From: Macrostomum lignano
Lineage: Eukaryota
DNA: 64,000 bases
Assembly: GCA_002269645.1 (NCBI GenBank)
Contig: NIVC01001680.1
Span: 1 to 64,000, forward strand
Reading direction: 5' to 3'
Shown: in pieces, positions 1-64,000 of the stretch
Numbering within the stretch: the first letter of the stretch is position 1
Layout of the letters: the number at the start of each line of letters is the position of its first letter
Translations under genes and position numbers: made by a program
Notes under the pieces: generated by a model
Seen by the model: only the letters and a program-made list of their open reading frames with translations
Database searches by the model: none
Told to the model about the DNA's origin: nothing

Positions 1-255
<255 letters not shown>

Positions 256-1232
256 CAGCAACAAGCTGACAAGCAGTTAAAAAGACCCAAAGTTCAGCCG
301 CAGCAGATCAGGATGATTGATAGGCGAGTTGCAGTTCAGCACGGCAGGCGCAGCCGGTAAGACAATGTTTGCACCCGGCTGGGTCAGATTTCTTTAAAGA
401 AAAAAATTGCAAACTGTTTGCTAGCTCTCGCAACTGAAGCTTTCTTAGAAGAAGACCAACAAAAGTCCGCAGAGGACAGAAATATTTGTTGAGCAACTAA
501 AAAAAACACTTCTTTGCCCTACCATTCAGTCCTGCACTGTGAAAGCTTTCAGTAAAAATTCCAGAAGGACTTGGAAACGCATTCAGAGCGAGGCAGATTG
601 CAGATTGTTTGCTGACAATGGCACAGCACACAGCATATAGCGACCCCTTTTAACGATCCTTTTCCATTCTGTGCATATGGCTCTCTCTCGGAAACACTTG
701 CCAAATGATTCCTGGAGGCCAGAATACGGCCGTAGGTGCGGTCGCGATCCAGCCAGCCAGGGCAGCAGACTCAATCACGACTCTCAAGGCACGGCGCGAG
801 GCAAATTCTAGTCCATTCTTGTCCATTATATACGCCAACCGGCTTGGCTTTCAAAAAAAGAAGCTTTCAACGTGAAAAGTGAAACTTCCCGTTTGTTGCC
901 AAAAGCGCGAGGCGTGCAGAGCGCTCTGAGCACAGAGTCTCTTGCTTTCAGTTTCCTTTCCGAGTTAAGCTTTAAAGTGCAGTTGGTTTTTCGCCTCAGA
1001 GATGCTTGCTAGGAGCGTACTGGTACGTTTCTACTTAAAAAGAGAAGAGCTTAGCAGAAACACGTGTGACTACTCAGTCAATCAGTAGCGTCTTTAGGGC
1101 ATTTAAATAATAATCTGAATAAAAATGACTTGCTTTTTTGGAAAACATTAAGAAATGGAGCATGACAAAAGTTATGACTATTTAGTGGCTATCAAAGTAG
1201 TGTCTTGTGGCTTTTGTGGACAAGAGAAGCTG

Positions 1233-2156
1233 TACATGATAGAAGTCATGTGTGTTTAAGGAACATGATAGAAGTCATGTGTGTTTAAGAAACATGATAG
1301 AAGTCATGTGTGTTTAAGAAACATGATAGAAGTCGTGTGTATTTAAGGAAAATGATAGAAGTCATGTGTATTCACAGAACATGATAGAAGTCATGTGCAT
1401 TCACGATGATAGAAGTCATGTGTATTCACAGAACATGATAAGAAGTCATGTGCTTTCACGGATGATGGAAGTCATGTGCATTCACGGAACATGATAGAAG
1501 TCATGTTTATTCACAGAACATGATAGAAGTCATGTGCATTCACGGATGATAGAAGTCATGTGTATTCACAGAACATGATAGAAGTCATGTGCATTCACGA
1601 TGATAGAAGTCATGAGTATTCACAGAACATGATAGAAGTCATGTGCATTCACGGAACATGATAGAAGTCATGAGTATTCACAGAACATGATAGAAGTCAT
1701 GTGCATTCACGGATGATAGAAGTCATGTGCATTCACGGAACATGATAGAAGTCATGTGCATTCACGGAACATGATAGAAGTCATGTGCATTCACGGATGA
1801 TAGAAGTCATGTGTATTCACAGAACATGATAGAAGTCATGTTTATTCACAGAACATGATAGAAGTCATGAGTATTCACAGAACATGATAGAAGTCATGTT
1901 TATTCACAGAACATGATAGAAGTCATGAGTATTCACAGAACATGATAGAAGTCATGTGTATTCACAGAACATGATAGAAGTCATGTTTATTCACAGAACA
2001 TGATAGAAGTCATGTGCATTCACGGATGATAGAAGTCATGTGCATTCACGGAACATGATAGAAGTCATGTTTATTCACAGAACATGATAGAAGCCATGTG
2101 CATTCACGGATGATAGAAGTCATGAGTATTCACAGACCATGATAGAAGCCATGTGT
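1233..2156 (+). repeat. Minisatellite, ~29-bp unit (ACATGATAGAAGTCATGTGTATTCACAGA) with shorter variants
   Basis: CATGATAG recurs at 1235, 1264 and onward; roughly 30 copies. Confidence 0.95.
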
Positions 2157-3885
2157 ATAAGTCAATATATTTTAATAGCGACAGTAACACCTAACATTTC
2201 AAACGGATTAAAAACTGTCCGCCATGATGCATCGATTGATCGATGCTTTTACCAAAATGATTATTTCGTCTTAAACGCGATTTTTCTCAATTCCCCAGCT
2301 TGCCAGCCTCCAGAAGAGTCACCGCCAGCCCTACACCAATTTCTGAGTGCGAGCCCTCAAGTTAATTAATGCGACGACGATCCGCGAGCGTTCGAAGCCA
2401 GCAGATGGTTTCACTTTCTTTCAACTAAAACAGTTTTTAATTTACGACTTCGCTGCGTCAGTGTTAAAGTTAGTTATGTCATATCGCGCCAGAGGAATGT
2501 TAGCTTCCTCGATTCACACCGCGTGGACAAGGCAGAAAGTTAGCAAAAAGGGGATCCGTGAATTCTCTCTGAGCCGCCACAGAGAGAGAGAAACGGCCCC
2601 TTCTTATCGCGCCTGTAGGTGAAATATAAAAAAAGGTTAACGAAACACAGAGAGAGAGATTGTTTACAAGGCGGGCCGGGCCAGTGAAAGTGAATGAGTG
2701 CAGGGAGGCACGAAGGGGAGCTGCAGGAGCGCCCCAGGGAGAGTGGCCGGTCGGCAGTTTCAGCTGCATGGCGCCTCCAGCCACGGCCGCCGCCGCCGCC
2801 GCCGCCGCCTCAGTGGCGCCCTCAGCTCATTTCGCCAGCCATGCCAAGCCGCCCCTCCTCGCCTCCAGCTGCATGCAGTCAGTGATTTCTCTGCCTACCC
2901 TCCGCCCCTGACCAGTCGGGATGCACCAGTCTGCCTGGCGTCACGTCCAGGTGTTGTTGCTGCTTTCTCGCCTACATGTATAGCAATCGACAAACGGGGA
3001 AAGAAAAAAATCGTAGATGATTTCTTCTGGTGACTGCGTGTCTGCTAATAACTTTGCATTGTTTCGCTTGAGAGGCCGCAGACTCAGACAAAACTGATCG
3101 TTAATGCAGCCCACCCAAGAGAGTCGTTAGCAAGTCTTTTTCAGGTAGGCCAACCGTCTGGACTGCGGGCCAAATAAAACAGGTGCCGACGGGGTTTTTA
3201 ATTACCTGGCTACTGTGTTTACCTGAGTAATTATACAGAGCTAAGCTCTTCTCCACAAGATACGAATGGAGGAGTGGGTCGCATGTATCCAGAAGAAAGA
3301 TTTTATATGGACAAAGTTAAAAATAGGGCAGACTGGAGTCTGAAATCTGCGAGGGCGACGCACTGTCTGGAGCAGCGACATCAACGTTAGCATGCACGCC
3401 ACAGCCATAGGCTGGCAGACGCGGAGCCATGCAGCTTCAGACAGCCAACCAAATCGCTCACGCAGTCGCCAGCAGAGAGAGGAGAGACAGGCAGATTTTG
3501 GGGAGTTACAAGAGTCTCCTGCGCGGCGGTGCGTCGTGTCGAGATCAAACCCAATAGGAGACTAAGAAGAAGGAGCTTTGAACTCTCCTCTGCCTGAGGC
3601 CGAAGGAATTTTCAAGTCCAATACAAGAGTTGGCGCCAGCGGCGGGAGACAGCGCATAGATAGATTTACTGGCTCTTGAGGTTTGGCGCGTTTTTAGCAC
3701 CGATCCGGCCGTTTGTCCGTCTGGCTCAAATATACGACTCTTATATTATTGAGCATTTCAGCCCCCGCGGAGAGTCACGGCACCAAAGCCGCACCTAGGC
3801 AGTACTCACTCAGCTCCAAGGCCTGCGTATATATTTGACTGATACAGCCATTGCATAAAAAATTCGATTCTAAAATTGCATCGAG

Positions 3886-6679
3886 ATGGCTCGAAAAGCG
3901 ACAGGTGTTCGGCATCTGCTGGCCACTCCGTCCATTTTGATCAGCCTGCTGGTATTCGGCCTCTCAGCTAGCGGCTCACCAGCCGAGGACTCTGGCGTGG
4001 CAGCGCTGGCGCTAACACCCACTGGCAGCGCATCGTCCAACGCTAGCAGCGACTCTTGGCAACGCCTGCTGTTCAACCAGGCCAAGTACGATCACAGGTA
4101 CGCTAACAGGAAGCCGAAACCGGAGCTGCCGCTGCTGCAGCCCAAGCAGCCGAGCGGCGACTCTGCTCCGTCGACTGCCGCTACTAACGTGCCATTCGAA
4201 GAGCAAGACTATCGCCTGGAGGAGGTGCTGATGCGGCCGGGACAAATGATCGAGCTGCTTGGTGAGAAAGCATGCAGTAAAATGCCTGACAAACCACAAA
4301 CCACATCAAAGCGAGTATCCGTGAGTCAGTGTAAACACTCCTGGGGTGAAATCACACAAGCCTCAAGTGCAAAAGAAATGCTTTGGCGCGAGATTCAGCT
4401 CTCAAGACCGCACGGCTCAATTAAAACTGCTGAACCTGCTAAAAGCCCATAAGACACCAAAAACCAACGGGACCATGCAGACGCAAGCTGTTAAAGTTAA
4501 TTGACAGGCCATTATACCAACCCAATTCGTGAAAAAATGAATAGAGAATTCATGTTAAGTTTATGACAGCTTCAAGCAGTAAAATTACCAATTAACAATA
4601 TTAACAAGCACAGAAAAAGAAACAACAGATAAGAAAAAACGCAACAAGCTGTAACTTTTAAGGCCATTATTTGTCTTTAAGAAAGTGAGATAAATTATGG
4701 TTAACATAAAATGGCTGTTTAAAAAAGTGCCGCTTTGTGGACTGAAATTAGTTAAAACGCAAATTGCCAATCGCGGGTCCAGCAAAATAATTGAAGTTCG
4801 TCAGTAATTAGTTAGCAAATTAGTTAATCTGTCAGTTAACCTTGGTAAAAGCTGCCGACCCAACAACAAATTCTAGGTTGCAAGTCAAATCTGTAGCTCA
4901 AATTGCTTGTTTTCTAAGAAAGCAGGCCTTAAATGCCAGTCTTAGCTCGTAAATAGCGAACGTGGCCTGTTGCAGTGCATTGGTACCGCGAGTCCCGACA
5001 GTCAGGCGCCGGGGCTGACACGAAATTCAGATAGGGTGGCGAGGCTCACGGCGACACAAGCGCTAATTGCTCCGTTTAAGGGGGGTTGGAGGTCTGGTAG
5101 GTGTCAAAACCAGTTCTGTGCGTACGGGGAGGGGCCCAGCCAGTCCATAACAAGCGCCACAGTCGGCAAACAGCCAATAAAGAAGAATGACGGCTTTGGC
5201 GGCCGCTAAATGGCCTATTTTTGTTTTTTCTCTCGCAAACTCGGACGATTTAAAAGCATTAGCAGGTACCGCTTTTTATTAGGAAGCCCTGCTACGCTCC
5301 CAACACGGAAAACAACAAATTGTTCACGCCCCTCACGCCGCTGCTGCTGCGCTACCAGCGTAGAGACACTCAAAACGTTTTGAAAAACCTTTTTTCTGAC
5401 TCGACCATCCTTAGAGGCCATGCAATTAATTATCCTGCAAAAACTCCAAAGTATTTGCTAATTAGTGCGGACACAGGAAAAATGAATATATATGGCTCGT
5501 ACATATAATCTCGTGTATTCTCTCAGTAAAACTCCAAGGCGTGACTCATAGCTCATCATTTATCTTAAGCCTCGACTGACTAAGCGTTTTTATATAATTC
5601 CCGAAAGCTTATTATTACTATACTATAGGGCCTGATGGATGAGATGCACAAAATTATCTAAGCATCCATTTTGTTATTGAGTCACGTCAAGCTTTCTTCT
5701 ATCAAGCGTGACTTGAGCATTATATAGTGACTAATCGGCATGAGAAAGCACATTCAAGTCTAGATAAAGACTGTTCTATGCAGTACATGCCTTGCAATTT
5801 ACGAGCCTCAGGATCGTAATATGAATGCTTCTCACTACATATGCCTTAGTTTGCTCGGCAGCCAGGTGCTCTAACAGAACCAGATAGCGATGTCCTTAGC
5901 AACACTAGCTTAGCAAGATGCCTCATTAATTACAGATGGTGATCGAGCAAGGAAGGGACTTCCAGTTGCTTCAAAACAAACCTCGTTACAGTTTTGAATC
6001 AAGGAGACATACGCAATAACAAAGTAACAATTCTGTCAAAAGCTTCCTGACGCATCCCTATCTGCGAATTCCAACCCATCCAGGCCTGTCCAACTACCTG
6101 CCTCGCTACATGCGATTCGAGAGGCCGCCAGAAGCCGCTAACAAGTGGGGCAGCAGACACTCGGCGACTTACGACAAGGACTACGACTACTATGACGTCG
6201 CGGATGATGAAGGGGACGACGATGACGACAGAGGCGGGCGTCGCGGCCAGAAGCCGAGTCTCGAGCAGCTGCTGATGGTGCCGCGCCGCTCCTCCAAGCA
6301 CCTCAGACGGAGGCGACATCGCGCCAGTCGCCGCGCTCGCCGCCGTCGGGACGAAAAGAACAACCAGCTGGCCTTCCTTCGCCGACCACAGCGTCGTCGG
6401 CTTCGACGCTACCTGCTGGAGGCCACGGCCTGTCGGGTGGCGCCTGGCTGGCGCGACCTCGGCAAGGCGTTCTGGCCGCGCTGGCTCCGACAAGGCGAGT
6501 GCCGGCAGCCTCCCAGCGGCAGTTGCTCCATCCCCAGTGGAATGCGCTGCCAACCAGACAGGAAGCGCCGGCTGTACGTGCTGCGCTACCTGTGCGCCAG
6601 GCACTGGCACAGGTCGCAGTGCCGCTGGGTGAGGCAGAGCATGCAGGTGCTGCGAAGCTGCAAGTGCAGCTGCAGCTGA
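3886..6679 (+). CDS. nog: Noggin (secreted BMP antagonist), 2 exons, ~323 aa
   Basis: Exon 3886-4261 (donor G|GTGAGA, phase 1) joins exon 6084-6679 (acceptor CCAG|GC), giving MIELLG-LSNYLPRYM, which matches the noggin LRxLLGxxYDPxFM motif. Has a signal peptide and a C-terminal nine-Cys domain with WRDLGKAFWPRWLRQGEC...CSIPSGMRC...CKCSC. Confidence 0.9.
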
Positions 6680-7056
6680 GCCGCCGGGAGGTGCCGCTTC
6701 ACGGCTTACAGTCAGTGACCGATGTTACAATTTTTATCACAACTATACCAGTATAATCTGTGAATAATGATATTTAGTGGGGCATACCGGTATTTAGCAG
6801 AGGGCCGAGGCAATCATGAAAAGGAAAAGTAGAAAGACGCTTGAGTTTATCAATCACTAAAAGTTAAAAGAAATCACCTGAAATTTTGAACTGCAAACAA
6901 AGCATGCACCGGTGCTTTTTCGGAGGTTGATTCTCAAGCTTGTCAAAAAAAGCTCAAAATAACACCCGATGAAAACAGTATCCAGGCCAAGAAGCATCCC
7001 AGAGTCACTTGTGTCACCCCAGAGTCGTTTAGTCGTAAAAATAATATGACATATAG

Positions 7057-7296
7057 GTGTTAGCCAGGACTGGGTTTTGACCACAGACATGCTACCTTTT
7101 TCAACAATTAAAGTCGGTCTACGAGCAATCTATCTCATCCAAAGAACACAAGTACACATATGCTCTATGTCATTTCCTGCACTGGATAAGATATTATGGT
7201 GATTTGAAGACCGTAGCATTCTGAAAACCATATTTGGATGAGATATATTGATAATAGAGAGCATGTCTATGGTCAAAACCCAGCCCTGGCTAACAC
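7057..7296. mobile_element. MITE-like element with 37-bp terminal inverted repeats
   Basis: 7057-7093 GTGTTAGCCAGGACTGGGTTTTGACCACAGACATGCT is the reverse complement of 7260-7296 with 2 mismatches. No clear target-site duplication. Confidence 0.55.
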
Positions 7297-8449
7297 TGTG
7301 TGCTATGTTCTGTCTGAGATTGGTTGCTTGTAGGCTGATTTAGAATGAAAAAAACCAATATTGCGTCCTACTTCGGTTGCCCGTGAGAAAACTACACTAT
7401 AAAAGACAGGAGCAACTCAACCTTTGCCGGAACTTTGCTCATTAGAAGCTTTGACAAGCCTGTTTGTCAACCTCAGACAAAACACACATACCCTCGCTAC
7501 ATTTCTCTCAATTTAGTGCTAAGAAAACTGAAAACTTCCCACCTATCAGCCTTCTAATTAAATTGTCAATGGCTCAGGCCTCATTAAGCAACAACCCACA
7601 GACAGGAGGGTCTAGATTAAGCATAACAGTGCGAATTTCACTTACATTTAATTAGTCTCCCCCACTCCTCCGCGGGAAAACCAACCTCAATTTAAAATAA
7701 TTATTTTTTCAAACAATTCTGCACTTGGAGAAACATGACAGCAGGCGATGCATCTAGAAAACCGTTACCTCATCATTAGCACCTGCAATCTTCATTTACT
7801 ATCACCGTTTTGTGTCTGGACATATATGCAGCTGTTTTTTGTGTTAAAAAGAATAAATACACTGCAATAGCTTAAATGCCGTTTGAAGGACGCGAACATT
7901 TTAATTAATTATTATATTTATGCCAATCATTAAAAACCCGAAAGCCCAGGAACATTGAATCAAGCCAATTAGCTTAACTAATAATAAAATAAATGACAAA
8001 GAAAGTTAAAACAGTAATTCGTTTAAAAAATCAATATGCACTACTCACTTGATTGCTGGCAAGTAGTGTGCATACAAGCCAAAAAATTATTTTATTAAAA
8101 TACCAACGGAAGATCAATCTTCTATTAGTTCGTAGGGTCGAATTGATTTATTTCAGCAAAGTTTTTAGACTAAATTTAAGCTAAGAAGTTCAGACACAAT
8201 GATGTTTGTCCTACACAGGAAATGTCGGTAACAAAGGTCTTAAATAAACAAGCTCATTCCTCAACAATACGAAGGAATATACAAACCAAACATAAGTTGA
8301 AGATGCACAAATGCTTGATTAGGCTCCAGTCTAGGGTGGCTTCGAGTCTATTTCAATTTTATTGCTTTAAACGAACATACGTTCTCAGCCAAAGTCAATA
8401 TTTAGGAACATATACTCGTAAAATGAAGGAAGGCTTGTAGTAAAGAGGT

Positions 8450-9395
8450 GGAAAGTGAGGGAGACAGGGGCGATAATGAGGCTATGAGACGAGAAAAGAG
8501 GGTGAGAGGGAGACATTGTGAGAGAGATAAAGGGTGAGAGGGAGACGTTATGGGGGGCAGGGAGTGTGAGGGAGACAGTGAGAGGGAGACAGGTCGAAAG
8601 GGTGGAGACAGTGAGAGGGAGACAGGGTGAAAGGGTGGAGACAGTGAGAGGGAGACAGGGTGAAAGGGTGGAGACAGTGAGAGGGAGACAGGGTGAGAGG
8701 GAGACAGTGTGAGGGAGACAGTGTGAAAGGGTGGAGACAGTGAGAGGGAGACAGGGTGAGAGGGAGACAGTGAGAGGGAGACAGTGAGAGGGAGACAGGG
8801 TGAAAGGGTGGAGACAGTGAGAGGGAGACAGTGAGAGGGAGACAGGGTGAAAGGGTGGAGACAGTGAGAGGGAGACAGTGTGAGGGAGACAGGGTGAGAG
8901 GGAGACAGTGAGAGGGAGACAGGGTGAGAGGGAGACAGTGAGAGGAAGACAGTGAGAGGGAGACAGGGTGAGAGGGAGGCAGTGAGAGGGAGACAGTGAG
9001 AGGGAGACTGGGTGAGAGGGAGACAGGGTGAGAGGGAGACAGGGTGAGAGGGAGACAGTGAGAGGGAGACAGGGTGAGAGGGGGACAGTGAGAGGGAGAC
9101 AGTGAGAGGGAGACAGTGAGAGGGAGACAGGGTGAGAGGGAGACAGTGTGAGGGAGACAGGGTGAGAGGGAGACAGGGTGAGAGGGAGACAGTGAGAGGG
9201 AGACAGTGAGAGGGAGACAGGGTGAGAGGGAGACAGTGAGAGGGAGACAGGGTGAGAGGGAGACAGTGAGAGGGGGACAGTGAGAGGGGGACAGTGAGAG
9301 GGAGACAGTGAGAGGGAGACAGGGTGAGAGGGAGACAGTGAGAGGGGGACAGTGAGAGGGGACAGTGAGAGGGAGACAGTGAGAGGGGGACAGTG
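8450..9395 (+). repeat. Purine-rich minisatellite of 14/16-bp units (GAGACAGTGAGAGG / GAGACAGGGTGAGAGG)
   Basis: Direct tandem array; source of the spurious 333-aa and 285-aa minus-strand ORFs. Confidence 0.95.
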
Positions 9396-9545
9396 AAAAG
9401 CACACTCTAACTGTAATTAAGGGTCAAGTGAGAGGACTAAGGAACTGGAACCTGACTCTTACCTCGCTAAACTATGAAAAACGCCACGCGATGCACAAGC
9501 AAATGCCACTTGATCAAAGGCAAAGCACTAAAGAGAGATAAGCAT

Positions 9546-9899
9546 TCAACTTCCAGTAGGTCTGGCAGCTCCGCTCTGCTGTACAGCTGCAGCAGCCTTA
9601 GCCGCGGTGTCCGACTGCTGCTGGGAAATCTGCTGCAGTTTGTTACCGACAACCTCGTGCAGCTCCATGTATTTGGCAACGCAGCGGTCGATGCAAACAG
9701 CCTCAGCTTTGGTTAGTTCCGTGTCATTATAGCTGGGCTGCACGCATTTGGTGTTGCACGACTCCATCACTCTGTTATAGAGATCCTGCATCATCTCAAC
9801 TTCCAGCATCTGCTGGCTCACTAGCAGTCGCTCGTCTGGCGAACCGCTGGGCGGCCGCCCCGCCTGCTGCTGAGAGCCGCCACCGAGACCGAACCAAGA
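9546..9899 (-). CDS. TIMM10: Mitochondrial import chaperone Tim10, main exon; the ATG-bearing 5' exon was not securely located
   Basis: [36 protein letters not shown] has the twin CX3C motif of Tim10. Acceptor TTGCAG|TCT at 9900/9899 (phase 0) gives (M)SWFGLGGG. One candidate ATG|GTAAAT micro-exon end at 10926-10928. Confidence 0.88.
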
Positions 9900-9945
9900 C
9901 TGCAAGTTGGGCCAAGCTTTGCATTGTTAGTGCAGTCACAGGAAC

Positions 9946-10830
9946 TACTGATACTACTGGCTCTACTGATACTACTGGCTCTACTGATACTACTGGCCCT
10001 ACTGATACTACTGGCCCTACTGTTACTACTGGCCCTACTGTTACTACTGGCCCTACTGATACTACTGGCCCTACTGTTACTACTGGCCCTACTGATACTA
10101 CTGGCCCTACTGTTACTACTGGCCCTACTGATACTACTGGCCCTACTGATACTACTGGCTCTACTGATACTACTGGCCCTACTAATACTACTGGCCCTAC
10201 TGATACTACTGGCTCTACTGATACTACTGGCCATACATGCGCAACAGTCGGCCGAGTCGGCCAATCCGGCCGACCGATTTGGCGGCCAACCAAGGAAGTC
10301 GCAAAAATGCCCACCCAAAAAACACCCAAGAAGTAGTACTAAGTAGCTGACGAGGCATTTTGGCTTAATAAGACAGTCATAGTTACTCCTGCCGTTTACC
10401 CAAAGTTGCGGTAATTTTGCTTTAGGATTTTTTTACATGTAAGTCGCATTTTTGGCTAAAAACTACGTCGCATTTTTGTTAAACTAAGTCGCACGGCCGA
10501 CCGAATTTTGGAGATTGCGCATGTATGCTACTGGCCCTACTGATACTACTGGCCCTACTGATACTACTGGCCCTACTGATACTACTGGCTCTACTGATAC
10601 TACTGGCCTTACTGATACTACTGGCCCTACTGAATGATACTACTTATACTACTGATACTACTGGCCCTACTGATACTACCAATACTACTGATACTACCAA
10701 TACTACTGATACTACCAATACTACTGATACTACCAATACTACTGACACTACTGATATTACTGCCACTACTTATACTACTGATACTATTGACACTACTCAC
10801 ACTACCGATCCTACTGACACTACTGATAAT
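9946..10830 (+). repeat. 18-bp minisatellite (ACTACTGGCCCTACTGAT), split by a MITE, probably in the Tim10 intron
   Basis: Arrays at 9946-10231 and 10528-~10830; the second degenerates towards its end. Confidence 0.92.
10232..10527. mobile_element. 296-bp non-autonomous hAT-type MITE
   Basis: 13-bp TIR CATACATGCGCAA (10232-10244) / TTGCGCATGTATG (10515-10527). 8-bp TSD CTACTGGC at 10224-10231 and 10528-10535; the duplication is out of register with the host minisatellite. Confidence 0.85.
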
Positions 10831-10933
10831 ACATCACTCTATTTTTGACAAGGCAAGTGCAATTGCAAATGATTCATAGAGTCACTTATAAGATTCCTAA
10901 TAACTTATTTATCTTTTCCATTTACCATTTAGA

Positions 10934-11260
10934 TACAAGGGGTGTCCCAGAAGTAGTGTCACTTTTGCAAGACAGTTGCAAGTTCGAGGCTGGCCAGCAG
11001 TATGTTTTGCCAACTTACCCAAAGGTGGTGGTTGGCCTTTGATATCTACAGCCAGCCTCAAACTGTTTGATCAACCTGTAAACTGTTTGTTGACTAATGG
11101 AATTGGGACCATGAATGCGGGTCAGGTTTTTGCGAATTTCAGGGCATTTCTGACCAAGACTCCAAAGTGTAAAAATTGCATGTCTCTGCCCTTTGGTAGA
11201 GTGAATGTTAGGGTTCACGACATGAACAAATCTTGCAGCTGCTGTCTTGCAACCCTTCAA
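10934..11260 (-). mobile_element. Internally deleted mariner/Tc1 remnant (N-terminal HTH plus one TIR)
   Basis: Minus-strand QRHAIFTLWSLGQKCPEIRKNLTRIHGPNSISQQTVYRLIKQFEAG resembles the mariner HTH. TA-CAAGGGGTGTCCCAG TIR-like end at 10934. Confidence 0.7.
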
Positions 11261-11424
11261 GATTGGTTGCTATGCTAGCAAGCTCAAGTCAGTTGTTTCA
11301 CTTGCTCTAAAGGGCTGGTGTTGTTTACCAAATTTGCTGCTCTGAGGATCAGAGATGGCCTAACAAAGAGCCCAGAGGTTTGAAACTGGTAGACCATATT
11401 CAAAAAAATTTAAACATGCCATGA

Positions 11425-11428
11425 CATT

Positions 11429-11462
<34 letters not shown>
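11425..11462 (+). repeat. (CT)n microsatellite
   Basis: Direct dinucleotide run. Confidence 0.9.
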
Positions 11463-11468
<6 letters not shown>

Positions 11469-14400
11469 TACTCAGGATTTTTTGACATTCTACTGGATTG
11501 TCTTCACCTACCTTTGGACTATATAGTTTTTTATTCTTTAATATAATGGTACATTGAATTAAGATGAATTGAATTGGCCTGATAATGTCTATGTTTGACA
11601 AAATATGTTGGTTAAAAAGAAACATTTGTATTATGTTTTAGTTGACATTTATTTTCCTACTTTTTTTGACAAGCTACACTTCCGCAGAAGTTGCAGAACT
11701 TTTAGACTATATCAAAATTGCTTTTACTGATTTCAAGACTTATTTTATTGTATCAGCTATCAATTTATTGTGAAAACATTTCATTTTTATGTCTTATAAT
11801 GAAGGAGATCTAAATAAATACATTTGTCTAAAATTGTAACTAAGCCTATGGTTTGATCTATGCTAGATACCACCTTTCTTACACTAGACTACACTTGCAT
11901 TACTAGGGGCCAATCTATGCTAGACATTATCTGCAATAATGGCCATTGGCAACAACAGGGGTCTGTCCCCCTGATATGAATTCTAGCTATATGCATATTT
12001 TATTCATTTAATTTTGAATGATATATACCACTGTGACTATCTTCCTATAATATATTTATCATAGTATAACTTATAGGTTTAATAAATATTAAAATGCAAA
12101 GCTCATGGTCACTTTCTATGGCAAAAATTGGTCAATTTGTAAAAAACATACTTAAGAGTATTCCCTGCTCCTTATATACATGTGTCATTATTAATTTCAA
12201 TGCATTGATAACTAGATTATTATCTAAGAAAAAACTATCTATTATAAAATTGAGAAATAAAGAACATAAACAAAAGATGTCAGCTATATATGACCACCTA
12301 ATAATATGCAAATAATGCTATAATAGCCAAATTGATAGAAATTATCTATATGTGCTTAAATGTATATAGACTAAAAATGCCTTGAGGTTAAGACATGATA
12401 TACAATATAAAATTGTATAAACTAACCCTAAATAAACAACTCTTTGAATATTCTAGATATGCACATGAGATTATCTTGTCCTCTTTCTCTTTTTTACCTT
12501 TTGCCAGCGATGAAGAATTGACTCAAATTCTAAGTAAAAAACTCTCACCTATTACTCTTATTGTCTCACCTCTTCTTAAACTAATTATATCTTTCTTAGC
12601 ACTTAACTTTATACTAGCGCTAGCATTCTGGCTAAGAACTGTCAACTAGCTTACTACTATAGGCCCCCAAGCTAGAAGGCAACATTTTGAATTGATACCT
12701 TACCTTCAAACTCTCTAAATCTAAGACAAGGTTGCTAGATAAAGGACTTAGTTTTATCCCAACCTAAGCCCTTGATTTGGATGATCTTAGGAACTGCATG
12801 ATAGAATTTTATTATAAATTCTTCTAAAGACTTTGTCAAGAAGAGGGCAGGGTCTTGCCATTAGTAGCCCACCCTTTTTTATTAGGAAATCAGTGAAAGA
12901 AGTTCCTCTTAGTCTTAAAAGGGATGAGTGCAACTTGTTTATAATTGAGAACCAAAAACTAATAGGATTTGACAATGGTTTAGGTCAAAGGCAACATAGA
13001 GGCACCAGTGACCAAAGCAATTCAAGGGCTTAAGGTCTATAGAGCAATAGGTCCTAGGCCTATTAATGGAACAATAAGAATAAGCAATATATAAACTAAA
13101 GTTAGCTAAAGTTTTCTACTCATTAACATACCTTTAAACATTAGCCAAAAATTATTTAGCTCAGCTCTATCTATAGGCCTACTTATGAAGAGTCTAAATC
13201 AACATTAGAAAATTGATATCTAGGGCAATTCCATGAGTGTGACGGTCGTAGCTTGATGACTTTGAACTTTAATTCTGACACAAAAAAATACTTATACTAG
13301 AGGTTTTTTGTCTCAAAAGAACAATTCTGTAATGCAGTCTAGGGAAAACAAACATTTCTGCACACAGAAATTTATTTTAAACAAATGGGACACAATTTAG
13401 TGGGCGTGACGGTCGTAGCCACAGAATTGAGCACAGGTGCAATTGGAAAAAAAGAATATTAAATCCTGAGAATTACAACTGCTTAGGTATCTAAATTGAT
13501 CTGTTTCTGATAAAAAAACACTAGCACCTTGAAAAAAAAGAGACAAAGCTAGGCGTAGTACTTTTTTTGTATTAATTTTTATGATTATTTTTTGTTGTGA
13601 CAGTCGTAGCATGACGGTCGTAGCCTTCAATTTACCCACTCTAACCAACTCGGAAAAATTGAAAACTGCATGTAACACAAACAAAAAAAGACTACTAAAG
13701 GTCATAATTCAAATTGTACACCAATGTTACGTATTTCAACAGTAATTATAAGTGACTAAAATCGTTATTATGGGGGTCATCGTTGGAGCTTCCAATGGAA
13801 GGCTGCTGGACAATGACCCCAGTTGGCTATCCCATCAAGCGACCCCTGGCATCCATCTGGTAAATGGCGCTAATCCAATGTTAAAACATGTGTGCAGTTT
13901 AACTATAAAATGAGTTAGAAAAATGCATTTGAATTAGAAAATGGTAAATTGACTACTAGGAAAGTAACTGCTATGAGCAACTGGGGGAACAGCAAAATGC
14001 TGACAGCTAAATGAACAGTAGTTGGGTGAACAATCATTAGCCCAGGTGAACAAAGTCAAAGGCATTTAGTCACGCATAGTCAGGGGCAGATACAAACCAA
14101 TAGTGAACAGTTATTTAATCAGACAGCTGCAGACATATAGCCACCCAGTTGGGATACAAATTATAGTCAAACTCAAAATGGGATGGGGAACTCAAAGTGC
14201 CCACGATTGTTCTTGGGTGTGGGGGGCTGAAGATGCTGCAAAACTGAATATATGATACATTGAAAGTTTAATAATGCCTTTAACTTGATTTCAATTCGTA
14301 AAAGAAGATGATATGAAAGTATACCAGCTGGTATACCATAGTGTCATTAGATACAAAATTCTTGTGATGGTCGTAGCTAACTTTGCAGACTTTTTTCTAT

Positions 14401-17250
14401 TAGCCCTTAAGACTTATGTGAACTAAACTTTACCAAATAAAAGTACACATGAAAGACTAATTTTTTGTGCATTTTTACAATAGTAGGTCTTACAGGAAAG
14501 CCAAGAAAAAACTTTTTAGATTTTTTTGTGACAGTCGTGGCTGTACTACAGTTTTTAAACTTTGAAGTCCAATATTCATTGTCCTATGAACTTTACATTA
14601 AAAAGAAAGATTGCAATAAGCTGCAAAAGACACACTTAACGTATAGAAAAAAGTATGGCTCAATGAAATACCAAACAGCCAGGGAATGAAATTATATTTG
14701 TTATAAGAAAAGCATTATATTTAGGTCCGGGTGAAGGGTATGCACATTGGGAGCAAAAAATCAAATGAAAAAAGGCAGCAGATTAAAAAAAAATAAAAAG
14801 GACAAAAATATACATGTTTAACTATATTATAAACATAAAGTTGTCATTATTCAACAATTTTTTAATTTTTGTCCTAGTGGTGACCCATTCATGAATTGCC
14901 TTCTAGAAGTTATTTCACAAATCATAGACATAGCAAAAGTGTAGGCCTATAGCATCTTTGTATATACAATTGCTAAAATAGGCCTATTGTAGATTAAAAG
15001 TGAAATTTTTTATTCCTTTACTTATGTTTTGTAGGCCTATACAAAAAACAAAAAAATATGCAACATTTTTATTTGAGGACTAACTACATATACATTATAT
15101 ATATTGGACTTGAGTAAGACCAACATAAATTTTTAGTTTTTTTTCAAAAAAATATTTAAGCACTTTGTGGCACTTTTTTATAATTTGAAAATACAATACT
15201 GATAAATGATAATAAAAGTATTTAAAAGTTATTTTCTTAACAAATTAACAAGTACTGGTATTACTATTAGATTAGAACAAGTGAAGTGCTAGAACTTTGA
15301 AAATTACTTTTAGTTTTATTGCAATATTGGAACCAAAAGTTTCTTACTCAATATTATTATATTATACTCATATCTAATATAACATAGCATAGACATAGGC
15401 ATATACCAAGTTATTACCATAGCCATAGGCATAACAAGCTGAATATTAAATAATCATTGTTTTTTCTTTTATATTCCTCAATCCTCATAGTCCACATTCA
15501 ACAAATAACAATATTTGCATTGATAGATAGAATATTGAGTGTCAAAAATGTGATATCGTCCAACGACTCCAACTCCAATCCATAAAGGTAGGCCTATCTA
15601 TGACTATGTTATTGATTTGTCTTAAAAAATGGCTCAATCGATTTTTATAAAACTTGTACTGTCTGATCAGATTTTTTTCTTATTCAAGTTATAACCCATT
15701 ACTAATAATGAGTTGCTAATATATATTTTTTCATGTATATGTGATCAATATGAGAAAAATTATTCCTCTAAATCTGCAGTGACATATGCTAGGCCTACGC
15801 GGCTAACCAACTAACAAACAACACAATTACCTAATAGAACGTTTTTCTTAGAAAAGCAATGTTTTTTCTCTTTTAAACTAGATTACAATAACCTGGTCCA
15901 AACAACCAAGGTTTCAACAATTTATATAACATTATTATCATTCATAATTTTCTATGAAGCGTTTACACAATTTGTAAATTATTGCTGTACTATTTAGTTT
16001 ACTTTTTAACTTTACTATTTATAAGTTTATTTAATTATACTTACACTTTTCAGATTCCTTTTTCTACGAAAAAACGAAAAGCCTCCGACAATTATTACAG
16101 TTGTGCATTCGTTCGCCTGCATTTTCTGTAATAGAATGAATGATAATTAACTTAGTTTTTTATCTCTTAATCTGGAAAACTAGACTGAAAAATTACTGTG
16201 CGATATCTAGTACGGATTTGCTTAAATTTATTTAATAAGACGAATTTTCGTGACTAACTGTATGTATTGTATTGTAAGTCGATCTTAGTTAGCCTATCCT
16301 ACTAAACAAATTAAAGTTGTCTACATTGACTTTGACATTAACTCTACATAGAAATGGTTACTCGCAATTCAACGAGCATATTCATTCTTATGAGAGACAA
16401 TGCTGTGCGACACAGAAGCTTTTACAGTGACAATGTAAGTTTACTAAATATTAATAATAATATAATTATTTATTACTCCTTTTTTACATAAATCTTCTGT
16501 CCAGTATATGCGCCATGTCTTTTTTACTGTGACAGTAAAAGACCTTTTTATGTTGCAACAATTAATGAATTAAGGACCTTTTTCCATTGTTATGAAATTA
16601 TAGGCAATCTTCTTGAACATTTGGTAAACTATTTTTTAATGTTTTTCGCATTTCTCCACTTTAGAAACTGATTTTGGCATGTTTGGACATCCCCTAAGCT
16701 ATTAAAACAGTAAAATTAACAACTTTGTTTTTAAACACTTTTTTTCATCTCTAGACTGAGTGGGGCAAAATTCTGCAAAAAAGAAGTGAAGGGTGCAAAT
16801 TAAACTTATATTTTTACTACAATAGTGACTGAACAGGTTAGCTAAAATAGTATTTGTGGTAAATTAATGGCTGGGATTATCTGTGGGAAAGAGCATGGTA
16901 GACAAAGGGAGTTGCTATTGCTAACTAAAAAGTACAAGGTTGAATTGCAAAACAAAAAGTACAAATCCAATATACATTGTCTAATGTGGCACTGATTCTT
17001 GTTGGGAGTGTCTGTGGTCCAAAGGGATGAGTTGGTTAGAGGAAGGGGAAGTCTGAGCACCTAGACTTATGTTTTTGCTGCTAATTAATTCTTGCTAAGA
17101 CCATTAACCAACCTTTAAGTCTAGCCATAACACCATGCCAGGAGGCCACCTAGTAGCACCATCATTTATTGTTAATCCAAACTTGCTATACAATACCATC
17201 AAGCTGACTGAGAGAAACATGCCATTGGCAGAATTAGCTAAGCTGACACA

Positions 17251-17570
17251 GGTGGCCTTGGTATTGATATGGAGGTTGATGAGTCCTACTTCATGCATTG
17301 TACGTTTCATCAGGGTGCCTTCCAACCTGGTCAGTGGGTGCTTGGCATGGTGGAGCGTGGTTCAAAAAAGTGCATGATAGTGGTTGTTCCAGACCACTGG
17401 CTGTCACCATGCTCCCTATCATTGCGTATTTTATTCTACTAGGGTCACGCATCATAACAGATGGCTAGCAGGCATATAACACTGCCAAACCACCAGTGAC
17501 AGTTAACTTGCATTTTGTTGACCCAAACATACCATACAACCATACAAACCTCATTGAGGGAACTTGGGCC
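17251..17570 (+). mobile_element. Decayed Merlin (IS1016/ISXO2-like) transposase fragment
   Basis: GGLGIDMEVDESYF..GQWVLGMVERGSKKCMIVVVPD / TMLPII..GSRIITDG*QAY / VNLHFVDP..HTNLIEGTW read across frameshifts and one stop. Confidence 0.8.
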
Positions 17571-17799
17571 TATGGTTATTAGAATAACTATATGGACATT
17601 GAGACATTTAGCTATAAGCGATAAAAATGAAGAGTATATTTTGAGCAAGATACTTTAGGTTGATATTTAAAGGTGAATGAGTGTACGATATGATTGAGTG
17701 CAATATGGGGTGGGGTGATTAATAAATTTGGGTGAGTGTACGTACAAACAAGATATATATTTTAGCCTAATTGAGCTTACAATTAATGATTGCAATGGA

Positions 17800-19150
17800 C
17801 AAGTACAATAAATATTGCAAAACGGTAGCAGCTCTAGAACAGCCCACATGAAGGCCAAATTTTGCTATCAAGTCATTGACAATTATTTAGATATATTAAG
17901 AAAAAGTGTAGGCATAACATTGGGCTTCAAGAGCTTGTATGAATATCACTTTTTAAGCATGCTGCTATTTTTGTACTAGATGCCAAAAAAATCCTCAGAT
18001 GTTTCAATGAAATCTTGCTCCAAAAAGTAAAAACATACAATAAGCATCTTTGCATGCGCTTTTTCAATGCCAACTTTATATTAAGAAATCAATTTCTTGC
18101 CCTTTTCAATAGGATCAGATTGTTAAGTAGAAAATGCAAGCTTTTGTTATTCTTTTAAACTGCAAATTGATATATGACAATATAGCCACCTTAGCAAATG
18201 AGTGTAGAGCTGCATTTATGAAAACTCAGCTGCAATCACAGACATACAACTAAGGGCCATGACTACCTACTTGCCATACACCTTGATTCTTGTAGTGAGA
18301 AAAGTTTAGGCACAAGTTGTCCAGCCAATGGGCTATATCTTTAATCTTTGTAACCTCAAGAATGAATTCTATGATAGGCACAGCTTTAATAGACTCTGCA
18401 AATTGATACAACTGCACTGCAGAGAAGGGTATTAGGAGAAGTGCACCTGGATAGAACAGAATGCCTCCAGTGGCATCTAGGTGAACAGGTGTCATTCAGT
18501 TTAAATTGAAAGCTACAGTACAGCATTCTAGCAATAGGGAAACAGATATGTTGAATGAACCAAGCAATTACATTGCCATGCTATGGCATTGAGGTCCTCC
18601 ATGTGTTGTGTAGGATTTTAAGGTTGTGGACAATGTCATTTTCTTTATCTTCCTTAGCAACTGCTTTAAAAAACTGTGATAAATGATAGCAAGGCAGCAG
18701 GTGTCATTTCTTAATCAAATCTTCATAAGTTTGTATTGCACTGGTTCCTGGTTGAGTACTTTCTTGTTGAACAAAGACTTAAGCATCTTCAGAACCATGT
18801 TGCCAGTGATGTCGCATATCTGCTCTTCTGGTTGCTAGTTTGTGGCCAACATGCTCATGCTGCTTCTGGAAAGTCAGTCAATATCTTCATTAAAAGGAAG
18901 CTCCGACATAGATAAAATAAAGCTGCACCAATAGCCATTTCCTTCTGCACATAAGACAGAGCCAATATGTAACCAAGCTTTTTCTATCATTGGTCAGGTG
19001 CAAGACTTGTCAATTAACATGTATGGCACAATTCTCATTGTAGTCTCTTAGAATTGACAAATTACATCCACCATCTAGGACTTTTTCTTGCAGGTGGCGC
19101 TTAAAAAGCTTCTGGGAAATCTTAATGCCATGTCCTGTCACTGCTGCCTA
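17800..19150 (-). mobile_element. Decayed MULE-like (NOF/Foldback-type) transposase remnant
   Basis: Minus-strand VHLDATGGI..AVPIIEFILE..IAHWL..VVCDCS*VFINAALHSF resembles the D(ATG)/DxSxAL motifs of NOF-like MULE transposases. Many stops. Confidence 0.55.
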
Positions 19151-20159
19151 AAAATGTGGCAACAATAGAGAATCTTGTTTCATACAAATAAGATTTTTTC
19201 AAAGGCAAAGACTATTCTTTATAGATATTAGATATAGAAGAAATGCTCATGGTGAAGTTCACCTAGAAAACTTAAGGAACAGTCATACTGATGATAATAC
19301 TGAAAGATCCTCCAATATAAAAAGTATATTGCAATATTGCAATTATAATCCTTATATTGCAATTATAAGCATCAATACCAATGTTTGATATATATGATGT
19401 TTGATGTCTTGATATAAGCAATTAAATTATATAGAATATAATCTAGATGATGCTGATAGTTTCTTTTTTATTGCAAGCTAAGAAAATGACAATTAAGATA
19501 TCCATTGCAAAAATAAAATTATATAAACTGCATAACAAATTTCTAATACAAGCTTCATTACTACGAGTATGTAAAAGCTATTATTTATGAGAATAAAAAG
19601 CCATAGATAATATATATACAAGATAAGTCAATTCACTTCCTATAAGTAAGCTATATAAGAAAGCTTAAGGTTCCAACAGCTACTAACAATGAAATCTTGA
19701 TGTCTCTGCTTTTAATATTTGTTGATAGATGGCAGCTCAAAAGAAACAAGTGGGGTTGACTGTTGACTAGAGTGAACCACCTTAATATATGTGGCTTATT
19801 AAAAAAGCATGACAAAACTGATTTAGAAAACTATATATTATGTGAATAATACACTTAACTCAATAAAGCCTAAAAGTCTAAAGTCTAAAAGTAGCCAAAC
19901 AATATTAAACCAACTAGCTATGACAGATAGGTGAGAGACAGGTACTGCTGATATGAGCAGACACTGGACTTGCTAATTTACATGTTGCCAAGTACGTTGA
20001 CTGTCAATGACTTTTAAAGTGGCCCGTTTTGAGACTTCAACTCTCTAGTAGACTACTTTTTGATTGGCAGTTTAGCAGGGCTGGATAGTGAGGTTTGGGG
20101 TTCGAGTCGGAGATCACGAGACTTAACTCACTGATAAAACCTCTTTCTAACCCTCCAAG

Positions 20160-23100
20160 CAGCGCGTTGGTGATGACAAACCATTGATCTCGCGTCGGGA
20201 CAGTCACGACACGGAGTCTGGCAGCGGCCCGGGCGCCCAGGGTACCGCTGTGCCAGAAGTTGTCCACAGCTACGAGGAAATGCAGTATGACTTTGACCGG
20301 ATCCGTGCGAAAATGAGGGAGCTGGCACAGATGCACGACAAGCACCTGAACAGGTGATTATTGCAAGGATGAGTCTTGATTTCACAGTATGAGATCGATT
20401 TCACAGTATGAGAGTCCCGATTTCACAGTATGAGAGTCCCGATTTCCCAAGTATGAGAGTCCCGATTTCCCAAGTATGAAAGTCCGATTTCAAGTATGAG
20501 AGTCCGATTTCCCAAGTATGAGAGTCCCGATTTCCCAAGTATGAGGGTCCCGATTTCCCAAGTATGAGAGTCCCGATTTCCCAAGTATGAGAGTCCCGAT
20601 TTCCCAAGTATGAGAGTCCCGATTTCCCAAGTATGAGAGTCCCGAGTTCCCAAGCATGGAGTCCCGATTTCCCAAGCATGAGAGTCCCGATTTCCCAAGT
20701 ATGAGAGTCCCGATTTCCCAAACATGAGAGTCCCGATTTCACAGTATGAGAGTCCCGATTTCACAGCATGAGAGTCCCAATTTCACAGTATGAGAGTCCC
20801 GATTTCATAGCAATAAAAGTCCCAGTTTCACAGCATGAGAGTCCCGATTTAACAGCATGAGAGTCCCGATTTTACAGTCCCCAATCAACACCCGGTACTC
20901 CCGCAGGCCGTCCCTCGACGACACCGTCGAAGAAGAGCAGCGCATCCAGGACGCCACCAAGCAGCTCACTGACGCGTTCGGTCGGTGCCACAGAAAACTG
21001 AAAGCTCTGGAAGGCCAGCGATCGGCCAGCGGCAGTCAGTTTGGCTGCAATATTCAGCAGGTAATTTACTAGGTATTGATTGATTGCAAAGTCATATGTT
21101 TTGCAAACTCGGATTTAGGAATTTGGGATCTGGGATTGGTAGGGCGTGATTTTAGTTTTTTGGGATCTAGCCCTTGATTCATTGAGGAGGATAGATTTTC
21201 TTTTTAATAGAAGTGCTTAGGAAAACTAGTACTTTACCTACTCCTCAACCCGACACTCCACCTACTGAACCCTACACCCCACCTACTGAACCCTACACCC
21301 CACCTACTGAAACCCACATCCTACCTACTGAAACCCACACCCGCCTACTGAACCCCACACCTCACCCACTGAACCCCACACCCCACCTACTGAACCCCAC
21401 ACCCCATCTACTGAACCCCACACCCCACCTACTGAACCCCACACCCCATCTACTGAACCCCACACCCCACCTACTGAACCCCACACCCCACCTATTGAAA
21501 CCCACACCCCATCTACTGAACCCCAAACCCCACCTATTGAAACCCACACCCCATCTACTGAACCCCACACCCCACCTATTGAAACCCACACCCCATCTAC
21601 TGAACCCCACACCCCACCTATTGAAACCCACACCCCATCTACTGAACCCCACACCCCACCTATTGAAACCCACACCCCATCTACTGAACCCCACACCCCA
21701 CCTATTGAAACCCACACCCCACCTACTGAACCCCACACCTCACCTACTGAACCCCACACCCCCGCAGGCGCTGGCTCGCACTCTGCAGGACATGAGCAGC
21801 GAATTTCGCGCCTCCCAGTCCGGCTACCTGCGCCGTCTGAAGTCACGCGAGGACCGCTCGGCTTCCTCCGGTCTGTCGACTGCCGCAGCCGCGGCCGCCG
21901 CCGCCTCCTCCTCGGGTGGTGGCAGCGGCGGTCTGTCCGGCGCCGACGATGACGGCCTGTCGGAGTTCATCGACCGAGGCTTCGCCCTACAGCTGGTTGA
22001 GGACAACACGGCGTTGGTGCAGCAGAGAGAGCAGGAGATCAACTCCGTGCTGCGGTCGATTCAGGTTAGTAGAGCTGCGGTGTAATGATTAAGGAATTCG
22101 GCCTACCGCCTACTCATGAGTAGCTAGTAAAGGGGCTGCTTTCACAAGCTCAAAAATTCATAGCGCCGAAAAGTTTAAGCACACGAACTTCAAGAACACG
22201 TGCGCCAAATTTTTGTGTACCTTGCCTTCTCAAGCAAGACTCAAGCTGCCAGCCTGGTGTCAACTGTTGAAGGTGCCAAGGGCTTCGAGGTGATGACGGA
22301 ATTCTTGAGAGACCAGCTGAGGATGTCCAGCAATTGAGATTTGCCCACTGTCGAGTCTTGATCAGCGAATACTCGAGAAATTTGCAATAGGGTGTCCATA
22401 GTTACCTAGTGCCACATGTTGAATGTCAAGAAGCTCCATCTGGGTGAAGGCCAGTGACCAACGAAGTCAGAGCTGATGCAGACACATGTGGTCGACGTGC
22501 TGATGAAATTTAGAGGCCTGGCAAGGCTGCTCTGAGGCGCAGTGCTGATTGGCGCACAGGGGTGTATTGAATATACTAGCGCTTATGGGAAAATCCGACC
22601 TGCTTCTGGCAGAATCATCGATTATATCGACGGTCTGGAGGGCTGGCCGCTTGATTCTTGTTTGAGAAGATGCGCAACAAAAAGTGTTCAGATTGATGTT
22701 CGTGTGCCTGCGTTGCTCCGAAAATTGTCAGCTGGGGGATTCTTTGGTAGTTCTACTAATTTTCTACAATTTTTTTTTGTTTATTGCTAGTTTCTTCTCT
22801 ACAATGCATTCATAGTTTAAAATTCTGCTTGAACTTTGCAGATTGCAGAAAGACATTTTTTCGAATATTTAATCCTCGTAAAAATATCATTTACACTTGC
22901 CCCGGTCGGGCCAGATGTGCAACCTACAGCTCAGCCGCAGCTATTGGAACAACCGTACGCATCTGAAGGCTTGGACTAAGATCACTGAAGGTTGTTCAGT
23001 CCAAGAACTGAGGGGTCGCCACACACAGCCTCAATTACCCCAGCTAATGCTGGCACCCATTGTACAGCTGGGTGAACTGAAGCAATGCAGAGTTAAGTGT

Positions 23101-23573
23101 CTTGCTCAAGGACACAAGTTGTTCCAGTGGGATCGGGAATCGAACCCCCGACCTTCAAGTCGTGTGTCTAATGCTCTATCCACTAGGCTACAATCCCTTG
23201 ATCCTCTTAGCATTGAGCAATTTCGGAGTCACGAAACAAGTTTTATGAAAAATCGGTTGAGCCTGAAATCAATCACAAGTACCTAATATTAAGAACAACC
23301 AATTAGCTTTAAAAATTGCTGTAAAAAACTCATCCAGGAACTGGGCGAAATCTTCACCGACGTGGCCCGCCTGGTTGTCGACCAGGGCGAGGTGATTGAC
23401 AGGATCGATTACAACCTGGATCAGGTTGAACCCGAGTGCACGAGGGTCTGCAGCAGCTCAAAAAGGCTGAGAAATATCAGAAGAAAAATCGCAAGATGCT
23501 GATCATTCTGATCCTGGCTGCTCTGGTGGTGTTCTTCACAATTCTACTCGTGTTCACCAAGTTTAAGCGGTGA
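20160..23573 (+). CDS. STX16: Syntaxin-16, exons 20160-20353, 20907-21060, 21768-22064, 23338-23573; first exon not found; one apparent 1-nt deletion near 23431
   Basis: MQYDFDRIRAKMRELAQMHDKHLNR|PSLDD..SEFRASQSGYLRRLKSRE..VQQREQEI..IFTDVARLVVDQGEVIDRIDYN and a C-terminal TM (KNRKMLIILIL..) match STX16. All splice phases are consistent. Confidence 0.92.
20396..20876 (+). repeat. 22/23-bp minisatellite (CAAGTATGAGAGTCCCGATTTCC) in a STX16 intron
   Basis: Direct tandem array. Confidence 0.95.
21238..21760 (+). repeat. 21-bp minisatellite (CCTACTGAACCCCACACCCCA) in a STX16 intron
   Basis: Direct tandem array running up to the acceptor at 21767. Confidence 0.95.
22890..23197 (-). mobile_element. 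tRNA-derived SINE with CORE-like central domain, copy 1
   Basis: Reverse complement has a tRNA-like head (GTAGCCTAGTGG..GGTTCGATTCCCG; A/B boxes) and TGTGTCCTTGAGCAAGACACTTAAC..CAGCTGTACAATGGG. Matches the copy at 29374. Confidence 0.8.
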
Positions 23574-23900
23574 TCAGAGTGACTGGACTGGTTCACTGCA
23601 ACGACAATTGGAATATGTTAATAACAGCTGAATATAGTCAGTAATTATCAATAGTAAAATTAATTATGTTGATTCGTGTTCTATTAAATTATCTGAACTG
23701 CTTTATTAACTGTATATTGCATTGTGTCTCGTCCTCTTGTGATCTGTGTTTTATTTATATATTAGTAGAATCCAAATATAACAATTATTGATTATTGTAA
23801 TTGACAATTAATTGAGCGGGTATTACCTTTAGTTACATTTTCCTGATGTTTGTACACTTTATTTGTCTTCGTTTTTTAAAAACTTTCAGCATATTGCGCT

Positions 23901-23944
23901 GGAATTGCCGTGGAATCGCCGTGGAATTTCCGTGGAATTGCCCT
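23901..23944 (+). promoter_or_regulatory. Four tandem 11-bp GGAATTGCCGT-type motifs upstream of LRAT-caspase gene 1
   Basis: GGAATTGCCGT GGAATCGCCGT GGAATTTCCGT GGAATTGCCCT; the same motif is at 27242-27252, upstream of gene 2. Confidence 0.45.
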
Positions 23945-24125
23945 GTCGCAGCTTTGCACGCATATGTATGCCTTTAAAACTAGGAACGAAACAGCACTGT
24001 ACAACTCAAAGTAGAAGTTTGAATGTTGTACTTAAATGCATGTGGACACAAAAATGGTGTGACTTCTAGGCTATACCAGCTAGCAATCTGACGCTTAACG
24101 GACTTGCTGGATCTTGACTTAAAGC

Positions 24126-26509
24126 ATGTGCTTGAAGCAGGTCCTCACCTTCGAAGGGCAGGATCTGGTCGAGGACGCCCTTTGGTCGCTGCGGCCTGGC
24201 TGGCTGGTCAAATTCAAAAGCGGGCACTCCTGGCAAACCGGGGTCTACATTGGCATCGGATTGCTGAGCATCTCCGAAAATGGCGAGTCGTTTGTCACGC
24301 CACGACAAGAGGAGTGTGATACTGGCAACACCAGTCCGCTGCATCACCTGGTCTGTCACCTACCCAGGTGCAGTTCCAGCCGTGAAGGTGTGCTAGCAAT
24401 CAAGGACTTTCGAGAATTGGCCGAGAACTCTGAATCCATTAAGGTTTATGAGTGCAACTGCGACGAGGCTAAGCGGAAGAGCGTCATTCGTGCCTGTCTG
24501 ATGCGGCTGGGAGAAGTGCGAGTCAATTCCGCCGAACTTTTTGAGCACTTCTCTGCGTATAGGAAGGGGCAGTGGAAAACAATTTTCACAAATGGCTTTA
24601 CTTTGCTTTGCGACGTTTTTAAAAGTTTCATTGGGCAGAGGCCTGCCACTGGAACAGCAAATGACTTGTCATCGGATTTGTGAGTAGGCGAAACATTTTC
24701 TTAATCTGGCATCAACTTGGGTCTTTTTAAGATCGGTTTTCTGAGTTTCTGGCGGTGACATCAAAGTCTGAGTAGGACACTGACATCACCAGGGACTCAA
24801 ACATGTAAATGGTGCTTGGGTCATCAGGGGTAGTTTTATAAAGTGCCAAGGCTTCACCATCTTACGTGTACATTTTGCAATTTCCACTCACTAATACAGT
24901 TATCACATGACTATAAGCGATAAACCAATTACAGGCACATCTTTCTGCTGGAAAACACATCTGACTGGGTTGACGCTATTTCTCAAGAAAGCCGCCAACG
25001 ACTAAGCGACTTCTCTAGAGCGTTGCTGGTTTCACCAAATTATGAAACAGCAAATGGCTTTGAGACATTTCTAAGTTGGATTGCGGGACTTGAAAGCGAC
25101 AGTCGTGGCAGCGGGACGGCTGCCTTGACAACCTCTGCGTCACATTATCTGCGTTCGTTTACCAGCGCCAGGATTTCGCCGAAGTCAAAATGGTCTGGCG
25201 CAGCAGTGCAGTTTGAGAGGCTTAACGACAGTCTACAAGGTACGACCATGATAGTGTGGGTAACGGGTGCAAATGTACATTTATGTTTACTTAGCGGGTA
25301 AATTGTACCCTCAGCTCGACTCTCGTACCAAACTACATGTACATGTACTGTAGCTACATGTAGCTGCGTTCGATGCCTTGAGGCTTGAGTCAACCACAAA
25401 CAAAGTGCGGGGTTGTGTGTGTGTGATCGTATCTTTGTCTTGCCTCCTCGCTCCTGAACTGTAGCCCTGTGAAATAAATGCGTCAATATATTTAAGGTTC
25501 ATTTTTTTACCATACATTAATTCGGCCTATAGTTGATTTTAAGAGCTCGATCATTTTGTCATCTGACATTTCAGGACTCGACTCTTTCTTTAACGAGCTA
25601 CTGAATAGCTCCACCAGAAGGTGACTAATGTTTTCAATAGCTACATGAAATTACATACCAGACATTGCGAGTATGCCATTAGTAAACTAACTTTGCACTT
25701 CTTGTACTCCTAACTTCAGCGAGGAAAATGCTGCAATTGCCGCTCCTGAGACTCGCACTACCCGACGCAACCCTCCGTCTCTGGATTGCTACCCGGTAAC
25801 GTCTCCGCAAGGATTCTGCGCGGTCATCAACATCAACAACTACGATGACAATACGAACCTTGGCCGCCGCTCCGGATCAGAGCACGACGTTGCTCGCATC
25901 AGAGAGGTGTTCGAAAGCTCAACTTTGTGATAGAAGTCAAAGAGGACTTGACGTCACACGAAATCGACAGTTTTTTGACGAATTTAGCCCACGACGAAAG
26001 GCTGGAACAGCACGGATGCTTTGTGCTCTTCTTGATGGCGCACGGCTTGAGGCGAGAAATCTTCGGTTGCAACGGAATGCCAATAGACTTAAGCCGCATC
26101 GTTCAGTCATTCAGCTCCACATTTGCCCGGGCCTGCAAGGTAAGCCCAAGATCATCGTGATTCAGGCTTGCCGAGGCACGCGACTTCAATTCGGTCGCGC
26201 GGCCCCTTGAGAGATAGCTCGTCGGATAATGGAGAGTTCGGGTGCTACTCTCCTAGGGGCAAAGACTTCTTGGTGTGCTTTGCAAGCGGCGGAGATACTC
26301 CGGCTTTTCGAGATGCAAATACCGGTTCCGACTATGTACAGGCACTGTGCCGCGAGGTTGAGACGCATCACCAAAGTGAGCACATTGTGGACATTGTCAC
26401 CCGCGTCAACAATGCAGTTTGGCGAGCTCCGGTGCAGCAGGGTGAAGTGCAACTGTACACAGCTCCTGAGTTTACTAGCAGTCTCACTAGGAAGTACTAC
26501 TTGAGCTAG
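24126..26509 (+). CDS. Gene 1: catalytically degenerate LRAT/PLAAT-like domain + helical linker + caspase (HG, QACRG); 4 exons; three apparent 1-nt deletions in the caspase exon
   Basis: Exons 24126-24679 (phase 2), 24935-25239 (phase 1), 25575-25620 (phase 2), 25720-26509. Caspase motifs: GFCAVININ, RRSGSEHDV, LMAHG (26035-26046), KPKIIVIQACRG (26163-26177), DFLVCFAS, GSDYVQALC, APEFTSSLTRKYYL. Frameshifts near 25915, 26120 and 26180-26207. Confidence 0.8.
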
Positions 26510-27371
26510 TTGAGATCCAGCTTTATTAACTGGAAACTGATTTAATAAAAAACTACTGCTTTCCCTTCATAGTATTTGAAAGTACCTCCTTCAGCTAATT
26601 ATGTTGATTTCTGAGTAATGTGAAGTTGAAAATTAAAATCCATTATCCAATCGAGCTTCATTTTGCCGTATTAACGCTAATTAGTTACCCGATCAACTTG
26701 ACTTGAACGCGTAATTGATCTTTAAAAAGCAATGCGTTCTTTCGGTATAAAACGTCTCTTATCAACTACTTAAGATTCACAGATCATTACCGTTTTTAAA
26801 ACAATACCTGTTATTTTCATGTACGCTACAGTTTGTATTGTAACGCTACCCAGCTGAAAAAATGCTTAGAACTTTTGCTGTTTCTTTTCTACCGTCGCGC
26901 TTTAAAAAATTTATACATTTTTCCACAATATAATCACTGTATACTTATTTATCAAAAAATAACTTTGCACTCTTCCGTAGATCACCTGATTTTGCATACG
27001 ATGTTTTGTTTTTTGAAAAAAACGTCTACTGAGCAGTTTCCGACGAGTCCACTTGGTCAATTGCCTTGAGAAACAAAAATGAAAAAGAATTGTGCGTTTA
27101 ACTGTTCAAAGACAAGACTATTTTTCTTGCTACGGAGGAATGAAATTCTGCTGTTCTGTTGTAGTTGTTGTCTGCATAGTTGGACATTAAAAACAGCCAG
27201 TCCTGCATTGGTGCACTTGTGGCAAACTACGGCAAGTCCTTGGAATTGCCGTGGATTTTTCTTTTAAATTAAAGCATGCACACAGACTACTCAACTCATC
27301 TATCGACGCGTGTACGTTCGGTGAGTTTAAGACATGCGCTACTGCTAAGGCACTTTGCTAACTTTGAAAAA

Positions 27372-30439
<3,068 letters not shown>

Positions 30440-31156
30440 GCTTTGTGAATTTGCGACTGTTGAGCAATAAACATCGCTACTGCACTTCTGCGGCACGTGA
30501 CTGAGCTTGACTAATACGAGCTAATGCTACGCTTCTATTAAAATGAATTCCAATGCTTAATATGTACTTTAGTAAATGTTCGTAAATGTTACGGCCTAGG
30601 GTTGACTTATCAGATATTGTCTAACAGTAAAAAGAAAGTTTTTAAAAATATAGCACGTAGCGATAGTTACTTTTCTGTCATACTTTAGTTTACTAGCATT
30701 GTGGAGATATGAAGAACTTTACTGTTCCTTAGTGCTCAGATCAGTTATTTTAAATGTAATATTTATTTGATTTATAGACGACTTATGTCAACTATTTTTA
30801 TTAATTAAAATAGCAGCCTTTACTCCTTCCCTTCAATTAAATACATTGCGCAATTTCAAAGCAATCCTGCAAGTTTAGCAGAGTTTGACCCTGGATAGTT
30901 CGTATAGCTATTAGAACTACTTGGTTTACTCATTTAAAAATTAAACTTTATTTGCTTCTTTAGCCTTCTCCAAACCAGGTCTTTACCTGTTCCATGCTTC
31001 ATGCGATAGCAGTTTGTTCTGAGGACCTTATCTAATCAGTATCGAAGAGAATACAAGAAGACAGGTTGAAGCGTTCCCTAGTCATGTGAGCAGACGCAGC
31101 CAATGCATAAATTGCTTGGTGCTTGGCAATGCAATTGCTTTGATCGATCCGGAGAA

Positions 31157-32716
31157 ATGTGCGTCGGATTCACCAACGCTTACAAAGACTTCCCGTACTG
31201 GAAGGTCAAGGAGGCCCTGGCCGCCATGACCCCGGGCTCGGCCGTCAGCTTCAACCGGATCGGCTTGTTCCACTTCGCCATCTACCTCGGCCTCGCCTGG
31301 CCCAAAGAGACCCTCGACGAGCCGATCCCGCTGGTGTGCCACTTCTCCGGCGACGCCAGCTCGGAGCCCATGGCCTCGGTGCGGCTGGACGACTTGCGCG
31401 AGGTGGTGCAGAACTCCACGGTGCGGGTGTACAAGTGCAGCTGCGAGCCGGCCAAGCGGATGCGGGTGGTCAGGGAGAGTCTGGCTCGGGTTGGCGAGGA
31501 GGGCTACAACCTGGTGACTAACAACTGCGAGCACTTCGTTCGCGACATCATCAACAATAGAAAGTTCAGCTACCAGTCCTTCTGGACGTTTGCTGCGCCG
31601 CTGGTGCAGCTGCCCCGGCTGCTCATCGGAGCGCCCATCGGCGGATCCATCGCTTCGTCGGCCTCGTTGAGCGCCTGCGTTGCCAGCAGTCTGACAAAAT
31701 TCGCGTAAGACTTCATCAAACCGTTTGATTAAACGAGCTTAAACTATTCATTAGTGCTATTAGTCCTCGTACTAATAGCGATGGACGATAGAGATTCCAG
31801 GTGACATTAGATGACTTACTTACTTGACTTAGCTGCAGGGCGGTCCGAAGACGCAGCGGGGAGGCGAGCGTCGCTCATTCCGCTAGCCCCTGAGAAGTCC
31901 GCATAGGCTAGGGCACAGAGCCGGTCAGGGAGGTCTTCCGGCCCCGTCTGTAGCGTTGTCTTCAGTGGGGAAGACGGAGGCTCGTTTGGTAGCTCGGAGG
32001 AACCGGATGAGTCGTTGGATGTTCTCAGGCCGGCAAGCGTCGTCCAGAGACGGGTTGGGCCCGAGGTGATTGAGCCGGTCTCGGTTGCAGGCCGGGCAGT
32101 AGCAGAAGAAATGCTTGGCGTCTTCGTTCTCGAAGTTGCAAAAGCGGCAGAGTTCGTTCCGGCGAACGCCTCGGAGGAACCGTGGACGTCTGGCAAAGCA
32201 ACCGTGACCTGTGAAGGTCATAGTGAAAGCGCGGATATCTTTTCGATTTTGGTTCAAAGGATTCTTTGCAGCTTGGTGACGGGCAGGGCATGCCGCCCAT
32301 TAGATGACAATCATGAGCCTTGTCTTTCTTTCAGAGCAAGACATTTATTGCCTCCCAACCGTCTCTGCAGCTCCTTAGGTCTCATCAATCCCGACATGGA
32401 CCTCCTCGAGATCTCACTCTCGGGCTCCTCCGGTCTGTCAGCATCCGTTGACGTGAATCCCTGCTGCACCAAGGTGTACACTGGGCCAAACCAGAGCATC
32501 GAGCAGGAGCTGTACCACTGCCTCACCTGCGGCATCACCGGTAGCAGGGTCGTGTGCCGGGCCTGCGTGTTCATGTGCCACACCGACTGCGACACCAGGT
32601 GCTTCAATGACGGTCCAGGATTTTGCGACTGCCAGCACCAAATGTGCCTGGTCAGTTCGGAAGCAGCTCCATTCGACGAGCCCACTGAGTCTGCGGAGTC
32701 TGTTGTAAATAGCTGA
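31157..32716 (+). CDS. Gene 3: LRAT/PLAAT-like domain (H, H, NNCEHF) + hydrophobic segment + UBR-box-like zinc finger; 2 exons, ~297 aa
   Basis: Exon 31157-31704 (donor GC|GTAAGA, phase 2) + 32371-32716 (acceptor CTGCAG|C). FHFAIYLG, VCHF, YNLVTNNCEHF; C-x17-CLTC-x8-CRAC-x3-CH-x2-C..CDC..C. Confidence 0.85.
31814..32290 (-). mobile_element. 5'-truncated non-LTR retrotransposon 3' end in the gene 3 intron
   Basis: Minus-strand FTGHGCF..LCRFCNFENEDAKHFFCYCPA (LINE C-terminal CCHC region) followed by a (GTAA)n-like tail at 31814-31831. Confidence 0.75.
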
Positions 32717-33348
32717 CCGTGTTTGGATATACCGAGCCAATTTTAACAAAACTGGGCAGTGTCGAATCTGCTATTCCATGCACACTGATTGCAAAAACTT
32801 TCATTTAGAAATCTCGCTTCGTTTTTTACTGTTAAAAGGTGCGTGTTCGACTTATTTAAGTGAATATGCGTAATGTTTCATTCGCTGATCTACTGCTCGA
32901 TTCCTGCTTGAAGTGTTTGTAATTAAAGATCCATACAAAACATACATTGTTACATTATACTATGCTCCTCTAAACAAAATGAGTGATATAAATATAAGCA
33001 GAGTCAGTTTTCTATTCTTAGCCCTCACTTCTCTGTAATTGACGGGAAAATGAACCGAAAATATTTTCGTTGGATGCTCAAAAATAAGCATGACACAGCA
33101 AGAACGAATGCTATTTTCATATTCCTTGTTCACGAGAAGAAAGACGTGCGTGCTGGCATTTAAAGACGTCTCGTAGTAAATTTCCAAGAAATTCTACGAA
33201 AAATTTGCATTATCTTACTTGAATAAACTTTACTCTATTTAAGCGTACTAGCAATAGAAAAGGCTGGTCCTTCTGGCTTATTTTAACTTTGCTGTCAGCC
33301 AAGCACCCTGTCTAAGACTTTAACCTACCCGAAATTAGGAAACGCGCG

Positions 33349-34944
33349 ATGTGCCTTGACTCATTGGAGAGTCGCTGCGAGGGCGATGGTCAACTCTGTA
33401 GGGACTTCGGCACAACGGAGGCTGGATTGGCGCGAGCGCTCATCGAAGCATCGCCAGGCTCAATCGTCAGCTTCGTGCTCCGGCCCAATCGATCATTTGG
33501 AGATCTGATCTGCCATCGACATTTCGGAATCTATCTTGGTCATGCATGGATTGCCAAGTACCACCAGGCTCTGGTTTGCCACAGTTACAAAAATCGACTG
33601 ACAGTGTCGAATTTTCGCGACTTGGCTGAGCTATCAATGGAAATCCGAGTTTACAAGTGCGACTGTGCCGATGACCGCGACCAATTTGTTGCTGAGTGCT
33701 TCCGCCAGTACGGTAGCTCGCCTGAGGGTACCTGTCTCGCTAGTATCAAACGAATTGTTTCACCTGAAAGCACGAAAGAGCCAACGGCTGTCACCAAAGG
33801 ATGGTTCAAGCGACTGCTGTCGAGGTATGGACCATCGGTTCTCTCGAATTCTGGACTTTTTAAATGGCGTCTTAGTGATCCGGCGCTGTCGAAGACTGAT
33901 GAACCGCATTGCGTTGTCCTCGACGGGCTGCTCGATTCACTGGCTGGCTTGGATGAAAACTGGTAAAGACTGAAGTGCAGTTGAATATCTATTTTCTGTT
34001 TTTTGTCTATGGTATTCTATGGGATTAATACATCCACTAGGTAACCTATACGATAAAAGCATTCAAGACCATTATAGTAACACAAGTAAAACTATTGTAT
34101 CTATTAAAACTTGTTTCATCAAAATTGGCCCAGTAGTTTCGGAGGAGATATGAAACGCACATTACATACAAACAGCGCGTCACTTTTAGTATATTGAGTG
34201 TTCTCACACAGCCTTTTGCGACCTTACAGAACTACCTGAAGGCGTACAACCTGTAGTCTTCAAGTGCCTAAAGTTTTGATTCGTCAATTTTTTCAGAGAT
34301 CTATGGGGTCTTACCAAAATCGCATGCCGAAATTTGCCAGCATAAGATTTCCGAATGCCCTGAATATTTTCTATTTGGCATTAGTTACAGAGGGGGACAC
34401 TCTGTATACAGGGGTGAGGGTTATGTATTCACAGACTTTAGTAGCAACTACAAACTGAAATGATCCCTGTGACTGCTGCTGGAAGGTTGCCAATAACCTT
34501 CTTTAGAAGGCAGGCATTCAGGCAGATACATGTAAACTTCCTGTCGTCAAAGTTTTGCAAAACGATCCACAGAGCCTTTCTTCTAAACCATTTCGCAGTC
34601 TCATCGGCCTACTGAGCTCAAAGTTGGACATGCTTGAGGTCACTCTACACAGACAGCAAGTGGGCAGCTCTGCCAGCCCTAGCATTGCCATCCGCATCAG
34701 CAATCGCTGCACTCGAGACTTCACGGGTGAGGATGCCCAGGCTCACCAGGAGTTGCACGAGTGCCTCACCTGCGGCATCCGCGACGATCAAGCGATCTGC
34801 AGGCGCTGCGCAGAAGTGTGCCACGCCAATTGCTGCACCCAGAGGCTCAACGGGGATAAAGCTCGAGAAGTGACAGGGTACTGCGACTGTACACATGACT
34901 GCTCACCCGAGCTCAGGCAGGATTCCCATCGGAACCGATCCTGA
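33349..34944 (+). CDS. Gene 4: divergent LRAT-like domain + UBR-box-like zinc finger; 2 exons, ~319 aa
   Basis: Exon 33349-33962 (donor TG|GTAAAG, phase 2) + 34599-34944. RHFGIYLG, VCHS and YKCDC align with the paralogues; NCEHF is replaced by GTCLAS. Second exon: CTRDFTG..QELHECLTC..ICRRCAEVCHANC..YCDC. Confidence 0.78.
34114..34195 (+). mobile_element. Helitron/Helentron-type (DINE-1-like) terminal fragment
   Basis: TTTCATCAAAATTGGCCCAGTAGTTTCGGAG..ACATACAAACA..CTTTTAGTATAT resembles the terminal signature of Helentron-derived elements. Confidence 0.4.
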
Positions 34945-35995
34945 ATGTTGGCATGAGTTGATTCCATTCGAAGAAACGTATTACATGTACCATCAGCCAT
35001 GTATAAAATATCATTTAAATACGCTCGTACATTGGTCTCTACTGTTATGCCTACGTGATCGTTAATTTTGCTTATATAAAAGTAATGTCGCACGGATTAG
35101 AACAGTGAGGCATCGACAATTCAAGTTAGGATGAATCACATTGGCCACTATAATTTCGAGTGCTTACTAGTCATCGCTCGCATTACTATATAAACCTAAA
35201 CCCATTGGTGATAATCTCTTTCCACTCGTGTTCACTGTTAATTTCCCATTCATATCCATTAAGAAAGTCAATTAGTCTCTGCACCTGCCGTGGCTAATAT
35301 AAAACTAAGAACTGTGACAAAAATTGTTTTTACTTGCGCCATTTTTTACTTTAGTACCTGCCGACATGCGGTTTATCCCTTCTCTTTCTTAAATATTGCT
35401 GTTACGTACATTAGTATTGAGTATGCACTACCCGACCTGAGGTCGCTGACAAATATGTAATTTTACATTACATCAACGTTCAGCCGACGTTTGACGACTT
35501 TTATTGCTGTACGGGGTATGTTGTTTTGTACAATTCCATTAAATACTATTCCTAATACAACTAATATGTTTAGCTAATAAAAGCATCATTTGCATTCGCA
35601 AGCGAGAAGCCATTAAAATACAAAGCATACAAGAGATTAATAAACGACATAAACTAGCTGCATGGATCTCTCTCATTGTGGCGTGGACGTACGCTCGCAG
35701 CCAGTCAGAAAAAAATTCAAGGGTGTAAAGACTTGTTGAAAAATACGCGTACATATTAAAACAGTGTGGACTTGCTAATTCTCGTAATGAAACGTTAATA
35801 TAGAGCGTTTGAGATAAAAATAGAATGACGGTTGGAGAGAGTGTACAGAGAATGCGTACAGCTCGTAAAGATAAGTGTACAGCGAAGCAAGTTCTGTCGC
35901 TTACAAGAAGTCGCAATTTTCCAGACTGTGGTTTGCTGTCGCTAATGCCCCCCCGCAACATTTTGTAGAATTCGTTAATTCTAGCTAAATAAGCT

Positions 35996-38900
35996 ATGCT
36001 GCCTCCAGCTAAAAAGGAATCAAGAAAGCGAATACCTTCAGAAGTCTATGAAGACTTTATGATGGCCATTGTGACCAATGACACTGAAATTATTGACGAG
36101 TTCTTGAAGATTCAGCCACCACTCGACAAAAGAGTGTCATTTCTAGACGACAGTATGACCCCTGACGCTCACGTGTCTTCTGGGAAGCCAGAAATTCTGA
36201 GAAAGCTAATTAAGGCCAACGCTGACGTCGACGTAAAAGAACTTAACGACACTTCGCCACTGTACGTTGCTGCTCAAGAAGGACACGACAAGATCGCGGA
36301 CCTTCTAATTGAAGCGCAAGCGGAAATCGACTTCCAGACCACGGACGGGACTTCACCTCTTTACCTGGCTTCGCAGCACGGCCATCACAGAGTGGTGAGG
36401 TCGCTCATCGAAGCTCAGGCAAGTGTCGATTTACGAAGAAGCAACGGAGCATCGGCGCTGTGTATTGCGGCCCAGAACGGGCATCGGCTCGTGACCGACT
36501 TGCTGATCAGAGCTCAGGCGGATGTCAACATTCGGGCGGACAATAGCACAACACCTTTGTACATAGCTTCGCACAACGGCCACCATCTCATCGTTGAATT
36601 GCTGCTCAAGGCTCGGGCCGATCCAAACCTGCTACACTCTGACGGTACTTTTCCACTGTACGTTGCCGCTTACAATGGTCACTATCAAGTGGTTTCACTG
36701 ATAGTCGATGCCGGCGCGGAAGTCAATCTGCGAGACAGTCAAGGCTGTTCCTCGTTGATCATCGCCTCACAAAATGGTCACCGGCAAGTAGTAGATGTGC
36801 TCATTTCCGCAAACGTCGATGTCAATCTTCCAGCTAACAATGGCGCAACGCCGATCTACATGGCCTCGCAGGAAGGTCATAAGCAAGTGGTCGACGTGCT
36901 TATCAAAGCACAGGCTGATATAAACCTTTTAGCGAATGGCGATGCTTCGCCAATTTATACGGCAGCTCAGGAGGTCACGACCAAGTGGTTGACTCCCTTA
37001 TCCATGCGAATGCCGATGTCAATTTTCAGAGGAGCAATGGCCAATCGCTTCTATTTATTGCCGCGCAGGAGGGTCACGAGAAGGTTGTGGAATTGCTTCT
37101 GAAATCGGGCGCAGACCCCGACCTACCAACTGGCAACGGTTGGTTGCCTCTGCACGCAGCTTGCAAACAAGGTCACCACATGGTCGCTGATCTTCTTATC
37201 AAAGCCCAGTCTGATATTAATCACTTGGCTCAAGGCAGCCTGTCGCCTCTGCTATTGGCTATTGAACAAGGTCACAGCAGAGTTGTAGAGCTACTCATCA
37301 AAGCGCAAGCCGAAGTCGACCTAACAATCTCAACAGGAGTATCACTTTTCGAAGTGGCTAAAATGCTGGGTCATGACCGAGTGACAGCACTACTTCAGAA
37401 AGCAACCGCCAGTTCCACGGCGTCGTCTGAGACCCTTCAGGCAAACGAATTAAAGAATTCAAAGTAACGAAGGGTTTTTTATTTCGTCAACTACTTTGAA
37501 GTACTACTTATTTTAGATAGCAAAAACTTAAAATTACACTAATGTTACTTTTCAGACAAGCGCTAGAGGACGTTCAATTGAGCTTGGAACTAAACTCAAC
37601 CCTTACTAAGGCAGGGTTTGTGAGCTCCCGAGCTGCAATGCAGAGCGTATTGGCTGACGTTCTTCAAGAGATTCTTCGAAAGCGATGGAATGGTGGCCAA
37701 ATCTTCGTAGTTGGAAGCTACTCTGAAGGCTGGGGAAACAGTCTAAAAACGTTGGACGGCAGACCCGATGTAGAGTCCGACATAGACGTGATGAGGCTGA
37801 TAGATGGGAGACTTTACCACCTGAATTACCGGTGCAACTGCTCCGAAGATGAGAAACTATTGGTGGACTACGAGAATGGGCACATATTTTGTCCTGGATA
37901 TGGTCTGTGCTAATTTGTTCATCATGTAAAAATCAACTTGCCTCACCGGTCTTAATGCGCCCGTTTATGTCTGCTTTCAGCTTCAACTCCCGCGAACCCG
38001 ACAACCGGCTCCAATCTGAGGCCAGCTGTGGACGAAGTGAGCGGCGTTCGGCTCTGCTGCTACCCCCTCATCGCACCTCTGCTTACGCAGAGACTCGAAG
38101 ACTCCCAAATCCCCGGCTCGGTTTTAAGTGCTCTTCAACAGGAACTAACCTCGTCGCCATGTCACGTGGTACACGCCGCACCGCCCGGACATGCTGGTGA
38201 GCAGCTCCGGTTGAGCACGACATTTTTAGAGAGGCGCCTGTTGCGAAGTCTCAGCACTCTACAAGGTCAGCTCTTTGTTACCCTCAAGTACATAGTAAAA
38301 AAGGTCATTTGTCACAAAGAAGGCTTCAATGCGGCGGGTTTGAAGGCGTATCACATGAAAACAATTACGTTTCGAATGCTCGAGCGAACACCAAGAGAGA
38401 TCTGGAAGCCGGAGAACTTAGTATTCCTCATCAGAGAGTCCCTGCTCATGCTGATTAATGACGTGAGAAACGGCTGCACACCTCAGAATACAGATGGTCG
38501 AATCATGGATCACTTTTTCCTATGCGACGCCGCGCTCTACCTCAAAGGTGTCGATCGCAGCCAGTCGATGCTGCAGACTTTGGAAGCAACAACCCAAGTC
38601 TTGGAAGAAGTGACAGCGAATTTGCCTCAGTTTATACTGAACTTTATAAAAAGTTTGAAACAAGTCAGCGACTCAGGAAGATTCTACTTTCATCCCTTCC
38701 TCATCTTGCCGTATCTTAACCAAAATCCCATTCCACTATCTGGGAGAATTGAGTACCACGAAATTTACGATGTCGTCCGAAAATCATTGCTTTGCCTGAC
38801 CCACGACGGCAGCAGCTATGAGTCGCAACTGTATCTCACAGAGATTATCGCTAGGCTACCAGACAGTGCCCGCACAACCCGTGAGGTTCTCAGAGCGCTG

Positions 38901-39491
38901 GCGTGTCTAAAGTTCGGATACAAGGACTCTGCCAAGAAGATAATAAAGTACACCAGGTCCTTCAAGGTGAGCCGAGGCTTTGATTTACAAGCGGAGGACC
39001 TTTTAGCTGCCGAAGCGACTCCGGAGAAAGTGTGGAATCATCTGAGAACTCAAGATTCTGCCTGGAAATTCAACTTTCATTTTGAGACGAGGCCAGAATT
39101 TCAGTTTCTTCCCGAGCTCTGGGCCGCCTGCTTCCCAACTCAGACGCTGAATTTTGACACCTGCTTTTACATCAACTTTGATGCCATGCTGCAAAGCATG
39201 CGCTTTCAACTGCTGGCGGACGAGGAGGAGACGACTGTCCAGTCTTGGATCCGTGATGTGGCCGGGCGGGAGGACGCCGACGAGCAGGAAGTGACGGTGG
39301 CGCTGCTCTGTTTGCGCGATGAAGCATTGTTCAAACCATTGCTGGACCGAGCGCAGTGGTTTCCGGCAGGAATTCCTAAAAGGATCCTTGAGGAGCTCAG
39401 GGCAAGATTTCAAGAGGAAAATTGGAACGACTCTAGCCAGTGGGGTCTTCAGCAGTTGAACCGAATTTTAGAACGCTTGCTACTTCGCTAA
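35996..39491 (+). CDS. Ankyrin-repeat (~13) cGAS-like receptor / Mab-21-family nucleotidyltransferase; 3 exons, ~1108 aa; one apparent 1-nt deletion near 36973
   Basis: Exons 35996-37463 (phase 2), 37556-37902 (phase 1), 37981-39491. Ankyrin consensus repeats; NTase motif VVGSYSEG..ESDIDVM (37710-37793); VDEVSGVRLCCYP (candidate third Asp); Mab-21 C-lobe LSTLQGQLFVTLK..LKAYHMKTITF..W..NL..MDHFFL. Confidence 0.85.
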
Positions 39492-40981
39492 ATATTACAA
39501 GCTAATAATGCTACAATTCAGATAAACTCCACGACATCAGACTTTAAAAAGATTTTTGATTCTGACAAACTGAATGAAATACATGAATGATTACAACTGA
39601 AAAATTATCTGAGTTTCATATTACAATTGCAATGCAGTTTTTTAACACCGAGTTCTAATTCGGTACTATCAGTAGCAGTATTTGAATGTTTTACGAGTGC
39701 AAGGGGAAAATATAAAGTTGTGGCTGCCCAAGAGAAAATATTTCTGACCAATGTGAAGCCTCAGGACAGTTGAATGTCATGTCAGAGACATGAGTGTCGA
39801 TCATGTCTGTGATGGATTTTGCTAGAATTTCTATGAGCATTATGTCTCTACCTTCTTGAGTCATTAGGTAAACTACTATATCATCTGCAGTAAGGTTTTT
39901 AAAATTCGAAACTTTCTCCGAGATTTCCTGCTCACATTTACAACGGAGTGTGCTACCAAGGTTCCGACTACACTTCTACCCCACATGGCGCTTTGGACAG
40001 GTCCTGTTCTCGTAAGAGATCTTTGGTCTCGCAGTCCTTAGATATTGTTTCACAGGCCAGTTTATGGTTTTTTAATCTAAACTGTTAGGGTTTAAAATCT
40101 GGATTTCAAGATTCTGGATTTATAATTTCAAGAACATACTTTTCGATTGAGTAGCGCTATTTGAACCTGAGGCAGTGACATTTTTGCAGAGTTCTCTACT
40201 CTTTGTCTCCAGTGTGTCTCCAGTATCGTGTGCATTCTACTGAAGTGTAATTCATATAGATATTTCTACGAGGCATAAAGAAATCATATGCATTTCTAGT
40301 TAACCACAACAAGCGGCTGTTATAGTTCAAATAACGTAGGTTTTTCTTTTTACTATTTTACGAGACGTTCCTTAATCACCCAACCCACTCTTGGCACCAC
40401 CCTCATTTAGGACTTTAATGCAATAAAAACACTGTTTAGTTTATAATCTTTTAACAGCTATTATTTTTATCGTAAATCCTTGATTTACCAGACAACTACA
40501 TTCGCGAACTTGACTTTAGTTTAGCCTAGTCTGCGTATACTTGCTATCGCTGTAAATCATTCTCCTTATCTACGAGCGTAACTCCGCGGAGAAGAAATGG
40601 ACGCCCGCCCTAAGTCACTCGCTGTGTACACCGCAACCTGTGCCTCATTCACACCGTCTGTAGGCTTTTAAAGACGTCTAACTCACGCCTGCTTGCTCTC
40701 TGGTGTGCCTGCACGTTTCTAAGGTGAAGTTCGTGAAAATTTCTGTCCTATAATTGTTGATTTGCAAGGACTATACTTTTGCAAACCCAAGATAAAGACT
40801 CTAGCAAATTTTGATAAAGCGAACTCAAAATACTCGCTAGCAAGTGTTGAGTCAAGGGCATTGTTGATCAAGCAGTCTGACTCAAGATTTCGTCAGAACT
40901 ATTTTATTCTTTGAAAACGAAAAGCGTACAGCCAGCCAACAAAGATCAGAGAGCTTTAGCCTGGAGTCTACCTGTAATGTC

Positions 40982-42358
40982 ATGTGCGTGCGGCTCAAGA
41001 CCGGATTCACCGATTTCAAGCCGCAAAGAATTCGCAATGCGATTCGAGCCACAGTTCCCGGAGGCGCCGTCAGCTTCAACAGGATCGGATTCCACCACTT
41101 CGCCATCTTCCTGGGCTGGGCCCGGCCCAAAGGCGACGACTCGGAGCCGATCCCGCTGCTGTGCCACCTCTCCGGGGACGCCACCAGTCATCCGACATCG
41201 GTTCGACTGGAAGACTTCAGAGACATCGTGCAGAATAGCATCATCCGAGTCTATAGGTGCTACTGCAGCGCTAGCAGGAGATCCCAGGTGATACTGGAGT
41301 GCCTCTATCGAGTAGGCACCATTGGATTCAACCCAGTCACTAACAATTGCGAGCACTTTGTTCGGCAGGTGATTTGCGGCGAGAAGGTCAGCCACCAGAC
41401 AAATCTGACGCTGGCTGTGCCGCTGCTCCGCCTGCCTCGCCTCATCATCGGCAGCTCCATGGTGGGCGCGGCCGCTCTGTCTGAGTCGTTCAGCTGCGCC
41501 GGGAAATTAGAGGACAGCAGGTAAATAAGAATACTCACCCCTGCTTATGAATTGGGTGTCTCAACATTTGACTGCTGAATATTTTACTGCCACAAATTAA
41601 CAGCCGATCCTAACCATAACCTAAACACTACCCTAAACCCTAAACTAAAACCTCAACCTAATCCGTAACTTAAGCCCTAACTTAAACCCTAACCTAATCC
41701 CTAGCCTTAAACACTAACCTAAACCCTACCCTAAACCATAACCTATTAAACCATTACCTAAACCCAAACCTAAACCCTACCGTAAACCATAACCTAAACC
41801 ACAACCCTATATCGTCAAACTTCAGGCTCCCGGTTGTGCAAAAGGGGAACTAACTTGCATAATATTAAATAGCATGAACGATGCAATGAAATATTATCGG
41901 CCATAGTACGCTCGTATCACAGAAACATAATATTTCTATAGTATGTGCTACTGCTGCTGATCTGATCTATCTGTTAAACATGATAAACAATCATAAAAAT
42001 ACATGATCTTCGTTTCAGATCTCTAGGTATGCTCAACCCGGACATGGATTTGATTGAGATCACCTTGTCAAATCGTGGTCTGAATTTGACTAGCATCAAG
42101 TTAAACGCCAGCTGCACAAGAGATTTCGAAGGCTGCAGCCGCTTTTGCAAGCAGACTCTGTACAGTTGCAACACCTGCGCAGGTGCTGCAGTTTGCAAGA
42201 CGTGCCAGAAGTTCTGTCACAAGGACTGCCAGCTCACAGCGGGCAAGGTGCAGGACGGTCAGTGCCACTGCACCCACAGCAAGAGAAAAGAGGCGACTCG
42301 GTTGCACCCAAAAATGATTTCAGAAATCAAGTCTCAAAGAGAAATTAAAATGGTCTAG
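40982..42358 (+). CDS. Gene 6: LRAT/PLAAT-like domain (H, H, NNCEHF) + UBR-box-like zinc finger; 2 exons, ~292 aa
   Basis: Exon 40982-41520 (donor AG|GTAAAT, phase 2) + 42019-42358. HHFAIFLG, LCHL, TNNCEHF; CTRDFEG..YSCNTC..VCKTCQKFCHKDC..QCHC. Confidence 0.87.
41609..41809 (+). repeat. Degenerate telomere-like (CCCTAA/CCTAAA) interstitial array in the gene 6 intron
   Basis: About 200 bp of imperfect CCTAAC/CCTAAAC units. Confidence 0.75.
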
Positions 42359-43433
42359 AATGATTCATTCAGAATTACAATTGGCTAATGTTTTTAGGCA
42401 GCAATGTTTTTTACAAAAAATTGGCTGTTACAGTATTGGTTGGTGCTTTTGCAGTTTTTGTCGAGAAGAGAGATTAAATATTCAACATGCTTTGGTCAGT
42501 GAGCATGAAAGCACCGTCAAGAGCTACTTAAATATAGCTCTTATAGATTTTTTGTGTTCCACATGGACTGCTTTCTCTGTATTGATTCTCCATTGCTTCG
42601 TTCATAGTTACATTACATTTACATTTGAATAGCAATCGAGAATAAACCCTATTATTCAGTAGATTCATATCAGACAAGTTGAGACTTTCACGCGTTCTAA
42701 ACAATGGAAAGATAGTGCTGCACAGCTTGAGGGTGCAATAATGCCTCTCAGTACTAGACCACGAGTGCCTATGGATAAAGTTGTCCACTCGTGGTCTAAG
42801 CATTATTGCACTCTCAAGACGTGCATCTGTCACATTGCGACTGGCAACATAGCCAAGTGAGGAGAAGACGTCAAATTTACCATAGACAAAGATCTAGCAA
42901 GTACTTTTATTTAAAGTCTATGGTGAAAACCATGATTAACTGCATTCACTTGTTGTCTATACTAGCCTATCACCAATGAAGACAGCCAAAGTAATTTGAA
43001 ATTTGATTTGATTGGACGATTAAGAGACTGGAGTGCAGAGCGATTTGATTGGTCTCGTGGGCAGAGAGTATGATGTACCGGTACATTGATTACGCGTGAC
43101 GAGGAACAGTTGAATTGACAATCAGATAAGATTTTCATTTTTAGTATATGGATAATAGGCGAGTCTATACTCATAAATGTTTAATTAGCCGTTTTGACTC
43201 ATCACTGTGTCTGGATAAAAAGGTTCTTTATAATGTCTACAATAGTATATGTTGATACTACACTATTAATATAATAACACCGGTAAAGTAATCTTAAAAA
43301 GTCAACAATAAACAAATAAGTAAATTAGTATTGTTTAATAATATTACTACTAACCATTGCAATAAACTGACTACAGTGACTAGTATATAATTAAAATCAA
43401 TTCTGATGCGACTGATTGGTTATCATTCCTTTA

Positions 43434-43687
43434 TTTCATTTCCTGTAGTCCTGTGTAGCCCAATCATTTCCTGTAGTCCTGTGTAGCCCAATCATTTCCT
43501 GTAGTCCTGTGTAGCCCAATCATTTCCTGTAGTCCTGTGTAGCCCAATCATTTCCTGTAGTCCTGTGTAGCCCAATCATTTCCTGTAGTCCTGTGTAGCC
43601 CAATCATTTCCTGTAGTCCTGTGTAACCCAATCATTTCCTGTAGTCCTGTGTAGCCCAATCATTTCCTGTAGTCCTGTGTAGCCCAA
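43434..43687 (+). repeat. 28-bp minisatellite (CATTTCCTGTAGTCCTGTGTAGCCCAAT), ~9 copies
   Basis: Direct tandem array with period 28. Confidence 0.95.
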
Positions 43688-44260
43688 TACTAAACAAAAT
43701 TTATTTTTTGAATCCGATGTTTTTGAGTACAGTACATTTGACAACCATATTAACATTTTTAAGTGTAATTAACGACAAAATATTTTGGAGAGAAAGTATA
43801 AAAATTATGTATCTAGTTACATATTAGCAATGCATCACATGTAGCCAACGCAATTTCATAGTCAAATAGGTTTGAATTGAATAGCAGGTCTTGACGTCTT
43901 CATGCGATTCTGCGTCAAAGTTTCTTCTCCTTCTTCTCGATATTTTTAGCGGCATGAGCCCGTGCGGCCTGTGGTGAATGTAAACACTGCTTGCCAAGCC
44001 CTGTGTCCAGCGCAGTACGTGTTCGAGCAAAGAACAACTAGATCAAAACGATATTAAACCTCGTGGCCAGTCTGCATATGCTTGACAAAGCTTGTAAGCT
44101 CGATTCTCTAGCCAAAAAAATGTAGATAAATATGAATAAAGCAACATTGCAAAGCTGAAACGTAATTACTTAGGTAAAGCTGGAAGAAAGCTCGATTCTG
44201 TGGCAGATTTGATTCAAAATTGAATTTTTTGGTATAGTTAGACCGGCCGGATTCGAACCA

Positions 44261-45614
44261 ATGTGCGTTGGATTTCTGAACGGCTACAAAGACTTCAAGC
44301 CGAAGCTATTCAACGAGGCGATCGCCGCTGCAGTTCCCGGGTCCGCGGTCAGCTTTAACAGGATCGGCTTCTTTCATTTTGCCATCTTCCTGGGCTGGGC
44401 CTGGCCCAAGGGCGGCGACTCGGAGCCCATCCCGCTGCTGTGCCACCTTTCCGGAGACGCCAGCACGAAGCCGATGGCATCGGTTCGACTCGACGACTTC
44501 AGAGACATCGTCCAGAGCTGTACCATCCGAGTGTACAACTGCAAATGCAGCGCGAAAAAGAGATCCGAGGTGATACTGGAGTGTCTCTATCGAGTTGGCA
44601 AGATCGGTTACAACCCGCTGACCAACAACTGCGAGCACTTCGTCCGGGGAGTGATCTGCGGCGAGCGCGTCAGCTACCAGACCCGCTGGATTCTGGCTGC
44701 CCCGATAGTGCAAGTGCCGCGCATCGTCGTCAGCACTGCGTTTCTGGGGGCCGCCACCTCCGCTGCTTCGTCCAGCTGCATATCGAAACTCGAGACTAAA
44801 AGGTGAGGGATCAAGGTTCTTTTACAGAATCACCACTAAATTTTTACTCTTCAATGGATTGCCTTTTATCAATCTCAAAATTGAAACTGAACTTCACAAA
44901 GTTCGAAATTTTACATCGTCAACTTTTTTCAAGTTGTGAACTAGCGGAAGTGGCTGGAGTAGTGATTTCGAGATTGCGAAAGATTCTGCTTTTATGAGAC
45001 GATGTGCAATCCACAAAAGTCATGGAGTTCAAATCATGGGGACCAAATAATGTCAGCTAAAGTATGCAGCTCTATCTTGGACTTGATGACATTTGGATTC
45101 CAAACCCAAGTAGGTCACATGTTCGGAAGTGATAAGATCGCTGAATATTTGAGTGTATTCGCCAGCTGTTATAATGTGCTTGTTAAGTGCGAGTTAGATC
45201 AGTACGTTTACATGAAAACCATTGCTATTCCGCACGAATATCTCATCAAGAAAGCAACTTGCAATCTTCATCAGGTCCCTAGGTCTTCTAAATCCAGAGA
45301 TGGACCTGGTTGAAATCCTCGTATCAAACAAGGGCCTGAATTTGAAAGGCATCAGACTGAATGCCAGCTGCACAAAGGACTTTGATGGCTCCAGTCGATT
45401 TCCGATGCAGACGCTTTACAACTGTGAGTTCTGCAACGGCAGCAACTCAATCGCTGTGTGCAAGCCCTGCTCGAAACTCTGCCATCCAACTTGTGGATCG
45501 CTAGAAGGCTCTGTGGCTCAAGGTTCGTGTCGTTGCAGCCACCAGCCCATCGCAAAAGCGGCAACACAAACGACTCCGCAGACTTTGAAGAGTTCAGGCA
45601 CTTACACCCCATAA
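44261..45614 (+). CDS. Gene 7: LRAT/PLAAT-like domain (H, H, NNCEHF) + UBR-box-like zinc finger; 2 exons, ~293 aa
   Basis: Exon 44261-44802 (donor AG|GTGAGG, phase 2) + 45275-45614. Close paralogue of gene 6. FHFAIFLG, YNPLTNNCEHF; CTKDFDG..YNCEFC..VCKPCSKLCHPTC..SCRC. Confidence 0.87.
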
Positions 45615-47448
45615 TATGCATGGGGACTGTAGTTTTAGCCAATAACAGTTCATTTGTTTGAGGTCAACTTAAGAGCAGAAGTGTGCAATTGTAAAGAGAA
45701 CATTCAGTAAGACCCGTTGCGTTTTATGCGTGTGAATACATCTTTTTAAAATCAATTCTGTTATTATTATAGTATATACTATAGTAATACGATTCTCAAT
45801 CTGTTTTATAGTGTAATTATTGTACAAAAGTTTCTTGTAAAGCGTTTTTCAGCGTCGAAAAAATGAACTAGGAGTACAATCTCTCTCTTAGTGTTGCCAC
45901 GCGACTTGTACACTCTACCTTATGTAGCTTTGTAACGCTTTTCAATATAAAAGCGCAAAAATATAAAGTACAAGCCTTACAATTTTAACATTACTTAAAA
46001 TTCACATTGCAAGTAACGAAAATCACTTTTTGCGCGAATCAAGTGCAATGGGTGTTACAATATTGGGCCATACATGTGTGTATCAGTCAAGTTGAAACTG
46101 CAGTCTTATTCATTGCTCAACGGCTCCATCGCTTTATTTCTTTTGCCGAATAAAGTTTAAACAATCTTTTGATATTTTGGAATCTTAGGCGACTATGGAT
46201 CTGCCCGGCATACGAAACGAACTTTTTTCTACGGAGTTAAATGATTTTAACAAAAAATAATTTAAACGCGTTAAAGAATCATATGATAACAAGCTAAAAT
46301 AAAAAATCTAACAAAATTGCACGAAGAAGCACGAATAGTGTCTTACTTAATGTGATTATGATAGGAACAAGTAACATGTACATGTAAGAATCCCAGCTCC
46401 CACTAAACTGAAAAGTTTAGCGTCTATTTTAAATTCATAAGCCTGACGTGCAATGTCACCCTTCTTTCTGGTAATAACAAAAAAAGATTCAAAGTTTTTA
46501 GTCAACTGTTTAAAGAGGTCATGATAACCATGACCCCAAGAATACGTCACTTTTGAAGAACCAAGCTTCAAATGGATGCTTCTATTATAGTCTTTCGTTT
46601 ACACAATCAGAAAAATTCAGTAGAAATACATTTTAGAAACTTGCTTTCAAAGCATGTATTTCCTCTGTTTGTGAATATTTTTCGTGAATCATTATTGATT
46701 GTGTGCACCGCAGTAATAACTCGAAAAGCTTTGTTTTTAAGCTTTCATTAATAATTACGTAGCTACAGTATGCATTAAAGAGAAATTCATCGGACTTGTT
46801 GGGCCTCAGCGCATTGAGATATCAATCACTTACGAGTAATACTAATATCTCCCACTCCTACTTTTAAATCAGCTAATCCCAGAGATTAGGATAATCCGCC
46901 GCCACCAACCCTTGCGAGCTGGCTCACTAAATCAGCTCTCTCGAAATCGGGTTTGCGACTAGAAGTGGCTCTGAACAAAACTGTAAATCAGTGTTTTTTT
47001 AGCTGTCAATCTCGAAGTAGCTCGTAAAAGCCGATATAAGAGTAGTAAGCGTTTTTTACGCCCATAGCTCGTTTTTACATGGCGAAATCAATAGGAAGTT
47101 CCAAGCACTAGTTCAATGGGGATACACGCATAGCCTGTTTTTGCATAGCAAAACCAATAGGAAGTCCCAGCCACTAGACGATGAATTTCTATCCTACCCA
47201 GGCGCGTTACCAAATCTCGTCCCCGTCATGTTCTTTCTAGCCACACTCTTTCTTCTACATACGTAGTCGTTCAATGCTGCGACCGTCTGTGTCACAGCCA
47301 AATAAAAAAGGCACATACACACGCATCGCTCTATTGCCACAATGCTTTTGTGGATCAGTTCGTTTGTAGATGAAAGCTTTTATATTTTTTTGTCCGGATA
47401 AAAAACTATCAGGTCAAGCTTGCATTAAAACAGTGAAACGCTAGCTTT

Positions 47449-48042
47449 TTACCGGCGGCGCAGTAGGGGTTGAAGAACATGCTTGAGAAAAAGGCTCAGA
47501 GAGGAAAACGCGCGCGAGAAAGGGCTGTTGCGAGCCCGACCATGTTGTCGCATCACCCAGTGGATGAACGAATTTAGATCCTTTCCACTAGCAAGTTTAA
47601 AAAACAGATAGAACAGAATCCAGGCTCCACAGTGGGCGGTACGGGGATCCTGCACCGCATAGCGCGTGTAACGCCAGTTTTTTGGATCTCCACAATTTCG
47701 GCTCATCCACTGGGAGATTTCAGGCAGCGGGTGCAAACCTAGCGGATCAAAGTATTCACCTATCCTAGCTCGTCTAACAGCGCCAATAGGGCCTGCACAG
47801 ACCCAGGCAGCAACCCAGTGTTTTCCGGGCAAATTGCTAGGGTCCGTGTTTACGATGAAAAAATAGTTACGCGTGTCTTGAAAGTACGGACTCGTGTTTA
47901 GAGTAGGGATCGTTGGTAGAGAATTGCTTGGGTAAACTCCCATAAAAACTGCATCAGGATAAATACGCAATAGTTTTAGGCATACCGAGCGCAAAAACAC
48001 ATTAGTTACGCCAGATAGGATAGTAGTGTTATCTACTTCCAT
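47449..48042 (-). CDS. Adenain-like (C5) maturation cysteine protease
   Basis: IVNTDPSNLPGKHWVA, EYFDPLG, VQDPRTAHCGAWILFYL: His/Asp/Gln/Cys catalytic motifs. Confidence 0.92.
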   Translation of the reverse strand: MEVDNTTILSGVTNVFLRSVCLKLLRIYPDAVFMGVYPSNSLPTIPTLNTSPYFQDTRNYFFIVNTDPSNLPGKHWVAAWVCAGPIGAVRRARIGEYFDPLGLHPLPEISQWMSRNCGDPKNWRYTRYAVQDPRTAHCGAWILFYLFFKLASGKDLNSFIHWVMRQHGRARNSPFSRAFSSLSLFLKHVLQPLLRRR

Positions 48043-49364
48043 ACAGATCCAGGTACCACGTCGCGGAACTCCGTCAAATGCAGCTGCTTGTCGAATAGTC
48101 CGCCCACGATGACGTTGTAGACTTTGTCCGTGGCAGTCGCGAAGCGTAGTTCCAATCGTACATTGCCCTCTTTATATACCTGTGCGCCAGCTCCGACACC
48201 CACCTCACTACCCAGTCCGAAGGCGTAGATAGTGTAGCCGGTTTTGTACTCTGCCATCGTGAACCCCAAGTCGCGGTTACGCAGATGCAACCCCAGCTGC
48301 TGCAAAAACCACCCGTACTCCAAAACGCAGTCCCCACTATCGCTGTAGTCGGTTTCGAGGGGTCTTGTTGGCACCGGCTCCCCATTGACAAACACCCCCA
48401 AACTGCTCAGGTTGGCATGTTCGAATCTAAACGGGTTTGTGTCCACACTTCCATTGAACGCTTTGTTGCTCACAAAGGCCAGAAGTAGAAGTTTCGGAAC
48501 GCCGCTTGGGAAGAGATTCTCACGCGTGTAGCTAGACGTACCACTCGTAACAGTAAACGTGCTCATCTGTAGCTGATTTATTGGATAGATGGCATTGTGC
48601 TGTTTCAACCCCGCAGCGTGCGCAGCGAGTACACTCGGCGAGGGGGATACGTAGCGTACACGGAGCTCGGCCTTTAGCACCTCTATCTCGTAGCTCTTTA
48701 GCGGGTTTTCACCTATCGCACCGACCATGAGGGCGAAGGCAGCGGAAGACGGAATCAATTTTATTCGTACAGGAGTTTTAGACAACAGAAACCGCGGCTG
48801 GCGGCACATGTCCAAGAACAAGGGCCCCGATAAGCGGCACTCTCGACCCCCTGCTATCAATGCGCGTCGGCGTTTAGCGCCAACGTTCGCGTCGCCGGCT
48901 GAATGCATTTGTCCAGCTGTGTCTTTGTAGAAACCCCAGGGCGTTAGACCACAGGTTTGAGCATCCGATCCATATTCTAAAAGCGTCAGTAGCATGGCTT
49001 TGTAGGGGTACATGAAGGTTCCGCCTTCGACTACAGTGTCTCCAATAGTTAGTTGTACATCGCGGAACAGGCTCGCGATAGGCAAATTAGTCAGCGCTAC
49101 GTTGTTCTTCGTCGCATCAGCGGCTACTCCGTCCGAGTCTCGTACACGTATGGCCAGATTTAGAATCGTCTCTTGTAGATCCAGGTAGAGTGCATCCCCT
49201 GCGGAGACGACTTCGAACTCGATTGGGGCACCTTTTGAGAGTCCGTGTTGCGGCTGAATGTGGGTATACTGGCTGTCCACTACACTGTACTGTACAGCGG
49301 CTGCATCAAAAAGGGCCAATTCGCTTTTTAGTACTACACTGTCAGGGCCAAGCAACTGGTTCAT
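48033..49364 (-). CDS. Major capsid protein (double jelly-roll, hexon-like)
   Basis: KSELALFD..QYSV..PIEFEV..YLDLQET, NPFRFEH, GNVRLELRF are typical Polinton MCP motifs; 443 aa. Confidence 0.9.
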   Translation of the reverse strand: MNQLLGPDSVVLKSELALFDAAAVQYSVVDSQYTHIQPQHGLSKGAPIEFEVVSAGDALYLDLQETILNLAIRVRDSDGVAADATKNNVALTNLPIASLFRDVQLTIGDTVVEGGTFMYPYKAMLLTLLEYGSDAQTCGLTPWGFYKDTAGQMHSAGDANVGAKRRRALIAGGRECRLSGPLFLDMCRQPRFLLSKTPVRIKLIPSSAAFALMVGAIGENPLKSYEIEVLKAELRVRYVSPSPSVLAAHAAGLKQHNAIYPINQLQMSTFTVTSGTSSYTRENLFPSGVPKLLLLAFVSNKAFNGSVDTNPFRFEHANLSSLGVFVNGEPVPTRPLETDYSDSGDCVLEYGWFLQQLGLHLRNRDLGFTMAEYKTGYTIYAFGLGSEVGVGAGAQVYKEGNVRLELRFATATDKVYNVIVGGLFDKQLHLTEFRDVVPGSVWK

Positions 49365-49825
49365 TTTCGGTTTTCAAGGAGACTAAACAGCGATTTAGCA
49401 GCAACGGCCTTGCGATTCCGCTTTTTCTTCACCCTTCGTCGCTTCTTCTTGGTTAGACCCTTTCCTCGCTGGGTTTTTGCCGGTTTTCCACGAGTGCGAG
49501 CTTTCTTACCCCGTTTGCTTATAGTTTTCCGGGGACGTTTTCTTCGGCTGCGTTTTGTGGGAACAGCTGCGCTCGACATCTTGTAACCGCCTCCCGTGTA
49601 CTTTCGTTTGCGATTACCGTTTGTTGTCTCGTTGCTAGTGCCTGATAGGTATTCCAAGCCCCGTGCCAAAAGATCCTTTCCCGCACTCCGCATAACCGGG
49701 ATCAACACTCGATTAGAGAGGTTGGAAAGGAATCCATAGCCTTCGTAGATCGGAATCGCTCGGGCGGAGGATCCTCCCCCGCTTTGAGTGGGTCCAGAAT
49801 AGAATCGGTATATTGGATCCATCAA
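49361..49825 (-). CDS. Basic core protein (pVII-like) with protease-cleavage-type Gly motifs
   Basis: QSGGG, EGYGFLS and a long Lys/Arg-rich C-terminus; lies immediately upstream of the MCP gene. Confidence 0.7.
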   Translation of the reverse strand: MMDPIYRFYSGPTQSGGGSSARAIPIYEGYGFLSNLSNRVLIPVMRSAGKDLLARGLEYLSGTSNETTNGNRKRKYTGGGYKMSSAAVPTKRSRRKRPRKTISKRGKKARTRGKPAKTQRGKGLTKKKRRRVKKKRNRKAVAAKSLFSLLENRK

Positions 49826-49859
49826 ATTTTTAATTGTTATTATGTTCCCATTTCACAGT

Positions 49860-51098
49860 TTACTTATAAACGCGCCGAAAAAGCCGTCGAGTTCGCTCAT
49901 CCAACTCGCCTTCTTTCAACCACTGATTCCTAAAGGCCTCAACTCCTTGCCATTTCACTAAATACCGCCACTGACCGTCTGAGTCTTTTTCGTAAGCGTC
50001 TACACGCTCGATGACTGACGGCTCCGTACTTTCTTTTGCTACACGCTGTAGTTCTCCCTCATTGAAGTAACCCTCTAGTGTGCTATTTCCGTCTTCCGGA
50101 TTCTCTAGTTTATACGACGCTGCTCGGCGAGGATTCGTAGCACGGATCCGAAACACGGTGTTGCTCCACACTGTCGAATAGCCCTTCTCGAAGGCACCCC
50201 GCTGTCGTGCGATTCTTACCCAGTCCCCTACCTTTAGTGTTGATAGAGGCTGCTGCGAGGCTTCATGCTCTATAATCTCAGACCCGATGATTCCTTGTAG
50301 ACGCGGATCCACCGCCGTGTTGTGAGGACTCTGACCAAACAGCGCCCGGTGAGGGCTTGAGTTCAAATTTCGTTCCATTTGGGGTAGAATGTCATACCAG
50401 CGTTCTAGGTTTCGAGCCCGAAAATAACGGCTGAGCCGCTCTTTCAGAGTACGGATTAACCTTTCAGCGATCGCAGCCTTGTAATTGCTTTGGCTAACAA
50501 AAAAGCGTACACCCGCCCGTTTTAGTACAGCTTGAGTTTCACGCCCTAGGAACTCCTTTCCCGCGTTACCCTGAAGATAGAGAGGTCGGAAGCCTTCACG
50601 AAACAGATTTTCAAGTGCGGCGCCCACCTCTTTAGCAGTTTTTGTTCGTAGAGGTCGCAGACGTACTTCGCGAGTGAAACAATCGATCAAAACGAGGATG
50701 TAGCGGTATCCCTTGTTTTCTGACTTGTATTGAGGGAGATCAGCCAGGTCGATTTGGAATTGAAAACCAGGGATATGTGGTACACCAATTCTGCGGGTTT
50801 TGAATATTCGTTTAGTTTTGCGAAACAGGTTATATTCTTTGGTATCCCGGGCCCATTCGTCAACGATTTCTGCCGCTCGTTTTGATGCTAGTGACGGAAA
50901 CTGGGTTTTAACATGTCTTAATAGCTGTTGCTTACTTCCCGCAAAAGCAGTAGGGCGGTCCAAATCGTAAAATTGTCTGTCTAAGAAGTTCTTGACGTCT
51001 AGCGAGTTGTTCTTTCTAGTCCGTTCTTTTGCGTTTTCGGACAGCTGCCGGCTCTGGTGTTTCGCTTTTCGCATCTGAGGTCTCTTTTTCGCTGCCAT
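49860..51098 (-). CDS. Retroviral-like (rve) integrase with C-terminal chromodomain-like region; second catalytic Asp replaced by Asn
   Basis: FQIDLADL, YILVLIDCFTR, LQGNAGKEF (normally QxDxGKEF), AAIAERLIRTLK; C-terminal VIERV..YLVKWQG..NQWL. Confidence 0.92.
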   Translation of the reverse strand: MAAKKRPQMRKAKHQSRQLSENAKERTRKNNSLDVKNFLDRQFYDLDRPTAFAGSKQQLLRHVKTQFPSLASKRAAEIVDEWARDTKEYNLFRKTKRIFKTRRIGVPHIPGFQFQIDLADLPQYKSENKGYRYILVLIDCFTREVRLRPLRTKTAKEVGAALENLFREGFRPLYLQGNAGKEFLGRETQAVLKRAGVRFFVSQSNYKAAIAERLIRTLKERLSRYFRARNLERWYDILPQMERNLNSSPHRALFGQSPHNTAVDPRLQGIIGSEIIEHEASQQPLSTLKVGDWVRIARQRGAFEKGYSTVWSNTVFRIRATNPRRAASYKLENPEDGNSTLEGYFNEGELQRVAKESTEPSVIERVDAYEKDSDGQWRYLVKWQGVEAFRNQWLKEGELDERTRRLFRRVYK

Positions 51099-51315
51099 CG
51101 GTTTTTGTATCGGTGATTCCTCCCGCACCGCTGCTCTGTGGCAAGTTATCAGTTGATGCAGAGCGCGTCACCGTCATGCAGCACCTAATGTTCTGTATGG
51201 TGATATCGCCCGCGTCGGGAGTGTCCTCGTTATGGTGGAGTGCCCCGCCTAAGCAGCCTTGCAAAAGTCTCACAACCAAATGAAAAACAAAGCGTAAAAT
51301 TTCGCGTAGTTCCAT
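51016..51315 (-). CDS. Small hypothetical protein, 99 aa
   Basis: ATG ORF with a TATAAG 48 nt upstream, like neighbouring genes; no recognisable domain. Confidence 0.5.
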   Translation of the reverse strand: MELREILRFVFHLVVRLLQGCLGGALHHNEDTPDAGDITIQNIRCCMTVTRSASTDNLPQSSGAGGITDTKTDGSEKETSDAKSETPEPAAVRKRKRTD

Positions 51316-51393
51316 TATCAGAGTGTGTTGATACTCAATCCGCGATGCGTCCGACCAGTTAGCTTATAGCTGCTACAATATTTAACTACAAAC

Positions 51394-52099
51394 TTAGCTT
51401 GTCAATGTCTCGTAATTTTCTAGGAAATCCATTTCTTCGTCCCGTGTTTCTTTGTCCTCGGTAAAGGCGGGTGGTAGCTCTTTCTCTGCTGCAGCTGACA
51501 ATTCCGTTCGAAATTGTTTTCCGACAAGCTGAGGATCCGCTTTTCGTTGACGCAGGTAACTTAAAAAGTTTTCCAACCCGCCTGGCAGGCGCCCCCATGC
51601 CTCTTCAGGGGTTTGTCGCGAACTACGTAGTCCATCAGATCGCGCATCTCCGTTTCGGTTAGTTCGGTGCCGTTTGCCGCCAGATTTGCTTTCTCATTTT
51701 CGATGAAAGTTTTAAGACGTCGCCAACGTGCCTGAAGTGCTTTTGGAATGCGTGTTGTTTCGCTCTCTTCCTCCGCGCTATTGACTAACGGCTCTTCACT
51801 CGCTTGAGGGTTATCATCTGGCTTCAAAAACTTCTCGCGTGTTTGTAGGAGCTTGCTTTCCATTCTGTTTCTTGCCAGACGAGCAGGCGAATTGGGGTAG
51901 ATTGATCCGTAGCAATAATCTCGTCTAACCCATCGATTTTCTGTTTCATCCGCACGAGTTCTTGTCCCATCGTGTCATTTGGCATCTCCAAAACCTTTGC
52001 TCGTTCGTCAGCGCACTTGTTTTGCGCGACCAGCTGCGAATATTCTGAGATGGGAATAACAACCATCTTTTGCAGTGCCTCGTGTGAGCGAGTTCCCAT
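51394..52099 (-). CDS. Conserved-type Polinton uncharacterised protein, ~235 aa, with two apparent 1-nt deletions
   Basis: KMVVIP N-terminus and GWKTF[fs]LSYL..LVG C-terminus resemble a recurrent Polinton ORF; frame shifts near 51900 and 51565. Confidence 0.55.
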
Positions 52100-52103
52100 A
52101 TTT

Positions 52104-52555
52104 TCAGTTTCGTTTGTTCTGTATGCTGCGCACGAGACTAGCAGTACCCGCAGCTGTACCTGCAATGCCGGAGGTGATTCCAAGAGCCGTGGTGATGGAT
52201 GGTAATGCTGCCGTTACTGCGGCCACAATCGCGCGAGGAAAGGCAGAAAACCTCCGTGTTGTACAATGATTCTTTTTTTCTCAGTCAGAGAATGACCACC
52301 CGAAATGAGCTTCTGAATAGGTCGACAATGTTTTTCTAATTTTTTCCGGTCCGCGTGGCGGAGTGGCACTCGCTGCCGCACGATATTGATCAAGAACTCG
52401 ACTATACAACGCACTTCTGCTAGACTGAGAGTCTTAAGGAAATCTCGTCTGGTTTTTCTATCACGCAGTCGAGCAACAATGTGCAGAATTTCCGCGCAGT
52501 TTGTGATCGAAGATGCACTCTTTCTCGCTTTTTGCGTTAATCGTCGTGCGGCCAT
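52104..52555 (-). CDS. Membrane-active virion protein (pVI-like; QHGGFLP motif), one apparent 1-nt deletion near 52230
   Basis: ..IIVQHGGFLPFLA[fs]AIVAAVTAALPSITTALGITSGIAGTAAGTASLV..: cleavage motif followed by an amphipathic Ala/Gly-rich helix. Confidence 0.7.
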
Positions 52556-52606
52556 ATCCTAATCTCCTCACTCTATATTTAATGATGTGCTTGTTTGCTT
52601 ATAAAT

Positions 52607-53617
52607 TTAGTCGGTTTTTGGGCGGAAATGCAGCACCACTACGCAATGTGCATCCGGCTGGAAAGTGAGAGGATTTCCCTGTTCGTCACCTAACCGAATG
52701 GTGATTTCGTCGATATTTTGCCGATTCGTTGGCAAATAGTAGGGATTTGTGATCATACCGTCTTGGGGCTGAAGTTGGCCCCCTGTTTGAGGGTGCAACG
52801 CCATAATCCGTAGAAGGGGCACAAGGTGACTGCCAACCGCTTGGTATTCAATTATGTCAGTGTAGCAGTGCATGTAGACAGTCTTTCCCCGAACGATTTT
52901 TTCGCTGGGCGATGTTAGCGCTATGGCTCTAATCATCCAGGCCTTGTTCTTCTGCCAATACTTATCTAGCGCTCGGTCCCCCTCGCTCTTCCCAGGCGCC
53001 TGTCCCATTATCACCTCTGTACTACCAATTAGAGCTAAAGCTTCGCTTGGTCTCAGACGGAAATCGAAATCAGGGTCGGTTATGTATTCAGTTGAGCTTT
53101 TCGCTCTCTCGTAATAGCTTTTATAGCTTCCTTCCTCACCGATGAGTGGACTCCGAGTAAGAGATTCAATGCTATGGAAATCACTATCCTTCCCACGCAC
53201 TATTTTCCACTGATCGAAGCCATAGACACGCATGAAATGTGAAGGTAAACGGATTGCTAATTGACTCGCGCCACCGTTTCGGAGATACCACAGGTACTGC
53301 CGCTCTTCCGGGCGACAAAGCAGATAGGCTTCCAGGTCGCCTCCCTGCCAAATTTTTGTCAAAGCAGCCTGCTTCACTGAAAGATGTGGACTAATATCAA
53401 CCGAATAGGGCAATAACCCTGACCTATCGGAGGCAGCATAACCAATGTTTCCTATAGCACCTCTGCACAAAAGCTCGACTAAAGCGACCTCGTACGCGTT
53501 TGCGGTCCCATAACGTCCGATAAGGTTCAGAGGATTTTTCAATCGCACACGAAACTCGTTTGGAGTGTTGGATGGGTAGCTTTTGTCGTTTGAGGGAAGA
53601 AAAACGTAGAAGCTCAT
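52607..53617 (-). CDS. Minor capsid protein (penton)
   Basis: MSFYVFLPSN..NTPNEFRVRL..YEVALVEL N-terminus; YTDIIEYQAVG..PLLR..YYLP..ITIRLGDEQG..LHFR C-terminus. Confidence 0.85.
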   Translation of the reverse strand: MSFYVFLPSNDKSYPSNTPNEFRVRLKNPLNLIGRYGTANAYEVALVELLCRGAIGNIGYAASDRSGLLPYSVDISPHLSVKQAALTKIWQGGDLEAYLLCRPEERQYLWYLRNGGASQLAIRLPSHFMRVYGFDQWKIVRGKDSDFHSIESLTRSPLIGEEGSYKSYYERAKSSTEYITDPDFDFRLRPSEALALIGSTEVIMGQAPGKSEGDRALDKYWQKNKAWMIRAIALTSPSEKIVRGKTVYMHCYTDIIEYQAVGSHLVPLLRIMALHPQTGGQLQPQDGMITNPYYLPTNRQNIDEITIRLGDEQGNPLTFQPDAHCVVVLHFRPKTD

Positions 53618-53666
53618 GTTTGTTTCCTTGGTGGCGATGGTTCAGTCTTGAAACAACATGGCTTGC

Positions 53667-54371
53667 TTATAATCCAGGCGCCTTTAGTTCTCTGTTGCCA
53701 GGCCCACCATAAGCTATCATCAGCTCTCCCGCAAACACGCCTGTTCGAAGTCGCAAGAAATCTGGCGTATCCTGACGCAAGTCGATAAGTAGATATGAGT
53801 ACGGTTTTCCATCGGTTGCGTCTTCGTAGACTTGGACGAGATAGTTACTTTTTTTTGGATACATCTGTTTCCCAAGATTCAAAACTGCGGTTCGATCTCG
53901 TACCGAGCGGGTTAAACAGATGTAGCTTGTAGATAAGCTTCTTGTTCGTGCCTCCGCGTCTGAACGGCTGAACAGATTCTGGCATAGGTATATGCAGTTT
54001 AATGGGAAATGGTGGGCGTGTTTGGTGAAGACAGCTGTGAAGTCGGCGGATTTAGCAATCTCACTTTGCAGATCGTCAACAACCAAAAGATCTCCCGATC
54101 GTAAGCTCCCTAACAATGCGCCCGTAAAACCCCGAATAAAATGTATTCCTTCGGAGTTGCCCCAACAAGCCCGAATTTTCCCGCGTTCCTGGTCATGAAG
54201 ATCGGTCCCGTGACACCAGACTAGCCGTTGTGGTGGTTTCTTAAACATGGCTACTCTTTCTTTGATTAGACGCAAAACCCATTCTGTCTTCCCAGATATC
54301 GAAGGCCCCGCCACGATGATGGTTGAATCAGGCGCGAGGCGCAAATCGTAGATAGGCGGCTTTGTCTCCAT
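53667..54371 (-). CDS. FtsK/A32-like genome packaging ATPase
   Basis: Walker A VAGPSISGKTEW, Walker B LLVVDDLQ, HH..CIYLCQNLF, YSYLLIDL. Confidence 0.93.
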   Translation of the reverse strand: METKPPIYDLRLAPDSTIIVAGPSISGKTEWVLRLIKERVAMFKKPPQRLVWCHGTDLHDQERGKIRACWGNSEGIHFIRGFTGALLGSLRSGDLLVVDDLQSEIAKSADFTAVFTKHAHHFPLNCIYLCQNLFSRSDAEARTRSLSTSYICLTRSVRDRTAVLNLGKQMYPKKSNYLVQVYEDATDGKPYSYLLIDLRQDTPDFLRLRTGVFAGELMIAYGGPGNRELKAPGL

Positions 54372-54376
54372 GTAGC

Positions 54377-54814
54377 TCAGGCGCTCGCTTGTTGCTTTAC
54401 TTGCATAACTTTTGCTACAAATTTGGCGGCTAGTTTCTCACCCAAACCACTGCTTGGATCGTGGGCTATTTCTCGCGCGCCCTGTTCCAGCAAGCGGTCC
54501 GCTTCGAGACGGTCTTTCGTTTCAGAGTTCTTCTCGTAGGCCTTATCGTGCAGCATACACAGCCTATCTAACCTATTTTTCCCGGTCTGGCCTTTGGCCA
54601 ATCGTTCTTTCAACCTAGTACCCGGTCCACAGAATTGGTAGCCCGGAAGATGTAGTTCAAACGGCAAATGGTTAATAACCCAATTTACAATACCACTTCC
54701 TCTCTGTAGTCGCTGATTCCGTTTTGCTCTACGGCTACTAGTAGTAGTAGTTCGAGATTTTTTTTTAGTTTTTCTTGCGCTCTTTTTCAAGTGCCTGCTC
54801 TGGTCTCTTACCAT
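54377..54814 (-). CDS. Parvovirus-like phospholipase A2 protein with basic N-terminus
   Basis: LHLPGYQFCGPGT (Ca-binding loop) and NRLDRLCMLHDKAY (HD active site). Confidence 0.9.
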   Translation of the reverse strand: MVRDQSRHLKKSARKTKKKSRTTTTSSRRAKRNQRLQRGSGIVNWVINHLPFELHLPGYQFCGPGTRLKERLAKGQTGKNRLDRLCMLHDKAYEKNSETKDRLEADRLLEQGAREIAHDPSSGLGEKLAAKFVAKVMQVKQQASA

Positions 54815-55021
54815 TTTCTGCTAGTAATATTTTGAAGTCATAGCTCGTAGGGAAATTTGTTTTGCTTATACAATCTGTTGACTATTACGTCGATTGGTGG
54901 TAGCGTATATTTTGAAGTTGTTTAAAACAAGAGAATATTAGAGTTTGAGTTTGCGGTGCTAGCTACGTTTAGATTTGTTAGTGTCATCATTATCAGGTCC
55001 CATTACGCCGCGCAAAAGCGT

Positions 55022-55600
55022 TCAAATTCCGGTACTGCCCAATCCGCCCGTTCCGCGAATGCGCTTCGGCGGCTCGATAGGTCCTTCGTTCTCTTCTTCA
55101 TCGACGAGGACAGGGATGGTCTTGTCATCGTCGTTGACTAGTCCCTCGTCGTGCGCCCTGGTCTTCACTTCTTCTCCTTCCTTTTTGCCAGGCCTGCCTG
55201 CACGATTAACAACAACAGATGGTGTAGCGACACGCTCCAAAACCAATTGAGCGATGCGGTCGCCAGGCTCGACCTTGAAGTCACAAGTCGAATGATTGAA
55301 AAGAATCACTTGCAGCTGTCCGATGTAGTCTGGGTCGATAACTCCGCCGCCGGCAACGATTCCGTAGCGCGCAGCCAGGCCTGAGCGAGAAGCAATTCGA
55401 CCATACGTGCCGTCTGGCAGATCGATACTTATTCCGGTATCGAGTACACACCAGCTTTGCGCAGTAATGGTTTTTTTCTCCAAGCTGGCTAGATCGTAGC
55501 CAACCGATCGCTCGGTCGCCCGTTGCGGAATCTTTGCTCCGGCTTCCTCCAAGAAGATTCGCAGCTCCTCGTCCACTGAAGAGCAGCCGGTCGAGTCCAT
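55022..55600 (-). CDS. dut: dUTPase
   Basis: SVGYDL, GRIASRSGLA, GGVIDPDYIG, GDRIAQL and RGTGGLGSTG correspond to motifs 1-5. Confidence 0.95.
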   Translation of the reverse strand: MDSTGCSSVDEELRIFLEEAGAKIPQRATERSVGYDLASLEKKTITAQSWCVLDTGISIDLPDGTYGRIASRSGLAARYGIVAGGGVIDPDYIGQLQVILFNHSTCDFKVEPGDRIAQLVLERVATPSVVVNRAGRPGKKEGEEVKTRAHDEGLVNDDDKTIPVLVDEEENEGPIEPPKRIRGTGGLGSTGI

Positions 55601-55878
55601 GTTGCGCAGTGTGCAGATAGAGCTGGAACAGAGATTGGGGTGAGGTGTTTGTTAGTTTCTTGTAGAGGTTTAAAATATCGTTTTCGCTTTACTTATAATG
55701 CTAAAGCCACCCAAGCTACTTCCCTCCTTGTATCTGCCGCAGAAAAACAAATTGACTAGGCCTCTAACAGTTTAGCAAGATTAGTAGTAGACCAAGTTTT
55801 CGCTATCGCTATATTTAGTCAAATCACGGCATAGCGCACACTCATCAACACTTGGTTTAAAAAAGTCAAAGCGATAGA

Positions 55879-58800
55879 TTAGTTCAACCGCCAGTGGCCG
55901 TAGGGTAGAGAGGCGAGCGCGCCCAGCCAAGCACGTTTCGTGTCGAAAGAGCTTAGGGCTAGCTTGCGATGCTCGAGCAAAAAGACAACTTGTTTTTGCG
56001 AACTGAAGCGTCGCTGCTGAACGTAGTAGAGGCTTCTCTCGTTAACAGTTCTTACATACTCAGTATGCTTAATCTGTCGGGCAACCGTCTTCGTCACCCC
56101 CTTGCAGCGCGACAGTTGTTGCACAACTTCATTGGCCCTCAAAAAAGAGTAGTTCTTGGGCCGCAGAAACGCCAGCTCGATAGCCAGCTGCCCGCCGAAT
56201 TCATCCTTCCACGCCATCAGCCGACCCTTGTGTCTGTCAGAGTAGAGAGGATGGGTCTTCGGGTAGTTGCTGGTGTCCAAAAGGCCTTGCTGCACAAAGT
56301 CCTTAAAAATAGTGTCGTACGGGGTTTCTCCCGACTTGCGCATCACCAGGGCCATCATCAGGCTGTCGGTATCGCCAGCGAGGACGCGCGCGCACTCCAG
56401 AGAGCTGTGCGCCTGAACATGACTGTAATAAAAGTCATAGACAATTGTCTTAGCAATATCGAGAATTGCGGCGCCAATGATGATCGGCTTGTTTAGCGTA
56501 ACTTTTCTTGGAGCGAGATTAACTCCCGCGAGATTTTCAGAGTAGATTACAACATCTTGGAAGCGTTCCATACTGACCAGCGTCTCCAGCTTCTCTGGGT
56601 CGGAGCACATTCGAAAGTTCATCCGGTCGCGCACGCGCTGAAGAAACTTCCCGAAGAGCGAATTGTTGAGTAACTTAAAAAAATCTTTTTCGAAATCCCC
56701 CGTGGCCGCTTTCCGCCTCTCAATGTTGCGCTCGATGTAAGAGCGCAAGATCGAGCGTTCGGTGAAGACAAGCACTCGGCGAATTCGTGTCACGCGCAGT
56801 CCCAACTCCAGATAGAGGCGCAGAGCTCTGTAGTGCACCGCGTAGTTTTTTTTATGCACCAGCGAAGCGATTAGCTTTTTCGTAGGGCTTTTGAATGGGC
56901 TGACCTCCTCGTATGAGGTTGCGTTAGCGCTGCGATTTGGATTCATCTGCCGCTGTAGTAGTAGCCAGTCTTGTCGCTGAGTTCTTGTCAGCCGGCTCTC
57001 AGTCACAGTTTCGTGACCTAAAGCCAAGGGCAAATCAGCAGTGGAGTCGTGCAGAAAATTTGGATAGTAGAGATCCACCGTGAACAGGGCGCCCCGGTCT
57101 GCCGAACAGAAATTACAAATCCAGTCCAGCAGCTTGCTCCTCACTGATGGATCCTCGAGTTCATCGGCGGACAGTCCATTGTCGCACGGAACGGACCGGA
57201 TTTCTTGCAAAGTCATCCACTTGAAATCAGCACAAGGCATGGGATGAACCATGCATGCTGAATAGAGTGAATTGGCATCCAGATAAACAAGAAAAGTGTT
57301 TGCCGGAGCGTTTTTCCGCAACTGCACAAACTCCGGTTCTTTCTCGTCAAGCTGGCAGCGGAAAGGTTCTACAAGCGGATTGTTTGCAGTGGTCAGGTGC
57401 CGTGTACCAAAACTGAAGCCGCCACGAACCGAACGTTCGATTTCGCGGTACATGTCCGCATCAGTGACTAACTGAATAGGCTCCTGAAGAGTTAGTAGGC
57501 AGCTGGCGAGGCTGTACATTGGCGCGCCCAAATAGTGGGCCGATTCAATGCCGTATTCCTCCAGGCCGGTTTTACGGAAAGCCTCGAAAACATCCGCCAG
57601 AAGCAGCACGTCCAAAGACAGGTATGCTGTTGTGTAGTCCCGCAGGCTGCGGCAACCGAATTCTTGCCAGCTTTTTTCGGCCCGGGCGTAGTCCTCGAGC
57701 GAGCAGGGCTCCTCTCTCAGGTGGTCAAAAAACGCCTCTCTGGGTAGGAGACGCGTAACTGAATCCATTTTCTCAAAAGAATCCGCAAATGAGTACGGAT
57801 AGACTCCTTTTTGCAACAGAGTCGTTTCGCTCAGGCCTGGATAGAACTTTAGAAGCTCCTTTGTACAGATGAGTTGATCTGGTTGAAGACGTCCTGCCAG
57901 GCTCGCCAGGCTTGACGGTAAATAGGCAAATGTGTCTTTGAAACAAATTTCAAACCACGCCTCGTCAATGCCGTCCGTGCTGGTGCTGCCTCCCTGCAGT
58001 CGAAACTTAATGGAAAATGTCTTAAACCGCTCACGGTTTTCCGGCAAGACATTCAGCCGAATGTCCTTGCTGGTGCCCGAGAAAGTCTCGTAGATCTCTC
58101 GAATGATAAATTTCGAATCGAAATTTTTCAGGTTATGCATAAAAACTGTTATTTTTCGGCGTTGTAAACTTAGTTTTCGATTGCAAGAGCGGCATAAAAC
58201 AGCACGAGGACGGCCTGTCAAATGACAGTGGTCCAAAACAGCTTGATCTTCTTCTTCTCCGGGTCCGAACTCCCGCAGACACAACTGGCAATTTGTCGCT
58301 GCCTCCAGCACTAGTCTTCGTGCGGGAAGAAACTTTCTCATCAGTGGTTTGTGGAGTTCTACCGTCCATAGTGCATGATTTCCGAAGCTAGTTGGCGTAA
58401 TTTTAGAAGAAACTGGCTCACGCAATTGGGCCCGACCGAGCACGGACTAGAATACAGCACCTCACACGGCTTTCCAGCACAATATGAAGGCAGCTTGCTT
58501 TTGAAGTCTTGCGGCTGGGTAACCAATCTGTAGCCCAGGCAGAGTGGTACGAGTACTTCTCGTACAATGCCGCTACCGAGTTTGGGAACGGGTGACCGGC
58601 CGCAGCCGCCTGTTCCGGACTCATTGCAATCGTTTCTAGATCTGAATAAATAACAAATAAAGCAGGTAGTCGCGTCTCATCGGCTGTGAAGCGCACAAAA
58701 GCCTCCTCTTGAGCTGGCATTTCTTCACGCGGAAACAAAGCGGATCTCGCGGAAACTGACCCTCTGGTTCAGACTGCCATACACAGCCCCTTGGTTGAGC

Positions 58801-60077
58801 TGCAGGCTCGGTTGAGGCACGGACGTGCCAGTACAGCAGTGCTCGTTCAAGATGAAGTCCCAGGACACAGTGTGATTAAATGGCGCTAAACAGTCGGGAC
58901 AGAAACGCCGTCGTCGCGTGTTAGAACTTAGCAGGCTTTGCAAATTCTTGATAGGCACATAGTGCCCAAACTTAAAGCTTGAATAAGGTGGTATGAACAG
59001 GCAATTTGCCGTGTAGATAGCTTCTGGTGTTTTTTTCGAAAAAAACAAGCTAGCAGATTTGCTTTCGTGATCCCAGACAAACATGCGTAAGCCAAGAGTG
59101 GGATTTTTTCTCAGAAACTTGTTGTAGCTGTGTGCATTGTGCCGTTTAGGACCGGATGGATTTCGACCGAAATCGAAAACTTGCAACCATCGCTTGTAGC
59201 TGGCCCGTCTAGCCGGTCGGGGCACAGCTTTTTGAAAGACGCTTGCTACTACAGCATAGCAAAAACAATCCTGTTGGTTCGCATTGTTTGGTTTTAGAAG
59301 CAGCACAGATCCAGCTTTTCTCGCCAGTGACAGCGGAATTTTGAAAGGTGTGGCCGCCGCCGCCGCCGCCGCCGCCGCGGGTGCTCCAGCTCCTGCACCG
59401 CGCTGTACAGACGCTCTCGCACGAGAGCGTCTGTACAGGGCGAGTAAAAAATCAACCTGTTCCACCGCCTCGAGATGCCAATTGCTGCCTTGTTTTTGAA
59501 AATTTTCCAGTCGAGTGACAAGATCACCAACAGCGCGCAAAAACCACTGGTTAAAGGCATCGGGCGAAAGAAGAACTCCAGCAGCAGCAGCAGCAGACTC
59601 TTCGTCAATTGTTATCGTAACGATATTGGTATTGAAATAAACTGAAATCTCGTGTTGTTGCAGCGGTGGCTGGTCGGCATCATTAGCAGCAGCAGCAGCA
59701 GCAGCAGCAGCAGCTGGCATCAGACGACTTAGCTTACACTTTAAATGAATGCAAGTTCGCATTAGTAGATCTGGCTGCAGTAACCTGCTGAAAAGTCTGT
59801 AGATCGGCTGTTGAAGTGAAGCGAGCACCTCAGAGATCCCGTTGTTGTTGTTGTTGTTGTTGCCAGTGGGAATAAATTTTAGAAAATTAGCTCTTCCATG
59901 CAGCGCTGATTCTTCCAGAGCCGCATTCCAGCCACTAGGCGGATCGCTAATCAACGAGTTGACTGGCTCGCGAATCAACGATTCCAGAGGGTGAAAACAA
60001 GCACCGTGCGAATGCGCATGCAGTGCTGCCTGGGTTCCGAATCGTTTGCCGCAAACGCGGCACTGAATCCGTGGCAT
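55879..60077 (-). CDS. polB: Protein-primed family B DNA polymerase, ~1400 aa, broken by 2-3 frameshifts at ~58370-58760
   Basis: N-terminal C2H2 finger; Exo I FVIYSDLET; endonuclease-VII-like CQLC..DHCHLTG..CRSCN; Exo II HNLKNFDSKFI; Exo III YLSLDVLLL; YLDANSLY, KLLNNSLFGK, AGDTDSL, RPKNYSF. Confidence 0.93.
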
Positions 60078-60288
60078 TTGCCGTCGACGAGCTGTAATTT
60101 AAGTATTACATGAGTTAATTAGAAGCAGAAAACTTTCTTTCTACTACTACAACTAGTAAAAAATTAACTTGAACAACGATTTTAGGTTTGACAATAATGA
60201 AATGATGGTTGCAAAAATTTATTCTTTTTCTTTCAGAGTAGTCGACTCAGTATGCACAAATTAAATATTCAAGAATTAAGCTTTGATT

Positions 60289-61014
60289 TCACATCACTGC
60301 CTCGATAAAACCGCCACTAGGAGGCGGTTGACGCGAGCCTTGCACCAGGTCGCGCACCAGCCGGCTCAGATCTTCGACTGTTGATGATTCTGTAACCCTC
60401 AGTCGAACTACAAACCCGTAGCTTGGGAATGTGGCTTGCTGCGCCGCAGCCAGCCCTTGAAGGTAGGCCAGGTCGATGTTGGCTTCTTCAGGCCGATTTC
60501 GTTGGCGAATGCGCTGCAGTGCCAGCTCCGGGTTGATTTCAAGGTACACCAGAGTGCAATCCTCTCGAGGTGTAACTGTCTTTGTCTTCTTTTCTAAGAC
60601 CTGCAGCTGATTAACGAGAATTGCTTGCTGGGTACCATTCAAACGCCCTTGATGTTTTAGATGCATTAAAAATGCATAGCAGCTGCCCAGGTGTCGGTCT
60701 GCCACAATAAACCGATGCGTGCCTTTTGCAGCGATTTTGCGGAGCTTCATGTCGCGTCTCGCCATCTCGTGCGACACATGGACTTGAAATTCAAAAGCAG
60801 ACACGTCACCATCGTAAAACTGCTGCAGCAGATTTTGCTCCGTGTAACGGTGCTTTCGGTAGTATTCCGCCGGCTCCCGAGCAAACTCGTACCCTCCACT
60901 CCAGCATTCCAGGCGAGCCATCAGAGCCAGATTGCGGACAAGGGAAGATTTTCCGGCCCCGATTAGACCTTCGATCACGTAAGTTCGAGTCTGAGCACGG
61001 ACTTGAGCGGCCAT
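60289..61014 (-). CDS. Deoxynucleoside kinase (dNK/dCK-dGK family)
   Basis: YVIEGLIGAGKSSL P-loop, REPAE, FEFQ, IVADRHLGSC, LVYLEINPELALQRIRQRNRPEE lid, IDLAYLQGL. Confidence 0.9.
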   Translation of the reverse strand: MAAQVRAQTRTYVIEGLIGAGKSSLVRNLALMARLECWSGGYEFAREPAEYYRKHRYTEQNLLQQFYDGDVSAFEFQVHVSHEMARRDMKLRKIAAKGTHRFIVADRHLGSCYAFLMHLKHQGRLNGTQQAILVNQLQVLEKKTKTVTPREDCTLVYLEINPELALQRIRQRNRPEEANIDLAYLQGLAAAQQATFPSYGFVVRLRVTESSTVEDLSRLVRDLVQGSRQPPPSGGFIEAVM

Positions 61015-61030
61015 TTGCTGAAGTGAATAA

Positions 61031-61624
61031 TTAGACAGCTGCTTGGGGCAAATGTTGAAAAACCTCCAACACTTGCTTCAGTTCCTCGAGATTTTGAGGA
61101 CCGCAGACTATAAATTTCCGACTAAAGAACAGGTTCAGGAACAGCCTCGGGTTGCACTGAAGCCTGCAGGAGATTGCCATAGGGAAATTTTCCTTATCCA
61201 TGCTTAAACAATAGCCGCTCTCCAACTTCAGTGTAGTGGTATCCGAAAACAGGGACTCCAGGAGCGGAGTGCGGACAGATGAATCTAGGCTTCCCGCATA
61301 AGTACTTGTCTGCACACACACAGACTCATTGTCTAAACCACCGATGCATAACTCGTTTATGAAGCACAGGCACCTTACTGCTTGGATTTTAGATTTAGCA
61401 CCAAAAATTGTTACTTTCCCTTTGGGATACAGCTGAACAGAACAGCCACAAAAGCGGGTTTTAAGCATCGAAGGACGCCCACGATAGAGTTTCGCCTCCC
61501 GTCCGGTAGAAGTTAGCTTAGACTTTAACAGATCCAGCTGCCCGCCTGGTGGAATGACTAGTCGAGCCCCCACAACATGTTGCAGCAGTCTCTGGAAGAG
61601 ACAAGGAACAAGAAACAAACACAT
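61031..61624 (-). CDS. Divergent TATA-binding-protein (TBP)-like protein
   Basis: Two TBP-like repeats: YRGRPSMLKTR..VQLYPKGKVTIFGAKS and DKENFPMAISCR..NPRLFLNLFFSRKFIVCGPQN, compared with TBP YEPEQFPGLIYR..PK..LIFxSGKxVxTGAK. Confidence 0.68.
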   Translation of the reverse strand: MCLFLVPCLFQRLLQHVVGARLVIPPGGQLDLLKSKLTSTGREAKLYRGRPSMLKTRFCGCSVQLYPKGKVTIFGAKSKIQAVRCLCFINELCIGGLDNESVCVQTSTYAGSLDSSVRTPLLESLFSDTTTLKLESGYCLSMDKENFPMAISCRLQCNPRLFLNLFFSRKFIVCGPQNLEELKQVLEVFQHLPQAAV

Positions 61625-61834
61625 TTCTTAATTTCTTTTTAATCAATGAGATGTTACACGTTTATTTAACTTGTACTTCAACTTCAAATTTTGGTTAAAA
61701 ACTAGCTAGCTAGCGCATAGCTTTTCTGACTAACTAGCGAAGCAAAAATCAATGGTCAAGCTAGGACCATGACAATAGTTAATTTTCTTGGGTTTGACGA
61801 AGTCACTAAAGCGTCCGCTCTAAGCTGGTGCTTT

Positions 61835-63002
61835 TCAGGTAAAAGCGCCAAAGGGCGGCGACGAATCGCGGACCTCCACTAGGTCATCAGTTTGCTCCTC
61901 CGAGTCGTCAGAAGAAGCTGAAAGCGGGCTCTGTGGAGGTCGCATTCTTGGCTTTGTGGGCGCTTTTCGCCCAGACGGACCACTCACAAGTTGCTTTACC
62001 GGCGGCTTGCAGACCTCCATGAGGTCCTGCGCAATCGCTTCAACGATATTAGAGTCCGAGCTGGCAGCAGCATCAGCCTTCCGCTTGCGAATCCGCGGCA
62101 ACTTCTTCGGCGGCGGCATCGTCCTTGGCGCATCAGCAGCAGCAGTCGATACATTTGACTTGTCTGGCTCCCGGCTGGCGGACTCGGGCACTGCGGCTCG
62201 CGGGCCATTGTTGTCCCTCTTGGCCAGGCGTAAACCTTCCATTTGGCGGGAGACTATGCGGAACATCTGCATGTCATGCACGCCTTCCATCAGCGCGGCA
62301 GAGCGAAGGGTGAACAACACCTTCCACTTGTCGTTGGCACGAGGGCGGATTAAGCAAGCTGCCTGGAAGGTTAAATGATACAGTCCCGACCGATCGAACA
62401 ACTCCGGCAGCTGAGCCTCGTAGTAAATCTTGTGCGTCAGATCCGCTAAGAATGTCGCACAGGCAACATTTGCACGCAGGCCGAGCCAGCTGGGCGGGGC
62501 TGTTGTTCCGTCCTCCGGAATCTTTGCCTGGCGCACGAGTCCATGAGTGTCCCTCTGAGCCGTTAAAATTGCCTCAATCATTTTTTCGGCCGTTCTGAAA
62601 AGCAAGCGACAGAGTTCCAAAATTGAAAAAAGTGGTTCAAAAATTAAGGAAAAGATAGTTACGTATTACAAATAACTTTAATTACCTGATGCATTCGAAT
62701 GTGGTTTCACAGAACGTTTTTGTCGCGAATGTGACACTCATGCCCTCTCGGCGCCACAGCTCCGAGCCGCTGTCCGGACTGTGGCCTTCATTTCGGGTGA
62801 TGCCGCGAAAGACCTCTACCGGCTTTGTGGTCTGAAAAACGAGCGGCAGCAGCTCCCGGCATGTAGAACTGGGTCTCCAGGCCAGAGTTCGCAGTCCGTT
62901 TTCGTGTTTGTTCCACTTTTCTGCCCTGCCGAAGATAATTGCGGCATCCTTGCATTCGAGGGCCTCCTTCGAGACAATCGCAGCTTCAGGGAAGAACGCC
63001 AT
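61835..63002 (-). CDS. Spliced hypothetical protein, 2 exons (62686-63002, 61835-62594), ~358 aa
   Basis: Donor AG|GTAATT at 62685 and acceptor TTTTCAG| at 62595, both phase 2, join two ORFs in frame. Basic/acidic low-complexity C-terminus. Confidence 0.65.
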
Positions 63003-63048
63003 CTCGGTCAGCCAGGTCGTTGTTGCTAGGCGGCTGTGGGACTAGTCC

Positions 63049-63058
63049 CTTATATAAG
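63049..63058. promoter_or_regulatory. Palindromic CTTATATAAG TATA element between divergent Polinton genes
   Basis: Perfect palindrome giving TATAAG on both strands; 47 nt upstream of the ATG at 63002. Confidence 0.55.
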
Positions 63059-63531
63059 CCTCAGCAAATGGCATGCAGCTGTAGCCCGGATGAAAAAAAC
63101 AACATTCCGCATGCTTTTACCAAAATGTCAAAGGGACAACCCGCGCCCAGATTTTTTTCAAGTTTTGCATGCAAGTAGCAAGACGAAAGTTTTATTCCTT
63201 TTAATGGCGAATGACAGTTGGTCTTCTAAATCCTGTAAATAGCAATGGCCTACTAATGGAAAGGGGGATGATAAATGCTGTCAAAGCTGAAACAGTTGGT
63301 GCCAAGGCTGAAAATGCCGCTAGGGGAACTGTGTCAGCTGTTGTGTAACTCTGTTGTGAAGAATAAAGACGGTAAATATAGCCAATCCTAAACAAAGAAC
63401 TTCACTTTCGATATAAGCTTAGACGGCAAGGGAGCTGTATCCGAGAGGATGCCGGATACACTCTAAAAAAGCGCAATCTCTATTGTATAGCAATATCAAT
63501 ATAGCTTAACTTCTTAAATTTTGTTTGAGTT

Positions 63532-64000
63532 ATGAGCGAGAATCTAAATCATTTCGGACGCGCTGCTGAAGCTGTTAACGACCCTAGACGGGGCCGTTCG
63601 CGTTCGCGAAATGGACACCATATAGATACTTTATATTTTAATAGTTCGTCGCAATTTCCGGAGTTTGACGAGTTTCCGGATGCCGACTACTTAAATGAAC
63701 TATGCCGGATCCCTGAAGAGGGTAAGTTTGGTACCTGCTTGGTTATGTTTTAATTTATCCTCATTGAAATAAACATCTAGTGTTGCGACTTTCCTCCGCA
63801 GATGCCATCAGTCCTGAACCGCAGGGTGATCATGGACGCTGGGCACCGTGGACGTGGGTGTCGAGTGCGTGGACGTGGGCGAGGGCCCTGTGGAGTAATG
63901 GCGCTGCGGGCGGAGACAGCGATGTTGAATCTAGCCTTCAAAGTGATTCTGGCGAGGATGTTCGACCGGCCCCTGCGATGCTAGAGTCTCCCGTCCTGGG
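63532..64000 (+). CDS. Spliced hypothetical protein, partial (exons 63532-63721 and 63802->64000)
   Basis: Donor G|GTAAGT at 63722 and acceptor CCGCAG|AT at 63801 (phase 1); the frame stays open to the window end. Confidence 0.6.

Follow-up and report, generated by a model that had tools for sequence, protein, structure and literature searches.

LRAT-like genes in the window

Six open reading frames on the + strand of the window (the whole 64,000-nucleotide stretch of Macrostomum lignano DNA that was analysed) open with ATG TGC, at positions 24126, 27372, 31157, 33349, 40982 and 44261. Their third codons are, in order, TTG, CTA, GTC, CTT, GTG and GTT, and the encoded N-termini are MCLKQ, MCLKE, MCVGF, MCLDS, MCVRL and MCVGF. 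The preliminary description had claimed that all six LRAT-family genes start with Met-Cys and that Cys2 is invariant despite divergence elsewhere. Both statements held, as ATG TGC was read at every site and genes 2-6 share 25-33% identity with gene 1. These reading frames form one PLAAT/LRAT-like family of M. lignano. The threshold of the Pfam LRAT profile (PF04970) was passed by genes 2, 3, 5 and 6; genes 1 and 4 fell below it and were matched by a leave-out profile built solely from the other four (E = 1.6e-22 and 3.1e-10, respectively). Since the family HMM found exactly six copies among all six-frame ORFs of the window, no copy was omitted. A TGY codon directly follows just 3.3% of all ATGs in the window, and the six genes, being paralogues, do not count as six independent events.

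The first two genes continue from the LRAT-like module into a caspase, and genes 3-6, across a phase-2 intron, into a UBR box of the UBR4/FBXO11 type, all on the + strand. In gene 1, the LRAT-like first exon or ORF (24126..24683) has Gln for the first catalytic His and lacks the Cys of NCEHF (ELFEHF). Its caspase-like exons (25748..26509; Pfam Peptidase_C14 and mapping of P0155 and P0007) retain QACRG, but two frame changes are needed to read through them in this window, pointing to a pseudogene or an assembly indel. P0155, a chimeric database model joining five genes, splices out of the gene 1 LRAT exon at about 24527, after 'RLGE'. The LRAT exon of gene 2 (27372..27928; LRAT 5e-12; donor GT at 27929) has an intact NCEHF; the downstream exons (28491..30439), mapped by tblastn of P0005 to about 28491-28662, 28743-28814 and 29714-30439, encode a caspase domain (Peptidase_C14 6.6e-30) with QTSQK in place of QACRG.

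Gene 3 comprises an LRAT exon (31157..31704; LRAT 2.1e-13; donor GTAAGA at 31705), a phase 2 intron with acceptor CTGCAG, and a UBR-box exon (32371..32716; SLGLINPDMDL...FCDCQH). The LRAT-like exon of gene 4 (33349..33962; donor GTAAAG at 33963) has a degenerate catalytic motif, GTCLAS where NNCEHF is expected, and is followed by a UBR-box exon at 34599..34944 (LIGLLSS...YCDCTH). Gene 5 has its LRAT exon, near-identical to UniRef A0A1I8J0N8 (P0002) and to P0004, at 40982..41520 and its UBR-box exon (SLGMLNPDMDL...QCHCTH) at 42019..42358. The corresponding exons of gene 6 lie at 44261..44802 and 45275..45614 (SLGLLNPEMDL...SCRCSH), the first sharing 78% identity with NCBI BOX15_Mlig006329g2 (P0001).

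By Foldseek, the domain has the same fold as PLAAT1-5/HRASLS and LRAT (PF04970), and genes 2, 3, 5 and 6 share with these proteins the His-His-Cys catalytic residues and NCEHF. In contrast, the human PLAAT/LRAT proteins have neither a Met-Cys start nor an N-terminal strand-helix extension, are anchored by a C-terminal transmembrane helix and lack any fused caspase or UBR box; a 'VYxCxC' strand is specific to the flatworm clade. Each of the six reading frames would be the first coding exon of a gene from a Macrostomum-lineage family, encoding an N-terminal strand and helix specific to the family and then a PLAAT/LRAT-like domain, which has a permuted NlpC/P60 fold. This module may have been joined to a caspase or a UBR box by exon shuffling, in every case via a phase-2 intron.

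Conservation of Cys2

Ten further relatives, drawn from at least four assemblies, were examined. Nine of them start with Met-Cys-Val/Met, and the tenth (L004) reads CAC TGC (His-Cys), with no ATG ahead of the Cys. TGT encodes Cys2 in three of the nine (one M. lignano paralogue and loci L005 and L006), and no replacement was observed; a synonymous TGC/TGT change in three lineages without any replacement indicates that selection acts on the amino acid. In the 16-member alignment of the close family, where pairwise identity ranges from 17 to 78% (median 34%), Cys2 is among 7 invariant columns of 180. The Cys lies exactly at position 2 in 15 of the 16 members, which include both architectures and other assemblies (L001, L005, L006), and all 16 have Val, Leu or Met as residue 3. 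Residues 4-12 read GFTNGYxDF in the finger-bearing subfamily. Among about 143 more distant LRAT homologues, a Met-Cys start occurs in 3, which is the background rate, and it occurs in none of 89 metagenomic LRAT-like ORFs.

Judged from the 16-member alignment, Cys2 is under stronger constraint than the catalytic residues. Being conserved even more tightly than the active site of the enzyme, Cys2 probably has a function at the N-terminus. Its retention in gene 1, where a catalytic His and the catalytic Cys are lost, and in gene 4, with its degenerate motif, means that this role is independent of catalysis in cis.

A possible Cys/Arg N-degron

Our preferred reading, though open to considerable doubt, is that Cys2 may serve as a conditional Cys/Arg N-degron; the N-terminal Cys would be a signal working only at the N-terminus. 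Translation of the ancestral module would start at Met-Cys-(Val/Leu/Met), and normal Met removal before a small residue would leave Cys first in the protein. An ADO-type thiol dioxygenase would then oxidise this Cys when O2 or NO is present, ATE1 would add Arg to the oxidised Cys, and an Arg-recognising E3 ligase would destroy the arginylated protein. If so, the levels of these lipid-acting and caspase-bearing proteins would follow oxygen.

Several features favour this proposal. Cys2 is invariant, fixed at position 2 and independent of catalytic competence; residues 1-7 of P0001 have pLDDT below 50 in the AlphaFold2 model; and a UBR box, a member of a class that reads N-termini, would be an unlikely companion if the Met-Cys start were unrelated to it. 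The Val, Leu or Met found at residue 3 throughout the alignment also fits, under substrate rules taken from human cells. ATE1/ADO-dependent instability of human MC- peptides is promoted by Val, Leu, Ile, Phe, His, Lys or Trp as the next residue, whereas Asp, Glu, Ser or Thr there favours acetylation by NatA, which is protective; proteomes are otherwise poor in MC- starts (PMC12377780; PMC11199558). Val and Leu are on the human instability list and Met is off it, and NatA-type Asp/Glu/Ser/Thr occurs at residue 3 in none of the 16 members.

Known systems provide partial parallels. In RGS4, RGS5 and RGS16, too, the Met-Cys start is conserved and the residue after it is basic or hydrophobic; their Cys2 becomes N-terminal after Met removal, as it presumably does in the flatworm proteins. 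The same Cys of these RGS proteins is also a palmitoylation site. They differ in having an unrelated fold and function (the RGS domain) and a free amphipathic N-terminal segment, whereas at least one flatworm member has a predicted strand on the domain, spanning residues of about 3-12. Plant ERF-VII factors (MCGGAI...) carry an invariant Met-Cys motif that acts as an oxygen-dependent N-degron, and theirs too is a gene family recognisable by that motif; they belong to another kingdom, depend on a different oxidase (PCO), have a different downstream motif and are transcription factors. The Cys2 of RGS4/RGS5/RGS16 is an O2/NO-dependent Cys/Arg N-degron (PMC12377780; PMC11199558), and background on the ERF-VII type is given in PMC12377780.

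It had also been noted that four of the proteins carry a UBR-box-like finger that might read such degrons. The fingers are true homologues (finger profile against UBR4, E = 3.9e-8; FBXO11, about 2e-6), although Pfam zf-UBR scored them at 17-19 bits, below its cut-off of 25.2, and the finger HMM found exactly four among all six-frame ORFs of the window. They share the Cys/His spacing C..C..C..C...CH..C/H......CxC with the UBR4 and FBXO11/UBR6 boxes (subfamily 2) but lie in proteins of about 260-310 residues without an E3 ligase domain. The N-terminal amino group is bound by the Asp in 'FCDCG', UBR2 D150 or UBR4 D1715, and no window finger has the full UBR4 contact set F1671, F1713 and D1715 (PMC10687169). 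Only genes 3 (FCDCQH) and 4 (YCDCTH) keep this Asp, gene 5 having His and gene 6 Arg there, and the position of the Arg-selecting Asp153 of UBR1/2 is His in all four. Since genes 1-2, in addition, have the Met-Cys start and no finger, the link between the family's own UBR boxes and the degron is weak.

The lack of the amino-group-binding Asp in most of these boxes is itself a point against an N-degron at Cys2. So are the conservation of residues 4-12 beyond what a degron needs, the possibility, raised by the strand predicted at residues 3-9 of gene 2, that the N-terminal tail is docked on the domain and hard for the pathway enzymes to reach, and the alternative starts (upstream ATGs of genes 2 and 3, an out-of-frame ATG in gene 5, and L004).

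Other accounts of the Met-Cys start

S-acylation is nearly as likely as the degron, because many distant LRAT relatives start with the myristoylation-type MGxxxS. The preliminary description had named acylation as its alternative, and the evidence agrees with it about as well. On this account, which is possible but again doubtful, Cys2 would be a lipidation site tethering the module to a membrane, modified either by a DHHC enzyme or by transfer from an LRAT-type acyl-thioester, with a final S-to-N shift perhaps giving an N-acyl-Cys. The tether would place the module where PLAAT/LRAT-type enzymes meet their phospholipid substrates, and, as in RGS4/16, lipidation could coexist or compete with the degron at the same Cys. 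At least 8 of 145 Met-starting distant LRAT homologues begin with canonical MGxxxS, which stands some 20 residues ahead of the first LRAT strand (the PGD strand) and so occupies the position of Cys2; the motif was recognised by eye, and involves Gly2 and N-myristoyltransferase chemistry, not Cys. Other distant homologues have Cys-rich starts, such as MTCTCTC, MDCTETC, MGANC and MACGK. The top Foldseek matches were PLAAT3, AdPLA, HRASLS2 and PLAAT4, membrane-acting acyltransferases that form an acyl-Cys intermediate. An aliphatic residue follows Cys2 in all members, and the caspase-type members lack the hydrophobic segment seen after the LRAT domain in finger-type members. On the other hand, DHHC palmitoylation needs no exact position 2, yet the position of this Cys never shifts, and genes 1 and 2 and P0007 have strongly charged N-termini (MCLKEKHEFKDDRK), unlike a membrane-seeking segment. 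Self-acylation could not be the general mechanism, as gene 1 keeps Cys2 without a catalytic centre, and P0026 combines the Met-Cys start with a C-terminal transmembrane helix.

A structural or redox role for Cys2 within the N-terminal strand peculiar to this family, for instance as a metal ligand or a disulfide partner of the invariant CxC strand ('VYxCxC'), is unlikely; Cys2 would then adjoin the start codon simply because that is where the N-terminal strand begins. AlphaFold2 models the gene 2 exon with a strand at 3-9, a helix at 14-21 and a mean pLDDT of 82 over residues 1-10, and P0001 with a short strand (10-12) before a helix (14-23), both from shallow alignments (14 and 8 sequences). 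The window genes share four invariant Cys: C2, the CxC pair and the Cys preceding the second His. Across the 16 members, the only Cys to remain invariant are C2 and one from the pair. However, the Cys before His is absent in L001, L004, L005 and P0026, and the first CxC Cys in P0026, so a four-Cys site is not conserved. The low confidence of P0001 residues 1-7 also argues against this role, and strand residues 3, 5, 7 and 9 form a hydrophobic face, which would turn Cys2 toward the polar one.

That Met-Cys is a functionless legacy of the ancestor shared by young tandem duplicates is improbable: the genes are indeed tandem paralogues, and many relatives have the whole MCVGFTNGY block in common and so are not independent, but between subfamilies the next 15 residues are almost unrelated and overall identity drops to 17-34%, Cys2 stays constant where catalytic residues vary, and the synonymous codon changes imply enough time for mutation.

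We give equally little credence to the Cys being internal in the real proteins, with translation beginning ahead of it, whether in a 5' coding exon that escaped notice, at the earlier ATGs of genes 2 and 3, or at the AUG that ends the flatworm spliced leader. The preliminary description had drawn attention to in-frame ATGs at 27276 (gene 2) and 31103 (gene 3); both are present, and its caution about gene 2 was justified, as the NCBI model PAA65113 (P0005) starts at 27276, 32 codons before the Met-Cys ATG. The ATG at 31103 has a weak context, and in gene 5 an out-of-frame ATG lies at 40977, 5 nt upstream of the start. Trans-splicing affects about 30% of M. lignano genes (PMC8629364), and L004, which lacks an ATG, has an in-frame acceptor 13 codons upstream (TTTTCCAG directly before ATT) that would read on from a leader ending in ATG (leader sequence from PMC8629364). 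AG dinucleotides lie 1-40 nt before the starts of genes 1-4 and are taken as acceptors by P0155. As this model fuses five genes, its acceptor choices were forced by the reading frame. In genes 1, 3 and 4, splicing of a leader to the close-by AGs would put it out of frame. In-frame stops are found 2, 12, 39 and 17 codons upstream in genes 1, 4, 5 and 6, with no intervening ATG, and 3 codons upstream in L001. Moreover, six database models (P0001-P0004, P0006 and P0007) begin at Met-Cys, and the similarity among paralogues begins exactly there, with none upstream.

The LRAT module and its Met-Cys start

The preliminary description had recognized six LRAT-family genes on the forward strand (genes 1-6 in order of position; genes 1 and 2 are joined to a caspase, genes 3-6 to a UBR-box-like finger), and this family assignment held. 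The Pfam LRAT model (PF04970, permuted NlpC/P60; gathering cut-off 24.3 bits) matched genes 2, 3, 5, and 6 with 35.6-51 bits, and genes 1 and 4, which gave no match to this model, were matched by a profile of the other four (E values of 1.6e-22 and 3.1e-10, respectively). Exactly six copies were found when a family HMM was run against every six-frame ORF of the window, so no subset had been picked. A weak partial match to the family profile (profile positions 95-130, E 0.022) was also seen at 324-434 of the forward strand and may be a piece of a seventh LRAT copy lying close to the edge of the window. Gene 5 was nearly identical to UniRef A0A1I8J0N8 (P0002) and likewise to P0004, gene 6 shared 78% identity with NCBI BOX15_Mlig006329g2 (P0001), and gene 2 shared 98.6-100% per exon with NCBI PAA65113 (P0005). 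A profile search with the six ORFs gave nothing beyond four proteins already found.

The best Foldseek matches of the AlphaFold2 model of P0001 were 7zom (PLAAT3), 4fa0 (AdPLA), 4dpz (HRASLS2), and 7zot (PLAAT4), with a probability of 1.00 and target-normalised TM of 0.60-0.69, the model itself being of moderate confidence; a PLAAT-type fold is thus predicted for the LRAT module. The His-His-Cys triad, with its Cys in NCEHF, is intact in genes 2, 3, 5, and 6. In gene 1, Gln replaces the first His and ELFEHF replaces NCEHF, while gene 4 keeps both His and has its Cys within a degenerate GTCLAS motif. Judging from these catalytic residues, gene 1 encodes an inactive enzyme, and gene 4 probably does as well.

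All six genes had been described as starting with Met-Cys, and the forward strand indeed reads ATG TGC and then a codon for Leu or Val at 24126, 27372, 31157, 33349, 40982, and 44261. In the window, 3.3% of ATGs are followed by TGY. An exhaustive HMMER search for relatives returned 217 matches, and those aligning from profile position 1 (P0003, P0006, P0007, P0015, and P0026) all start with Met-Cys, with the sole exception of P0005, the NCBI model of gene 2 with an upstream ATG. Further paralogues starting with MCVGF or MCVGW were present in two other M. lignano contigs (L002 and L003), and relatives in three other assemblies start with MCVGFTNGYYDF (L001, where a stop lies three codons ahead), MCVGGFENDY (L005), and MCVDQKYRR (L006, the locus of P0026). 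In an alignment of 16 members (pairwise identity 17-78%, median 34%), 7 of 180 well-filled columns were invariant: M1, C2, one Phe, the Gly of "PG", the Phe of the first strand, one Cys of the "CxC", and one Gly. The invariance of Cys2 despite strong divergence, noticed at first among the six genes, therefore extends to the wider family, and since Cys2 is among so few invariant columns, it is conserved more strictly than the catalytic His and Cys. At residue 3, all 16 members have Val, Leu, or Met.

The Cys codon is mostly TGC and is TGT in one M. lignano paralogue, in L005, and in L006; as the alignment reads, this codon has been reached by mutation and only synonymous change has survived. 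A motif acting at the DNA level instead of the protein level was ruled out by the TGC/TGT variation and by the unrelated upstream sequences. Among more distant LRAT homologues, 3 of about 143 start with Met-Cys, and none of 89 metagenomic LRAT-like ORFs does. The scan of JGI metagenomes behind this background sample gave 80 loci, all of them distant (24-57% identity), of which none aligned from the N-terminus and none started with Met-Cys.

Translation starts of the six genes

In M. lignano, about 30% of genes are trans-spliced to a 35-nt leader that has ATG at its end (PMC8629364). Given introns and such a leader, starts are not readable from ORFs alone. The similarity of the paralogues begins exactly at Met-Cys, with nothing in common in the upstream DNA, and six database models use Met-Cys as their start. 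In genes 1, 4, 5, and 6, a nearby in-frame stop precedes the start with no ATG between, and for these four genes the starts are well supported by the sequence. At 40977, 5 nt ahead of the Met-Cys ATG of gene 5, an out-of-frame ATG of comparable context (G at -3) opens an ORF of about 105 codons that overlaps the gene 5 LRAT exon.

The Met-Cys starts of genes 2 and 3 are candidate starts. The in-frame ATGs reported upstream of them, at 27276 and 31103, were both confirmed in the sequence. The NCBI model of gene 2 starts at 27276, 32 codons upstream and with A at -3, and P0154, a duplicate of gene 2, is too similar to reveal constraint on this extension; the context of the gene 3 ATG at 31103 is weaker. 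Cys directly follows the initiator Met provided that the annotated ATG is the start, and it is the NCBI model of gene 2 that disagrees.

A UniRef protein of 1822 aa, A0A1I8G9H9 (P0155, "t-SNARE coiled-coil homology domain-containing protein"), maps to 20163-34944 of the forward strand and fuses a syntaxin-like gene (20163-23570) to LRAT genes 1-4 with their caspase and finger exons. Its acceptors are AGs lying 1-40 nt upstream of each Met-Cys ATG; because P0155 is a chimera, it gives no independent evidence for acceptors at these sites. Within the syntaxin-like gene, a run of LLNPTPH units is encoded by a long tandem repeat (21213-22085, forward strand). Trans-splicing at the AGs near genes 1, 3, and 4 would be out of frame. 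Donation of the ATG by a spliced leader (PMC8629364) was rejected, the ATG being genomic in 15 of the 16 members. The one locus that fits is L004 (3755-4402, Logan SRR13325274), which keeps CVGWTHGFTDF and has CAC (His) and no ATG before the Cys. An in-frame acceptor-like TTTTCCAG lies 13 codons upstream in L004; translation from the terminal ATG of a spliced leader joined there would stay in frame. NCENF replaces NCEHF in L004. This locus may be a pseudogene or a copy with an internal Cys. That the Cys is internal rather than N-terminal in the real proteins of the family at large is improbable in our judgement.

Possible roles of the second residue

The preliminary description proposed a Cys/Arg N-degron, with acylation as the alternative. 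Our tentative preference is to read Cys2 as an N-terminus-specific signal, a candidate of the Cys/Arg degron type. It is well established biochemically that the initiator Met is cleaved off when Cys follows it. A conserved Met-Cys start is a rarity, and the cases that were understood (plant ERF-VII, animal RGS4/5/16, and IL-32) are direct O2/NO sensors. Of 245 MC- peptides in human cells, 108 became more stable when ATE1 was lost; Val, Leu, Ile, Phe, His, Lys, and Trp after the Cys promote ATE1-dependent instability, and Asp, Glu, Ser, and Thr favour acetylation by NatA, which is strongly reduced by a change from Asp to Leu (PMC12377780; PMC11199558). By these human rules, and assuming that they transfer to flatworms, the Val or Leu at residue 3 of the family would fall in the degron-favouring class, Met being unlisted.

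Two models from shallow alignments give an ambiguous picture of the exposure of the residue. In that of P0001, residues 1-7 have pLDDT below 50; in that of the gene 2 exon, a strand covers residues 3-9, with a mean pLDDT of 82 over residues 1-10. Both place a helix at about residues 14-23, ahead of the first canonical LRAT strand, so this family appears to have its own N-terminal strand-helix addition with Cys2 at the very beginning. Since residues 3, 5, 7, and 9 of the gene 2 strand form a hydrophobic face, Cys2 probably points outward in the model.

The main rival, only slightly less probable, takes Cys2 to be a lipid anchor or acyl acceptor. At least eight more distant LRAT homologues from other organisms (P0019, P0032, P0034, P0059, P0070, P0108, P0122, and P0151) open with an MGxxxS of the canonical myristoylation type, about 20 residues ahead of the PGD strand, which is the position of Cys2 in the flatworm family, and further distant homologues have Cys-rich starts such as MTCTCTC, MDCTETC, and MGANC. 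These sequences suggest that lipidation of the N-terminus recurs across the LRAT superfamily. PLAAT-type enzymes act on membranes and carry an acyl thioester, so an N-terminal acyl anchor would be coherent; as a remoter idea, the LRAT thioester could hand the acyl chain on to the N-terminal Cys of the same protein in a manner like native chemical ligation. However, palmitoylation by DHHC enzymes does not depend on a Cys at precisely the second position, the caspase-type members have strongly charged N-termini, and gene 1 keeps Cys2 without a catalytic centre. By analogy with RGS4/16, the degron and a lipid anchor may also coexist.

A structural or redox role of Cys2 in the N-terminal strand is unlikely. 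The alignment of the six genes had suggested a zinc or disulfide cluster of four Cys (C2, the Cys before the second His, and the CxC), but two of the four were not conserved once other species were added. Neutral inheritance of Met-Cys has little probability, considering the few columns that are invariant in the 16-member alignment. Two resemblances of MCVGF were set aside: to the MCGI... start of class II amidotransferases (Ntn hydrolases), as the fold is PLAAT-like and not Ntn, and to the IAP-binding motifs MAVAF/MAVPF, as the MCLKE and MCLKQ of the caspase-type members do not fit.

Fused domains and neighbouring genes

In genes 2-6, the LRAT exon is closed by a canonical GT..AG phase 2 intron, the junctions being placed with guidance from database models. 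The last base of the LRAT exon and the first base of the next exon (forward strand) are 27928 and 28491 in gene 2, 31704 and 32371 in gene 3, 33962 and 34599 in gene 4, 41520 and 42019 in gene 5, and 44802 and 45275 in gene 6. A (TAC)n microsatellite (27929-28089) starts exactly at the exon 1 donor of gene 2 and explains the poly-Tyr run that closes the raw ORF. In L003, a paralogue is interrupted at 19976-20300 by a comparable repeat, likewise intronic, that encodes (LSIY)n.

The second exon of genes 3-6 encodes about 110 residues, with S-L-G-L-L-N-P-x-M-D-L followed by the Cys/His finger. A finger HMM found exactly four fingers in the window, each downstream of one of these genes. Against Pfam zf-UBR (PF02207; gathering cut-off 25.2 bits), the fingers of genes 3, 4, and 6 scored 17-19.1 bits, below the cut-off, and that of gene 5 gave no match to the model. 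The finger profile A4 matched the UBR4 box (8j9r) with an E value of 3.9e-8 and FBXO11 (7yrb, 5vmd) with about 2-3e-6, followed by UBR5, PRT6, and UBR1/2. C32, C62, C65, C69, H70, C85, and C87 (numbering of the gene 6 finger) are invariant. The term UBR-box-like was thus justified, through profile homology to solved UBR boxes and the zinc-ligand pattern, and by the same comparison the finger is of the UBR4-7 type.

It had further been suggested that these proteins' own UBR boxes read the degron. In N-recognins, the substrate amino group is held by an Asp, D150 of UBR2 or D1715 of UBR4 in "FCDCG" (PMC10687169). We compared these residues, together with F1713, F1671, and D153 of UBR1/2 (PMC10687169). 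The D1715 position is Asp in gene 3 (FCDCQH) and gene 4 (YCDCTH), His in gene 5, Arg in gene 6, P0001, and P0006, and Gln in P0003. Phe is found at the F1671 position only in genes 5 and 6 and P0001, that is, only where this Asp has been lost, and the D153 position is His in all fingers. None of the finger copies compared had the full set of N-recognin contact residues. Moreover, no finger lies within reach at L001, L004, or some M. lignano paralogues, and genes 1 and 2 carry a caspase, so the Met-Cys start belongs to the LRAT module and not to the finger. Therefore, reading by the protein's own UBR box does not stand as the general mechanism.

The coincidence nevertheless deserves notice: a rare type of domain that reads N-termini turns up in a family whose defining N-terminal residue is itself rare. 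One could imagine a counterpart to the IAPs, whose BIR domains recognise the N-terminal Ala motif of caspases and of Reaper-type proteins. In such a self-contained system, which we regard as a long shot, the exposed and possibly oxidised Cys-Val/Leu N-terminus would be the ligand and the UBR-box proteins of genes 3-6 the readers, their fingers binding the N-termini of LRAT-caspase and LRAT-UBR paralogues. The Asp-to-Arg/His changes of some fingers would then be a retuning towards acidic, oxidised Cys, and O2/NO would directly gate the assembly or activity of a complex of caspase and lipid enzyme without an E3 ligase.

In gene 2, three further exons encode a caspase domain (Pfam Peptidase_C14, PF00656, 6.6e-30), giving the 539-residue LRAT-caspase protein P0005; the caspase has QTSQK where QACRG is expected, and NCEHF of the LRAT part is intact. 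The pieces of gene 1 matched Peptidase_C14 with 3e-5 and 5.8e-11. QACRG is present there, and two frame changes are needed to read the region in the window; at one of them, around 25910, TTCGGAAAG reads TTCGAAAG. By these motifs, gene 1 (24126-26509) and gene 2 (27372-30439) are an LRAT-caspase pair degenerate in complementary ways. NCEHF and QACRG are both present in the paralogue P0007 ("Caspase-8-like", 495 aa).

Database names of the family's proteins are "hypothetical protein", "LRAT domain-containing protein", and "Caspase-8-like", and a full-text literature search for flatworm LRAT-caspase fusions returned nothing relevant; nor did that search find the LRAT-UBR-box architecture. Taken singly, the three domains (LRAT, caspase, and UBR box) are of kinds already known. 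The novelty lies in how they are combined, in the clade-specific N-terminal strand-helix with its invariant Met-Cys-aliphatic start, and in the "VYxCxC" strand. A whole invertebrate gene family holds a Met-Cys start more strictly than its catalytic centre, and this start sits on potentially drastic effectors, a PLAAT-like lipid enzyme and a caspase, with a UBR box in several members. If the Cys is a degron, the family would represent oxygen-controlled substrates of a new class, in an animal that inhabits intertidal sediment and is amenable to transgenesis; if it is a lipid anchor, LRAT-type modules would repeatedly evolve N-terminal acylation. The LRAT-caspase and LRAT-UBR-box architectures are worth describing under either reading, and they offer a clear lead for the N-degron and protein-lipidation fields.

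Between genes 4 and 5 lies an ankyrin-repeat gene (35996-39491, forward strand; Ank_2 2e-88), followed by ORFs with weak nucleotidyltransferase and Mab-21_C matches, and by its domain matches this region looks like a cGAS/Mab21-like protein. With this candidate and the caspases, the locus looks like an immune or cell-death cluster. The minus strand carries a Maverick/Polinton-like, virus-like transposon at 47449-62620. Several of its ORFs had no Pfam match, e.g., 47449-48042, and on the same strand the element includes an rve integrase ORF (49860-51128), a protein-primed DNA polymerase B with an Endonuclease VII domain (55879-58443), and a deoxynucleoside-kinase-like ORF (60289-61014).

Follow-up and report, generated by a model that had tools for sequence, protein, structure and literature searches.

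A co-oriented array of LRAT-caspase and LRAT-UBR genes with an embedded ankyrin-cGLR gene in Macrostomum lignano

Seven genes, all on the plus strand, occupy positions 24126-45614 of Macrostomum lignano contig NIVC01001680.1, from the ATG of g1 (24126) to the stop codon of g7 (45614); two encode LRAT-caspase proteins, four LRAT-UBR box proteins and one an ankyrin-Mab21/cGLR protein. We conclude that this is probably a duplication-born array of an LRAT-fusion family specific to the Macrostomum lineage, in which one member of a second expanded family, the ankyrin-cGLRs, is embedded. The window analysed comprises positions 1 to 64,000 of the contig. An earlier note on this DNA had placed seven plus-strand genes here and had taken the source to be a flatworm; its positions, strand and domain names all agree with Pfam, profile searches, splice models and a structure match, and the contig is indeed from M. 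lignano.

Architecture of the LRAT-fusion family

The first exon of each LRAT member is predicted to encode a PLAAT/LRAT-type (NlpC/P60) Cys-His acyl-enzyme domain, and the C-terminal module that follows is of two kinds: a caspase domain in g1 and g2, or a UBR box of the UBR4/FBXO11 type in g3, g4, g6 and g7. A phase-2 intron that is kept in every paralogue connects the LRAT exon with the exon for the caspase or UBR module. These introns are GT-AG, in frame and at an identical phase-2 position in each of the four LRAT-UBR genes, and P0047, from another locus, has the same intron position and phase. Three gene models match public annotation (P0033 for g2, PAA65114.1 for g3 and P0210 for the sister copy of g5). 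The LRAT fusions are thus supported both by in-frame GT-AG introns at a shared position and by the public models.

Pfam recognises LRAT (PF04970) above its cut-off in g2, g3, g6 and g7 (35.6-50.7 bits vs 24.3; E 1e-8 to 3e-13). The same scan gives no LRAT match in g1 or g4, where the domain is recognisable only by alignment with the paralogues; in this alignment the Cys of the NCEHF motif is gone from both LRAT-like exons, and g1 also lacks the first catalytic His. The catalytic residues are His/His/Cys in g3, g6 and g7 and His/Gln/Cys in g2, where all three are present. The LRAT exons all start with Met-Cys and align with one another at 24-78% identity. The paralogues are old (dS at least 1) and constrained (dN/dS 0.2-0.5), and the six CDS-to-CDS gaps measure 633-1903 nt. 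Since tandem duplication itself yields a shared orientation, the orientation of the ankyrin-cGLR gene, a member of an independently expanded family that sits between g4 and g6, is the sole independent event.

Both types of fusion appear to be confined to Macrostomum. Among 1.84 billion (1.84e9) representative proteins the LRAT-UBR architecture is found in M. lignano only, and a literature search for LRAT-UBR or LRAT-caspase architectures found no description of them. A survey of lophotrochozoan caspases contains no LRAT pro-domain, and its M. lignano entry is a kinase-like pro-domain only (PMC11463336).

LRAT-caspase genes

The host gene g1 (24126..26509, plus strand) consists of an LRAT-like exon (24126-24679) and a caspase exon (25720-26509) separated by a 1040-nt intron, and is broken in this copy. 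PF00656 matches its caspase exon in two frames, and the MAHG and QACRG motifs are retained, but the exon is divided into four frame segments, each free of stop codons, by three frameshifts. The sister copy of g1 (L012) has 9 nt more, in four runs (6, 1, 1 and 1), and its caspase exon is open over 265 codons.

The second gene, g2 (27276-27928, 28491-28660, 28744-28813 and 29713-30439, plus strand; PAA65113.1, BOX15_Mlig027562g1), is intact, encodes 539 residues and has an exon set identical to that of P0033, with Pfam matches to LRAT (E 7e-12) and caspase (PF00656, E 7e-30). Its true start may be Met33 (27372), because all paralogues begin with Met-Cys. In the alignment with caspase-3 the sequence QTSQK faces QACRG, so that Ser replaces the catalytic Cys.

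In this copy neither gene has an uninterrupted frame with both the His and the Cys of the caspase dyad; g1 of the sister copy does. The frameshifts in g1 and the missing Cys in g2 leave this copy without a gene for a functional protease. An intact caspase active site is seen in the LRAT-caspase paralogue at locus L003. The losses in g1 and g2 are reciprocal, g1 having lost LRAT residues and kept its caspase motifs and g2 the opposite, and because they are complementary in this way the two products could form a heterodimer in the manner of caspase-8 and cFLIP.

LRAT-UBR genes

Three of the four LRAT-UBR genes have an LRAT match above the Pfam cut-off. The exact product of g3 (31103-31704 and 32371-32716, plus strand; PAA65114.1, BOX15_Mlig029184g2, 315 residues; LRAT E 3e-13, zf-UBR E 1.4e-3) is already in the public record; an antisense LINE remnant lies inside its intron. 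Both g6 (40982-41520 and 42019-42358, plus strand; LRAT E 1.3e-8), which is matched by the UniProt models P0048 and P0049, and g7 (44261-44802 and 45275-45614, plus strand; LRAT E 9e-11, zf-UBR E 1.4e-3) are intact, and g7 matches PLAAT4/RARRES3 structures (E 7e-5) with the NCEHF motif aligned. In g4 (33349-33962 and 34599-34944, plus strand), an open frame unannotated by NCBI, a degenerate LRAT-like exon is joined through the same phase-2 intron to a UBR box (zf-UBR E 6e-3) in which the Cys/His ligands are kept.

Taken singly, the UBR sequences fall under the Pfam cut-off (17-19 bits vs 25.2; E about 1e-3), and g6 gives no match. A profile of seven C-terminal domains, that of g6 included, matches the UBR box of UBR4 (E 4e-8) and FBXO11 (E 2e-6) in the PDB, as well as UBR5, PRT6 and UBR1/2, with invariant Cys/His columns. 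The AlphaFold model of an LRAT-UBR protein is of low confidence (pLDDT 34.5). The maximum Kyte-Doolittle score over 19 residues is 1.76 in g7 and 1.35-1.39 in g3 and g6, so that only g7 reaches a classical transmembrane score.

Ankyrin-cGLR gene

The embedded gene g5 (35996-37463, 37556-37902 and 37981-39491, plus strand) encodes ankyrin repeats (Pfam Ank, E 2e-88) followed by a Mab21/cGLR-type nucleotidyltransferase. Its splice junctions are exactly those of P0210, the intact sister protein of 1109 residues. In this copy a frameshift affects the ankyrin exon, which has 4 nt fewer than the sister in three runs (2, 1 and 1); one of these deletions breaks the frame and the other two are compensating.

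Pfam matches g5 to Mab-21_C (E 1.7e-3) and NTP_transf_2 (E 9e-3), and the ankyrin-cGLR family profile matches only cGAS, mouse and human, in the PDB (E 5e-5, across the helix bundle). The AlphaFold (AF2) model of g5 has a pLDDT of 84.6 and a pTM of 0.86, and its best Foldseek matches in the PDB are MB21D2, cGAS, MAB21L1 and Sp-cGLR1 (E 1e-6 to 2e-5), aligned over 366-427 columns with target-normalised TM scores of 0.5-0.57; bacterial CdnE is a weaker match. The model is therefore homologous in predicted structure to cGLR/CD-NTase enzymes, a property by which Li et al. 2023 define the family, and the homology covers the NTase core as well as the C-terminal helix bundle, as is expected of a cGLR.

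The active-site residues G53-S54, D75, D77 and D133 (GS, DxD and third Asp) are all present. The strict cGLR motif of Li et al. 2023, h[QT]GS X8-20 [DE]h[DE]h X50-90 h[DE]h, is found neither in g5 nor in any of 17 paralogues, all of these proteins having VGS where the motif has [QT]GS. The relaxed form from the same paper, G[SG]...[DE]h[DE]h...X50-90...h[DE], is matched by g5 and by 15 of the 17. The family is already catalogued, five of its M. lignano proteins being in the cGLR cloning list of that study (PMC9980059). The active cGLRs reported there come from insects, anemones, molluscs, hydras and corals, and the cloned flatworm enzymes are not among them (PMC9980059). The acidic triad of g5 is complete, and the cGLR probably makes a nucleotide signal.

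Sister copy and neighbouring element

A sister copy of the array on contig NIVC01001035.1 is 95-98% identical and has all seven genes intact; two are broken in the copy on NIVC01001680.1, g1 by three frameshifts and g5 by one. Between the copies pN/pS ranges from 0.05 to 0.63 (g6 0.05, g7 0.25, g4 0.63). Most array members are under purifying selection, which for g6 is strong and not diversifying. The earlier note had held that loss of synteny in another haplotype would count against its reading; the cGLR lies between the same LRAT genes in the second copy. This is the sole place where cGLR-LRAT linkage is seen again, and at 95-98% identity the synteny is too close to bear weight.

Collinearity with the sister copy ends at 46227. 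From 46228 to 64000, and on past the window end, the minus strand carries genes recognised by Pfam as those of a Maverick/Polinton-like integrated element, which lies outside the cluster. They encode an rve plus chromo integrase (rve E 1e-8), a PLA2-like protein, a dUTPase, EndoVII with a protein-primed-type PolB (PF03175, E 2e-25) and a deoxynucleoside kinase; an A32-like ATPase match is weak, and Pfam recognises neither the capsid nor the protease candidates. No pair of terminal inverted repeats is found within the 64-kb window, past which the element extends. Since the sister copy lacks the element and goes on instead with further LRAT genes, we take it to be a later, unrelated insertion, in keeping with the earlier suggestion that the presence of an endogenous virus here might be a coincidence.

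Origin and possible function of the cluster

In the reading that we favour, the LRAT domain would be a phospholipid-acting module, as in PLAAT1-5, and the C-terminal module would set its partner or timing, the UBR box by reading peptide N-termini and the caspase domain by pairing or cleaving. For the adjacency of the genes, tandem duplication in a region prone to duplication is the best explanation, and obligate functional coupling is not required. The retention of the cGLR inside the array in both copies, the known occurrence of operons in M. lignano and the UniProt models that chain neighbouring genes do count against this explanation. Both families are plausible candidates for innate-immunity or cell-death genes.

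The earlier note went further and proposed a CBASS-like functional logic. As a hypothesis this would make the seven genes one co-regulated, possibly polycistronic immune module, an animal counterpart to CBASS, in which either a signal from the ankyrin-cGLR or caspase-made neo-N-termini read by the UBR boxes would activate the PLAAT-like enzymes, which would then damage membranes. We consider it quite unlikely. The layout is compact, co-oriented and kept in both copies, the cGLR active-site residues are intact and public models fuse neighbouring genes; the cleavage products of caspases are established N-degron substrates, and phospholipases serve as effectors in CBASS. Spliced-leader operons, the largest with nine genes, are moreover known from M. 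lignano (PMC8629364); they were defined with an intergenic threshold of 1 kb, which three of the six CDS-to-CDS gaps in the array exceed. Single predictions among the older UniProt models join a syntaxin gene with g1 to g4 and the cGLR; read-through transcripts could be the cause. No LRAT, UBR or caspase sequence lies within 10 kb of any of six other ankyrin-cGLR loci of M. lignano. Two further LRAT loci, the LRAT-caspase paralogue at L003 and the LRAT-UBR array at L004/L005, have no cGLR within the same distance. The earlier caution that linkage was inferred from nothing but clustering is borne out, and the CBASS-like logic itself is not supported: besides the unlinked loci, a Pfam scan of all LRAT-family exons finds LRAT, caspase and UBR domains only and no cyclic-nucleotide sensor domain, and in this copy frameshifts interrupt both the cGLR and the g1 caspase gene, and the g2 caspase is without its catalytic Cys. 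Nothing in this analysis shows that the seven genes work jointly. That the array is an animal 'defence island', expressed as a spliced-leader operon, in which PLAAT-like membrane attackers are under the joint control of the cGLR, of a pair of caspase and pseudo-caspase and of UBR boxes that read protease-made N-termini, is very doubtful.

A non-immune role for the LRAT-fusion family, for instance in lipid remodelling, organelle clearance, germline or regeneration, with the cGLR an incidental neighbour, seems unlikely. It would agree with the purifying selection on g6 and with the many such roles of PLAAT enzymes, which include N-acyl-PE synthesis, cardiolipin remodelling and organelle degradation; caspase and UBR partners and a large lineage-specific expansion are, however, more typical of death and immunity systems. 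It is extremely improbable that the cluster is cargo of the adjacent Maverick/Polinton-like element or was assembled by it. Although the element starts about 0.6 kb past g7 and encodes a PLA2-like protein of its own, the whole cluster is present in the sister copy without it, the genes of the two lie on opposite strands and no inverted repeats bracketing the cluster are found in the window.

Were the defence-island reading true, the locus would equip cGLR or caspase signalling with a new effector arm, and would do so in a phylum from which cGLR immunity is said to have largely disappeared. If the genes are functionally unrelated, the locus even so illustrates clearly how lineage-specific families of the death or immunity type are built by tandem duplication and exon shuffling. 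The reciprocal active-site losses in g1 and g2 offer a natural case of subfunctionalisation or pseudo-enzyme pairing. As M. lignano is a transgenic laboratory model with operons, and the array surrounds a cGLR, expression resources that already exist could be used to ask whether animals can wire cGLRs or caspases to phospholipase-type effectors.

Comparison with known systems

The array resembles bacterial CBASS operons in that a CD-NTase-fold enzyme adjoins genes of a lipid-hydrolase-type fold in the same orientation. It differs in that the candidate effectors of M. lignano have no cyclic-nucleotide sensor, the linkage is not kept at paralogous loci, and the genes are eukaryotic and intron-bearing, in an array derived from tandem duplication of one family. 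With the ankyrin cGLRs (PMC9980059) g5 shares the Mab21 fold, the GS loop, the DxD and third Asp and an N-terminal ankyrin array; its VGS sequence, an extra helical C-terminal extension of ~250 residues and the frameshift in this copy set it apart.

The LRAT domains match those of PLAAT/HRASLS enzymes of the PLAAT4/RARRES3 type, with the His...His...NCEHF Cys residues aligned. In the M. lignano proteins, however, a UBR box or a caspase domain comes after the LRAT domain, and two members lack the catalytic Cys; where PLAATs have their membrane anchor there is a moderately hydrophobic stretch, which leads into a UBR box and not to the C-terminus. The UBR boxes share the Cys/His zinc-ligand pattern and spacing of UBR4 and FBXO11, but each forms the isolated C-terminal domain of a small protein without an E3 ligase domain. 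The caspase domains, which have an effector-type fold (caspase-3/7, E 5e-25) and follow an N-terminal domain that is neither CARD nor DED, recall the lophotrochozoan caspases with unusual pro-domains, and g2, in which the Cys is missing, recalls the dead caspase paralogues of the cFLIP type.

Gene structure and annotation

The cluster extends from the start codon of g1 at position 24126 to the stop codon of g7 at 45614 in the ORF listing. Pfam scans, gene models and the start and stop codons show that the anatomy described in the earlier note, namely seven plus-strand genes with their domains and coordinates, was correct and precise. LRAT domains are detected by Pfam in g2, g3, g6 and g7, and caspase domains in g2 and, split over two frames, in g1; the zf-UBR matches of g3, g4 and g7 are weak, and in g5 a long ankyrin array is followed by weak NTP_transf_2 and Mab-21_C matches. 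The LRAT-like parts of g1 and g4 can be aligned to their paralogues, though they give no Pfam LRAT match. Products annotated by NCBI in the interval are a 539-aa LRAT+caspase protein corresponding to g2, a 315-aa LRAT protein corresponding to g3, and a 368-aa ankyrin protein that ends at the g5 frameshift found here.

A phase-2 GT-AG intron lies at the same position in all four LRAT-UBR genes (g3, g4, g6 and g7), its removal fusing '...K-L-E-x-x-R' with 'S-L-G-L-L-N-P-D-M-D-L' with the frame kept. This intron is also present in P0047, a paralogue on another contig, and g1 has an analogous phase-2 intron. The four-exon model of g2 (27276-30439) reproduces its public model, P0033, exactly; most of its first intron is occupied by a (TAC/TAT)n microsatellite (27930-28480), which generates spurious poly-Tyr, poly-Thr and poly-Leu ORFs. 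Three exons, separated by introns of 92 and 78 nt, make up g5, and its splice junctions are exactly those of P0210, the 1109-aa, 98% identical ankyrin-cGLR protein from a sister copy of the cluster. Nothing resembling a gene is found among the intergenic ORFs of at least 70 aa within the cluster.

Several other features were noted in the window. The intron of g3 contains, in antisense orientation, what remains of the ORF2 tail of a non-LTR retrotransposon, with a weak zf-RVT match (31925-32257, minus strand). Two 81-nt segments in inverted orientation, 95% complementary, are located upstream of g1 (23022-23102) and in the last intron of g2 (29513-29593), each probably a copy of a short tRNA-like SINE or MITE. 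Tandem-repeat blocks at 1-300, 8400-9430, 9900-10900, 20400-20860, 21235-21843 and 43408-43744, with GATA, 8/14-nt, 9-nt, 23-nt, 21-nt and 28-nt units, produce long artefactual ORFs. A Noggin-domain ORF (PF05806, E 1e-23) at 6110-6679 on the plus strand is an ordinary host developmental gene.

Domains and active sites

A UBR profile built from seven C-terminal domains, in which the Cys/His columns are invariant, matches the UBR boxes of UBR4 (E 4e-8) and FBXO11 (2e-6) in the PDB, and also UBR5, PRT6 and UBR1/2. An AlphaFold model of the LRAT-UBR protein, built on six aligned sequences, had too low a confidence to be of use (pLDDT 34.5). In the LRAT domains, alignment of g7 with PLAAT4/RARRES3 places the NCEHF motif in register. 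The His/His/Cys catalytic residues are present in g3, g6 and g7; g2 has His/Gln/Cys, g4 is without the Cys, and g1 is without both the first His and the Cys.

The caspase domain of g2 matches caspase-3/7 (E 5e-25), with QTSQK where caspases have QACRG, so that the nucleophile position is Ser. The g1 caspase exon retains MAHG and QACRG and is broken by three frameshifts into four frame segments. The tandem pair g1/g2 (24126-30439; 6840-9226 of locus L012 in the sister copy) thus shows reciprocal active-site loss: g1 combines a dead LRAT domain with live caspase motifs, and g2 a live LRAT triad with a Cys-to-Ser caspase. P0034, a distant LRAT-caspase paralogue, retains both active sites, including QACRG.

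A sister copy of the cluster

Cluster look-up led to contig NIVC01001035.1, where 202-235 kb (loci L011 and L012) is collinear with window positions 17864-46227 at 95-98% identity. Synteny of the cGLR with the LRAT genes thus holds in a second copy, one too similar to the first for this to weigh much. All seven genes are uninterrupted there; the g1' caspase exon is open over 265 codons, and the ankyrin-cGLR is intact. Relative to this copy, the window g1 caspase exon is short of 9 nt in four runs and the g5 ankyrin exon of 4 nt in three runs. Homopolymer sequencing errors could leave breaks of this kind, yet of the six small deletions in the two exons just one falls where the same base is repeated three times or more; sequencing or assembly error is for this reason the less likely explanation, and real decay of one duplicate the more likely.

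Between the window and the sister copy, pN/pS is lowest in g6 (0.05), followed by the Mab21 exons (0.23), g7 (0.25), the ankyrin exon (0.40), g2 (0.52) and g4 (0.63). Older paralogue pairs give dN/dS of 0.2-0.5, values that lie near saturation (dS at least 1) and indicate overall constraint only. Beyond g7', the LRAT array of the sister copy includes a minus-strand P0051-like gene and one more LRAT gene (L011, 20828-23502). The same P0051-like/P0047 arrangement is found again on another two contigs (L004/L005), from which we conclude that the LRAT family has spread by segmental duplication.

The neighbouring Maverick/Polinton-like element

Pfam matches define a Maverick/Polinton-like element between 46228 and 64000, where the window ends. 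Its genes, all on the minus strand, encode an rve+chromo integrase (49860-51128), a weakly matched A32-like ATPase (53667-54371), a parvovirus-type PLA2-like protein (54377-54814), a dUTPase (55022-55600), EndoVII and PolB (55879-58443) and a deoxynucleoside kinase (60289-61014). All 13 listed ORFs are single uninterrupted frames, one small antisense ORF being outside this count. None of the capsid and protease candidates is matched by Pfam, and no terminal inverted repeats were found within the 64-kb window; a look-up of the kinase gene brought up no record. At the equivalent site the sister copy (L011) has no element, and further LRAT genes are found there instead, which makes the insertion younger than the cluster and unrelated to it; the earlier note had allowed for this in suggesting that the adjacency might be coincidental.

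Significance of the linkage

Since the six LRAT genes are paralogues, tandem duplication accounts for their adjacency and common orientation, and the independent fact in the cluster layout is the position of the cGLR. That the genes work together as a CBASS-like module, as had been proposed, is a hypothesis against which the tests lean. Retention of the cGLR inside the array in both copies is consistent with it, as are the spliced-leader operons of M. lignano, which contain up to nine genes (PMC8629364), and older UniProt predictions that join syntaxin, g1-g4 and the cGLR in single models, such as the 2827-aa P0215. The syntaxin/t-SNARE gene itself (PAA65112.1) has its exons at 20142-23570 on the plus strand, just upstream of g1. 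Operons in this species are defined by a 1-kb intergenic threshold (PMC8629364); the CDS-to-CDS gaps in the cluster are 633-1903 nt, three of the six exceeding 1 kb, and upstream sequences and poly(A) signals give no usable operon signal in either direction.

Against a functional module, six other ankyrin-cGLR loci (L001, L006-L010), some with tandem cGLR copies, have no sequence resembling LRAT, UBR or caspase domains within 10 kb. Conversely, no cGLR lies within 10 kb of the array of LRAT-UBR genes that two other contigs carry (L004, L005) or of the P0034 locus, and Pfam scans of the LRAT proteins of the cluster reveal no known cyclic-nucleotide-sensing domain.

The ankyrin-cGLR family

An AlphaFold model of the Mab21 part, built with 18 family members (pLDDT 84.6), has MB21D2, cGAS, MAB21L1 and coral Sp-cGLR1 as its best Foldseek matches in the PDB. 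A single-sequence PDB search with this part gave no relevant match, and a family profile still containing ankyrin repeats matched ankyrin proteins only, whereas the trimmed profile matched cGAS chains only (E 5e-5). In an alignment of nine paralogues, all share G53-S54, D75 and D77, and eight have D133, which lies in a PAVDxV strand. Judged by the active-site motifs of Li et al. 2023, the family matches the relaxed version and departs from the strict one with [QT]GS; its 32 clusters at 90% identity all come from M. lignano.

Distribution and comparison with known systems

Six full-length LRAT-UBR proteins were combined in a profile, which was compared with 1.84 billion representative proteins. 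Among the 150 best matches listed, both domains are covered by only two representatives, both from M. lignano; in the remainder the best-scoring stretch falls in one part alone, either LRAT or UBR. Ten such single-part matches that were scanned are multi-LRAT or multi-UBR proteins, the named sources of the multi-LRAT proteins being fishes, amphioxus and a lizard. The LRAT+caspase fusion was found in three clusters only, all from M. lignano.

No description of an LRAT-UBR or LRAT-caspase fusion was found in a literature search, and in a lophotrochozoan caspase survey the pro-domain reported for M. lignano is kinase-like only (PMC11463336). The same survey calls ANK caspases restricted to parasitic flatworms; the M. 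lignano proteins P0036-P0038 are caspases with ankyrin pro-domains. Li et al. 2023 noted ankyrin-cGLR fusions, found platyhelminths otherwise mostly without cGLRs, and included five M. lignano proteins of the present family among the cGLRs they cloned (PMC9980059), so that, as regards the cGLR, the finding is already known in kind. We conclude that the new content lies in the LRAT-UBR and LRAT-caspase fusions, which appear confined to Macrostomum, and in the reciprocal active-site loss of g1 and g2; neither the cGLR family nor this type of neighbouring element is new.

What the first reader, a model, noticed from the sequence alone, without database searches (positions are those of the whole stretch)
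31157..45614. Four LRAT/PLAAT + UBR-box-like zinc finger fusion genes
Genes 3, 6 and 7 have a complete His-His-Cys triad, a PLAAT-like hydrophobic segment, a shared SLGxxNPDMDLxEIxL motif and a C-terminal finger resembling the FBXO11-type UBR box, with H-x2-C in place of H-x2-H. I do not recognise an acyltransferase-UBR architecture from known families. The finger could be a ligand sensor gating the enzyme.
Basis: partly seen in the sequence, partly recalled or inferred. Interest (0 to 1): 0.75.

Follow-up and report, generated by a model that had tools for sequence, protein, structure and literature searches.

The report
Flatworm PLAAT enzymes with UBR finger
Four neighbouring genes of the flatworm Macrostomum lignano really do join a PLAAT/LRAT-type lipid-modifying enzyme to a divergent UBR-type zinc finger; I found this combination nowhere else, sister genes next door join the same enzyme head to a caspase, and what any of them do is untested.

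Summary
Four two-exon genes lie at 31157-32716, 33349-34944, 40982-42358 and 44261-45614. All have canonical GT..AG introns in phase 2, at a position also used by an independent NCBI gene model of a paralogue. Exon 1 encodes an LRAT/PLAAT domain. Pfam passes for three genes, the modelled fold matches PLAAT2/3/4, and the His-His-Cys triad is intact in A, C and D. A moderately hydrophobic helix follows. Exon 2 encodes a beta-hairpin (SLGxLNPDMDLxEI) and a Cys/His finger. The finger fails Pfam's zf-UBR cut-off (17-19 bits against 25.2). A family profile nevertheless hits the solved UBR4 (E 2e-8) and FBXO11 (E 5e-7) UBR boxes. A profile-profile comparison with bona fide UBR units gives 98.5% probability. 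The H-x2-C in place of H-x2-H is real. Only Macrostomum proteins showed both domains among 1.84 billion representatives. The Asp that anchors N-degrons in UBR boxes survives only in A and B. Function is inferred: probably a membrane-active lipid enzyme placed or controlled by a fast-evolving recognition finger. This is a new variant of known kinds, of moderate interest.

The parts
31157..31704 (+). Gene A exon 1: LRAT/PLAAT domain + hydrophobic segment. Family-conserved Met-Cys start at 31157; the longest ORF starts at 31103. H39 at 31271, H62 at 31340, Cys of NNCEHF at 31526.
   Evidence: Pfam LRAT 50.7 bits; splice and frame; residue coordinates
32371..32716 (+). Gene A exon 2: SLGLINPDMDLLEISL hairpin (32372-32419) and UBR-like finger (32465-32638). 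Keeps the C-D-C Asp.
33349..33962 (+). Gene B exon 1: divergent LRAT-like head. Both His are kept, NCEHF is replaced by GTCLAS, and Pfam gives no hit.
   Evidence: My spliced model was not among the sequences the submission check recognised. The head groups with the caspase-type heads.
34599..34944 (+). Gene B exon 2: degenerate linker motif and UBR-like finger (34708-34896). C-D-C Asp kept.
   Evidence: Pfam zf-UBR 17.0 bits, below cut-off; finger HMM 115 bits
40982..41520 (+). Gene C exon 1: LRAT domain (H at 41096 and 41165, Cys at 41348) + hydrophobic segment.
   Evidence: Pfam LRAT 35.6 bits. UniProt models P0002/P0003 of M. lignano are near-identical.
42019..42358 (+). Gene C exon 2: SLGMLNPDMDLIEITL (42020-42067) and finger (42113-42277). 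C-H-C in place of C-D-C.
   Evidence: no Pfam zf-UBR hit
44261..44802 (+). Gene D exon 1: LRAT domain (aa 26-135, 44336-44665; H39 at 44375, H62 at 44444, C124 at 44630) and hydrophobic helix (aa 139-163, 44675-44749).
   Evidence: Pfam LRAT 42.6 bits. AF2 pLDDT >90 over the LRAT domain. Foldseek to PLAAT3/2/4: prob 1.0, TM 0.65-0.72.
45275..45614 (+). Gene D exon 2: SLGLLNPEMDLVEILV beta-hairpin (45276-45323) and UBR-like finger (45369-45542). C-R-C in place of C-D-C.
27276..30439 (+). Paralogue with the same LRAT head fused to a caspase domain. Four exons: 27276-27938, 28492-28662, 28743-28814, 29714-30439. Family-type Met-Cys start at about 27372. The caspase QACxG Cys is replaced (QTSQK).
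   Evidence: P0010 maps at 98-100% identity. Pfam LRAT 44.3 and Peptidase_C14 111.8 bits.
24126..26512 (+). Second LRAT-like + caspase paralogue. LRAT-like exon 24126-~24518 (NCEHF degraded to ELFEHF); caspase exons ~25775-26512 (QACRG kept). Exon joins not determined.
   Evidence: tblastn; ORFs; Pfam Peptidase_C14 on 25845-26210

Best explanation
These are four tandem paralogues of a Macrostomum-restricted subfamily of PLAAT/LRAT-type (NlpC/P60-fold, Cys-His-His) phospholipid acyltransferase / phospholipase A enzymes.

Shown: in place of the usual C-terminal tail anchor they carry an internal, moderately hydrophobic helix, a Ser/Ala-rich spacer with a conserved Cys, a short beta-hairpin and a divergent three-zinc UBR box of the UBR4/FBXO11 subtype. 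The hairpin and the finger are encoded by a second exon. The same LRAT head is joined to a caspase domain in sister genes of the same array.

Inferred mechanism: in A, C and D the LRAT head is a catalytically competent membrane-lipid enzyme. The hydrophobic helix gives it membrane affinity. The fast-evolving UBR-like finger is a protein- or peptide-recognition module that decides where or when the enzyme engages a membrane. This would be the natural counterpart of engineered PLAAT3 fused to a recruitment domain. B looks like a catalytically doubtful, regulatory or decaying copy. The array as a whole looks like a lineage-specific cell-death or defence toolkit.
For: Gene structure:
- Canonical splice sites, in frame.
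- The same intron position and phase in an NCBI model of paralogue P0001.
- Five M. lignano database proteins with both parts.

LRAT identity:
- Pfam passes for three genes.
- The triad sits in >=90% conserved columns of 61 homologues.
- AF2 model pLDDT 75 and pTM 0.75, with PLAAT3/2/4 as top Foldseek hits at prob 1.0.

Finger identity:
- Family profile against PDB sequences: UBR4 box E 2.2e-8, FBXO11 E 5e-7, followed by UBR4 homologues (BIG), PRT6, UBR1, UBR2 and UBR5 interleaved with weak PHD/MYND-type finger hits.
- hhalign 98.5%, E 3.7e-15 against 29 units. The four of their 18 source proteins that I scanned pass Pfam zf-UBR.
- Ten ligand columns are occupied in 6 of 7 members.

Selection: dN/dS is below 1 in both parts (LRAT 0.20-0.44, finger 0.31-0.50). 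The finger's dN is 1.7-3.9 times that of the head across the six pairs, while the Zn ligands stay fixed.

Modularity: LRAT-UBR and LRAT-caspase heads form one clade against 16 other LRATs, 92/100. P0009 and P0010 have LRAT + Peptidase_C14.

Precedent:
- The PLAAT layout is Pro-LRAT-TM-CT.
- The hydrophobic segment is needed for organelle deformation.
- Recruitment through a fused heterologous domain is enough to direct damage (PMC9338259).
- PLAAT4 is linked to apoptosis and pathogen restriction (PMC2656461 and PMC10102619, listed).
Against: - No expression, localisation or activity data exist for any member.
- The finger fails Pfam's own threshold. Its modelled fold matches FBXO11 only weakly: rank 44, E 1.9, prob 0.54.
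- The hydrophobic segment is borderline (1.35-1.76) and interrupted by a conserved Pro-Arg. If it truly spanned a membrane, the zinc finger would sit on the non-cytosolic side, which is unusual.
- Member P0005 has lost one Cys pair, and B has lost NCEHF, so constraint is uneven.
- Gene neighbourhood is weak functional evidence in animals.
- Distant LRAT+hydrophobic homologues (L003, L004) show no finger within 6 and 2.8 kb downstream.
Confidence: 0.55

Rival explanations
1. N-terminus sensor. The UBR-like finger is a true N-recognin that binds new protein N-termini, for example those made by the sister LRAT-caspases or by foreign proteases. It thereby switches on or recruits the lipid enzyme.
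For: - UBR4-type boxes bind N-degrons (PMC10687169).
- Genes A and B keep the F/Y-C-D-C motif whose Asp anchors the alpha-amino group.
- Caspase-fused paralogues lie in the same array.
- Every paralogue starts with Met-Cys.
Against: - The anchoring Asp is Arg in D, P0001 and P0005, His in C and Gln in P0004.
- One of the two neighbouring caspase domains has lost its catalytic Cys.
Confidence: 0.1
2. Lipid- or anion-binding finger. With H-x2-C the finger acquires a C-x2-C-x4-H-x2-C core like C1 or PHD fingers, and most members place a basic residue where the Asp sat. It may therefore bind an anionic lipid head group or another acidic ligand and act as a second membrane anchor.
For: - UniProt names P0003 'Phorbol-ester/DAG-type domain-containing protein'.
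- Weak PHD hits (SP140, CHD4, PHF21A; E 0.04-0.5) appear in the profile search.
- Arg or His replaces Asp in most members.
Against: - UBR boxes score six or more orders of magnitude better than PHD fingers.
- Pfam reports only zf-UBR (plus a weak zn-ribbon_14 hit for gene A), with no C1 or PHD hit.
- The upstream Cys and the Q-x-L-Y-x-C-x-T-C motif are UBR-specific.
- The loop between the Cys pairs is much shorter than in C1 domains (sequence; C1 spacing from my own knowledge).
Confidence: 0.1
3. The LRAT head is mainly a non-enzymatic adaptor or prodomain. It would be an oligomerisation or membrane-docking module in the position where DED, CARD or ANK prodomains sit in caspases. The tails (caspase, UBR finger) would then be the functional ends.
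For: - The same head sits in the prodomain position of caspase-domain proteins.
- Catalytic motifs are lost in gene B and in the 24126 copy.
- Lophotrochozoan caspases are known to carry unusual prodomains (PMC11463336).
Against: - A, C, D, P0001, P0004, P0005, P0009 and P0010 all keep H, H and NNCEHF intact.
- dN/dS of the head is 0.2-0.44.
Confidence: 0.15
4. Gene-prediction artefact or decaying duplicates. The LRAT ORFs and finger ORFs are not parts of one functional protein, or the copies are pseudogenes in a highly duplicated genome.
For: - No read-level evidence was available here.
- Introns in the window are 470-670 bp, against 74 bp in P0001's gene.
- My model of B was not among the sequences the submission check recognised.
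- B and P0005 are degenerate.
Against: - Four of four pairs have the same order, strand, intron phase and open frames.
- The intron position is conserved in an independent model.
- dN/dS is below 1 in both exons.
- Zn ligands are invariant across 27-68% identical paralogues.
- The finger exons have no start codon of their own at the conserved motif.
Confidence: 0.08

Closest known systems
Vertebrate PLAAT1-5 (HRASLS) and LRAT, Pfam PF04970
   Same: Same fold and the same His-His-Cys (NCEHF) triad. A hydrophobic stretch begins a few residues after the conserved S-x-Q, as in other family members.
   Different: - The hydrophobic stretch is internal and weaker, with a conserved Pro-Arg.
- It is followed by a folded zinc-finger domain instead of ending the protein.
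- A roughly 11-residue insertion lies between the two His. This rests partly on my recollection of PLAAT3 numbering.
- The N-terminus is a conserved Met-Cys.
UBR boxes of UBR4 (8J9Q/8J9R) and FBXO11/UBR6 (5VMD/7YRB), the Cys-type 'subfamily 2' of PMC10687169
   Same: Full-length alignment with all Cys/His ligand columns in register, including the extra Cys before the first His.
   Different: - The second His of H-x2-H is Cys.
- The last ligand appears to be an invariant His two residues after C-x-C, instead of a more distal Cys.
- The alpha-amino-binding Asp is lost in most members.
- There is no E3 ligase domain (no RING, HECT or F-box).
- The finger scores below Pfam's cut-off.
Multi-UBR-box proteins of protists (e.g. 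Tritrichomonas 'UBR-type domain-containing protein') and a UBR-calpain fusion (P0063)
   Same: UBR4-type units used as mobile modules outside E3 ligases, in one case fused to a cysteine protease.
   Different: Those have canonical H-x2-H and C-D-C-G motifs, are often in tandem arrays, and none has an LRAT domain.
Engineered recruitable PLAAT3 (FKBP fusions; PMC9338259)
   Same: A PLAAT catalytic domain plus hydrophobic segment, coupled to a separate recognition domain that decides which membrane is attacked.
   Different: That system is man-made. For the flatworm proteins neither activity nor recruitment has been shown.
Caspases with unusual prodomains in lophotrochozoans (ANK, kinase, PARP, Z-binding; PMC11463336)
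   Same: The sister genes P0009 and P0010 put a non-DED/CARD domain in the prodomain position.
   Different: An LRAT prodomain is not among those reported. That survey found only a kinase-type prodomain in M. lignano.

Membership tests
LRAT/PLAAT family (Pfam PF04970, NlpC/P60 superfamily) | Scores above the Pfam gathering threshold | tested here: met
   A 50.7, C 35.6 and D 42.6 bits against 24.3. B has no hit.
LRAT/PLAAT family (Pfam PF04970, NlpC/P60 superfamily) | Catalytic Cys in the NCEHF motif plus two His | tested here: met
   H39, H62 and C124 with N123, E125, H126 and F127 lie in >=90% conserved columns of 61 homologues. This holds for A, C and D. B has both His and an aligned Cys, but the motif is lost.
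LRAT/PLAAT family (Pfam PF04970, NlpC/P60 superfamily) | PLAAT-type three-dimensional fold | tested here: met
   AF2 pLDDT >90 over the domain. Foldseek to 7ZOM, 4DPZ, 7ZOT, 4FA0 and 4DOT: prob 1.0, target-normalised TM 0.65-0.72.
LRAT/PLAAT family (Pfam PF04970, NlpC/P60 superfamily) | C-terminal hydrophobic membrane anchor | tested here: inconclusive
   A hydrophobic helix is present at the equivalent position, but it is internal. KD19 maxima are 1.35-1.76, and it has a conserved Pro and Arg.
LRAT/PLAAT family (Pfam PF04970, NlpC/P60 superfamily) | Phospholipase A / acyltransferase activity | not testable with these tools
   Needs enzyme assays.
UBR box (Pfam zf-UBR PF02207) | Scores above the Pfam gathering threshold | tested here: not met
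   A 19.1, B 17.0 and D 19.1 bits against 25.2. C has no hit.
UBR box (Pfam zf-UBR PF02207) | Significant profile-level homology to solved or bona fide UBR boxes over the whole domain | tested here: met
   UBR4 box E 2.2e-8 and FBXO11 E 5e-7. hhalign 98.5%, E 3.7e-15 against 29 units; the four of their 18 source proteins that I scanned pass Pfam.
UBR box (Pfam zf-UBR PF02207) | Full set of Cys/His ligands for three zinc ions | tested here: inconclusive
   Ten aligned ligand columns are occupied in 6 of 7 members, with H->C at one of them. An invariant His after C-x-C could be the 11th ligand. Zinc stoichiometry was not measurable. P0005 lacks one Cys pair.
UBR box (Pfam zf-UBR PF02207) | Asp of C-D-C that binds the N-degron alpha-amino group (UBR2 D150 / UBR4 D1715) | tested here: not met
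   Kept in A and B only. It is His in C, Arg in D, P0001 and P0005, and Gln in P0004. The role of the residue is taken from PMC10687169.
UBR box (Pfam zf-UBR PF02207) | UBR-box fold | tested here: inconclusive
   Finger pLDDT is 60-86, modelled without zinc. FBXO11 7YRB is the only zinc-finger hit, but it is weak: rank 44, E 1.9, prob 0.54, rmsd 2.2 A over 37 columns.
UBR-family E3 ligases (N-recognins) | A ubiquitin-ligase module (RING, HECT, F-box or hemiRING) in the same protein | tested here: not met
   Pfam finds only LRAT and, below threshold, zf-UBR. The proteins are only 292-319 aa long.
C1 (phorbol-ester/DAG) or PHD finger | Recognised by the family's profile | tested here: not met
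   No Pfam C1 or PHD hit. PHD chains score only E 0.04-0.5 in the PDB profile search. The UniProt name of P0003 is the only pointer.

The most novel reading that the evidence does not exclude
The LRAT-UBR proteins are protease-activity or N-terminus sensors wired to a lytic lipid enzyme. The UBR-like finger would recognise newly exposed N-termini made by the sister LRAT-caspases or by foreign proteases, or possibly the family's own processed Met-Cys N-terminus. It would thereby recruit or unleash a PLAAT-type phospholipase that ruptures membranes. That would be an N-degron-gated cell-death effector that bypasses ubiquitin altogether.
Probability: 0.08. Interest if true: 0.85.

Novelty: new variant of a known kind. 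Interest (0 to 1): 0.5.

Why it matters
UBR boxes are known almost only as substrate-recognition parts of ubiquitin ligases. PLAAT enzymes are known as tail-anchored lipid enzymes that can rupture organelles and restrict pathogens.

A natural protein that couples the two, with a sister that couples the same head to a caspase, would show two things if functional. First, a UBR-type recognition pocket can be re-used to aim a non-ubiquitin effector. Second, flatworms have built their own cell-death or defence modules by domain shuffling.

Macrostomum lignano is an experimental model with RNAi (own knowledge), so this is directly testable. It also adds an unreported prodomain type to the catalogue of invertebrate caspases.

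Tried and rejected
- Alignment containing my model of gene B: the submission check did not recognise that sequence, so B was left out of the big searches.
- First AF2 run on the 6-sequence family alignment was useless, with pLDDT 42. It was replaced by a 61-sequence alignment.
- Profile search of the 5.8-billion set added no members beyond the five M. lignano clusters.
- Search with the finger-only profile returned nothing, not even the family itself, so it is uninformative.
- Foldseek did not independently confirm the UBR fold.
- Looked for finger exons downstream of the two more distant LRAT+hydrophobic homologues (L003, L004), by tblastn, HMM and Cys-pattern regex. None was found within the DNA held.
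- The two P0001 loci are identical in the gene, so they give no information on selection.
- PDB sequence searches for the Mab-21/NTase-like neighbour gave nothing.
- Literature searches for Macrostomum+LRAT, LRAT domain+UBR and PLAAT+zinc finger gave no relevant paper.
- The PHD/C1 reading was considered and rejected on scores.
- Origin from the adjacent Maverick-like element was considered and rejected. The array lies outside that element's gene block and on the other strand, and paralogues sit in other loci without it.


Full report
ORIGIN AND GENE MODELS

The window is eukaryotic. The only close protein matches are to the free-living flatworm Macrostomum lignano. UniProt models P0002 and P0003 are near-identical to the third gene of the finding. 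P0010 maps at 98-100% identity onto window exons.

I call them A to D:
- A: 31157(31103)-31704 + 32371-32716
- B: 33349-33962 + 34599-34944
- C: 40982-41520 + 42019-42358
- D: 44261-44802 + 45275-45614

Every junction has GT..AG, keeps the frame, and is in phase 2 just before the SLG motif. P0001 is an NCBI gene model of a paralogue on another contig. It has a 74-bp intron at exactly the same position and phase. Five database proteins from M. lignano carry both halves in one chain. I had no reads, so splicing is strongly supported but not directly seen. My model of B was not among the sequences the submission check recognised, so B is the least certain.

THE N-TERMINAL HALF

- Pfam LRAT passes for A, C and D and fails for B.
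- In a 61-sequence alignment of LRAT homologues, the columns holding H39, H62, G113, Y117, N123, C124, E125, H126, F127, S138 and Q140 of gene D are at least 90% conserved. The His-His-Cys triad of A, C and D is therefore the family's triad.
- An AF2 model built on that alignment has pLDDT 75 and pTM 0.75, with more than 90 over the LRAT domain.
- Its best structural matches are human PLAAT3, PLAAT2 and PLAAT4, at probability 1.0 and target-normalised TM 0.65-0.72.
- B keeps both His and an aligned Cys but has GTCLAS where the others have NNCEHF.

THE MIDDLE

Directly after the conserved S-x-Q comes W-x-L-A-A-P-x-x-Q-L-P-R-L-x-x-G. This is where other LRAT proteins have their hydrophobic tail (see the sequences).

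- It is only borderline as a membrane span: the 19-residue Kyte-Doolittle maxima are 1.35-1.76.
- It is predicted to be helical.
- A Ser/Ala-rich spacer with a conserved Cys follows.
- Then exon 2 opens with SLGxLNPDMDLxEI, modelled as a beta-hairpin with pLDDT about 70-75.
- A related LNPDMYVFLLRE occurs at the same place in the caspase-fused paralogue P0009. The hairpin is therefore probably older than the finger.

THE FINGER

Pfam's zf-UBR model gives only 17-19 bits for A, B and D and nothing for C, against a cut-off of 25.2. The evidence from profiles is nevertheless clear:
- Gene D alone finds the FBXO11 UBR box first (E 0.002) and UBR4 next.
- A profile of seven family fingers finds the UBR4 box at E 2.2e-8 and FBXO11 at E 5e-7. 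UBR4 homologues, PRT6, UBR1, UBR2 and UBR5 follow, interleaved with PHD/MYND-type fingers at E 0.04-1.2.
- The full-length family profile pulled out multi-UBR proteins from 1.84 billion representatives. The four that I scanned pass Pfam zf-UBR.
- A profile-profile comparison with 29 units extracted from 18 of those multi-UBR proteins gives 98.5% probability, E 3.7e-15.

All ten invariant ligand columns are in register.

According to PMC10687169, UBR boxes bind three zincs, and UBR4-7 form a subfamily with an extra Cys ligand. The flatworm finger belongs with that subfamily. An invariant His two residues after C-x-C could serve as the last ligand; this is my inference. Structural confirmation is weak: FBXO11 is the only zinc finger in the Foldseek list, at E 1.9.

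WHAT THE FINGER PROBABLY DOES NOT DO

In UBR2 and UBR4, the Asp of the C-D-C motif holds the alpha-amino group of the N-degron.
- Only A and B keep it.
- C has His.
- D, P0001 and P0005 have Arg.
- P0004 has Gln.

[quoted passage not shown] Canonical N-degron reading is therefore unlikely for most members.

DISTRIBUTION

- A full-length profile search of 1.84 billion representative proteins gave two-domain matches only to the Macrostomum clusters P0004 and P0005.
- I inspected every other top hit with more than one matched stretch. Each was a tandem LRAT or a multi-UBR protein.
- The 5.8-billion set holds only five M. lignano clusters.
- Caveat: eukaryotic genes on unannotated contigs are called exon by exon there, so split genes can be missed.
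- I checked two such exon-only relatives, L003 and L004, which are 35-46% identical and include the hydrophobic segment. I found no finger within 6 and 2.8 kb downstream.
- A survey of UBR-box architectures (PMC4506424) does not mention LRAT.

Upstream lie two paralogues whose LRAT-type head is joined to a caspase domain.
- 27276-30439 equals P0010: Pfam LRAT 44 bits plus Peptidase_C14 112 bits, and its caspase Cys is lost.
- 24126-26512 has a degraded LRAT motif and an intact QACRG.

In a neighbour-joining tree, the heads of the UBR- and caspase-fused genes form one clade against 16 other LRATs (92/100). B's head groups with the caspase-type heads (76/100), though on a long branch.

All of these proteins, plus the L003 homologue, begin with Met-Cys.

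Between B and C sits an ankyrin-repeat gene followed by weak nucleotidyltransferase and Mab-21-like signals, both below threshold. To the right lies a Maverick/Polinton-like element.

SELECTION

Nei-Gojobori estimates give dN/dS of 0.20-0.44 for the head and 0.31-0.50 for the finger. dS is close to saturation in places. The finger's dN is 1.7-3.9 times that of the head across the six pairs, while its ligands stay fixed. Both halves are therefore coding and constrained, and the finger is the fast-evolving part. That pattern is typical of a recognition surface; this last point is inference.

MECHANISM

Shown: this is a PLAAT-fold enzyme domain with an intact triad (A, C, D), a hydrophobic helix, a hairpin and a UBR4/FBXO11-type finger in one reading frame.

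Inferred, from what is established for PLAATs (PMC9338259):
- The domain order is Pro-LRAT-TM-CT.
- The hydrophobic segment is needed for organelle deformation.
- Recruitment through a fused heterologous domain is sufficient to direct damage.
- A C-terminal fusion makes full-length PLAAT3 diffuse until it is recruited.

On that basis the flatworm proteins most likely act as membrane-lipid enzymes whose site or timing of action is set by whatever the finger binds. PLAAT4's links to apoptosis and pathogen restriction (PMC2656461 and PMC10102619) and the caspase-fused sisters make a cell-death or defence role the leading guess. Nothing here tests that.

VERDICT

The architecture is a new variant built from two known domain families. 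It is restricted, as far as can be seen, to Macrostomum, and it is already present in databases only as uncharacterised 'LRAT domain-containing protein'. Interest is moderate (0.5): a clean, testable case of domain shuffling with an unusual use of a UBR box, but without functional evidence.

Noticed in passing
window 24126-26512 and 27276-30439 (+): Two genes fuse an LRAT-type head to a caspase domain (P0010 = the second; paralogue P0009 is named 'Caspase-8-like' in UniRef). An LRAT prodomain is not among the unusual caspase prodomains reported for lophotrochozoans (PMC11463336). One copy has lost the LRAT Cys and the other has lost the caspase Cys.
   Followed up: partly
window 31157, 33349, 40982, 44261, 24126, ~27372; L003 5749: Every member of the LRAT-UBR / LRAT-caspase family starts with Met-Cys, even at 27-35% overall identity. 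This also holds for a 35-48% identical homologue from another sample. It could be an acylation site or a Cys N-degron. Annotated upstream starts (31103, 27276) may be too long.
   Followed up: partly
window 35996-39491 (+): A strong ankyrin-repeat ORF (Ank_2, 291 bits) is followed by ORFs with sub-threshold nucleotidyltransferase (GS..G..D.D) and Mab-21_C signals, in the middle of the LRAT array. It is possibly an ankyrin-cGAS-like gene. There were no PDB sequence hits.
   Followed up: partly
window ~47449-62620 (-): A block of large intron-less ORFs typical of a Maverick/Polinton-like virus-like transposon. Pfam supports an rve integrase (49860-51128), protein-primed DNA polymerase B with an endonuclease VII motif (55879-58443), dUTPase (55022-55600) and deoxynucleoside kinase (60289-61014). 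By eye only, there is a P-loop ATPase-like ORF (53667-54371), a possible capsid ORF (48033-49364) and a possible adenain-like protease ORF (47449-48042). All reading frames listed are open. Ends and inverted repeats were not sought, and no DNA of the element was printed.
   Followed up: partly
window 33349-34944: Gene B looks chimeric. Its LRAT-like head groups with the caspase-type heads (76/100, long branch), while its tail is a UBR-type finger that still has the C-D-C Asp.
   Followed up: partly
genes D, C, A versus P0001 (L001 10001-10986): Synonymous divergence of the LRAT part (dS 0.53 for D versus P0001) is much lower than that of the rest of the same gene (1.3-1.8). This may indicate gene conversion between paralogous heads.
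   Followed up: no
window 31816-32300 (-), inside the intron of gene A: Minus-strand ORFs with a Cys/His-rich stretch (C-x2-C ... H ... C-x-C) that resembles the zinc-knuckle tail of a retroelement ORF. The large introns here (470-670 bp, against 74 bp in P0001's gene) may hold repeat insertions.
   Followed up: no
window 8402-10346, 20401-20764, 21213-22085, ~27940-28090: Long low-complexity or tandem-repeat stretches that read as repetitive ORFs on both strands (SPSHCLPLT-like, GPVVSV-like, GKSGLSYLGNRDSHTWEIGTLIL-like and PTPHLLN-like units). There is also a run of Tyr codons at the end of exon 1 of the LRAT-caspase gene.
   Followed up: no
L002 16470-18537; L001/L002 8463-9471 (-) and ~14106-14285: The P0001 locus in assembly GCA_002269645.1 holds further LRAT genes. 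These are a head-to-head LRAT-UBR paralogue (311 aa), a 620-aa protein with many C-x2-C pairs ahead of a C-terminal LRAT domain, and an isolated match to the linker motif only.
   Followed up: partly
P0063 (664 aa, metagenome); P0011/P0015 (993-1423 aa): UBR4-type boxes occur as 13-18-fold tandem arrays in unnamed eukaryotic proteins and as a pair fused to a calpain protease domain. UBR boxes outside E3 ligases are therefore more common than the literature suggests.
   Followed up: partly
genes A-D, spacer after the hydrophobic helix (e.g. D aa 164-172): A Cys in the Ser/Ala-rich spacer just after the hydrophobic segment (SxSC) is conserved in 6 of 7 members. It could be a juxtamembrane palmitoylation site.
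   Followed up: no
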